Source: a virus (taxonomy: Duplodnaviria > Heunggongvirae > Uroviricota > Caudoviricetes). From it: a stretch of DNA of 21,204 bases. The stretch's first letter is position 1, and the number at the start of each line of letters is the position of its first letter. The position numbers and the translations under genes are program-made. Below, piece by piece: positions 1-21,204 of this stretch. Below the pieces are notes generated by a model. It ran no database searches. It was not told the origin of the DNA and saw only the letters and a program-made list of their open reading frames with translations. Where the stretch lies: IMG/VR virus record IMGVR_UViG_2703718841_000002; one strand, given 5' to 3'.

Positions 1-93
1 GCGGAGTTATCCCGCGTGGAGATAGTCGAGCTGCTCAGTCAGGAGTCGGAAAAATTTCACAATATCGGATTGTCTCGCGGGGAGGTGCTTTGA
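1..93 (+). CDS. 3' end of an upstream early-region gene (partial; stop TGA overlaps the next ATG)
   Basis: Open frame from window edge, reads ...[30 protein letters not shown]; stop overlaps start of next ORF, typical of coupled phage early genes. Confidence 0.3.
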
Positions 94-395
94 TGTCCTG
101 TTCTCGTTCAGTTGTATTACTGAATAACGCCTTAAAAATCACCGTTATGAAAAATGGCGATTTATCTCTTATTCAACTTGGTCTTGATAAAGAAAAACGC
201 GAAATAACTGAGTCTGTTATCGCGATTTATCAGAACGAATTAAATCTCCTGTCTGATGTGGTCAATTTACTTGTTAAACGCGCTGTATTTCACAAGCAAA
301 TCTCCTCCGTGGATGAACTGACGAAATTAACGACAGAAATTGCCAGCTATTGCGCTGATGAATTTAAAAAACTTAACGACAAAAGGAGCTGGTAA
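93..395 (+). CDS. Hypothetical small early-region protein (P2 orf80/81-like position)
   Basis: ORF track 90..395; the track start is TTG, first ATG at 93 (protein begins MM); sits in the cluster upstream of A. Confidence 0.55.
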   Translation: MSCSRSVVLLNNALKITVMKNGDLSLIQLGLDKEKREITESVIAIYQNELNLLSDVVNLLVKRAVFHKQISSVDELTKLTTEIASYCADEFKKLNDKRSW

Positions 396-619
396 TGCCG
401 GACAACGTAGATTTTATTCAGGAACAACAGGCTGAATTACTGGAGCGTCAGATTAACGCGGCAAGGGTAAAACATTGCGGTGCTTCTGCGCTGGTTTGCG
501 AAGAGTGTGACGCGCCAATACCTGCTGCCCGTCGTGCGGCTTATCCGTCAGCCACGCGTTGTGTTTCCTGCCAGTCAGTCTTTGAAGCAAAAAACAAACA
601 TTACCGGAGAACGGCATGA
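395..619 (+). CDS. TraR/DksA-family C4 zinc-finger protein (P2 Orf82-like)
   Basis: 74 aa with CEEC...x17...CVSC four-cysteine motif; start overlaps preceding stop (TAATG). Confidence 0.75.
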   Translation: MPDNVDFIQEQQAELLERQINAARVKHCGASALVCEECDAPIPAARRAAYPSATRCVSCQSVFEAKNKHYRRTA

Positions 620-891
620 GTATTCGTATTGAAATTGGCGAACGTTATGTCGTTACCAGTGACAGCTTTCAGTTTATTCTCCACGAGAAAAAGAGAGCGG
701 AAAGCGGTAAAAACGCCGGTCAGGAATGGCTGGCGGTGGTTGGTTATTATCCGAAATTAAGCCAGCTCGTTTCCGGCCTGATGCATCACGATATTCTGAC
801 CGGAAGCGCAAAGTCTTTTGCTGATTTAAACGCGCAGGTTGAGCAACTCAGCAGGCGTTGTTCAGAGGCTTTTGGCTCATATGGCCGTTAA
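616..891 (+). CDS. Hypothetical protein (P2 orf83-like position)
   Basis: 91-aa ORF immediately upstream of and overlapping the A start. Confidence 0.55.
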   Translation: MSIRIEIGERYVVTSDSFQFILHEKKRAESGKNAGQEWLAVVGYYPKLSQLVSGLMHHDILTGSAKSFADLNAQVEQLSRRCSEAFGSYGR

Positions 892-3154
892 AGCCTCCGG
901 GCGTTTTGTCCCTCCGTCAGCATTTGCTGCAGGCACCGGTAAGGCGTTTACCGGTGCTTATGCATGGAACGCGCCACGCGAGGCCGTCGGGCGCGAAAGA
1001 TCCCTTACACGTGACGAGATGCGTCAGGTGCAAGGTGTTTTATCCACGATTAACCGCCTGCCTTACTTTTTGCGCTCGCTGTTTACTTCACGCTATGACT
1101 ACATCCGGCGCAATAAAAGCCCGGTGCACGGGTTTTATTTCCTCACATCCACTTTTCAGCGTCGTTTATGGCCGCGCATTGAGCGTGTGAATCAGCGCCA
1201 TGAAATGAACACCGACGCGTCGTTACTGTTTCTGGCAGAGCGTGACCACTATGCTCGCCTGCCGGGAATGAATGACAAGGAGCTGAAAAAGTTTGCTGCC
1301 CGTATCTCATCGCAGCTTTTCATGATGTATGAGGAACTCAGCGATGCCTGGGTGGATGCGCATGGCGAAAAAGAATCGCTGTTTACGGATGAGGCGCAGG
1401 CTCACCTCTATGGTCATGTTGCTGGCGCTGCACGTGCTTTCAATATTTCCCCGCTCTACTGGAAAAAATACCGTAAAGGGCAGATGACCACGAGGCAGGC
1501 ATATTCTGCCATTGCCCGTCTGTTTAACGATGAGTGGTGGACTCATCAGCTTAAAGGCCAGCGTATGCGCTGGCATGAAGCGTTACTGATAGCTGTCGGG
1601 GAGGTCAATAAAGACCGTTCTCCTTATGCCAGTAAACACGCCATTCGTGATGTGCGTGCGCGCCGCCAGGCAAATCTGGAATTTCTTAAATCGTGTGACC
1701 TTGAAAACAGGGAAACCGGCGAGCGCATCGACCTTATCAGTAAGGTGATGGGCAGTATTTCTAATCCTGAAATTCGCCGGATGGAGCTGATGAACACCAT
1801 TGCCGGTATTGAGCGTTACGCCGCCGCAGAGGGTGATGTGGGGATGTTTATCACGCTGACCGCGCCGTCAAAGTATCACCCGACTCGTCAGGTCAGAAAA
1901 GGCGAAAGTAAAACCGTTCAGCTTAATCACGGCTGGAACGATGAGGCATTTAATCCAAAGGATGCGCAGCGTTATCTCTGCCGCATCTGGAGCCTGATGC
2001 GCACGGCATTCAAGGATAATGATTTACAGGTCTACGGTTTGCGTGTCGTCGAGCCACACCACGACGGAACGCCGCACTGGCATATGATGCTTTTTTGTAA
2101 TCCACGCCAGCGTAACCAGATTATCGAAATCATGCGTCGCTATGCGCTCAAAGAGGATGGTGACGAAAGAGGAGCCGCGCGAAACCGTTTTCAGGCAAAG
2201 CACCTTAACCGGGGCGGTGCTGCGGGATATATCGCGAAATACATTTCAAAAAATATCGACGGCTATGCACTGGATGGTCAGCTCGATAACGATACCGGTA
2301 AGCCGCTTAAAGATACTGCCGCGGCTGTTACCGCATGGGCGTCAACGTGGCGCATCCCGCAATTTAAAACGGTTGGACTGCCGACAATGGGGGCTTACCG
2401 TGAACTACGCAAATTGCCTCGCGGCGTCAGTATTGCTGATGAGTTTGACGAACGCGTCGAGGCTGCTCGCGCTGCCGCAGACAGTGGTGATTTTGCGTTG
2501 TATATCAGCGCGCAGGGTGGGGCAAATGTCCCGCGCGATTGTCAGACTGTCAGGGTTGCCCGTAGCCCGTCGGATGACGTTAACGAGTACGAGGAAGAAG
2601 TCGGGAGAGTGGTCGGCATTTACGCGCCGCATCTCGGCGCGCGTCATATTCATATCACCAGAACGACGGACTGGCGCATTGTGCCGAAAGTTCCGGTCGT
2701 GGAGCCTTTGACTTTAAAAAGCGGCATCGCCGCGCCTCGGAGTCCTGTCAATAACTGTGGAAAGCTCACCGGTGGTGATACTTCGTTACCGGCTCCCACG
2801 CCTTCTGAGCACGCCGCAGCAGTGCTTAATCTGGTTGATGACGGTGTTATCGAATGGAATGACCCGGAGGTCGTGAGGGCGCTCAGAAGCGCATTAAAAC
2901 ACGGCCTGAGAAGACCAAACCGTCAGCAAAGAAACGGAAGCCCGTTAAAACTGCATGAAATAGCGCCATCGGCCAGACTTACCCGGTCGGAACGAATGCA
3001 AATTACCCGTATCCGCGTTGACCTTGCTCAGAACGGTATCAGGCCGCAGCGATGGGAGCTTGAGGCGCTGGCGCGTGGGGCAACCGTAAATTATGACGGG
3101 AAAAAATTCACGTATCCGATTGCTGAAGAGTGGTCGGGATTTTCCTCAAACTAA
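881..3154 (+). CDS. A: Replication initiation protein gpA (rolling-circle nicking endonuclease)
   Basis: ORF 839..3154; preferred start is the ATG at 881 (MAVKASGRFVPPSAF...); contains HUH-like PHWHMMLF and dual-tyrosine YIAKYISK motifs. Confidence 0.9.
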   Translation: MAVKASGRFVPPSAFAAGTGKAFTGAYAWNAPREAVGRERSLTRDEMRQVQGVLSTINRLPYFLRSLFTSRYDYIRRNKSPVHGFYFLTSTFQRRLWPRIERVNQRHEMNTDASLLFLAERDHYARLPGMNDKELKKFAARISSQLFMMYEELSDAWVDAHGEKESLFTDEAQAHLYGHVAGAARAFNISPLYWKKYRKGQMTTRQAYSAIARLFNDEWWTHQLKGQRMRWHEALLIAVGEVNKDRSPYASKHAIRDVRARRQANLEFLKSCDLENRETGERIDLISKVMGSISNPEIRRMELMNTIAGIERYAAAEGDVGMFITLTAPSKYHPTRQVRKGESKTVQLNHGWNDEAFNPKDAQRYLCRIWSLMRTAFKDNDLQVYGLRVVEPHHDGTPHWHMMLFCNPRQRNQIIEIMRRYALKEDGDERGAARNRFQAKHLNRGGAAGYIAKYISKNIDGYALDGQLDNDTGKPLKDTAAAVTAWASTWRIPQFKTVGLPTMGAYRELRKLPRGVSIADEFDERVEAARAAADSGDFALYISAQGGANVPRDCQTVRVARSPSDDVNEYEEEVGRVVGIYAPHLGARHIHITRTTDWRIVPKVPVVEPLTLKSGIAAPRSPVNNCGKLTGGDTSLPAPTPSEHAAAVLNLVDDGVIEWNDPEVVRALRSALKHGLRRPNRQQRNGSPLKLHEIAPSARLTRSERMQITRIRVDLAQNGIRPQRWELEALARGATVNYDGKKFTYPIAEEWSGFSSN

Positions 3155-3326
3155 TAATGATGTTTGACAAAGAGATGTTGATGAGACTAAAAATTTTATT
3201 TGTCTGTATAACCATTCGGTTAGAGTACAATAGTTCCGAGTGATAGGAATACAAATAATGACTAAGTTTTCAACATGCGATTATTATGGGTTGAATTAAA
3301 GGTAAATAACTATGTTAAATAATATA

Positions 3327-3358
3327 GGGCAAGAGGGTGTTCTTGCCCTTTGTTTATT
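3327..3358. terminator. Candidate intrinsic terminator hairpin between A and the SIR2-like gene
   Basis: GGGCAAGA / TCTTGCCC 8-bp inverted repeat with 6-nt loop, followed by TTTGTTTATTT on the plus strand; overlaps the minus-strand stop codon. Confidence 0.45.
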
Positions 3359-5952
3359 TAAGCGGCGATTTCAATGTTGCTTTTATATTTTAAGAGGGCG
3401 TTTTTGGGAACTGCTGGCCAGGCTGAGTATCTATAATAGTTCATATAATCTTTCTCTATCAGTGTTTTTAGCTGTTTGTTAGCTTGAACTTCATCGCCAA
3501 GTAAAAAGAATGCACACATGGCCGTAGCCCCTTTTGAATTGTTATGTGCTAAAACTGAATTTATCTCATTCTTTTTAATGTCTTGCCCTTCTTTTTTCTT
3601 GGCAACTTCTCTATTGATTATTAAAACATCTTTTTCCCTGTAATCTTTAATTTTTTCAAGGTTTTCATTAGCGATTTTAATTGTTTCTTTATAGTTTCCT
3701 GCAAGAAGATTGGTATAAGATTTTCCTAAGATATAATCACTAAACCCGTAACCTTTTTCATAAGCTTCATCAAGAAGAACTATCGCTTTATCATAATCGC
3801 CGTTTAAAGATGCAATATCAGATTTTAATTTTAAAATGGTGATTTCTGATTTGTTTCTTGGCAGGCTATCAATAAACTCCTCTGCCAATTTGATGTTGTT
3901 TTTATCAATTAGTAATATGTCTACAATACTGTTTGTATGATTATTTTTCCACGGGCAGTTCATGGCTTCTTTGACTAATTCAATACCAGCTTTGATGTCC
4001 CTGTTGCAGCCTATCTCATATCGAGCTTTAAATATAATGAAAGGAGCAATTCTTGCAATGTCGCTCTCTTCTTCATATTTATCAATAAAGCCTTTCATCA
4101 GGTTGGGAGTGTTTTCATCGAAGTCTGTTTCAAATAAAGATAGATGCAGTTGTGTTAAATATTTTAATATGTTTCTTTTTTTATTTTTTGATGATGTTTT
4201 GTAAGCGTTGGATAATGTATCTATGCATAATAATGTATCTTCTTTCTTTTGCAATGCGCAGGTGAAATCAGTATATAACGACAAATATGTATCGTGAGTA
4301 GGGTTGACCTCTTTTATTTTGTCAAGCAGTTCTTGTATTAATTTATTACAATCTTTCTTATCATGGCTTGATTGATGTTTTGTCTTTATTGCGTCATATT
4401 TTATTCTCCATGCAATATTATCCAGATCACTGCTTTGGAGTAAGCTTTTATCAATTAAATCATGTATTTCATCAAAGGTTATTAATTCTTCATCATTATT
4501 TTCTAGATGTAGAATAGCAATTCTGCTTAAATGATTCTTAAGATTTATGCTATATGGGAATTTTTCAAGCAATCCCTTAAGGTAATGTATTTTTGCCTTT
4601 AGATCTGTGAATATGTTTGCCCTTGAAAGGGCGTAATTTATATTAAATTCATCAAGAGCTATAAGATTATCACTAATTTCTAATGCTGACTTTGTGTCTT
4701 TTTGTTCTTCTTTTATTTCAATTAGCCTACGCAGATATTTAGACTTTATATTGTCACTATCAGCGTTATTGATTAATTCATTCAGTTTTGACTCTGCGTT
4801 TAAATAATTTTTATTTCTAATGAGGTTGTCAATGTATAACAAATTCTTAAAATCTTCTTCGGGGATCTTTTGATCGTCTAAATCACTTTGGGATAGCTCG
4901 TTTATTAATGACGATATGTCATGTGTTAGAGTGTGTTTTTTTAATTTTGAGAGGTCAGATTTGATAATGCCATTTTTAGATAAGTTGTACTCATCTGTTA
5001 TAAAGTTTTGGATCATCATCTCTCTTTTTGTGGATTTTTGATTCCCTCCAAAAGAGAGTGCGCAGCCTAATTCTAGGGCTAGTTCTGCCATCAATTCATC
5101 AAAACCTTCTATTTCTACCCAATAAACTTTATCTTGACCTAGAAGCCTAATAAGTTCTGGTGGGATGGAGTCATTTTTTCTAACGCACCAGTATACTCCA
5201 TTTCTTAGGTAATCGTCCTGTTTTAATAAATGTTTTAAAACATCCATGATAGAGCTGTCATTGCCAGCATAACCAACAAAAATAATCCCGTATTCTTTAG
5301 TGAATTCAGTTAGTTTTTCACGAGTGTTACCTTCTAATGACTCGGTTTCTTTTAAAGAGCTTTTTATGCTATCAAATAAATAATCACCATGTAATTTTAT
5401 TATTTTTGGCCTTGAAGAAGTAATTGAGACGCCTTTAATTGATGAATCATGTGCACATAATAATGGTCTGTCAGAAGAAAATTGATAAAATGCTTCATTT
5501 ATTAAATCGTCAAAATTTGTTGTGAAGACAGTATCAAAAAACTTTGATTCAAATAGTTCAACGAGATAAGCATATCCAATTGAAGGTAATTTTTTGTCTA
5601 CTTGAAGCTCAACAAATCTTCTGCGTTGAGATGGAAGATCAAATTTCTTTTCAAAAAGAGATGAGTATTCATTGTTTGGGTCGTACCAGACTGGATGGTT
5701 TTTGGATAGCCATTTTTTAGCTTCTTCGGCATCGACATATTCTTGATTAGATAGTCTTGTGTATATCTCTTCTCTCCATTTCGCTACTAACTCTTGACCA
5801 GTTTTTATTCCAGATGTAACGGATGCGCCAGCACCAAGAAAAAGTGAATAGTTAGGTGATGTACCTGATTTGATTTTTATATAATCAGCTAAATCTTTAA
5901 CGGTTCTTTTTTTGGCAACCAGTTGTTCCTTGGTAGTATCACGATCAGACAT
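3358..5952 (-). CDS. SIR2-like NADase domain protein with C-terminal helical-repeat (TPR-like) domain; candidate anti-phage defence protein
   Basis: 864-aa ORF; N-terminal LFLGAGASVTSG, TTNFDDLINEAF (Asn146), IIKLHGDYLF (His188, codon at 5389-5391 checked); GGAGGG RBS 4 nt upstream of ATG; very AT-rich against GC-rich flanks; no Walker A motif. Confidence 0.7.
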   Translation of the reverse strand: MSDRDTTKEQLVAKKRTVKDLADYIKIKSGTSPNYSLFLGAGASVTSGIKTGQELVAKWREEIYTRLSNQEYVDAEEAKKWLSKNHPVWYDPNNEYSSLFEKKFDLPSQRRRFVELQVDKKLPSIGYAYLVELFESKFFDTVFTTNFDDLINEAFYQFSSDRPLLCAHDSSIKGVSITSSRPKIIKLHGDYLFDSIKSSLKETESLEGNTREKLTEFTKEYGIIFVGYAGNDSSIMDVLKHLLKQDDYLRNGVYWCVRKNDSIPPELIRLLGQDKVYWVEIEGFDELMAELALELGCALSFGGNQKSTKREMMIQNFITDEYNLSKNGIIKSDLSKLKKHTLTHDISSLINELSQSDLDDQKIPEEDFKNLLYIDNLIRNKNYLNAESKLNELINNADSDNIKSKYLRRLIEIKEEQKDTKSALEISDNLIALDEFNINYALSRANIFTDLKAKIHYLKGLLEKFPYSINLKNHLSRIAILHLENNDEELITFDEIHDLIDKSLLQSSDLDNIAWRIKYDAIKTKHQSSHDKKDCNKLIQELLDKIKEVNPTHDTYLSLYTDFTCALQKKEDTLLCIDTLSNAYKTSSKNKKRNILKYLTQLHLSLFETDFDENTPNLMKGFIDKYEEESDIARIAPFIIFKARYEIGCNRDIKAGIELVKEAMNCPWKNNHTNSIVDILLIDKNNIKLAEEFIDSLPRNKSEITILKLKSDIASLNGDYDKAIVLLDEAYEKGYGFSDYILGKSYTNLLAGNYKETIKIANENLEKIKDYREKDVLIINREVAKKKEGQDIKKNEINSVLAHNNSKGATAMCAFFLLGDEVQANKQLKTLIEKDYMNYYRYSAWPAVPKNALLKYKSNIEIAA

Positions 5953-6264
5953 TTTCCCTCCATAAATTATGTGTGAGAAGTGAGAATAATCCTAGGTGCG
6001 GTTATTTTTACATGAAATTCAATGGGTTTTCGTTTTTCTTACATGCGTTTTGTGACTGAGATCAAGCTATGAGGGAGGAATGTTCTTTTATTGTTCGCTA
6101 GAGGCTAATTGGCTAATAAGCTTTTACTAATCGTTTATGATGTACCATAGCGTTGAATGATTTTGCATGCATTTGTCAGATGTTTACTGATGTTGTTATG
6201 TCAGAGCTGGTGCGCTTTAGGTTATTTCATGCAACTGCATTAAAACCACCACATGAAGCGGGCG

Positions 6265-6283
6265 GGCGAGGCGGGGAAAGCAC
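6265..6283. other. cos: cos cohesive-end site (P2-type 19-nt sequence GGCGAGGCGGGGAAAGCAC)
   Basis: Exact match to the P2/186 cohesive-end sequence as I recall it, in the expected place between the cargo slot and Q; coordinates may be off by 1-2 nt. Confidence 0.6.
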
Positions 6284-6425
6284 TGCGCGCTGGCGGTGGT
6301 GCTGATTTTATTTTTTCAGCGTCTGAGCGCGTCGTGATGGCGTTTAGATTGTGCGCCGGGGTGTTGGTGTGTCTGCGGGATGTTTTGTGCGGTGGTGAGC
6401 GTGTGAGGGCGTGATGACGGGGTGT

Positions 6426-6447
6426 AAAAAAGCCGCCCGCAGGCGGC
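6426..6447 (-). terminator. Candidate intrinsic terminator downstream of Q
   Basis: GCCGCC / GGCGGC stem with 4-nt loop; on the minus strand it is followed by a run of six T (plus-strand AAAAAA at 6426-6431); a few nt past the Q stop. Confidence 0.5.
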
Positions 6448-6452
6448 GATGT

Positions 6453-7487
6453 TCAGCCGTTGTCAGTGTCCAGTGAGTAGTTTTTAAAGCGGATGACCTC
6501 CTGACCGAGCCAGCCGTTTATCTCGCGGATCCTGTCCTGTAACGGGATAAGCTCATTGCGGACAAAGACCTTTGCCACTTTCTCAATATCACCCAGCGAC
6601 CCGACGTTCTCCGGCTTGCCGCCCATCAACTGAAAGGGGATGCGGTGCGCGTCCAGCAGGTCTGCGGCACTGGCTTTTTTGATATTAAAAAAATCGTCCT
6701 TCGTCGCCACTTCACTGAGCGGGATAATTTTAATGCCGTCGGCTTTCCCTTGTGGGGCATAGAGAAACAGATTTTTAAAGTTGTTGCGGCCTTTCGACTT
6801 CACCATGTTTTCGCGAAGCATTTCGATATCGTTGCGATCCTGCACGGCATCGGTGACGTACATGATGTATCCGGCATGTGCGCCGTTTTCGTAATACTTG
6901 CGGCGGAACAGCGTGGCCGATTCATTCAGCCAGGCAGAGTTAAGGGCGCTGAGATATTCCGGCAGGCCGTACAGCTCCTGATTAATATCCGGCTCCAGCA
7001 GGTGAAACACGGAGCCGGGTGCGAAGGCTGTCGGCTCGTTGAAGGACGGCACCCACCAGTAAACATCCTCTTCCACGCCACGGCGGGTATATTTTGCCGG
7101 TGAGGTTTCCAGTCTGATGACCTTACCGGTGGTGCTGTAACGCTTTTCCAGAAACGCATTACCGAACACCAGAAAATCCAGCACAAAGCGGCTGAAATCC
7201 TGCTGGGAAAGCCACGGATGCGGGATAAATGTCGAGGCCAGAATATTGCGTTTGACGTAAATCGGGGAGCTGTGATGCACGGCAGCACGCAGGCTTTTTG
7301 CCAGACCGGTAAAGCTGACCGGTGGCTCATACCATCTGCCGTTACTGATGCACTCAACGTAATCCAGAATGTCACGGCGGTCGAGTACCGGCACCGGCTC
7401 GCCAAAGGTGAATGCTTCCATTTTCGGGGCGCTGGCGGTCATTGTTTTTGCCGCAGGTCGCGGTGTTTTCCCTTTTTTCTTGCTCAT
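6453..7487 (-). CDS. Q: Portal protein gpQ
   Basis: 344-aa ORF MSKKKGKTPRPAAKTM...; length and position match P2 Q; start overlaps the stop of P. Confidence 0.9.
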   Translation of the reverse strand: MSKKKGKTPRPAAKTMTASAPKMEAFTFGEPVPVLDRRDILDYVECISNGRWYEPPVSFTGLAKSLRAAVHHSSPIYVKRNILASTFIPHPWLSQQDFSRFVLDFLVFGNAFLEKRYSTTGKVIRLETSPAKYTRRGVEEDVYWWVPSFNEPTAFAPGSVFHLLEPDINQELYGLPEYLSALNSAWLNESATLFRRKYYENGAHAGYIMYVTDAVQDRNDIEMLRENMVKSKGRNNFKNLFLYAPQGKADGIKIIPLSEVATKDDFFNIKKASAADLLDAHRIPFQLMGGKPENVGSLGDIEKVAKVFVRNELIPLQDRIREINGWLGQEVIRFKNYSLDTDNG

Positions 7488-8098
7488 CAGTAAAACTCCA
7501 GAATGGTGGATGTCAGCGGGGTGCTGATACCGGCGGTGAGTGGCTCATTTAACAGGGCGTGCATGGTCGCCCAGGCGAGGTCGGCGTGGCTGGCTTCCTC
7601 GCTGCGGCTGGCCTCATAGGTGGCACTGCGTCCGCTGCTGGTCATGGTCTTGCGGATAGCCATAAACGAGCTGGTGATGTCGGTGGCGCTGACGTCATAT
7701 TCCAGACAGCCACGGCGGATAACGTCTTTTGCCTTGAGCACCATTGCGGTTTTCATTTCCGGCGTGTAGCGGATATCGCGCGCGGCGGGATAGAACGAGC
7801 GCACGAGCTGGAACACGCCGACACCGAGGCCGGTGGCATCAATCCCGATGTATTCAACGTTATATTTTTCGGTGAGTTTGCGGATGGATTCCGCCTGGGT
7901 GGCAAAGTCCATGCCTTTCCACTGGTGACGCTCAAGTATTCTGAATTTGCCACCGGCCACCACCGGCGGTGCCAGCACCACGCATCCGGCGCTGTCGCCA
8001 CGGTGTGACGGGTCGTAACCAATCCATACCGGGCGGGAGCCGAACGGATTGGCGGCAAACGGCGCATAGTCTTCCCATTCTTCCAGCGTGTCGACCAT
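7487..8098 (-). pseudogene. P: Terminase large subunit gpP, truncated: only the C-terminal nuclease-domain 203 codons remain
   Basis: ORF begins MVDTLEEWEDYAPF...VWIGYDPSHRGD; P2 P is ~590 aa; sequence upstream of 8098 is the capsid gene on the other strand. Confidence 0.7.
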
Positions 8099-8104
8099 GC
8101 AGCG

Positions 8105-9139
8105 TTGCAGCTCCTCGAACTGAACGGCATCGACGCCGGTGATGTGTCGAAAAAATTCACCGTTGAACCGTCGGTCACCCAGACCCTGATGAACACCATG
8201 CAGGAGTCCTCTGATTTTCTGACCCGCATCAACATTGTGCCGGTCAGCGAAATGAAAGGGGAAAAAATTGGTATTGGTGTCACCGGCTCCATCGCCAGCA
8301 CCACCGACACCGCCGGTGGCACCGAGCGTCAGCCGAAGGACTTCTCGAAGCTGGCGTCAAACAAGTACGAATGCGACCAGATTAACTTCGATTTTTATAT
8401 CCGCTACAAAACGCTTGACCTGTGGGCGCGTTATCAGGATTTCCAGCTCCGTATCCGTAACGCCATTATCAAACGCCAGTCCCTTGATTTCATCATGGCC
8501 GGTTTTAACGGCGTGAAGCGTGCCGAAACCTCTGACCGCAGCAGCAATCCGATGCTGCAGGATGTGGCGGTCGGCTGGCTGCAGAAATACCGCAATGAAG
8601 CCCCGGCGCGCGTGATGAGCAAGGTTACTGACGAGGAAGGTCACACCACCTCTGAGGTCATCCGCGTGGGTAAGGGCGGTGATTATGCCAGCCTCGATGC
8701 ACTGGTGATGGATGCGACCAACAACCTGATTGAGCCGTGGTATCAGGAAGACCCTGACCTTGTGGTGATTGTGGGGCGTCAGCTACTGGCGGACAAGTAT
8801 TTCCCCATCGTCAACAGGGAGCAGGACAACAGCGAAATGCTGGCCGCTGACGTCATCATCAGCCAGAAACGCATCGGTAACCTGCCGGCGGTACGCGTCC
8901 CGTACTTCCCGGCGGATGCGATGCTCATCACGAAGCTGGAAAACCTGTCCATCTACTACATGGATGACAGCCATCGCCGCGTGATTGAGGAAAACCCGAA
9001 ACTCGACCGCGTGGAGAACTACGAGTCAATGAACATTGATTACGTGGTGGAAGACTACGCCGCCGGTTGTCTGGTGGAAAAAATTAAGGTCGGTGATTTC
9101 TCCACACCGGCTAAAGCGACCGCAGAGTCGGGAGCGTAA
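8105..9139 (+). CDS. N: Major capsid protein gpN, 5'-truncated (native start and ~15 N-terminal codons missing; track start is a TTG)
   Basis: 344-aa ORF ...LELNGIDAGDVSKKFTVEPSVTQTLMNTMQESSDFLTR... recognised as P2 N; begins within a few nt of the truncated P. Confidence 0.8.
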   Translation: MQLLELNGIDAGDVSKKFTVEPSVTQTLMNTMQESSDFLTRINIVPVSEMKGEKIGIGVTGSIASTTDTAGGTERQPKDFSKLASNKYECDQINFDFYIRYKTLDLWARYQDFQLRIRNAIIKRQSLDFIMAGFNGVKRAETSDRSSNPMLQDVAVGWLQKYRNEAPARVMSKVTDEEGHTTSEVIRVGKGGDYASLDALVMDATNNLIEPWYQEDPDLVVIVGRQLLADKYFPIVNREQDNSEMLAADVIISQKRIGNLPAVRVPYFPADAMLITKLENLSIYYMDDSHRRVIEENPKLDRVENYESMNIDYVVEDYAAGCLVEKIKVGDFSTPAKATAESGA

Positions 9140-9142
9140 CCG

Positions 9143-9886
9143 ATGACGAGTCCCGCACAGCGCCACATGATGCGGGTCTCGGCAGCGATGACCGCGCAGC
9201 GGGAAGCCGCCCCGCTGCGACATGCAACTGTCTATGAGCAGATGCTGGTTAAGCTCGCCGCAGACCAGCGCACACTGAAAGCGATTTATTCAAAAGAGCT
9301 GAAGGCCGCGAAAAAACGCGAACTGCTGCCGTTCTGGTTGCCGTGGGTGAACGGCGTGCTGGACCAGGGCAAAGGTGCACAGGATGACATTCTGATGACG
9401 GTCATGCTGTGGCGTCTGGATACCGGCGATATTGCCGGTGCGCTGGAGATTGCCCGTTATGCCCTGAAGTACGGTCTGACCATGCCGGGTAAACACCGCC
9501 GCACCCCGCCGTACATGTTCACCGAGGAGGTGGCGCTCGCGGCCATGCGCGCTCACGCTGCCGGTGAGTCTGTGGATACCCGCCTGCTGACGGAGACCCT
9601 TGAACTGACCGCCACGGCTGACATGCCTGATGAAGTGCGCGCAAAGCTGCACAAAATCACCGGTCTGTTTCTGCGTGGCGCTGGTGATGCCGCCGGTGCG
9701 CTGTCGCACCTGCAACGTGCGACACAGCTCGACTGTCAGGCAGGCGTCAAAAAAGAGATTGAACGACTGGAGCGGGAGCTGAAACCGAAGCCGGAGCCGC
9801 AGCCAAAAGCGGCCACCCGCGCCCCGCATAAGACCCGGAGCGTGACACCGGCAAAACGTGGACGCCCGAAAAAGAAAGCCAGTTAA
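9143..9886 (+). CDS. M: Terminase small (endonuclease) subunit gpM
   Basis: 247-aa ORF directly after N, basic C-terminal tail; P2 M-like. Confidence 0.85.
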   Translation: MTSPAQRHMMRVSAAMTAQREAAPLRHATVYEQMLVKLAADQRTLKAIYSKELKAAKKRELLPFWLPWVNGVLDQGKGAQDDILMTVMLWRLDTGDIAGALEIARYALKYGLTMPGKHRRTPPYMFTEEVALAAMRAHAAGESVDTRLLTETLELTATADMPDEVRAKLHKITGLFLRGAGDAAGALSHLQRATQLDCQAGVKKEIERLERELKPKPEPQPKAATRAPHKTRSVTPAKRGRPKKKAS

Positions 9887-9985
9887 CAACCGAATGCGCC
9901 CCGCGCCAGGGCGGCACGCCGGTCAGTGAGGGTGAATCACCTGACACTGCACCGGCGTCCACCGCCCGACTTTTCAGAGGTAGTC

Positions 9986-10495
9986 ATGATGACGCTGATT
10001 ATTCCGCGAAAGGAGGCTCCCGTGTCCGGTGAGGGTACGGTGGTCATCCCGCAACCGGCAGGCGACGAGCCGGTGATTAAAAACACGTTCTTTTTTCCCG
10101 ATATCGACCCGAAGCGCGTCCGGGAACGTATGCGCCTTGAGCAGACCGTCGCCCCCGCCCGTCTGCGTGAGGCTATCAAGTCAGGCATGGCGGAGACAAA
10201 TGCGGAGCTGTACGAGTATCGCGAACAGAAAATTGCCGCCGGTTTTACGCGTCTGGCGGACGTCCCGGCGGACGACATCGACGGTGAAAGCATCAAAGTT
10301 TTTTACTACGAGCGCGCCGTGTGTGCGATGGCGACCGCGTCGCTTTATGAGCGTTATCGCGGCGTGGATGCCAGTGCGAAAGGCGACAAGAAGGCTGACA
10401 GCATTGACAGCACCATTGATGAGCTGTGGCGGGATATGCGCTGGGCGGTGGCGCGCATCCAGGGCAAGCCGCGCTGCATCGTGAGTCAAATCTGA
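9986..10495 (+). CDS. L: Head completion/stabilisation protein gpL
   Basis: ORF 9926..10495; preferred start at internal MMTLIIPRKEAP (9986), giving 169 aa. Confidence 0.8.
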   Translation: MMTLIIPRKEAPVSGEGTVVIPQPAGDEPVIKNTFFFPDIDPKRVRERMRLEQTVAPARLREAIKSGMAETNAELYEYREQKIAAGFTRLADVPADDIDGESIKVFYYERAVCAMATASLYERYRGVDASAKGDKKADSIDSTIDELWRDMRWAVARIQGKPRCIVSQI

Positions 10496-10698
10496 TGAAG
10501 ACCTTTGCGCTACAGGGCGACACGCTCGACGCCATTTGTGTCCGGTATTACGGGCGCACTGAGGGCGTGGTTGAGACCGTGCTTGCCGCAAATCCGGGGC
10601 TGGCTGAACTGGGGGCGGTGCTGCCACATGGCACCGCCGTCGAACTGCCCGACGTTCAGACCGCGCCCGTGGCTGAAACTGTCAATCTGTGGGAGTAA
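10495..10698 (+). CDS. X: Tail protein gpX
   Basis: 67-aa MKTFALQGDTLDAICVRYYG...; start overlaps the L stop (TGATG). Confidence 0.75.
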   Translation: MKTFALQGDTLDAICVRYYGRTEGVVETVLAANPGLAELGAVLPHGTAVELPDVQTAPVAETVNLWE

Positions 10699-10701
10699 CG
10701 C

Positions 10702-10983
10702 ATGACAGCAGAAGAAAAAAGCGTCCTGTCGCTTTTCATGATTGGAGTGCTGATTGTTGTCGGCAAGGTGCTTGCCGGTGGTGAACCCATCACCCCGCGT
10801 CTGTTTATCGGGCGCATGTTGCTCGGTGGTTTTGTCTCGATGGTTGCCGGTGTTGTTCTGGTGCAGTTTCCTGACCTGTCACTGCCTGCGGTGTGCGGTA
10901 TCGGCTCCATGCTGGGTATCGCCGGTTATCAGGTGATTGAGATTGCCATTCAGCGCCGCTTTAAGGGCAGGGGGAAACCGTAA
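10702..10983 (+). CDS. Y: Holin gpY
   Basis: 93-aa protein with hydrophobic transmembrane segments and basic C-terminus, first gene of the lysis cassette. Confidence 0.8.
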   Translation: MTAEEKSVLSLFMIGVLIVVGKVLAGGEPITPRLFIGRMLLGGFVSMVAGVVLVQFPDLSLPAVCGIGSMLGIAGYQVIEIAIQRRFKGRGKP

Positions 10984-11480
10984 TGCCGGTAATTAACACG
11001 CATCAGAATATCGCGGCCTTTCTCGACATGCTGGCAGTGTCCGAAGGGACGGCGAATCATCCGCTGACGAAAAACCGGGGCTATGACGTGATAGTCACCG
11101 GACTGGACGGGAAGCCGGAAATTTTCACCGACTACAGTGACCACCCGTTCGCGCATGGCCGACCGGCGAAGGTGTTTAACTGTCGCGGTGAAAAATCCAC
11201 GGCCTCCGGTCGCTATCAGCAGCTTTACCTGTTCTGGCCGCACTACCGCAAACAGCTTGCCCTGCCGGATTTCAGTCCGTTGTCACAGGACAGACTCGCC
11301 ATTCAGTTGATCCGCGAACGCGGTGCGCTGGATGACATCCGGGCGGGACGCATTGAGCGCGCCATTTCACGCTGTCGCAATATCTGGGCGTCCCTGCCGG
11401 GTGCCGGTTACGGTCAGCGTGAGCATTCACTGGAAAAACTGGTCACCGTCTGGCGTACCGCTGGCGGCGTACCGGCTTAA
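10983..11480 (+). CDS. K: Endolysin gpK (lysozyme-like)
   Basis: 165-aa soluble protein after the holin; P2 K-like. Confidence 0.8.
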   Translation: MPVINTHQNIAAFLDMLAVSEGTANHPLTKNRGYDVIVTGLDGKPEIFTDYSDHPFAHGRPAKVFNCRGEKSTASGRYQQLYLFWPHYRKQLALPDFSPLSQDRLAIQLIRERGALDDIRAGRIERAISRCRNIWASLPGAGYGQREHSLEKLVTVWRTAGGVPA

Positions 11481-11494
11481 ACGGAGTAAACACC

Positions 11495-11920
11495 ATGAAG
11501 AAATTATCCCTTTCACTGATGCTGAACGTGTCGCTGGCGCTGATGCTGGCACTGTCCCTGATTTACCCGCAGAGCGTGGCCGTCAGTTTTGTCGCCACCT
11601 GGGCGATTCTGGCGACGGTTATCTGTGTGGTTGCCGGTGGTGTCGGCGTGTATGCCACTGAGTATGTGCTGGAACGCTACGGGCGTGAGCTGCCGCCTGA
11701 ATCGCTGGCCGTGAAGATTGTCACGTCGCTGTTTTTGCAGCCGGTGCCGTGGCGCAGACGGGCGGCGGCTCTGGTGGTGATGGTGGCGACGTTTATCTCG
11801 CTGGTCGCTGCCGGGTGGATTTTTACCGCGCTGATTTACCTCGTGGCGTCGGTGTTCTTCCGGCTGATACGTACGGCCTGTCGTCAGCGTTTTGAGGGGC
11901 GGGAACCATGTCAAAGCTGA
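11495..11920 (+). CDS. lysA: Lysis-timing membrane protein LysA
   Basis: 141 aa with about four hydrophobic helices, after the endolysin. Confidence 0.7.
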   Translation: MKKLSLSLMLNVSLALMLALSLIYPQSVAVSFVATWAILATVICVVAGGVGVYATEYVLERYGRELPPESLAVKIVTSLFLQPVPWRRRAAALVVMVATFISLVAAGWIFTALIYLVASVFFRLIRTACRQRFEGREPCQS

Positions 11921-12333
11921 TGATTGTGATGGTTGTGTTGTTATCGCTGGCGGTGGCGGGGCTGTTTCTGGCGAAGCATGAAAACGCCAGCCTGCGCGCC
12001 TCGCTGGACAGGGTGAACAGCGTCGCCAGTGAACAGCAGACGACCATCACCATGCTGAAAAATCAGCTTCATGTTGCCCTCACCAGGGCAGACAAAAACG
12101 AGCTGGCGCAGGTGGCACTGCGTCAGGCGCTGGAGAACGCCGCGAAGCGTGAAGCACTGCGCGAGAAAACCATCACGAGGTTACTTAATGAAAACGAGGA
12201 TTTTCGCCGCTGGTATGGCGCTGACCTGCCTGATGCTGTGCGCCGGTTGCACCAGCGTCCGGCCTGCACCGACGCCAGTGATTGTCCACAACGCCTGCCC
12301 GAAAGTGAGCCTTTGCCCGATGCCGGGCAGTGA
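11908..12333 (+). CDS. lysB: i-spanin LysB (Rz-like)
   Basis: 141 aa, N-terminal transmembrane helix then charged coiled-coil-like region. Confidence 0.7.
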   Translation: MSKLMIVMVVLLSLAVAGLFLAKHENASLRASLDRVNSVASEQQTTITMLKNQLHVALTRADKNELAQVALRQALENAAKREALREKTITRLLNENEDFRRWYGADLPDAVRRLHQRPACTDASDCPQRLPESEPLPDAGQ

Positions 12334-12478
12334 CCCGCAGAAGAACGGCGATTTAAGTGCTGATATCCGGCAGCTTGAGAACGCGCTGGCACGCTGTGCC
12401 AGCCAGGTAAAAATGATTAAACACTGTCAGGACGAAAACGATGCTCAAACCCGACAGCCTGCGCAGGGCGCTGACTGA
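12188..12478 (+). CDS. lysC: o-spanin lipoprotein LysC (Rz1-like), partly embedded in lysB in another frame
   Basis: Internal ATG of ORF 12071..12478 gives MKTRIFAAGMALTCLMLCAGC... with an LCAGC lipobox; 96 aa. Confidence 0.65.
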   Translation: MKTRIFAAGMALTCLMLCAGCTSVRPAPTPVIVHNACPKVSLCPMPGSDPQKNGDLSADIRQLENALARCASQVKMIKHCQDENDAQTRQPAQGAD

Positions 12479-12908
12479 TGCCGTCACGGTGCTGAAAACT
12501 AACCCCGATATGCTGCGGATATTCGTGGATAACGGGAGTATTGCCTCCACGCTAGCGGAGTCGTTGTCATTCGAAAAGCGTTACACGCTCAATGTCATTG
12601 TGACCGACTTTACCGGTGATTTTGACCTGCTCATCGTGCCGGTGCTGGCGTGGCTGCGGGAAAATCAGCCCGACATCATGACCACCGACGAAGGCCAGAA
12701 AAAGGGCTTCACGTTTTATGCAGACATCAACAATGACAGCAGCTTTGATATCAGCATCAGCCTGATGCTGACCGAGCGCACGCTGGTCAGTGAGGTGGAC
12801 GGCGCACTGCATGTGAAGAATATCCCGGAACCCACGCCGCCGGAGCCGGTCACCCGCCCGATGGAGCTTTATATCAATGGTGAACTGGTGAGCAAGTGGG
12901 ATGAATGA
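12441..12908 (+). CDS. R: Tail completion protein gpR
   Basis: 155-aa ORF MLKPDSLRRALTDAVTVLKTNPDML...; P2 R-like. Confidence 0.85.
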   Translation: MLKPDSLRRALTDAVTVLKTNPDMLRIFVDNGSIASTLAESLSFEKRYTLNVIVTDFTGDFDLLIVPVLAWLRENQPDIMTTDEGQKKGFTFYADINNDSSFDISISLMLTERTLVSEVDGALHVKNIPEPTPPEPVTRPMELYINGELVSKWDE

Positions 12909-13359
12909 GTTTAAGCGTTTTGAAGACCGGCTGACCGGACTGATTGAGTCGCTGTCACCGTCAGGGCGTCGGCGACTGGCGGTAGATATTGCGAAGAAGC
13001 TGCGCCAGCGCCAGCAGCAGCGAATTAAATTACAAAAAGCCCCGGATGGTACGCCGTATGTACCGAGAAAAAACCAACCAGTACGAAATAAGAAAGGCCG
13101 GATAAAGCGGGAAATGTTTGTGAAATTACGCACTAACCGGTTTATGAAAGCAACAGGTAGCGAGAGTGCGGCGGTGGTGGCGTTTGCCAGCGGAGTACAA
13201 CGAATTGCGCGAGTACATCAATTAGGGCTTAGGGATAAGCCGGGGCGTAATAGTGCTGTGGTGGAATATCCTGTTCGTGAGTTATTTGGTTTTGACAAGG
13301 AATCTATACAATTGATAGAAAGGGAGTTATTAGTGATTCTATCGAAAGATGTTATATGA
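12901..13359 (+). CDS. S: Tail completion protein gpS (3' end is AT-rich, possibly a chimeric C-terminus)
   Basis: 152-aa ORF MNEFKRFEDRLTGLIESLSPSGRRRL...; composition turns AT-rich from about 13200. Confidence 0.8.
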   Translation: MNEFKRFEDRLTGLIESLSPSGRRRLAVDIAKKLRQRQQQRIKLQKAPDGTPYVPRKNQPVRNKKGRIKREMFVKLRTNRFMKATGSESAAVVAFASGVQRIARVHQLGLRDKPGRNSAVVEYPVRELFGFDKESIQLIERELLVILSKDVI

Positions 13360-14111
13360 GACGGGTGTTTGTGGATAAAAAGTTTTCCATTTTGAGAAAA
13401 AGAGTAAAGCATTCTCAAAAGAAAGTTATGGATTGTATTATTGCTGACCATAATGCTGATATATGTGTGTTATGCGGGAGTTCTGACGATATTACTCGTG
13501 AGCACATTATTCCTCAGTGGGCCTTTGAGTCAAATGCTGAAAAATCTTTAATTAATAAAAAGAATAATCAGTCAACTCATTACATTAAAGCCACTGTACC
13601 AGCATGCAGAGTGTGCAATTCTGATTTGCTGGGAGTGTTTGAGTATAACCTGAAGAAATTTCTTACGGAAAAGAGAGGGGAGGAGTTAACAGATTATGAG
13701 TATGATTGCATCATATGGTGGTTGCAATACATGGGTTTTAAGTTGCAATTAATGGATTTGCGGAACCGCTTTCTCAGGTATAAAGGTGGTGATTATATCC
13801 CGTTTCTTGCAAACTTCCCGGTTGCAATGTTTTGGGGGAATGTCGATACGACGCCGGGGGATGTCTTCAGGATTATACGAAAATCGCGACGCAATCTGAT
13901 GTCGAAATGGAAGGATAAAAAACATAATTCTTTGATGGTTTTTGAAACATCAAACAAGAGTTTTCATTTCTTTCATAAGGTTGATGAATTTATTTTTATT
14001 GAAATTCCTCAGGTTAAGAAGGCGTTTTTCTTCTTTTTTAATAAAGAATTTGACAGCCATGATTTAGCTCATGAGGAGTGTATGAAGATTATAGAGAAGT
14101 GCTACAACTAA
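13356..14111 (+). CDS. HNH-motif endonuclease-like protein; candidate accessory/defence gene at the S-V moron site
   Basis: 251-aa AT-rich ORF with CVLCGSSDDITREHIIPQW and a second CRVCN pair; start overlaps the S stop. Confidence 0.6.
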   Translation: MRRVFVDKKFSILRKRVKHSQKKVMDCIIADHNADICVLCGSSDDITREHIIPQWAFESNAEKSLINKKNNQSTHYIKATVPACRVCNSDLLGVFEYNLKKFLTEKRGEELTDYEYDCIIWWLQYMGFKLQLMDLRNRFLRYKGGDYIPFLANFPVAMFWGNVDTTPGDVFRIIRKSRRNLMSKWKDKKHNSLMVFETSNKSFHFFHKVDEFIFIEIPQVKKAFFFFFNKEFDSHDLAHEECMKIIEKCYN

Positions 14112-14188
14112 TATTTGTTATGTTGTGTCACAGCTGACAGAACCCTCCATGATTGCTGCTGGTATCGTCCAGCGGCATCCTTCCCGTT
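14112..14188 (+). promoter_or_regulatory. Possible Ogr-dependent late promoter upstream of V (imperfect TGT-N11/13-ACA dyad)
   Basis: TGTTATGTTGTGTCACAGCTGACA in the intergenic region ahead of V; spacing does not match the TGT-N12-ACA consensus exactly. Confidence 0.25.
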
Positions 14189-14824
14189 ATGAACACTCTC
14201 GCAAATATTCAGGAACTCGCGCGCGCACTGCGCAATATGATTCGCACCGGCGTTATCGTCGAAACCGACCTTAACGCCGGTCGCTGCCGTGTGCAGACCG
14301 GCGGCATGTGCACCGACTGGCTTCAGTGGTTGACCCATCGTGCCGGGCGTTCGCGTACATGGTGGGCACCTTCCGTGGGGGAACAGGTGCTGATTCTGGC
14401 CGTGGGCGGTGAACTTGACACGGCGTTTGTTCTGCCGGGGATTTATTCCGGTGATAACCCCGCGCCGTCTGCGTCGGCGGATGCCCTGCATATCCGTTTC
14501 CCTGACGGGGCGGTGATTGAGTATGAACCCGAAACCAGTGCACTCATGGTAAGCGGAATTAAAACGGCCAGCGTGACGGCTTCTGATTCTGTTACTGCCA
14601 CGGTGCCGGTGGTCATGGTGAAAGCATCAACCCGCATCACCATGGACGCACCGGAGGTGGTCTGCACCAACAGGCTGATTACCGACACGCTGGAAGTGCA
14701 GAAGGGCGGGACGATGCGCGGCAACATTGAACACACCGGCGGTGAACTCTCATCAAACGGTAAGGTACTGCATACCCATAAACACCCCGGCGACAGCGGC
14801 GGCACAACCGGGAGTCCTCTATGA
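14189..14824 (+). CDS. V: Baseplate spike/assembly protein gpV
   Basis: ORF 14153..14824; preferred start MNTLANIQELARALRNM at 14189 (211 aa). Confidence 0.85.
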   Translation: MNTLANIQELARALRNMIRTGVIVETDLNAGRCRVQTGGMCTDWLQWLTHRAGRSRTWWAPSVGEQVLILAVGGELDTAFVLPGIYSGDNPAPSASADALHIRFPDGAVIEYEPETSALMVSGIKTASVTASDSVTATVPVVMVKASTRITMDAPEVVCTNRLITDTLEVQKGGTMRGNIEHTGGELSSNGKVLHTHKHPGDSGGTTGSPL

Positions 14825-15168
14825 CAGCGCGTTATCTCGGAATGAATCGCAGTGATGGCCTGACTGTCACTGACCTTGAGCATATCAGCCAGAGTATCGG
14901 CGATATCCTGCGCACACCGGTCGGCTCACGGGTGATGCGTCGTGATTACGGCTCGTTGCTGGCGTCAATGATTGACCAGCCGCAGACCCCGGCGCTTGAG
15001 TTGCAGATTAAGGTCGCCTGTTACATGGCCGTGCTGAAATGGGAACCCCGCGTCACCCTGTCATCCGTCACCACGGCGCGCAGTTTTGACGGGCGAATGA
15101 CGGTCACGTTAACCGGCCAGCACAACGACACCGGCCAGCCACTTTCGTTAACCATCCCTGTGAGTTGA
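14821..15168 (+). CDS. W: Baseplate wedge protein gpW
   Basis: 115-aa ORF overlapping the V stop; P2 W-like. Confidence 0.85.
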   Translation: MTARYLGMNRSDGLTVTDLEHISQSIGDILRTPVGSRVMRRDYGSLLASMIDQPQTPALELQIKVACYMAVLKWEPRVTLSSVTTARSFDGRMTVTLTGQHNDTGQPLSLTIPVS

Positions 15169-15172
15169 AACC

Positions 15173-16081
15173 ATGCCGATTATCGACCTGAACCAGCTAC
15201 CCGCACCGGATGTGGTCGAGGAGCTGGACTTTGAAACCATTCTTGCCGAACGCAAGGCGACACTGATTTCCCTTTACCCGGAAGACCAGCAGGAGGCGGT
15301 CGCCCGTACCCTGACGCTGGAATCTGAGCCTCTCGTCAAACTGCTGGAGGAAAATGCTTATCGTGAGCTTATCTGGCGTCAGCGTGTGAATGAGGCTGCA
15401 CGGGCGGTGATGCTGGCCTGTGCCGCCGGTAATGACCTTGATGTGATTGGTGCCAATTACAACACCACACGCCTGATTATCACCCCGGCAGATGATTCGA
15501 CCCTCCCGCCGACACCGGCCGTGATGGAATCTGACACCGATTATCGTCTGCGTATTCAGCAGGCGTTTGAAGGTTTAAGCGTCGCCGGGTCGGTGGGGGC
15601 CTATCAGTATCATGGTCGAAGTGCCGACGGGCGTGTCGCAGATATCTCTGTCACCAGTCCTTCTCCGGCCTGCGTCACCATCTCTGTGCTGTCACGTGAA
15701 AATAACGGTGTGGCATCCGAAGACCTGCTGGCGGTGGTGCGCAACGCCCTTAATGGTGAGGACGTCAGACCGGTGGCCGACCGTGTGACCGTGCAGTCTG
15801 CCGTCATCGTTGAATACCAGATAAATGCCACGCTTTACCTTTACCCTGGCCCCGAAAGCGAACCCATTCGCGCTGCCGCCGTGAAAAAACTGGAAGCGTA
15901 TATCACGGCACAGCACCGGCTGGGGCGCGACATCCGACTGTCTGCCATTTATGCCGCTTTGCATGTGGAAGGCGTGCAGCGTGTCGAACTGGCTGCACCG
16001 CTGGCCGACATCGTGCTCAACAATACGCAGGCGTCTTTCTGTACCGAATACAGCGTCGTGACAGGAGGCTCGGATGAGTGA
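15173..16081 (+). CDS. J: Baseplate assembly protein gpJ
   Basis: 302-aa ORF in conserved V-W-J-I order. Confidence 0.85.
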   Translation: MPIIDLNQLPAPDVVEELDFETILAERKATLISLYPEDQQEAVARTLTLESEPLVKLLEENAYRELIWRQRVNEAARAVMLACAAGNDLDVIGANYNTTRLIITPADDSTLPPTPAVMESDTDYRLRIQQAFEGLSVAGSVGAYQYHGRSADGRVADISVTSPSPACVTISVLSRENNGVASEDLLAVVRNALNGEDVRPVADRVTVQSAVIVEYQINATLYLYPGPESEPIRAAAVKKLEAYITAQHRLGRDIRLSAIYAALHVEGVQRVELAAPLADIVLNNTQASFCTEYSVVTGGSDE

Positions 16082-16685
16082 TTCGCGACTGCTGCCGACC
16101 GGCTCATCACCGCTTGAAGTCGCTGCCGCAAAAGCCTGTGCGGAAATTGAAAAAACGCCGGTCAGTATTCGTGAGCTGTGGAACCCGGACACCTGCCCGG
16201 CAAATCTGCTGCCGTGGCTGGCGTGGTCATTTTCGGTTGACCGCTGGGATGATAAGTGGCCGGAAGCGACAAAACGCGCTGTTATCCGCGATGCGTATTT
16301 CATTCACTGCCATAAGGGCACTATAGGCGCAATCCGGCGTGTGGTGGAGCCGCTCGGCTATCTGATTGAGGTGAGGGAGTGGTGGCAGCTCAACGAGGAG
16401 CCGGGGACGTTCCGCATCGTTGTTGGCGTGCTTGAGCAGGGTATTACCGAGGAAATGTATCAGGAGCTGGAGCGCCTCGTTGCTGATGCAAAACCGGCAA
16501 GCCGCCATCTGACGGGACTGGCTATCAGTTTAAGTACAACCGGCAACATTTTTGCCGGTGCGGGATGCTATCACGGTGACGCCCTGACGGTTTATCCCTA
16601 CACCCCGGAGGCCATTATTGTCGGAGGGGATTATTTCCCGGCCTCGGCCATTCATTTAATTGATAACCTGAGAGTAAACGCATGA
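16074..16685 (+). CDS. I: Baseplate/tail protein gpI
   Basis: 203-aa ORF MSDSRLLPTGSSPLEVAAAKACAEIEK...; overlaps the J stop. Confidence 0.8.
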   Translation: MSDSRLLPTGSSPLEVAAAKACAEIEKTPVSIRELWNPDTCPANLLPWLAWSFSVDRWDDKWPEATKRAVIRDAYFIHCHKGTIGAIRRVVEPLGYLIEVREWWQLNEEPGTFRIVVGVLEQGITEEMYQELERLVADAKPASRHLTGLAISLSTTGNIFAGAGCYHGDALTVYPYTPEAIIVGGDYFPASAIHLIDNLRVNA

Positions 16686-17989
16686 CAGTGAAATACTACG
16701 CCATTCTGACTAATCAGGGCGCAGCACGGCTGGCTAACGCGACGATGCTCGGCAGTAAGCTGAATCTGACGCAAATGGCCGTTGGTGATGCGAATGGTGT
16801 CTTGCCGACACCAGACCCGGCACAGACAAAACTGATTAATCAGAAACGCATCGCGCCGCTGAATCTTCTGAGTGTTGACCCGAACAACCAGAGCCAGATT
16901 ATTGCGGAGCAAATCATCCCTGAGAACGAGGGCGGATTCTGGATCCGTGAGATTGGGCTTTATGATGATGAAGGCGTACTCATTGCGGTGGCGAACTGCC
17001 CGGAAACGTACAAACCGCAGTTGCAGGAAGGCAGTGGTCGTACCCAGACTATCCGCATGATTCTGGTTGTCACGAATACCGAAGCTATTACGCTGAAAAT
17101 CGACCCGTCGGTGGTACTGGCGACCCGTAAATACGTGGATGATAAAGTCCTGGAATTAAAGCTGTATGTGGATGACCAGATGAGAAACCACATTGCCGCA
17201 CAAGATCCTCATACCCAGTATGCGCAGAAACATAATCCGACATTTACCGGAGAACCAAAAGCGCCGACGCCTGCAGCAGGAAATAACACCACGCGGATTG
17301 CGACCACTGAGTTTGTTCAGGCCGCTATTACTGCTCTGATTAACGGTGCGCCAGCCACGCTGGACACACTGAAAGAAATTGCCGCAGCCATTAACAATGA
17401 CCCGAAATTCAGTACCACCATTAACAATGCGCTGTCAGGTAAGCAGCCACTGGATGAGACGCTGACTCATTTGAGTGGAAAGGATGTTGCCGGTCTTCTC
17501 GCATACCTTGGTTTGGGAGAAGGCTCTGCATTACCTGTTGGTGTCCCTGTTCCGTGGCCTTCAGCCACTCCGCCAACAGGCTGGCTGAAATGCAACGGAG
17601 CAGCTTTTTCTGCTGAAGAATACCCGGAACTGGCAAAGGCTTACCCGACAAATAAATTGCCAGATTTACGTGGTGAGTTTATTCGTGGCTGGGATGACGG
17701 GCGTGGTATTGATGCTGGACGTGCTTTATTGAGCCTTCAGGCTGGGATGCTGGAAAAACACCGCCATATTGTTGTTGCCAATGATGGTTACGACACAAAA
17801 GATGAATGGGAACTGGCTACGATTTTCAAAAAAACATACACACAAGGACGGGGACTTGATGCCACAAATACAGGAGGGAGTCTGATCCCATCACCGACAC
17901 TTCATTCACGAGGGAGTATCGGTAATACTGGCGGGAGTGAGACCCGTCCACGAAATATTGCATTTAACTTTATCGTAAGGGCTGCATAA
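16682..17989 (+). CDS. H: Tail fibre protein gpH with a tail-collar-like C-terminal receptor-binding module
   Basis: 435 aa; conserved N-terminal fibre anchor (GGFWIREIGLYDDEGVLIAVANCPETYKP) and C-terminal PVPWP...GW..CNG..........YP.L motif region; shorter than P2 H (~669 aa). Confidence 0.8.
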   Translation: MTVKYYAILTNQGAARLANATMLGSKLNLTQMAVGDANGVLPTPDPAQTKLINQKRIAPLNLLSVDPNNQSQIIAEQIIPENEGGFWIREIGLYDDEGVLIAVANCPETYKPQLQEGSGRTQTIRMILVVTNTEAITLKIDPSVVLATRKYVDDKVLELKLYVDDQMRNHIAAQDPHTQYAQKHNPTFTGEPKAPTPAAGNNTTRIATTEFVQAAITALINGAPATLDTLKEIAAAINNDPKFSTTINNALSGKQPLDETLTHLSGKDVAGLLAYLGLGEGSALPVGVPVPWPSATPPTGWLKCNGAAFSAEEYPELAKAYPTNKLPDLRGEFIRGWDDGRGIDAGRALLSLQAGMLEKHRHIVVANDGYDTKDEWELATIFKKTYTQGRGLDATNTGGSLIPSPTLHSRGSIGNTGGSETRPRNIAFNFIVRAA

Positions 17990-18597
17990 TGGATAACGCA
18001 GTATTAAATAGCGAGTTTATTGCCACGAAGGCGGGGAATATTACCGTCTATAACTACGATGGTGAAACTCGGGAATATATTTCTGCATCAACTGAATATC
18101 TTGCAGTGGGTGTCGGTATTCCAGCATATTCCTGTTTAGACGCTCCTGGTACATATAAGGCTGGTTATACAATTTGCCGTTCTGTAGATTTAAATTCATG
18201 GGAATATGTGCCAGACCATCGCGGTGAAATCGTCTATAACACCGAGACGGGAGATGCCAAAGAAATCACAGCACCGGGTGATTACCCCGAAAATACAACC
18301 ACTATCGCCCCATTAACGCCATACGATAAATGGGATGGTGAGAAATGGGTGACCGATACTGAGGCACAGCATAGCGCCGCAGTAGACGCGGCAGAAGCAC
18401 AGCGTCAGTCACTGATTGATACTGCAATGGCTTCCATTAGTCTGATTCAGCTGAAATTACAGGCCGGACGGAATCTGACGCAGTCAGAAACCAGCCGACT
18501 TAACACGGTGTTGGATTACATTGACGCGGTGACGGCAACAGATACCAGCACCGCGCCGGATGTTATCTGGCCTGAACTGCCGGAGACTGCGCAATAA
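17989..18597 (+). CDS. G: Tail fibre assembly chaperone gpG
   Basis: 202-aa ORF directly after H, ends ...VIWPELPETAQ. Confidence 0.75.
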   Translation: MDNAVLNSEFIATKAGNITVYNYDGETREYISASTEYLAVGVGIPAYSCLDAPGTYKAGYTICRSVDLNSWEYVPDHRGEIVYNTETGDAKEITAPGDYPENTTTIAPLTPYDKWDGEKWVTDTEAQHSAAVDAAEAQRQSLIDTAMASISLIQLKLQAGRNLTQSETSRLNTVLDYIDAVTATDTSTAPDVIWPELPETAQ

Positions 18598-18733
18598 ACT
18601 CACCATCAATATATAAATCCCCCTGCTGTGTGTCAGCAGGGCATTCTTTCCATATTAATGATGGATGGAATCTTCCTTCAGGATTAATTTCCGTTATCTC
18701 TTCTACTTTATTTTCTTCAATTCTTGCCCACAT
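18563..18733 (-). CDS. Small hypothetical ORF (56 aa), AT-rich, convergent with G
   Basis: Internal ATG of track ORF 18563..18991 gives MWARIEENKVEEITEINPEGRFHPSLIWKECPADTQQGDLYIDGEFIAQSPAVQAR; the upstream part of that track ORF is an alternate frame of the Gly-rich ORF. Confidence 0.3.
   Translation of the reverse strand: MWARIEENKVEEITEINPEGRFHPSLIWKECPADTQQGDLYIDGEFIAQSPAVQAR
18621..18641 (+). terminator. Hairpin after G (CCCTGCTG-tgtgt-CAGCAGGG), weak terminator candidate
   Basis: Perfect 8-bp inverted repeat just after the G stop, followed by moderately T-rich sequence; also lies inside a possible minus-strand small ORF. Confidence 0.3.
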
Positions 18734-18740
18734 ATGAACC

Positions 18741-19157
18741 TCACCAGTAAATATAAACTGCGCCATCTGCTCCGGCACCCGACTGACCCGTTGATGAATT
18801 AGGACATAATCCAGCTCCGCCACCTCCAGGCCCAACTGCTGATACCGCTTTTCCGTTAGCTGTATCTCTGAATGAACCTGCTCCTCCGGGGCCACCACCA
18901 GAACCACCATTACCAGCTCCCGATGCGGCAGAAGCAATGGAACCTGGAGAACCTGGCCCAAGCGATGTATTAATTGTTCCCCCGACACCAACTGCTCCTA
19001 ACCCTCCGGAAGGCTGGCCTCCGCTATAGCCTCCGGAAGCTGACATGTAAGTCCCGAAACTGCTCGAGCCACCATTTTTACCGTTTACAGAAATACCAGA
19101 CACAGGCGCACCACCGGTACTGGAAAAACTCGGTGTTATCAACAAAGAGTCAGACAC
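18741..19157 (-). CDS. Glycine-rich ORF fragment (138 aa), possible remnant of G-FI cargo or of a fibre/adhesin-like gene
   Basis: Minus-strand ORF with repeated GGxGG/SGxG tracts (...GNGGSGGGPGGAGS...GPGGGGAG...); the plus-strand frames here look non-coding. Confidence 0.4.
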   Translation of the reverse strand: MSDSLLITPSFSSTGGAPVSGISVNGKNGGSSSFGTYMSASGGYSGGQPSGGLGAVGVGGTINTSLGPGSPGSIASAASGAGNGGSGGGPGGAGSFRDTANGKAVSAVGPGGGGAGLCPNSSTGQSGAGADGAVYIYW

Positions 19158-19164
19158 ACTTGAC

Positions 19165-19434
19165 CAGACCGCCGCCAGAACTCAAGCCGCCACGTATGGC
19201 CGCGGTGGTTATATTCCGGCGACCAGCTCTTATGCAGGCTATCAGGCTTATCAGCCGGTCACGGTACCGGCTGGTCGCTCTTATGTGGACCAGAGTAAAA
19301 ACGAATATCACATCAGTCTGACGGGCGGTACTGCGCCGGGGACACAGCTTGACCGCCAGTTACAGGATGCACTCGAAAAATACGAGCGGGATAAACGTGC
19401 GCGCGCCCGTGCCAGCATGATGCATGACGGTTAA
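19165..19434 (+). pseudogene. T: 3' remnant (~88 codons) of tape-measure gene T; the rest of T and genes FI, FII, E are absent
   Basis: Frame reads ...TYGRGGYIPATSSYAGYQAYQPVTVPAGRSYVDQSKNEYHISLTGGTAPGTQLDRQLQDALEKYERDKRARARASMMHDG* ending just before the U RBS (AAGGAGG); coordinates approximate (+/- 2 nt). Confidence 0.55.
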
Positions 19435-19448
19435 GGAGGTGACGAAAA

Positions 19449-19928
19449 ATGATGCTCGCGTTAGGTATGTTTGTTTTTATGCGCCAGACGCTGCCACACC
19501 AGACCATGCAGCGTGAATCAGATTATCGCTGGCCGTCAAATTCCCGTATCGGTAAACGGGATGCCTTTCAGTTTCTCGGTGTGGGTGAGGAAAACATCAC
19601 GCTTGCCGGCGTGCTTTATCCCGAACTGACCGGCGGGAAGCTGACGATGACCACGCTCAGACTGATGGCAGAGGAAGGCCGGGCGTGGCCGTTGCTGGAT
19701 GGCACCGGCATGATTTACGGCATGTATGTCATCAGCAGGGTGAGTGAAACAGGGAGTATTTTCTTTGCAGACGGCACACCCCGGAAAATTGATTTTACGC
19801 TGTCGCTCACCCGCGTTGATGAATCACTGGCCGCGCTTTATGGCGATATCGGTAAACAGGCGGAATCGCTCATCGGTAAGGCTGGCAGTATGGCGACCAG
19901 ATTCACGGGTATGACGGGGGTGGGATAA
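19449..19928 (+). CDS. U: Tail protein gpU
   Basis: 159-aa ORF with AAGGAGG RBS; P2 U-like. Confidence 0.85.
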   Translation: MMLALGMFVFMRQTLPHQTMQRESDYRWPSNSRIGKRDAFQFLGVGEENITLAGVLYPELTGGKLTMTTLRLMAEEGRAWPLLDGTGMIYGMYVISRVSETGSIFFADGTPRKIDFTLSLTRVDESLAALYGDIGKQAESLIGKAGSMATRFTGMTGVG

Positions 19929-20904
19929 TGCTGGATGCGCTGACATTTGATGCAGGCAGTACGCTGACGCCGGATTACATGCTGATGCTCGACAGCAGGG
20001 ATATTACCGGCAATATCAGCGACCGTCTGATGAGTATGACCCTGACGGATAACCGGGGCTTTGAGGCTGACCAGCTTGATATTGAACTGAACGATGCCGA
20101 CGGGCAGGTCGGGCTGCCGGTTCGTGGCGCTGTCCTGACGGTGTATATCGGCTGGAAAGGTTTTGCTCTGGTATGCAAAGGGAAATTTACCGTTGATGAG
20201 GTTGAACACCGGGGCGCGCCGGATGTGGTCACCATCCGCGCCCGGAGTGCAGATTTCCGCGGGACGCTCAATTCCCGCCGTGAAGGTTCATGGCATGACA
20301 CCACGCTCGGTGCGATTGTTGAGGCGATAGCCTCCCGTAACAGGCTGGAAGCCAGAGTCGCTCCGTCACTGGCCGGAATTAAAATCCCACACATCGACCA
20401 GTCGCAGGAGTCCGACGCGAAATTCCTGACCCGTCNNNNNNNNNNNNNNNNNNNNNNNNNNNNNNNNNNNNNNNNNNNNNNNNNNNNNNNNNNNNNNNNN
20501 NNNNNNNNNNNNNNNNNNNNNNNNNNNNNNNNNNNNNNNNNNNNNNNNNNNNNNNNNNNNNNNNNNNNNNNNNNNNNNNNNNNNNNNNNNNNNNNNNNNN
20601 NNNNNNNNNNNNNNNNNNNNNNNNNNNNNNNNNNNNNNNNNNNNNNNNNNNNNNNNNNNNNNNNNNNNNNNNNNNNNNNNNNNNNNNNNNNNNNNNNNNN
20701 NNNNNNNNNNNNNNNNNNNNNNNNNNNNNNNNNNTTTACACGGAAACACCGGTCAAAGTGTCTGGCTTTAAGCGCGTCATAGACGAGCAGGACTGGACAA
20801 TCACTAAGGTGACACACTTTCTGAATAATTCCGGCTTCACGACGTCCTTAGAGCTTGAGGTCAGGCTTTCTGATGTGGAGTACGAAACAGAAGATGATGA
20901 GTGA
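19928..20904 (+). CDS. D: Tail protein gpD (late-control gene D), interrupted by an assembly gap
   Basis: N-terminal MLDALTFDAGSTLTPDYMLMLDSRDITGN...; after the N run the frame resumes ...VKVSGFKRVIDEQDWTITKVTHFLNNSGFTTSLELEVRLSDVEYETEDDE*; frames either side of the gap differ, so the gap length is not the true length. Confidence 0.75.
20436..20734. other. Assembly gap (run of 299 N)
   Basis: Uninterrupted N characters inside gene D. Confidence 0.99.
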
Positions 20905-20985
20905 TGTTTTTATTTTATCTGTTTGTTTTATAAGGATAAATTAACTAAAATGGCACCATCAACAAAACCGGAAGAGGTGCTCGCG

Positions 20986-21204
20986 ATGTTTCATTGTCCT
21001 TTATGCCAGCATGCCGCACATGCGCGTACAAGCCGCTATATCACTGACACGACAAAAGAGCGTTATCACCAGTGCCAGAACGTGAATTGCAGCGCCACGT
21101 TCATCACTTATGAGTCGGTACAGCGATACATCGTGAAGCCGGGAGAAGTCCACGCCGTAAGACCGCACCCGTTGCCGTCAGGGCAGCAAATTATGTGGAT
21201 GTAA
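20986..21204 (+). CDS. ogr: Late gene transcription activator Ogr (zinc-finger)
   Basis: ORF 20923..21204; preferred start MFHCPLCQHAAHARTSRYITDTTKERYHQCQNVNCSATF... (72 aa) with the four-Cys motif; stop is the last codon of the window. Confidence 0.85.
   Translation: MFHCPLCQHAAHARTSRYITDTTKERYHQCQNVNCSATFITYESVQRYIVKPGEVHAVRPHPLPSGQQIMWM

Follow-up and report, generated by a model that had tools for sequence, protein, structure and literature searches.

A 2,280-bp deletion across the terminase, scaffold and capsid genes of a P2-like prophage of Escherichia coli

A deletion in the head-gene region of a P2-like prophage

The analyzed stretch of DNA (21,204 nucleotides, IMG/VR record IMGVR_UViG_2703718841_000002; hereinafter, the window, by which the whole stretch is meant) can be assigned, given its collinear gene order and high DNA identity, to a P2-like (Peduovirus) prophage of Escherichia coli. 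Compared with both Yersinia phage L-413C and the prophage of E. coli TK3887, exactly 2,280 bp are missing from the head-gene region according to base-by-base alignments. The account of this locus as a deletion in a P2-like prophage, taken as a whole, is very probably correct: a single illegitimate, microhomology-mediated event between two CGAAC pentamers would have removed the missing segment and left a pair of promoterless pseudogene remnants, one derived from the terminase gene P and the other from the capsid gene N.

The gene order is collinear with that of the P2 group (cos-Q-P / O-N-M-L-X-Y-K...R-S-V-W-J-I-H-G...U-D-ogr), and BLAST maps give 96-98.5% DNA identity to L-413C and to the TK3887 prophage, an intact element located between pflA and pflB which is the nearest relative in a complete genome. 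A megablast search with positions 6400-9900 retrieved 120 phage records, nearly all of them P2-like; the P2-like phages are ~98.5% identical over the N-M half, and the Q-P half matches separately. The window shares with intact Peduovirus genomes (P2, L-413C, Wphi and the TK3887 prophage) the region from orf80 to A, cos, Q, the 3' part of P, the genes from N to S and from V to I, U, D, and ogr. Unlike these genomes, it lacks the 2,280-bp segment (the 5' part of P, the promoters PP and PO, O, and the 5' end of N) and another ~5.3 kb that encompass the invertase gene, FI, FII, E/E' and most of T. The coordinates of the principal features are listed in Table 1.

Table 1. Principal features of the window. 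Positions are those of the whole stretch.
Feature	Position	Strand	Basis
cos region (L-413C right/left end junction), retained	6223-6283		corresponds to L-413C 30668-30728; position 6265 onward corresponds to L-413C 1 onward
Portal gene Q, intact, 344 aa, promoter PP lost	6453-7487	-	ORF; L-413C Q at 189-1223
Remnant of the terminase large subunit gene P, codons 381-590	7490-8120	-	Terminase_6C only; tblastn
5'-truncated major capsid gene N, 344 aa	8105-9139	+	PF05125, TIGR01551
Deletion junction 1, one kept CGAAC copy	8116-8120		base-by-base comparison with L-413C and TK3887; 5-nt overlap of the BLAST segments
Remaining genes of the former PO operon: M, L, X, holin Y, endolysin K, lysA, lysB, R, S; cut off from PO	9143-13359	+	ORFs intact; homology to L-413C 4132-9074
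Deletion junction 2, microhomology GGTAC	19116-19120		alignments to TK3887; again a 5-nt overlap
Run of 299 N in gene D (scaffold gap or mask)	20436-20734		contig L037 ends exactly at 20435

The junction and the lost interval

In a pairwise BLAST comparison, positions 6265-8120 of the window correspond to L-413C 1-1856 (cos, Q and the 3' part of P; 97.4% identical), and positions 8116-13058 correspond to L-413C 4132-9074 (N without its 5' end, M, L, X, Y, K, lysA, lysB, R and part of S). In the undeleted L-413C genome, the pentamer CGAAC is present at both breakpoints, at 1852-1856 and at 4132-4136. The alignments to L-413C and TK3887 contain no inserted, filler or IS-derived bases at the junction. 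The lost interval (L-413C 1857-4136) consists of codons 1-380 of P, the P/O intergenic region (173 bp, L-413C 2996-3168), the entire scaffold/protease gene O (L-413C 3169-4023), the O/N spacer and codons 1-17 of N; neither gpO nor residues 1-380 of gpP have a match anywhere in the window in tblastn searches.

Most of these observations agree with the first-pass annotation, which had been made from the sequence alone. The order that it had given for P2, with Q-P leftward and O-N-M-L rightward, is seen in the reference genome; its estimate of ~2.2 kb missing is close to the aligned length; and the parts that it had considered gone, namely the P ATPase domain, the P/O promoter region, O and the first codons of N, all fall within the lost interval, in agreement with the tblastn results. 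The ORF map and the raw sequence likewise reproduce the layout that it had described, with a minus-strand ORF of 203 aa at 7487-8098 (ATG at 8096-8098) and a plus-strand TTG located 7 nt beyond it. Two details have to be revised. A deletion junction exists as proposed but had been placed in the gap between 8098 and 8105, whereas the alignments locate it ~15 nt to the right; and N indeed lacks its native N-terminus and ribosome-binding site, but the TTG at 8105 that had been given as its start is, together with the next three codons, antisense P rather than N DNA.

The terminase and capsid remnants

What is retained of P is the region encoding residues 381-590 of gpP, the RNaseH-like nuclease domain; with the L-413C protein as the tblastn query, this region is 100% identical at the amino acid level to positions 8119-7490 of the window. 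The P frame is open through the junction for ~86 codons and contains no in-frame ATG, GTG or TTG upstream of Met388, and the only usable ORF is that of 203 codons starting from this internal methionine (hereinafter P'), which encodes the nuclease domain alone. In full-length L-413C gpP, Pfam recognizes the HTH domain (Terminase_5, residues 12-69), the ATPase domain (Terminase_6N, 164-386) and Terminase_6C (413-571), and the break in P lies 6 residues short of the end of the ATPase domain. The 203-aa product contains only Terminase_6C (PF17289, RNaseH-like nuclease; E=4e-48; residues 26-184, a full-length profile match), with the VWIGYDPSHRGD motif at residues 24-35; Terminase_5 and Terminase_6N are both absent from it in the Pfam search, and no match was found in NCBIfam. 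Met388 is preceded by the Shine-Dalgarno-like sequence GAGGAG at a spacing of 12 nt, so that P' could be translated from a read-through transcript, should there be one.

The capsid remnant (hereinafter N') begins with four foreign codons, TTG CAG CTC CTC, that are antisense P, followed by residues 18-357 of gpN, with the native sequence starting from Glu18 (the N-termini compared are MRQETRFKFNAYLSRVAELNG and LQLLELNG); the gpN portion is ~98% identical in the tblastn search. There is no Shine-Dalgarno-like sequence in front of the TTG, and the native ATG, ribosome-binding site and PO promoter are gone. The product matches Phage_cap_P2 (PF05125, E=3e-147, 490.5 bits against a cut-off of 27) over profile positions 8-327, as well as TIGR01551 (309 bits, cut-off 219.65). 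Given this match and that of P' to Terminase_6C, the two remnants are homologs of N and P, as the earlier annotation had held. In P2, gpO cleaves off the first 31 residues of gpN, of which residues 1-14 make up the helix alpha0 that is located at the procapsid trimer interfaces (PMC7552001). The 17 lost residues comprise this helix of the N-arm and roughly half of the propeptide of 31 residues, and the mature capsid region is intact.

The second deletion, cargo islands and overall state of the element

Junction 2 joins the invertible tail-fibre segment to the 3' end of the tape measure gene T, of which ~106 codons are left. Positions 18300-19120, which represent the invertible segment, are 99.9% identical to other E. 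coli prophages. The ~5.3 kb that are missing here relative to TK3887 encode the invertase, the FI sheath, the FII tube, E/E' and most of T, and include the region upstream of FI; no inserted or foreign sequence is present at this junction either. The same junction is found in IMG/VR UViG_2703718840_000002 and was not found in complete E. coli genomes. An apparent 187-bp deletion in gene D was rejected because it is in reality the run of 299 N.

Two low-GC islands (30-37% GC) are located at known variable positions of P2-like prophages. The first one, between A and cos, encodes an 864-aa SIR2-domain protein and is the same cargo gene as in the TK3887 prophage. The second one, between S and V, is a 251-aa ORF which matches only phrog_10503 and differs from the cargo ORF of the TK3887 prophage at this position. 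The cargo proteins have no match in NCBIfam, and an Rfam scan of the whole window found no RNA families.

The essential head set (Q, P, O, N, M, L) is incomplete in the window, with O missing, gpP without residues 1-380 and gpN without residues 1-17, and so is the essential tail set (FI, FII, E, T, U, D and others), from which FI, FII, E/E' and most of T are missing. The head deletion would not be the sole lethal lesion because the second, independent deletion removes the genes for sheath, tube and tape measure. The late ORFs that remain are all intact in the ORF map, and for this reason the lesions look recent. The element is best explained as a recently inactivated, decaying prophage that is marked by two deletions of the same type and has kept its early region, cos and low-GC cargo.

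Probable mechanism of the deletions

At both junctions, a short direct repeat is present at the two breakpoints, one copy is left and there is no filler. By our own analytic estimate, a random junction would show an overlap of at least 5 nt with p ~0.005; two 5-nt overlaps, each with this probability, therefore point to a microhomology mechanism. The likely route, as we infer it, would be replication slippage or RecA-independent joining at short homologies. There is no feature that distinguishes these junctions from the microhomology-mediated (illegitimate, RecA-independent) deletions of enterobacteria, among which slippage and end joining look alike in sequence. An IS-mediated deletion was considered and rejected given that neither junction contains foreign sequence. 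The first deletion would have brought the 3' 210 codons of P, encoding the nuclease domain, back-to-back with N minus its first 17 codons, and would have eliminated the HTH and ATPase domains of P, the divergent Ogr-dependent promoters PP and PO, and the scaffold/protease gene O in one event.

Loss of late promoters and its predicted consequences

P2 has four Ogr-dependent late promoters, of which PP drives PQ, PO drives ONMLKRS, PV drives VWJIHG, and PF drives FI-FII-E-E'-T-U-D (PMC3931495). The PP/PO promoter region between P and O is missing from the window, since the lost interval holds the entire P/O intergenic region, and no other part of the window matches the deleted DNA. PP went with the 5' part of P, and Q is accordingly deprived of this promoter. 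Judging from the arrangement of the genes, both Q/P' and N'-M-L-X-Y-K-lysA-lysB-R-S appear to be left without a late promoter. The first deletion would thus remove PP and PO and the second one the region upstream of FI, where PF lies, such that the V-G block alone seems to keep its own upstream region.

A simple and weak sigma-70 scan of positions 6100-9300 yielded one promoter-like site (minus strand, 8493-8465), where 2.0 would be expected by chance; it detected no new plus-strand promoter upstream of N', and the counts of terminators and promoters were at the chance level. Exact matches to the late-promoter consensus TGT-N12-ACA number 0 in the window against 4.6 expected by chance, a result that we do not count as evidence; when one mismatch is allowed, the scan has no discriminating power, with 133 matches in L-413C against 145 expected.

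The product of O serves as both maturation protease and internal scaffold; procapsids cannot be assembled or matured without it, nor can viable P2 and P4 particles form, and packaging needs gpP and gpM (PMC7552001). Because gpO is essential for procapsids and gpP and gpM are needed for packaging, the element is predicted, on the strength of established P2 biology, to be unable to assemble procapsids or to package DNA. Lysis of the host by the element is probably lost as well, given that the holin and endolysin genes would be stranded with no late promoter to drive them.

Presence of the junction in other assemblies

Junction 1 was found in 0 of the 5,426 complete E. coli genomes searched, and in none of the GTDB species representatives or JGI metagenome contigs. 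The exact 344-aa N' product is encoded in one NCBI contig, JYHP01000084.1, from the draft genome of E. coli MPEC4839, an ST10 isolate from bovine mastitis (PMC4966475). This contig of 4,446 bp corresponds to positions 7893-12338 of the window with 6 mismatches, and the junction lies 223 bp and 4.2 kb from its ends. The 39-mer spanning the junction is also present in IMG/VR UViG_2703718840_000003, a sequence of 10,175 bp that corresponds to positions 1-10173 of the window with 10 mismatches, all within 9128-9704; in this IMG/VR contig (L036), the junction has 8.1 kb of sequence on one side and 2 kb on the other. As a pair, the two junctions were found in the window and in two draft assemblies only, those of MPEC4839 and IMG 2703718840. 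The three assemblies with the junction may come from one strain or clone and hence would not be independent isolates. As far as the searched collections show, this specific allele is limited to one small lineage.

The evidence for the junction consists of assemblies, and the window itself is draft-like, in that both its start and its N run fall at ends of contigs in the IMG assembly. A misjoin or collapse, with the true locus carrying full-length P, O and N, would be compatible with such a draft-quality scaffold, in which there is a run of 299 N and the ends are the contig ends of another draft; it would also agree with the absence of the junction from the 5,426 complete genomes and with the clustered SNP patches between assemblies, which suggest a second P2-like prophage that would complicate assembly. 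However, the junction contains no Ns and is located well inside both L036 and JYHP01000084.1, and the second junction of the same element is reproduced in an independent contig. Given that the 5-nt overlap is far below any assembler overlap or k-mer, reads must span the junction. Misassembly of junction 1 is unlikely, because two other assemblies have it in the interior of a contig, and we consider it very improbable that the P'/N' arrangement as such is an artefact.

Alternative readings of the locus

If the locus is correctly assembled, it could in principle represent the native architecture of a P2-like lineage in which O is naturally missing and the terminase and capsid proteins are both short. 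In favour of this reading, the two remnant ORFs are open and their neighbouring genes intact, but the two flanks are 97-98.5% identical at the DNA level to phages with the full P-O-N region, N' has no ATG or ribosome-binding site of its own and begins in antisense P, and the breaks fall inside the N-arm of gpN and within the ATPase domain, 6 residues short of its end (Pfam; PMC7552001). Furthermore, 0 phage records have such an arrangement, the P2-like records match the two sides separately, and the only 2 records with a query cover of at least 80% are both Erwinia phage ENT90, which has the full P-O-N region. A native variant of this kind is therefore extremely improbable. A different question is whether the position of the break in P is non-random, either due to a deletion hotspot just upstream of Met388 or due to selection for a stand-alone nuclease that would, for example, interfere with superinfecting P2-like phages or P4. 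P' as an exact 203-aa product does occur in 210 blocks of a public gene collection with at least 10 different upstream neighbours, several independent junctions lie within 14 nt of each other (L-413C 1852-1856, 1854, 1861 and 1865), and Met388 is preceded by the GAGGAG sequence. In the ten places listed, the neighbours upstream of P' are all different and include tail fibre genes, gpI, a truncated sheath, tube, D, and chromosomal genes; in some of the listed cases, P is split by a nonsense codon at 385 or 387. Against a special site stands the comparison with two arbitrary control positions, which are equally abundant and diverse: P starting from Met450 occurs in 207 blocks and at least 10 contexts, and Q starting from Met209 in 261 blocks with 10 contexts among those listed. 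The look-up of an exact product by itself favours breaks near Met388, given that breaks farther upstream would usually be called from GTG378 or ATG368, and the same product also results from junctions at L-413C 2028, 2119 and 2120. Selection for P' is further at odds with the deletion of PP in this element, which leaves P' without a known promoter. On the basis of the controls, both the hotspot and the selected truncation were rejected, and we regard the chance that either one applies as very small.

Deletions of many sizes that truncate P2 head genes are simply common, and nothing found here points to a special site or to selection for the nuclease alone. In the cryptic P2-like remnants of E. 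coli, truncated P or Q is joined directly to distant late genes or to the chromosome in dozens of public contigs; as in the window, the early region and the cargo hotspot are kept in these remnants and no sequence is inserted at the joints. The window differs from them in its particular junction pair, which is found in 0 of the 5,426 complete genomes. The deletion in the window is thus an already known kind of event, an ordinary scar of the decay of a dormant virus, and does not represent a new biological system.

A functional role of the doubly deleted element is very unlikely. Having kept cos, the early/replication region, the portal gene and its cargo defence genes, it might be a helper-dependent hitch-hiker that an intact P2-like prophage in the same cell complements and packages in trans, or an expressed P' might interfere with the packaging of incoming P2-like phages or P4. 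The contig breaks, which fall at positions 7893, 10173, 12338, 14866 and 20435 of the window, and the clustered SNP patches between assemblies hint at a second P2-like prophage in the cell.

Implications

The value of this analysis is mainly practical. P' and N' should appear in annotations as pseudogene remnants left by a single deletion rather than as a short terminase gene and a TTG-initiated capsid gene, and the prophage should be scored as defective, being predicted to be unable to serve as a phage or as a P4 helper. The case also calls for caution in the use of exact-product counts, given that the abundance of the truncated product in 210 blocks mimicked a hotspot until the matched controls showed that it results from ascertainment. 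With respect to the decay of P2-like prophages, the pattern observed here is one in which small microhomology deletions take morphogenesis genes, and the low-GC cargo (the SIR2 protein and the phrog_10503 ORF) and the early region stay intact; this pattern fits the general picture of prophage domestication.

Second deletion in the tail genes

At a second deletion junction, marked by microhomology, the invertible tail-fibre segment is joined to approximately the last 106 codons of the tape measure gene T (see table). Compared with TK3887, an E. coli strain with an intact P2-like prophage, ~5.3 kb is gone at this point, comprising the invertase, the sheath gene FI, the tube gene FII, E/E' and most of T. 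The same junction recurs in IMG/VR UViG_2703718840_000002 and was not found among 5,426 complete E. coli genomes. Further downstream, gene D contains a run of 299 N, either masked sequence or a gap in the scaffold, so D is not assessable; the TK3887 sequence at this place is 486 bp long. A contig from a related assembly stops precisely at 20435.

Features discussed in this section (window coordinates)
Feature	Position	Strand	Location or character
Deletion junction 2	19116-19120 (context 18300-19434)		5-nt microhomology GGTAC
299-N run	20436-20734		inside gene D
864-aa SIR2-domain protein gene	3358-5952	minus	variable region between gene A and cos
Difference patches	9128-9704, 11583-11597, 15030-15217		genes M, lysA, V/W
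251-aa low-GC ORF	13356-14111	plus	between S and V

Differences between assemblies

All differences between the window and two other assemblies with shared junctions fall in three tight patches, and there are none across the other ~9 kb. Given this clustering, and given that contigs of other drafts break at window positions 7893, 10173, 12338 and 14866, the sequence comparison suggests that these genomes may carry a second P2-like prophage, from which the patches derive through either gene conversion or mixing of reads.

Cargo and possible cargo genes

The SIR2-domain gene is low in GC (~31%), and the TK3887 prophage carries a SIR2 gene of identical length at the equivalent position. Family matches of the protein are confined to the N-terminal ~300 aa (Pfam SIR2_2 and PADLOC SIR2 models linked to short Argonaute systems), with none in Pfam or PADLOC for the C-terminal ~560 aa; a match to phrog_14359 spans its full length.

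Whereas only a short spacer separates S and V in TK3887 and in the intact Yersinia phage L-413C, a 251-aa ORF is inserted there in the window. This ORF, CxxC...H-rich in its N-terminal part, has no match in Pfam, PADLOC or NCBIfam, its sole full-length match being phrog_10503 (unknown function); it may serve as cargo or in defence. Homology to both references restarts just 37 nt 5' of the V start codon (window 14100-14190), and the end of the insertion stands in place of the sequence that in these references bears PV, the Ogr-dependent late promoter of V-G. The whole window holds no exact TGT-N12-ACA late-promoter consensus (4.6 expected by chance), a scan regarded as uninformative.

Decay of P2-like prophages

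In public contigs, truncated P or Q (the terminase and portal genes) is joined directly to a wide variety of late genes or to the flanking chromosome. These contigs keep the early region together with diverse cargo adjoining cos, among it SIR2+DUF87, retron RT, GmrSD, DEAD helicase, HATPase plus methylase, and Fic, and constitute a ready-made sample of intermediates in the decay of P2 prophages.

Follow-up and report, generated by a model that had tools for sequence, protein, structure and literature searches.

What kind of gene occupies the junction between the tail completion gene S and the baseplate gene V in a P2-like prophage, and what does its product do? About one E. coli genome in three carries a P2-like prophage and, to our knowledge, the S-V slot has not yet been mined for anti-phage systems. 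P2 has three moron regions, of which this is one (PMC6823313); both of the others are established as defense hotspots (PMC9122126) and have already provided many new anti-phage systems. The window, i.e., the whole 21,204-nt stretch of viral DNA analyzed here, carries at this junction an ORF for a basic protein, referred to below as the S-V gene.

The S-V locus and its linked gpS allele

The first-pass annotation had described a 251-aa ORF with a Cys/His motif followed by a second Cys pair, lying between S and V and overlapping the stop codon of S. All of this was borne out: CVLCGSSDDITREHIIPQW starts at residue 37 and CRVCN at residue 84, the ATG at 13356-13358 shares bases with the gpS stop codon (ATGA), and the flanking genes are gpS (PF05069, E 2.5e-29) upstream and gpV downstream (Table 1). 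An alternative start, the GTG at 13371, lies 15 nt downstream and yields a protein of 246 aa beginning with MDKKF, as in homologues. Both PGAP (NCBI) and the record of phage R18C use the equivalent position, and this GTG is likely to be the annotated start of the gene. The protein has a full-length match to phrog_10503 (E 1.6e-181) and is 98% identical to gp15/ORF16 of phage R18C (YP_009883387.1).

Table 1. Features of the S-V region, in window coordinates
Feature	Coordinates	Strand	Basis or description
gpS (tail completion/virion morphogenesis)	12901..13359	+	PF05069
Heterologous block: divergent gpS and S-V gene	12979..~14171	+	alignment with empty-site, orf30-type and R18C loci
S-V gene (ORF)	13356..14111	+	251 aa, 30 kDa, pI 9.1
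HNH motif, first half: C37-x2-C40 ... T47-x-E49-H50-x2-P53-x-W55	13464..13520	+	invariant in 5 alignments
Inserted beta-hairpin, residues 64-75, N70 in turn	13545..13580	+	strands 64-67/72-75 in the better model
HNH motif, second half: strand 80-84 (T-V-P-A-C84), helix 85-105 opening with C87-N88	13593..13670	+	alignments and model
Family-specific helical/beta region, residues 106-251	13671..14108	+	model, pLDDT 83-97
Conserved block GTTGTGTCACAGCTGACA just past the stop codon	14122..14139	+	phage backbone feature
GC-rich hairpin (GCTGCTGG...CCAGCGGC) upstream of gpV	14155..14176	+	backbone, common to phages without the S-V gene
gpV baseplate spike, P2-type allele	14189..14824	+	PF04717, PF18715; 96% identical to P2

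The composition of the gene agrees only in part with its earlier description as AT-rich with a Lys/Phe-rich C-terminus. Its GC content is indeed 0.362, compared with 0.55-0.60 in the flanks (~0.58), but the AT-rich tract begins within the last ~60-140 bp of gpS and not at the start of the ORF. Phe accounts for 12.6% of the C-terminal 150 residues, but the Lys content of 10.6% is the same as that of the N-terminal part. What looked like a second AT-rich island, at 20436-20734, is a stretch of N's and not sequence.

The foreign segment is larger than the ORF and takes in most of gpS. From about codon 27 onward (12979-13359), gpS is a divergent allele that is linked to the S-V gene; its product is 54% identical to that of P2, and the corresponding values for gpR and gpV are 98% and 96%. 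The last 60 bp of gpS have a GC content of 0.23-0.32 in six lineages, compared with 0.45 in P2. The block of 1.2 kb replaces the 3' part of the P2-type gpS together with the S-V spacer. Its edges, including the breakpoint at 12979, are identical in six E. coli carriers, and no meaningful direct or inverted repeats were found there. Variable co-conversion tracts were considered as a signature of homing and discarded: the edges are the same in all six carriers, but a non-homologous block would have its ends as resolution points in whatever kind of recombination, and identical edges therefore do not separate homing from the other hypotheses. The conserved block GTTGTGTCACAGCTGACA follows the S-V gene in the window and in loci L007, L012 and L015, has a similar counterpart in the empty-site allele, and probably serves as the site of the activator of the P_V late promoter. 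No Rfam family was found within the window.

The S-V site exists in at least three alternative states, carrying the S-V gene, an orf30-type insert or no insert, and some loci harbor extra cargo. The comparison of S-V junctions proposed in the first-pass annotation revealed the kind of presence/absence polymorphism that it had named as typical of homing endonucleases, the gene being found in 76 of 1,577 E. coli genomes with P2-like flanks (~5%).

The HNH core and the C-terminal region

Nine residues (C37, C40, E49, H50, P53, W55, C84, C87 and N88) are invariant across the family in alignments of 20, 26 and 48 members that reach down to 26% identity, and the core HNH residues are likewise invariant in about 46 distant relatives. 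E96 is conserved as well, and N70, a candidate for the central Asn in the H-N-N triad, is invariant in two alignments and conserved at a level of at least 89-90% in wider sets. The conservation of the Cys, E-H, N and C-N positions in both the family and the distant relatives indicates that the motif is not a chance pattern. Its first half, which would comprise the first zinc-binding Cys pair and the putative catalytic His at the end of strand beta1 (46-50), aligns to positions 1-21 of the HNH_5 profile and to the CxxC...DH..P segment of HNH nucleases in the PDB. The second half, with the second Cys pair and a putative metal-binding Asn, aligns to 'vPaCkeCN' of PDB 4h9d.

The profile searches gave a graded picture. 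The protein itself scores 16.2 bits against Pfam HNH_5 (PF14279), under the gathering threshold of 27.5 bits, but its relatives match the same family at the same motif (33 of 36 when trimmed to the N-terminal domain, 42 of 46 at full length; best E 1.9e-8), most of them also below threshold. No other Pfam family recurs among these N-terminal domains and full-length relatives. When a profile of the N-terminal domain was compared with PDB sequences, the best matches were weak but all of them were HNH nucleases with both halves of the motif aligned; the full-length profile gave no match.

Structure prediction, another of the checks suggested at the outset, yielded the expected arrangement. The better of the two models (model 2; pLDDT 91.6, pTM 0.90) has strand 46-50, strand 80-84 and helix 85-105 in beta-beta-alpha order, with E49-H50 on the first strand, N70 in the turn of the inserted hairpin and N88 at the start of the helix. 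The two CxxC pairs are present and invariant, as expected of the predicted structural zinc site. The spacing from His50 to the second strand is unusually long in the model, and structure searches with the first, weaker model returned no significant HNH match. Conservation, the recurrent HNH_5 matches of relatives and the predicted topology together uphold the HNH (beta-beta-alpha-metal) reading of the first-pass annotation, and on sequence and model the assignment is well supported. The protein appears to belong to an HNH_5-like branch that is not captured by Pfam; the UniProt automatic name of the E. coli protein is 'HNH endonuclease'.

In the mechanism envisaged, the beta-beta-alpha core would be clamped by a structural zinc ion on C37, C40, C84 and C87. 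The first strand ends in Glu49-His50, and this His would be the general base. For the catalytic divalent metal the predicted ligand is Asn88, at the start of the helix, and Asn70 would brace the hairpin. In the model, the remainder of the protein contains two helices (113-136 and 167-180), then a sheet of four strands (193-227) and a last helix (235-250) at the C-terminus. As the first-pass annotation had noted, it contains no recognizable motif: searches of Pfam, PDB sequences and PADLOC found no domain in residues 106-251. This region is conserved only inside the family of ~250-aa proteins and is missing from HNH relatives of 300-360 aa. It is proposed to act in target recognition or in regulation, by selecting the target or gating the activity of the nuclease.

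Distribution, expression and proposed role

The family comprises 239 clusters at 90% identity, distributed among Gammaproteobacteria, Bacteroidota, Desulfobulbaceae, Ignavibacteriota and candidate-phylum bacteria. Most of its diversity resides in non-phage chromosomal loci with upstream regions of their own. Outside P2-like phages, homologues were found in 76 species-level genomes of many phyla as a solitary gene with median intergenic gaps of 125-145 nt on its sides; no neighbor is conserved among these loci, the largest neighbor cluster consisting of three related loci. Across diverged P2-like lineages the S-V protein retains 53-73% identity, similar to the R, S and V proteins of the same lineages, and the gene is under purifying selection (pN/pS 0.09-0.23) similar to that on gpS and gpV.

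Several homologues lie in defense-like surroundings: one lies in the cargo of an ICE beside a KAP NTPase, another lies beside AbiJ/Abi_C, and a third near TIR and nSTAND1 genes. Three of the five non-P2 contexts viewed by hand looked defense-like, and of the six contexts overall two had little or nothing unusual about them. Among 135 flanking proteins, about a dozen have strong matches to defense proteins (Type IV restriction, PD-Lambda-3, bSEFIR, GajB, MkoA/MkoC and LmuA), a count made without a matched control.

In P2-type phages the gene is closely tied to gpS. It lies between S and V in 55 of 58 loci, and in 53 of these 55 the gap to gpS measures between -20 and +20 nt. No promoter or terminator signal above chance was found for the gene, and promoter-like sites are inconsistent between lineages; a promoter may lie inside the AT-rich end of gpS. 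The gene would form the end of the O-N-M-L-X-Y-K-R-S late operon, sharing a transcript with gpS and being translated in coupling with it, and would not be driven by a separate promoter. The known P2 exclusion genes old, tin and fun are expressed in the lysogen. A promoterless gene at the end of the late operon would stay silent there, which would be unusual for a moron that protects the lysogen.

We propose that the S-V gene encodes a stand-alone HNH (His-Me-finger) DNA nuclease used in conflicts among mobile elements, most probably in defense or superinfection exclusion, a reading whose chances we judge to be about even. The protein would work alone, with no partner gene, and cut the DNA of an invading or competing phage. 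The gene fills the third classical P2 moron slot and travels with its own gpS allele. The variable cargo slot, the polymorphic presence of the gene and the defense genes near some homologues were counted in favor of a role in conflict or defense. As to the two roles offered by the first-pass annotation, defense or exclusion on the one hand and homing on the other, the balance is mixed: the solitary, context-independent gene in the 76 non-P2 genomes, the absence of homing-type modules, purifying selection and some defense neighbors speak for the former, but no defense HMM matches the protein and its coupling to gpS is tight and promoterless.

The same coupling, rigid and with no promoter or terminator between the two genes in 53-55 of the 58 phage loci, would suit a nuclease that serves the phage and not the lysogen. 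Such an enzyme would be made with the late proteins during the lytic cycle and would degrade the DNA of the host, a P4-like satellite or a competitor, or counter a host defense. The long residence of the gene in one slot and its co-divergence with P2-like lineages, at 45-73% identity, agree with this role, and its retention by R18C, which is a virulent phage (PMC6823313), fits the lytic cycle as well as it fits conflict. Nevertheless, a lytic-cycle role appears rather unlikely, considering that the bulk of the family's diversity is chromosomal and non-phage, that ~95% of E. coli P2-like prophages lack the gene, and that the copy in the window is intact despite the apparent loss of the P/O late-promoter region of its prophage. 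Homing, which we consider unlikely, would explain other features. A free-standing ('intronless') homing endonuclease made late in co-infection could attack P2-like genomes devoid of the gene, cutting either their S-V region or their P2-type gpS allele, with repair copying both the gene and a cleavage-immune gpS allele. The constant link to a strongly divergent gpS between R and V proteins that are 96-98% P2-like is the pattern expected if the cleavage target lay in gpS, and the gene is polymorphic at one precise site among near-identical backbones. Late-operon coupling recalls, by analogy, the T4 seg/mob genes, and group 1 of the His-Me HNH enzymes takes in the T4 Mob homing enzymes (PMC5714182); occasional copies of the gene are frameshifted or truncated. 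However, NUMOD, IENR, AP2 and HNH_3 modules were absent in Pfam searches with E up to 1, the wider family occupies 76 unrelated chromosomal contexts with no conserved flank, and purifying selection together with co-divergence with structural genes across P2 lineages gives no sign of invasion and decay. The low frequency of the gene, ~5% of E. coli P2-like prophages, also argues against homing.

A further possibility, to which we assign a distinctly low probability, is that the coupling to gpS is itself functional. The nuclease would then be silent in the lysogen and made only when P2 late promoters fire, including by trans-activation through Ogr/Delta of a superinfecting P2-like phage or P4-type satellite. 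It would thus serve as an invader-triggered exclusion or anti-satellite nuclease, or else as an intronless homing enzyme for which the linked gpS is the cleavage-immune target. If true in either form, a nuclease used in conflict would be under the control of a structural late operon, in contrast to a conventional, autonomously expressed moron. We consider it very unlikely that the protein lacks catalytic activity and binds DNA as a zinc-ribbon or HNH-like protein, e.g., as a regulator, or that it is a functionless selfish passenger. The sub-threshold HNH score, the lack of a significant structural match in searches with the weaker model and the long spacing after His50 point in this direction, but invariance extends beyond the cysteines to the whole catalytic set (E-H, N, N), purifying selection acts on the gene, and the best HNH_5 match among relatives has E 1.9e-8.

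The S-V gene defines a widespread family of predicted single-protein HNH nucleases that is missing from defense catalogs. If it restricts phages, it would constitute a compact one-gene system with a new regulatory or recognition module joined to an HNH core; should the nuclease instead be a homing or late-acting one, the joint travel of the gene with one gpS allele would be explained. The gene is easily testable, because the viable phage R18C and intact lysogens (e.g., strain S56) carry it.

Comparison with known systems

The search of defense databases called for by the first-pass annotation was negative: no PADLOC (v2.0.0) model matches the protein significantly, the best being PDC-M01B (E 0.033) and Cas8c (E 0.036), no NCBIfam model matches it, and PHROGs gives no functional assignment. 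PDC-M01B also weakly matches a few distant relatives (best E 9.7e-6). The PDC-M01 candidate system consists of two genes, and the S-V locus contains no such partner. A link to DUF4238 (PF14022), the domain of the validated single-gene P2-hotspot defense Rst_DUF4238, was suggested by one weak match of a trimmed domain (E 0.052) and was rejected because none of the 46 full-length relatives matched. The END nucleases, single-gene systems directed against modified DNA, are of the PLD type and unrelated.

P2 orf30 is the known occupant of the same slot and, as previously claimed, a low-GC gene (0.35), encoding 261 aa compared with 251 aa here. It is nevertheless encoded on the minus strand, opposite to the S-V gene, and P2 and orf30-type prophages retain the P2-type gpS allele. 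Its product has no Pfam or PADLOC match. Homology between the two proteins was rejected (BLASTP E 0.89; opposite strands). Since orf30 is unrelated to the S-V gene, the objection that the ORF might simply be an orf30 homologue does not apply.

The parallel drawn earlier with the HNH effectors PtuB of Septu and ZorE of Zorya holds at the level of the HNH domain superfamily but no closer. PtuB is annotated with PF14279 and shares the Pfam-level HNH branch (PMC11464382), and two distant relatives of the S-V protein match it weakly. The S-V protein itself does not match the PtuB models, and it is accompanied neither by a PtuA-type ATPase nor by any other conserved partner. Members of HNH_5 (His-Me finger group 1/8; Gmet_0936, PDB 4h9d) share the CxxC...[D/E]H..P...CxxCN layout and a predicted zinc-stabilized beta-beta-alpha core. 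They differ from the S-V protein, which carries between its core strands ~30 inserted residues that include an extra hairpin, and which adds a helical/beta module of ~145 residues that is absent from HNH_5 proteins.

McrA of prophage e14 is a Type IV restriction enzyme in which an HNH nuclease is fused to a reader of DNA modification. McrA is placed in His-Me group 1 as well (PMC5714182), and it too is a single prophage-borne HNH protein with a second domain that might provide self/non-self discrimination. The likeness is one of functional analogy only: the domain order is reversed, McrA is not among the PDB profile matches, and a Pfam search detected no SRA, EVE, YTH or other reader domain in the S-V protein. 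The closest counterpart is ORF16 of R18C, published in 2019 as a rare moron with no assigned function and an uninformative PSI-BLAST result (PMC6823313). It is the same gene at the same S-V position, linked to the same gpS allele, and shows no material difference from the gene in the window.

The HNH gene and its protein family

The window belongs to a P2-like (Peduovirus) prophage, and its target ORF matches the first-pass description of a 251-aa AT-rich gene overlapping the end of gpS. Its ATG and the stop codon of S overlap as ATGA, GC amounts to 0.36 in the ORF compared with 0.55–0.60 in both flanks, and the Cys-pair motifs CVLCGSSDDITREHIIPQW and CRVCN begin at residues 37 and 84, respectively. 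The exact start codon carries a minor uncertainty: the NCBI pipeline and the phage R18C record place it 15 nt downstream, at GTG 13371, which yields a 246-aa protein with the MDKKF N-terminus of its homologues. The gene is already known, but unstudied. Over its full length the protein matches phrog_10503, a family of unknown function, and it is 98% identical to R18C gp15/ORF16, described as a 741-bp ORF that takes the place of P2 orf30 at the S-V junction, is otherwise found in only a few E. coli prophages and gave no functional clue by PSI-BLAST (PMC6823313). NCBI labels the product as hypothetical, UniProt automatically labels an identical E. coli protein 'HNH endonuclease', and no published characterisation was found in the literature searched.

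Coordinates of features in the window and in compared loci
Feature	Coordinates	Strand	Remark
gpA	839-3154		
863-aa ORF	3358-5952	-	classical P2 old/tin hotspot
Portal Q	6453-7487		
Junction of P-to-N deletion	near 8116-8137		22-bp overlap
gpR	12441-12908		strong Pfam family match
gpS	12901-13359		strong Pfam family match
Low-GC end of gpS	13300-13359		equivalents in L007, L012, L015, L017, L022
Target ORF	13356-14111	+	between S and V
gpV	14189-14824		strong Pfam family match
Site of missing FI-T genes	16510-19116		
Tail-fibre region	16682-18991		differs from its R18C counterpart
Run of 299 N's	20436-20734		inside gene D
orf30-type gene, locus L006	2985-3770	-	no Pfam or PADLOC match
216-aa cargo gene, Klebsiella loci L017-L019	6926-7576	-	no Pfam or PADLOC match
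Invertible segment, E. coli S56 prophage (L182)	14083-16239		with recombinase

The proposed HNH layout was upheld at the family level. By itself the protein falls below the Pfam HNH_5 cut-off of 27.5 bits (16.2 bits, E 0.0099, residues 37–54 only), and its identity with Septu PtuB, with DUF4238 and with any PADLOC family was ruled out. Full-length homologues were aligned in sets of 20, 26 and 48, reaching down to 26% identity; C37, C40, E49, H50, P53, W55, C84, C87 and N88 never vary in these sets, and N70 is invariant or almost so. An exhaustive profile search returned 868 cluster representatives, about 35 of them full-length; the others match residues ~25–135 only and are mostly 300–360-aa proteins, which keep the HNH signature, with full (100%) conservation of all Cys, of E-H and of the final N. 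HNH_5 was matched by 33 of 36 such N-terminal domains and by 42 of 46 relatives searched at full length (best E 1.9e-8), with no other family recurring more than twice. The top list of the domain profile against the PDB comprised HNH nucleases only (4h9d, 8zq9, 8w2z, 8w2s and 9lgi), with individually weak matches (E about 0.1) in which both motif halves were aligned.

Fold searches with an earlier, weaker AlphaFold model as the sole query were uninformative. The structure prediction called for by the first-pass annotation was obtained in a confident second model (48 sequences; pLDDT 91.6, pTM 0.90), with a strand (46–50) ending in His50, a hairpin (64–75) with Asn70 in the turn, and a strand (80–84) leading into a helix (85–105) that starts with Cys87-Asn88; the predicted topology is that of a beta-beta-alpha-metal core with an inserted hairpin. 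This family-level evidence is much stronger than the single-protein Pfam score; HNH membership is treated as well supported by sequence and predicted topology, and the protein is very probably an HNH nuclease. Residues 106–251 are modelled as helices, a four-stranded sheet (193–227) and a terminal helix. Their conservation is limited to the ~250-aa family and includes K186, S192, F205, F214 and F227, which look structural rather than catalytic; residues 106–251 have no relative in Pfam, PADLOC or PDB sequences. The family as a whole and its C-terminal module are uncharacterised.

The S-V site and the prophage of the window

The target gene is present in only 76 E. coli genomes and P2-like S/V flanks in 1,577 (of 5,426 complete genomes), a presence/absence polymorphism of the kind sought at this junction. 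The site has at least three states: empty with a 66-bp spacer, which is the commonest, occupied by the P2 orf30 type (261 aa, minus strand, GC 0.35), or occupied by the target gene. The low-GC moron of P2 at this site is real; the two genes are unrelated, and the target gene was rejected as an orf30 homologue. The size of '261 bp' given for orf30 in the R18C paper, as against 786 bp (261 aa) in the P2 record, probably refers to amino acids (PMC6823313).

Identity to P2 and to the empty allele collapses at 12979 (gpS codon ~27) and returns by about 14171. The foreign block exceeds the ORF and takes in most of gpS, so that gpS is only 54% identical to P2 while gpR and gpV reach 98% and 96%; the closest gpS (72%) is that of a Klebsiella P2-like phage also carrying the gene. 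Block edges are identical in six E. coli carriers, which shows a single heterologous block and fits one ancestral recombination or repeated gene conversion alike; no repeats were found at the edges. Among E. coli carriers the pN/pS of the gene is 0.09–0.23, similar to gpS and gpV, with a few frameshifted or truncated copies, such as that of strain 1504D004 with its 11-bp deletion, and the window gene is nucleotide-identical to the copy in strain ABWA45.

Compared with R18C and the intact S56 prophage, the window prophage is missing about 2.26 kb (R18C 1871–4130), which cover the 5' portion of terminase P, the P/O region with its divergent late promoters, scaffold O and the beginning of N, and it also lacks the FI-T tail genes from sheath to tape measure. 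Unless the assembly is wrong, it appears defective; if the deletions are real, the normal late promoter cannot drive the target gene in the window, yet the gene is intact. Where the window has the N run, other genomes have about 486 bp of real sequence; the run gave rise to an artefactual 'GC 0.22' island, rejected as such, and to an artefactual truncated-D ORF. The 863-aa ORF (GC ~0.30) contains a SIR2_2 domain (E 4e-15) and gives strong matches to PADLOC models of pAgo-associated SIR2 (Aga_SIR2-PNTD, 2e-59) and PDC-S65; no Argonaute was found nearby, and it is likely, judging by these matches, a stand-alone SIR2 defence protein. R18C carries a Fic protein at this hotspot instead. In the S56 prophage, an invertible tail-fibre segment with a recombinase lies between the sheath gene and the genes for the tail fibres.

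Linkage to gpS and distribution outside P2-like phages

In diverged P2-like phages of Enterobacter, Klebsiella, Pantoea, Kluyvera and soil metagenomes, exactly this S-V slot is filled by homologues with 45–74% identity, and the gene has diverged among these lineages (53–73%) much as R, S and V have. A same-strand gpS immediately precedes the gene in 55 of 58 phage or prophage loci, 53 of them with a gap of -20 to +20 nt, and gpV comes next, the median distance being 77 nt. In five IMG/VR loci, about 1 kb of further cargo lies between the gene and V. Klebsiella P2-like prophages have a 216-aa gene, unrelated to the HNH gene, between it and gpV; the slot can thus stack cargo like other P2 hotspots. 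The last 60 bp of gpS have a GC content of 0.23–0.32 in all six gene-carrying lineages examined, compared with 0.45 in P2; this segment still encodes the homologous gpS C-terminus (...IQLIERELL...), and candidate explanations are an embedded promoter, an unstructured translation-initiation region or module history. Promoter-like and terminator-like sites were at chance level and inconsistent among the lineages examined. The stop codon is followed by a conserved GTTGTGTCA...GACA block and by a GC hairpin, both of which are part of the backbone and probably represent the P_V promoter region. Because gpS is the last gene of the P2 late operon O-N-M-L-X-Y-K-R-S, we infer that the target gene is its added terminal cistron.

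Full-length members of the family form 239 clusters at E <= 1e-10. A one-genome-per-species collection yielded 150 relatives, and only three of their best 80 loci had a P2 context. Two of these look like mis-binned enterobacterial contigs: labelled as a Sporobacter termitidis MAG and Chryseobacterium sp. 18061, they carry 67%-identical copies with P2-type S and V flanks, and an enterobacterial-type P2 prophage is unexpected in those taxa, which suggests mis-binning or contamination. Non-P2 hosts include Vibrio, Photobacterium, Shewanella, Colwellia, Pseudoalteromonas, Halomonas, Acinetobacter, Desulfobulbaceae, many Bacteroidota, Ignavibacteriota and Gracilibacteria. No neighbour recurs across 76 non-P2 loci (the largest neighbour cluster covering three related Flavobacterium loci), and median intergenic gaps are 125–145 nt; the protein is therefore autonomous, in variable neighbourhoods.

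Six contexts were inspected by hand: ICE cargo adjoining an integrase and a KAP NTPase; a locus beside AbiJ/Abi_C, Fic and an IS200-type transposase; one near TIR and nSTAND1 proteins; an ordinary one without anything defence-like; a near-ordinary one, its only such feature an Xre/RES toxin-antitoxin pair about 7 kb off; and another P2 S-V slot. About a dozen of the 135 nearest flanking proteins (at least 110 aa) strongly match defence proteins, including Type IV restriction (two), PD-Lambda-3 B, bSEFIR, GajB, MkoA, MkoC, LmuA and several PDC candidates; counted without a matched control, they make a link to defence suggestive only.

Possible roles of the nuclease

The best-supported reading makes the protein a stand-alone, zinc-stabilised HNH DNA nuclease whose family-specific module would serve recognition or regulation; as accessory cargo, it would act in conflicts among mobile elements. 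Defence or superinfection exclusion is favoured because of the solitary, context-independent distribution, the occasional defence neighbours, the nature of P2 cargo slots and the purifying selection; to this statement as a whole we give about an even chance. That the protein is instead an inactive zinc ribbon is improbable, given that the whole catalytic set is conserved.

The main weak point of the defence reading is expression. In P2 phages no separate promoter is evident for the gene, which should therefore be made with the late proteins, unlike P2 old, tin and fun; this keeps two rivals alive. A phage nuclease acting in the lytic cycle would suit such timing and is a minor possibility. The other rival is an intronless homing endonuclease, with the linked gpS allele as its immune target, but the wider family lacks any conserved flank and no homing-type DNA-binding modules were found, making this somewhat more doubtful still. 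The gene is a tractable candidate, being carried by R18C and by intact lysogens such as strain S56. An HNH nuclease as phage cargo is a familiar kind of thing; by analogy only, the closest resemblance is to single-protein prophage nucleases such as McrA.

Follow-up and report, generated by a model that had tools for sequence, protein, structure and literature searches.

Probable silent half of an invertible tail-fibre switch, cut by a deletion in a decaying P2-like prophage

Invertible tail-fibre segments of the Din family are known from phage Mu (G segment; Sv-U / Sv'-U', Gin), phage P1 (C segment; Cin) and e14 (P segment; stfP-tfaP / stfE-tfaE, PinE). The locus described here resembles them in its layout: the constant N-terminus of the fibre lies outside the segment, two convergent cassettes of a tip and an accessory gene lie inside it, 26-bp sites flank it (one of them in the fibre gene), and the gene for a serine recombinase is adjacent. 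It differs in that the DNA analysed, a locked fossil, has lost 41% of the OFF cassette along with the second site and the invertase, and in that one of its cassettes encodes a glycine-rich tip with a 56-aa partner and not a Tfa protein of the Caudo_TAP family. Flipping in culture has been found for invertible fibre loci in E. coli prophages, both P2-like and e14 (PMC4272514). The P2-like fibre loci of EPEC E2348/69 from that study (Goldberg et al. 2014) belong to the same prophage family and hold the same position between H and FI; however, inversion phase variation was demonstrated there in active loci, whereas the present copy is locked.

For the products of the silent cassette, the fibre and chaperone of cyanophage Pam3, gp24 and gp25 (PDB 7YPX; PMC9608196), offer a solved counterpart, in which the chaperone gene likewise lies immediately downstream of the fibre gene. 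In the Pam3 model, trimerisation is assigned to the C-terminal domain of the chaperone and deemed necessary for chaperone action (PMC9608196). The 56-aa protein has no such helical domain, its glycine-rich tip sits on the long P2 H shaft instead of the short helical stalk of Pam3, and sequence identity between the two systems is low (~20-24%). Pam3 gp24 in turn resembles S16 gp38 (PMC9608196), and a glycine-rich lattice architecture is common to T-even/S16 gp38, to ALK/LTK and to the tip considered here; gp38, however, is a separate protein capping gp37, while the domain considered here belongs covalently to the fibre as its C-terminus. The DUF4376 chaperones V22 gp27, from an Alteromonas phage and experimentally required for fibre function (PMC7289586), and A5 gp9 (PMC10579305) are related through the DUF4376 domain found on longer relatives of the 56-aa protein. 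In contrast to them, the 56-aa protein lacks DUF4376, and the heads of the V22 and A5 fibres are lectin-like, with no glycine-rich tip.

The DNA analysed, referred to below as the window, is a stretch of 21,204 nucleotides from a P2-like prophage with the order gpA, a SIR2_2 cargo gene, Q, a truncated P, N, M ... V, W, J, I, H, G/Tfa, two reverse ORFs, U, D and Ogr. We consider the region of the two reverse ORFs to be the silent OFF half of an invertible tail-fibre host-range switch, with a probability of about 0.9. A system of this kind is already known and would not surprise a phage specialist, and the window holds a fossil of it; the only mildly new element is the small family of the 56-aa protein, viewed as a gp25-type fibre-binding domain with strict pairing to Gly_rich_2 tips. 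The relevant features are as follows.

16682-17989, plus strand: tail fibre gene H, 435 aa (Pfam Phage_tail_fib and Collar)
17496-17521: crossover site of 26 bp inside H, TTCTCGCATACC TT GGTTTGGGAGAA, located by pattern search
17505-19120: remnant of the invertible tail-fibre segment, 1616 bp, with ~265 bp missing at the right end
17989-18597, plus strand: G / Tfa, tail-fibre assembly protein of the ON cassette, 202 aa (Caudo_TAP, E 3.7e-32)
18563-18733, minus strand: small partner gene, intact, 56 aa, ATG start
18621-18641, terminator-like on both strands: perfect 8-bp hairpin, CCCTGCTG / CAGCAGGG, with a 5-nt loop
18741-19118, minus strand: 5'-truncated OFF cassette, the last 125 codons and stop of a ~213-codon Gly_rich_2 fibre tip
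18741-19157, minus strand: nominal glycine-rich ORF around that cassette, 138 aa, GTG start
19116-19120: deletion junction, a 5-bp microhomology GGTAC common to the cassette and T (window compared with L003 and L004)
19116-19434, plus strand: 3' remnant of the tape-measure gene T, ~105 codons
19449-19928: gene U, downstream of the T remnant

Several features of the earlier note, which had been made from the letters of the sequence alone, were present as described, namely both minus-strand ORFs, the Gly/Ser-rich character of the 138-aa ORF (Gly 29%, Ser 18%) and the AT-rich character of the 56-aa ORF (40.4% GC, compared with 50.6% across the whole window), which shares 35 nt with the 3' end of G (stop at 18597). 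The extent of the longer ORF was right in part: 18741-19118 belongs to a gene, while codons 1-13 (19157-19119, MSDSLLITPSFSS) are antisense of the T remnant and lie outside it.

Gene H is composite in the window. Its constant N-terminal part extends up to the crossover site and aligns to related prophages L003 and L026 outside the segment, and the collar-type C-terminal cassette joined to it (~17509-17989) aligns within the segment. H constant, the collar cassette and G are encoded on the plus strand, and the glycine-rich cassette and the 56-aa gene on the minus strand, so that a constant fibre N-terminus outside the segment is accompanied by two convergent C-terminal cassettes with accessory genes. 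The counterparts of G in relatives are annotated as tfaE or tail fiber assembly protein.

The segment itself (17505-19120) is 99.75% identical to positions 13345-14960 of L003, while the flanks are only 70-88% identical and lie in the opposite relative orientation. In this relative (strain 2018-11-3CC, NZ_AP021895; L002 and L003) the segment is reversed with respect to the constant region of H, the glycine-rich cassette continues the reading frame of H and so yields a 560-aa fibre (WP_172410956.1), and the collar cassette and Tfa adjoin the recombinase gene. Both orientations thus occur in nature, with the collar joined to H in the window, L025 and L026 and the glycine-rich cassette joined in L002/L003. 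One and the same invertible host-range module is therefore shared by two P2-like prophages with divergent flanks, and prophages with a Mu/e14-type baseplate (L001 and L024) carry it too. A recombinase gene lies next to the segment in L001 (pinE), L024 (unnamed), L002 and L026, and the recombinase carries Resolvase and HTH_7 domains. Two crossover sites are present in L002, and the right site of L026 lies at 8720-8745. A three-way comparison with the L002 sites places the exchange point at the central TT, where identity changes partner exactly.

A close relative is L026 (strain LF3-1, NZ_CM139230). Compared over ~6.7 kb (window 9904-13018 and 14152-17707), it shares ~97% identity with the window. 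In it, J, I, H and Tfa are followed by the reverse-strand pair of small ORF and glycine-rich cassette, and these by recombinase, FI, FII, E, E' and T, an arrangement that equals exactly the window plus the missing piece. Of 5426 complete E. coli genomes, 55 carry window positions 18600-19115 at >=99% identity, and 57 do so when matches of any detected identity are counted. When positions 18598-19115 were searched against 50,697 phage records by blastn at a distant setting, no match was obtained.

The window itself has neither an invertase nor a second site, so the switch is read from these relatives. A pattern search placed the 26-bp site at a single locus, 17496-17521, in the 21-kb window, and tblastn with the proteins of a relative detected no recombinase, sheath or tube homology in it. 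The window is thus the remnant of a Din-type switch and not a working member. The earlier proposal of an inverted alternate fibre or adhesin segment is right in all its parts: the same DNA proves to be half of an invertase-controlled fibre segment in intact relatives; the invertase gene adjoining the segment there has been lost from the window, and one of the two 26-bp sites known from L002 is left.

In the intact element, a serine invertase of the Pin/Gin/Cin type would flip a segment of ~1.9 kb between two 26-bp sites, one within fibre gene H and the other beside the invertase gene. Flipping would join the constant N-terminus of H either to the collar-type tip with its Tfa chaperone (G) or to the glycine-rich tip with the small partner, and inversion would probably swap receptor specificity in intact relatives. 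The window shows the state in which collar/G is joined to H (ON) and the glycine-rich cassette is reversed (OFF); the latter lacks a promoter and a start codon, which is usual for an OFF half.

The switch was disabled together with much of the tail region. Cassette homology stops at 19120 and T homology begins at 19116, and an illegitimate deletion at the GGTAC microhomology cut off the 5' end of the OFF cassette; the FI-T deletion that the earlier note had supposed on this side is thereby placed at 19116-19120. Relative to L026, ~5.3 kb are missing, comprising ~265 bp of the cassette with the right crossover site, the recombinase gene, FI, FII, E, E' and ~2.1 kb of T. The OFF cassette has lost its first ~88 codons (41%) and retains 125 of ~213. 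Since only one site is left and the invertase is gone, the switch can no longer flip and is locked with collar/G ON. The junction was absent from the complete E. coli genomes searched, so the deletion looks private. In L025 (strain LR-45), a different and independent truncation of the OFF cassette runs into the recombinase gene. The T remnant is 97-98% identical to the 3' end of T in P2-like phages (megablast against phages). With FI, FII, E, E' and most of T missing, the prophage cannot build a tail. At least two deletions were recognised, the second in the head genes, and the element is dead, with neither tail genes nor invertase. Rfam returned no family over the whole window.

The small gene is intact in the window but stranded. 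A word-indexed protein search found only 6 near-identical proteins, suggesting an orphan, which was overturned by an exhaustive profile search with 363 matches at the family threshold of E <= 1e-3, nearly all of which align from their first residue. The consensus of the family reads MWARIENxxVxExTDxDPxGRFHPSLxWVECxxxVxxGxxYxDGxF. In Pfam the small ORF has no match at E <= 1, including Caudo_TAP (PF02413), it has no PHROGs match, and its family is covered by no Pfam or NCBIfam model. RefSeq gives the gene as 67 aa with a start at 18766. The start at 18733 is favoured over it because nearly all family members begin, in the alignment, at MWARIE; this sequence evidence supports a product of 56 aa, and a GAGG Shine-Dalgarno motif lies 7 nt upstream.

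Most members of the family, at 100-215 aa, end in a DUF4376 or Tfa-like domain. Proteins of only 49-70 aa turn up repeatedly in many independent clusters at 50% identity, and those of four other enterobacterial genera (L008-L011) measure 54-57 aa. In 18 of the 19 loci examined, a gene for a glycine-rich fibre is located directly upstream of the small gene, at a spacing of ~0-16 nt or with a short overlap (7 nt in the window), and the C-terminal region of this partner contains 25-43% Gly. It ends in a motif of the G.DG.V.I.W type in most of these 18 loci, the window version being GADGAVYIYW. Such pairs were found in Enterobacterales, Pseudomonas, Halomonadaceae, a beta-proteobacterial genome and Desulfobacula.

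When the family profile was compared with PDB sequences, it matched chain a of 7ypx, the "tail fiber chaperone" gp25 of Pam3, over residues 7-59, a beta-sandwich by which gp25 binds the tip from the side; the match is modest (E 0.0035, 24% identity). For the AF2 model of the small protein (pLDDT 89, five strands), Foldseek again returned 7ypx_a, as its one match across the PDB (TMq 0.75, rmsd 2.8 Å). Hence, on profile and model evidence, the 56-aa protein matches the fibre-binding N-terminal beta-sandwich of gp25-type chaperones, residues 1-55 in gp25, and is homologous to it. By analogy with Pam3 gp24-gp25, it would bind the side of the glycine-rich tip and assist or shield its folding. [quoted passage not shown]

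Whether this minimal form works is decided differently by two readings. We tentatively suggest, with slightly less than even confidence, that the 56-aa protein represents a distinct minimal class of chaperone or cap, in which the fibre-binding beta-sandwich stands alone, has Gly_rich_2 tips as partners in several bacterial phyla and works without the trimerisation module. Current models treat the helical module as essential. The alternative, which we regard as unlikely, is that the ORF is a degenerate chaperone that has lost its trimerisation domain and is non-functional even in intact relatives. The longer forms with a DUF4376 or Tfa-like C-terminus, which make up most of the family, and the role given to that C-terminal domain in the Pam3 model (PMC9608196) are consistent with such a loss. 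However, the recurrence of short forms in independent clusters and in four other genera argues against it, as do the identity of the ORF in L026, the conservation of this DNA at >=99% in the 55 E. coli genomes, and the retention of a good Shine-Dalgarno motif and of tight coupling to the fibre stop codon. Trimerisation could, moreover, be supplied by the long shaft of P2 H.

The partner of this putative minimal chaperone is the glycine-rich tip. [quoted passage not shown] The full L002 cassette scores 34.2 bits against Gly_rich_2 (PF21722; gathering cut-off 24.3 bits), and PF21722 is carried by all homologues; the PHROGs match of the ORF is in the tail category. NCBIfam returned nothing for either ORF or for the full fibre, and phmmer of the 560-aa fibre against PDB sequences matched the shaft region only. 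An AF2 model was therefore considered for P0007, a full-length relative that is 99% identical to the full cassette and is not the truncated copy of the window. Its pLDDT exceeds 90 across the glycine-rich domain, and Foldseek against the PDB places the Pam3 fibre first (7ypx_A, E 1e-8; 7yfw_a), followed by Bxb1 tail-tip chains and then, more weakly, by the glycine-rich domains of ALK/LTK. S16 gp38 was absent among these matches.

The full-length relative thus has a tip with a predicted TNF-like and glycine-rich fold, and the two window genes match two chains of one solved fibre-chaperone complex (7ypx_A and 7ypx_a). In intact relatives the domain would serve as the receptor-binding tip, as suggested by the solved Pam3 gp24-gp25 complex. 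The option of a toxin translocation domain, which the earlier note had left beside that of a fibre adhesin, is ruled out by Gly_rich_2 membership and by the match to solved phage fibre tips.

Judged by the same model, the window copy is a pseudogene lacking the TNF-like core strands. It is very unlikely that the host still obtains a functional glycine-rich protein from the truncated 138-aa ORF by way of the GTG at 19157. The frame is open over 138 codons from that start, but its first 13 residues come from antisense T, its product is missing ~86 residues at the start of the domain, five core strands of the model among them, and the remnant alone reaches only 11.9 bits, below the Gly_rich_2 cut-off. 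A promoter for the OFF cassette was rejected, as no promoter-like site was seen upstream on the minus strand. We infer that nothing in 18563-19157 is expressed in the window.

Still less credible is the suggestion of the earlier note that the ORFs are remnants of non-morphogenetic cargo at the G-FI hotspot of P2. The position after G, which is the Z/fun slot of P2, and the AT-rich composition of the small ORF are compatible with it. However, both ORFs are fibre-tip and chaperone sequence: the DNA is nearly identical to an invertible fibre segment, the glycine-rich ORF is a tail-fibre C-terminus with a PHROGs match in the tail category, and its partner is a fibre-chaperone domain. What the slot after G holds is the invertible segment and, in relatives, a recombinase gene, with no fibre-unrelated gene.

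The reading of both ORFs as chance frames or as the antisense of a plus-strand gene, which has equally little credit, could draw on the antisense origin of codons 1-13, on the 6 matches of the word-indexed search and on the missing Pfam, NCBIfam and PHROG matches of the small ORF, but it is refuted for 18563-19118 by the 363 homologues that begin at the same Met, by a gene pair conserved from Enterobacterales to Desulfobacula, by confident AF2 models and by the lack of any annotated plus-strand gene across 18598-19115 in the relatives examined (L001, L002, L024 and L026). Since the glycine-rich ORF is the C-terminal part of an intact-prophage fibre and the small ORF belongs to a 363-member family, both are real coding sequence over 18563-19118.

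The odd pair of reverse-strand ORFs is thereby explained as a product of prophage decay, and its gene boundaries are corrected by removing 13 spurious N-terminal codons and setting the small-gene start at 18733. A functional label also becomes available for the RefSeq "hypothetical protein" WP_071556292.1 and for the unmodelled domain family that travels with glycine-rich tips, and this label should be useful in annotating receptor-binding modules and in engineering fibres or tailocins.

The perfect 8-bp hairpin that had been noticed inside the small ORF was located at 18621-18641, 24 nt past the stop of G and within codons 31-38 of the small ORF, between the convergent cassettes. The 81-nt stretch around it (18590-18670) has a folding z of -2.4, and the hairpin presumably acts as a terminator shared by the two cassettes.

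Over its whole length (17505-19120), the invertible tail-fibre segment is 99.75% identical to positions 13345-14960 of the P2-like prophage of E. coli 2018-11-3CC (L003), whereas the flanking genes of the two P2-like prophages are only 70-88% identical. The same segment was also found in two prophages with a Mu/e14-type baseplate (YmfQ, gp46/gp47; L001 and L024). The disparity between segment and flanks, together with this occurrence beside Mu/e14-type baseplate genes, points to a recent horizontal exchange of a complete host-range module.

Among the E. coli matches H89-H100, many prophages are 96-98% identical to the J-I-H-G genes of the window up to position 18585. After the equivalent of this position, they carry a second convergent Tfa of the Caudo_TAP type in place of the cassette formed by the 56-aa gene and the Gly-rich gene; thus, the OFF slot of the switch is itself modular. 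In LF3-1, the closest intact relative, the annotation marks H, which is linked there to the collar cassette (L026, 6010-7336), as frameshifted.

The 56-aa small gene appears in RefSeq, and in the output of other gene callers, with a length of 67 aa or 115 aa (WP_071556292.1, WP_010376608.1). These longer annotations, one of which spans 18563-18766, extend upstream into the Gly-rich gene in a different frame. Alignment of the family indicates that the true start is the methionine of MWARIE at 18733.

Two further states of the locus were observed in other genomes:

L027 (Yersinia phage vB_YpM_MLG42, PP599993), 3330-4138, reverse orientation: Gly-rich cassette between G and FI
L025 (E. coli LR-45, NZ_AP027532), 3964-4512: same locus, separately decayed

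The Gly-rich cassette of the Yersinia phage, a plaque-forming P2-like phage, is complete and has a crossover-like site, TTCTTTGAAAGGTTCAATTGGGAGAA; it is followed by a gene, missing from the annotation, that is homologous to the 56-aa gene (74% identity). The invertase gene is absent in this phage, which is viable and therefore carries the switch in a frozen state. In the LR-45 prophage, a recombinase gene truncated at its 5' end and a tail gene that is also truncated come directly after the small ORF and the initial ~210 nt of the match; J and part of I are missing as well. This decay of the fibre-switch locus is independent of that in the window.

Outside the fibre region, the window contains two possible cargo genes and an altered head-gene block:

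3358-5952, minus strand: 864-aa protein with a SIR2_2 domain, between gpA and portal gene Q
7487-9139: terminase gene P remnant and capsid gene N, with Pfam domains
13356-14111, plus strand: 251-aa ORF immediately upstream of baseplate gene V

The SIR2_2 protein resembles defence-type cargo of the P2 A/Q hotspot. The decayed P2-like prophage of LR-45 likewise has an annotated SIR2 family protein, which is encoded upstream of V and not in the A/Q slot. The 251-aa ORF had no match in a Pfam search. The slot upstream of V is possibly another cargo position, since in L002/L003 the same slot is occupied by a DUF6216 gene.

Terminase gene P is cut down to its C-terminal 203 codons, with Terminase_6C as the sole domain, and is directly adjoined by capsid gene N, which has a TTG start and a Pfam profile alignment beginning at position 8. 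Scaffold gene O and the N-terminus of P are missing from the window. This loss is a second internal deletion, and the prophage is therefore defective in head assembly in addition to tail assembly. Within gene D, 299 consecutive Ns (20436-20734) stand for masked or unassembled sequence.

Follow-up and report, generated by a model that had tools for sequence, protein, structure and literature searches.

A defective P2-type prophage with two deletions at 5-bp junctional homologies and the apparent relic of an invertible tail-fibre cassette

In intact P2-like prophages, the tail-fibre assembly gene G and the gene U are separated by the genes of the tail core, which raises the question of why the two lie only 851 bases apart in the DNA analysed here, and by what route the intervening genes were lost. 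The window, by which the whole stretch of 21,204 nt is meant (IMG/VR record IMGVR_UViG_2703718841_000002), had been interpreted from its letters alone, and this sequence-only reading proposed that a second large deletion had removed the tail core, leaving the end of the tape-measure gene T running into the ribosome-binding site of U. Alignment to intact relatives bears out both parts of this proposal.

Between 66 and 75% of the window aligns at ~97% identity with P2, L-413C and related phages (R18C among them), and many E. coli prophages also match. The best match, with 90% coverage and 97.4% identity, is the TK3887 prophage (NZ_AP044767.1, here L003), an intact P2-like element of E. coli which sits between pflA and pflB. 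These alignments identify the window as a P2-type (Peduovirus) prophage, and the absence of tail genes described below makes it a defective member of that group. Its segments correspond to L003 as follows:

Window 1-8120: L003 3001-11120, collinear
Window 8116-13060: L003 13396-18340, with 2,275 nt absent between this block and the preceding one
Window 13061-14151: L003 18341-18662, the cargo between S and V being different
Window 14152-17713: L003 18663-22224, collinear
Window 17714-19115: no collinear L003 match, the fibre cassette being different (17944-18585, in G, is an 88% match)
Window 19116-20435: L003 28936-30255, collinear
Window 20436-20734: L003 30256-30741, 299 N where L003 has 486 nt
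Window 20735-21204: L003 30742-31210, collinear

An exact copy of GGCGAGGCGGGGAAAGCAC, the P2 cohesive-end 19-mer, is found at 6265-6283, between the cargo hotspot and Q (chance expectation 0), and the defective element thus still carries cos. Rfam and tRNA scans found nothing in the window. Two cargo genes were recorded:

3358-5952, minus strand: SIR2-family protein, 864 aa (Pfam SIR2_2; PADLOC SIR2 domains of the Argonaute-associated and PDC-S65 models)
13356-14111: ORF of 251 aa in the S-V cargo

The SIR2 gene occupies the cargo hotspot of P2, which lies between A and cos/Q, and TK3887 has this gene too. Between S and V, 1,091 nt (13061-14151) stand in for 322 nt of TK3887, and the 251-aa ORF encoded there has no Pfam or PADLOC family, giving a sub-threshold hint of HNH_5 (E 0.0099).

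The interval between G and U

The features on which the question turns are the following:

17989-18597, plus strand: G, tail-fibre assembly (chaperone) gene for the expressed tip, 202 aa (Pfam Caudo_TAP, E 3.7e-32; PHROG 105)
19116-19120: deletion junction, 5-bp GGTAC common to the fibre-tip exon and T
19117-19434, plus strand: remnant of T (tape measure), last 105 codons and stop (tblastn, alignment, ORF list)
19449-19928, plus strand: U, intact, 159 aa (Pfam Phage_P2_GpU, E 3.7e-44; 98% identical to TK3887 gpU over 159 aa)
19928-20904, plus strand: D, interrupted by 299 N (20436-20734), residues 1-169 and 333-387 present (tblastn)

The end of G at 18597 and the start of U at 19449, as first placed, agree with the annotated genes of relatives, and Pfam matches both. 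The interval between them is without FI, FII, E/E' and the first 710 codons of T. When the proteins of the TK3887 prophage were used as tblastn queries, the C-terminal end only of T, full-length U and both ends of D were recovered, and FI, FII, E, E' and the invertase gave no match anywhere in the window, an outcome which indicates that the gap between G and U is real.

The segment upstream of U aligns to T, as had been proposed, at 97-98% DNA identity; from 19116 onward the identity to the P2-type T of P2, L-413C and TK3887 is 97.3-98.3%. The translation of this remnant, VLEKLGVINKESDTLDQ...MMHDG and stop, equals residues 711-815 of TK3887 gpT at 103 of the 105 positions, and its extent thus exceeds the ~88 codons originally estimated. 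Full-length gpT, of ~815 aa, is absent, 87% of T having been lost. The first in-frame start codon in the remnant is the GTG at 19285, and given that none precedes it, the remnant is considered a pseudogene; no Pfam or PHROG match was obtained for it. The T stop is followed by GGAGG and then by the start codon of U, which is the arrangement described in the sequence-only reading. In D, the 299 N stand against 486 nt in TK3887, so that the N run misstates the length of the gap and the two fragments of D do not share a reading frame. A contig from a sister assembly (L004, described below) stops exactly at 20435, the edge of the N run, and this coincidence suggests that 20436-20734 harbours either a repeat or IS element or else a third lesion.

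The junction itself had been expected near 19160 and was mapped ~40 nt leftward. The alignment of the fibre cassette (to L001, the prophage of strain 2018-11-3CC) runs to 19120, and the alignment of T (to L-413C and TK3887) starts at 19116. The cassette parent reads ...CCACCGGTAC/CAACCG... and the T parent ...GACTGGGTAC/TGGAAAAAC..., and, together with the overlap of the alignments, the two place the join within the GGTAC microhomology. On the left, the break falls within the alternative fibre-tip exon, and 241 nt separate it from the right crossover site of the cassette; the GGTAC on the T side is 319 nt away from the end of T. The loss amounts to ~5.3 kb, an estimate from a composite of two relatives: 267 nt of L006 (10222-10488) and 5,035 nt of L003 (23901-28935). 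A chimeric minus-strand ORF (18741-19157) spans the junction; it corresponds to no called gene on record, and no database protein covers its chimeric N-terminus.

The fibre cassette left of the junction

The sequence left of the junction is organized as follows:

16682-17989, plus strand: H, tail-fibre gene, 435 aa (Pfam Phage_tail_fib, 1.4e-62, and Collar, 4.5e-15; PHROG 327)
17496-17521: crossover site of 26 bp, TTCTCGCATACCTTGGTTTGGGAGAA, inside H, left end of the cassette (regular-expression scan)
18563-18766, minus strand: ORF of 67 codons, convergent with G; L001 and L007 have an annotated hypothetical protein at this position
18621-18641: G+C-rich hairpin with 8 perfect pairs, directly 3' of the G stop (consensus scan)
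18741-19115, minus strand: alternative (silent) fibre-tip exon, glycine-rich, 5'-truncated (PHROG 863, 1.7e-8; homologues carry PF21722)

The segment 17505-19120 is 99.75% identical to one found in several E. coli prophages and, judging from its sequence and layout, derives from an invertible tail-fibre cassette of the Din family (Pin/Cin/Gin-type). Invertible fibre loci have been documented in P2-like E. coli prophages (PMC4272514). The constant part of H extends to ~codon 272 and is followed by the variable tip now expressed, with its Collar domain; H is collinear with the TK3887 H up to 17713, and the G counterparts of L001, L006 and L007 bear the annotation "tail fiber assembly protein". 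The layout of a switch is thus present, with H and G on the plus strand and the glycine-rich tip remnant and the 67-codon ORF on the minus strand. The earlier observation that only minus-strand ORFs precede T holds, and it can be taken further, given that 18598-19115 reads as the inverted half of this cassette.

Relatives provide the missing parts. In TK3887 the cassette ends in two inverted 26-bp sites (TTCTC...GGAGAA), and in L001, L003, L006 and L007 the cassette adjoins a gene for a serine recombinase, under the name of either "recombinase family protein" or pinE. L001 carries the cassette in the opposite orientation to that of the window, with the glycine-rich tip, silent in the window, fused to H: the silent exon is 99.75% identical to L001 9842-10221, the C-terminus of the expressed H. 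The same exon is annotated as a glycine-rich domain-containing protein in L007. In L006 (S1-IND-01-A) the cassette is oriented as in the window and its right end is intact, the tip exon running 241 nt further (10222-10462) to a site at 10463-10488, which is followed by pinE. The window keeps the last 124 codons and the stop of this exon, the first ~80 codons (241 nt) being gone.

The site at 17496-17521 is identical to the left site of L003 (22007-22032), which shows both sites; the strict-pattern scan found no second site in the window, a pattern that also matched one site each in L001, L006 and L007, the partners of which fell outside it. These sites were missed by a generic inverted-repeat finder and were detected with a degenerate pattern. 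The TK3887 recombinase gave no tblastn match in the window. With the right site and the invertase gene deleted, H would be frozen with an orphan crossover site at 17496-17521, and the cassette is best described as a frozen relic with no working switch. P2 itself has Z/fun at this position, and the sequence-only reading had listed Z/fun, FI, FII, E, E' and most of T as missing; the FI-T part of that list stands, and Z/fun has to be replaced by an invertase, since the ancestor evidently carried, as TK3887 does, a Pin-type invertible cassette and its invertase between G and FI.

The 67-codon ORF is found on the downstream side of the alternative fibre tip, the position at which one would expect an alternative chaperone, and it has no Pfam or PHROG match. 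The hairpin at 18621-18641, which is terminator-like on both strands and may function as such, falls within this ORF, a position which casts doubt on the coding nature of the 3' part of the ORF.

It was also observed that a 99.8% identical cassette adjoins pinE in a prophage of a non-P2 myovirus type (L006 8320-11098; L007 7987-10765), where ymfQ, baseplate J/gp47 and DNA circularization protein genes are nearby. The occurrence of the same cassette in P2-type and non-P2 prophages shows that unrelated prophages have recently exchanged fibre cassettes as whole units.

Origin of the two deletions

The window contains a second junction of the same kind:

8116-8120 (context 7487-9139): junction of the P-O-N deletion, 5-bp CGAAC microhomology

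This deletion, of 2,275 nt relative to TK3887, removes residues 1-380 of the terminase P, all of the scaffold gene O and residues 1-16 of the capsid protein N. As the window is draft scaffold sequence with a run of 299 N, it must be asked whether the G-U junction is an artefact of assembly or scaffolding, i.e., a collapsed or chimeric join with another P2-like prophage in an element in which the FI-T block is really present. The databases offer some room for this explanation, given that both junctions are absent from 5,426 complete E. coli genomes, and scans for the exact junctions returned nothing in the GTDB species representatives or the JGI metagenomes. Both junctions do recur, however, in IMG/VR contigs of genome 2703718840, that of the P-O-N deletion in UViG_2703718840_000003. 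Two contigs of this near-identical second assembly correspond to window 14866-20435 (L004, with 4 SNPs) and window 1-10173 (L005, with 10 SNPs).

All 14 SNPs cluster at 9128-9704 and 15030-15217, away from both junctions, and the 1 kb on each side of the G-U junction is SNP-free between the two assemblies. The breaks of the sister assembly at 10173, 14866 and 20435, with SNPs beside them, look as if a paralogous P2-like prophage had confused the assembly, and the clustering fits either recombination with a second P2-like prophage or assembly mixing from one; the TK3887 alleles at these SNPs gave no indication as to which of the two assemblies is mixed. The clusters flank 10174-14865, the part of the window that is absent from the sister contigs. 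A scan of IMG/VR with FI 32-mers yielded, among the matches listed, no contig of genome 2703718840.

The recurrence of both junctions in an assembly which differs by SNPs elsewhere argues against a misjoin, although the second genome could be that of the same strain or of a sister strain, and its corroboration is thus not fully independent proof. The two sides of the G-U junction, moreover, share only 5 bp, far under the k-mer or overlap length of any assembler, and they are non-homologous, one being an opposite-strand fibre-tip exon and the other T. Given the evidence on both sides, an artefact is considered quite unlikely.

Most probably, then, this is a P2-type prophage recently inactivated by two illegitimate deletions, independent of RecA and mediated by microhomology, and now in decay. 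The homology at each junction measures exactly 5 bp (GGTAC at one, CGAAC at the other), with one copy kept (parents L001/L006, L002 and L003), whereas an identity of at least 5 bp is expected at ~0.5% of random blunt joins, a value calculated as the sum of (k+1)(1/4)^k(3/4)^2 for k of 5 or more. It is the coincidence of two such junctions that points to microhomology-mediated illegitimate recombination. At the G-U junction, the GGTAC in the silent, inverted fibre-tip exon would have been joined to the GGTAC near the end of T, through replication slippage or RecA-independent joining, for example. This event would have eliminated the 241 nt of the exon start, the right 26-bp site, the serine invertase gene and the region ahead of FI, together with FI (sheath), FII (tube), E/E' and the bulk of T.

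The serine invertase of the cassette itself could, in principle, have produced this deletion by recombining the right crossover site with a pseudo-site in direct orientation in T, given that Din-family enzymes can occasionally delete between directly oriented sites, that the deletion starts close to the right end of the cassette, and that the invertase itself was removed. The left breakpoint, however, lies 241 nt inside the cassette and off the 26-bp site (compare L006 10222-10488), the T-side sequence GGGTAC/TGGAAAAACTCGG is unlike the site consensus, and the unrelated P-O-N deletion shares the 5-bp signature with no site nearby. This origin is thus extremely unlikely, and invertase-mediated deletion was ruled out as a candidate on the distance of the breakpoint from the site.

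State of the element and comparison with known systems

Two microhomology-mediated deletions, the preferred reading, would leave an element without any prospect of producing particles: no tail would be expected to form without the sheath, tube, E/E' and tape measure, nor heads without P, O and an intact N, and the fibre would be locked as the Collar-type tip plus G, with no invertase and a single site. The late promoter of P2 lies upstream of FI. With the region ahead of FI deleted, U and D would lose their own promoter and lie behind the terminator-like hairpin at 18621-18641, so that, on the consensus scans and what is known of P2, both are probably poorly expressed. The remaining genes are full length, apart from D with its N gap, and the inactivation therefore looks recent.

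The sequence-only reading had called the prophage "domesticated or decaying", and the two deletions uphold the second term; nothing demonstrates selection for the genes that were kept, as the first would imply. A module held by selection for its defence cargo, its lysis cassette or its baseplate and fibre genes would account for the intact state of what remains, including the 864-aa SIR2-family defence-type gene and the lysis genes. Recent deletions, however, explain intact flanking genes equally well, and the occurrence of the deletions in one lineage among thousands of genomes gives no sign of long-term retention. In addition, D is also disrupted or gapped, and no function is known for a baseplate and fibre that lack the tube, sheath and tape measure. 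Domestication is thus very improbable. An R-type tailocin, or domesticated contractile tail, was ruled out as a candidate, given the absence of the sheath, tube and tape measure in the tblastn searches.

There is also a slight chance that the doubly deleted element persists as a helper-dependent passenger, for which a co-resident intact P2-like prophage supplies heads and tails. The element keeps cos, the replication gene A, ogr, the lysis genes and the SIR2 defence gene, and it is ~7.6 kb shorter than its intact relative; the SNP clusters and the contig breaks in the sister assembly hint at a co-resident P2-like prophage. If this were true, the remnant would spread its defence cargo in the manner of a satellite.

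Under the reading of recent decay, the element is an ordinary crippled P2-type prophage, the deletional decay of prophages being an everyday phenomenon in E. coli; it is the particular deletion alleles that are absent from the complete-genome collections searched. In annotation, the locus should be entered as a defective P2-like prophage that contains a T pseudogene, a silent fibre-tip exon in truncated form and one orphan crossover site, and neither inducibility nor tailocin production should be predicted for it. Its importance beyond annotation is small, although it provides a clean and datable case of the apparent inactivation of a prophage by two 5-bp microhomology deletions and an example of a phase-variable fibre switch frozen by the loss of its invertase, and it could serve as a lineage marker for the strain.

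Among known systems, the closest are TK3887, P2 and L-413C, which share with the window the gene order (A, SIR2 cargo, Q, N-M-L-X-Y-K-lysABC-R-S, V-W-J-I-H, U, D, ogr) at ~97% DNA identity. Between G and FI, TK3887 has the invertible fibre cassette and a recombinase; relative to it, the window is without the 2,275 nt of P-O-N and the ~5.3 kb from the invertase to T, and has a variable fibre cassette and S-V cargo of another kind.

The Din-family segments, i.e., the G segment of Mu with Gin, the C segment of P1 with Cin, the P segment of e14 with PinE and their P2-like counterparts (PMC4272514), have in common with the window a constant fibre N-terminus, a 26-bp TTCTC...GGAGAA crossover site within the fibre gene, and alternative tip and chaperone genes that are convergent; the cassette of the window is, moreover, 99.8% identical to that adjoining pinE in other E. 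coli prophages. In contrast with a Din-family switch, the window has a single site, no invertase and a silent tip exon truncated at its 5' end.

Finally, the cryptic or defective prophages of E. coli resemble the window in having lost essential morphogenesis genes while keeping cargo and some late genes, from which the window differs in showing little decay beyond two clean microhomology deletions and the gap in D.
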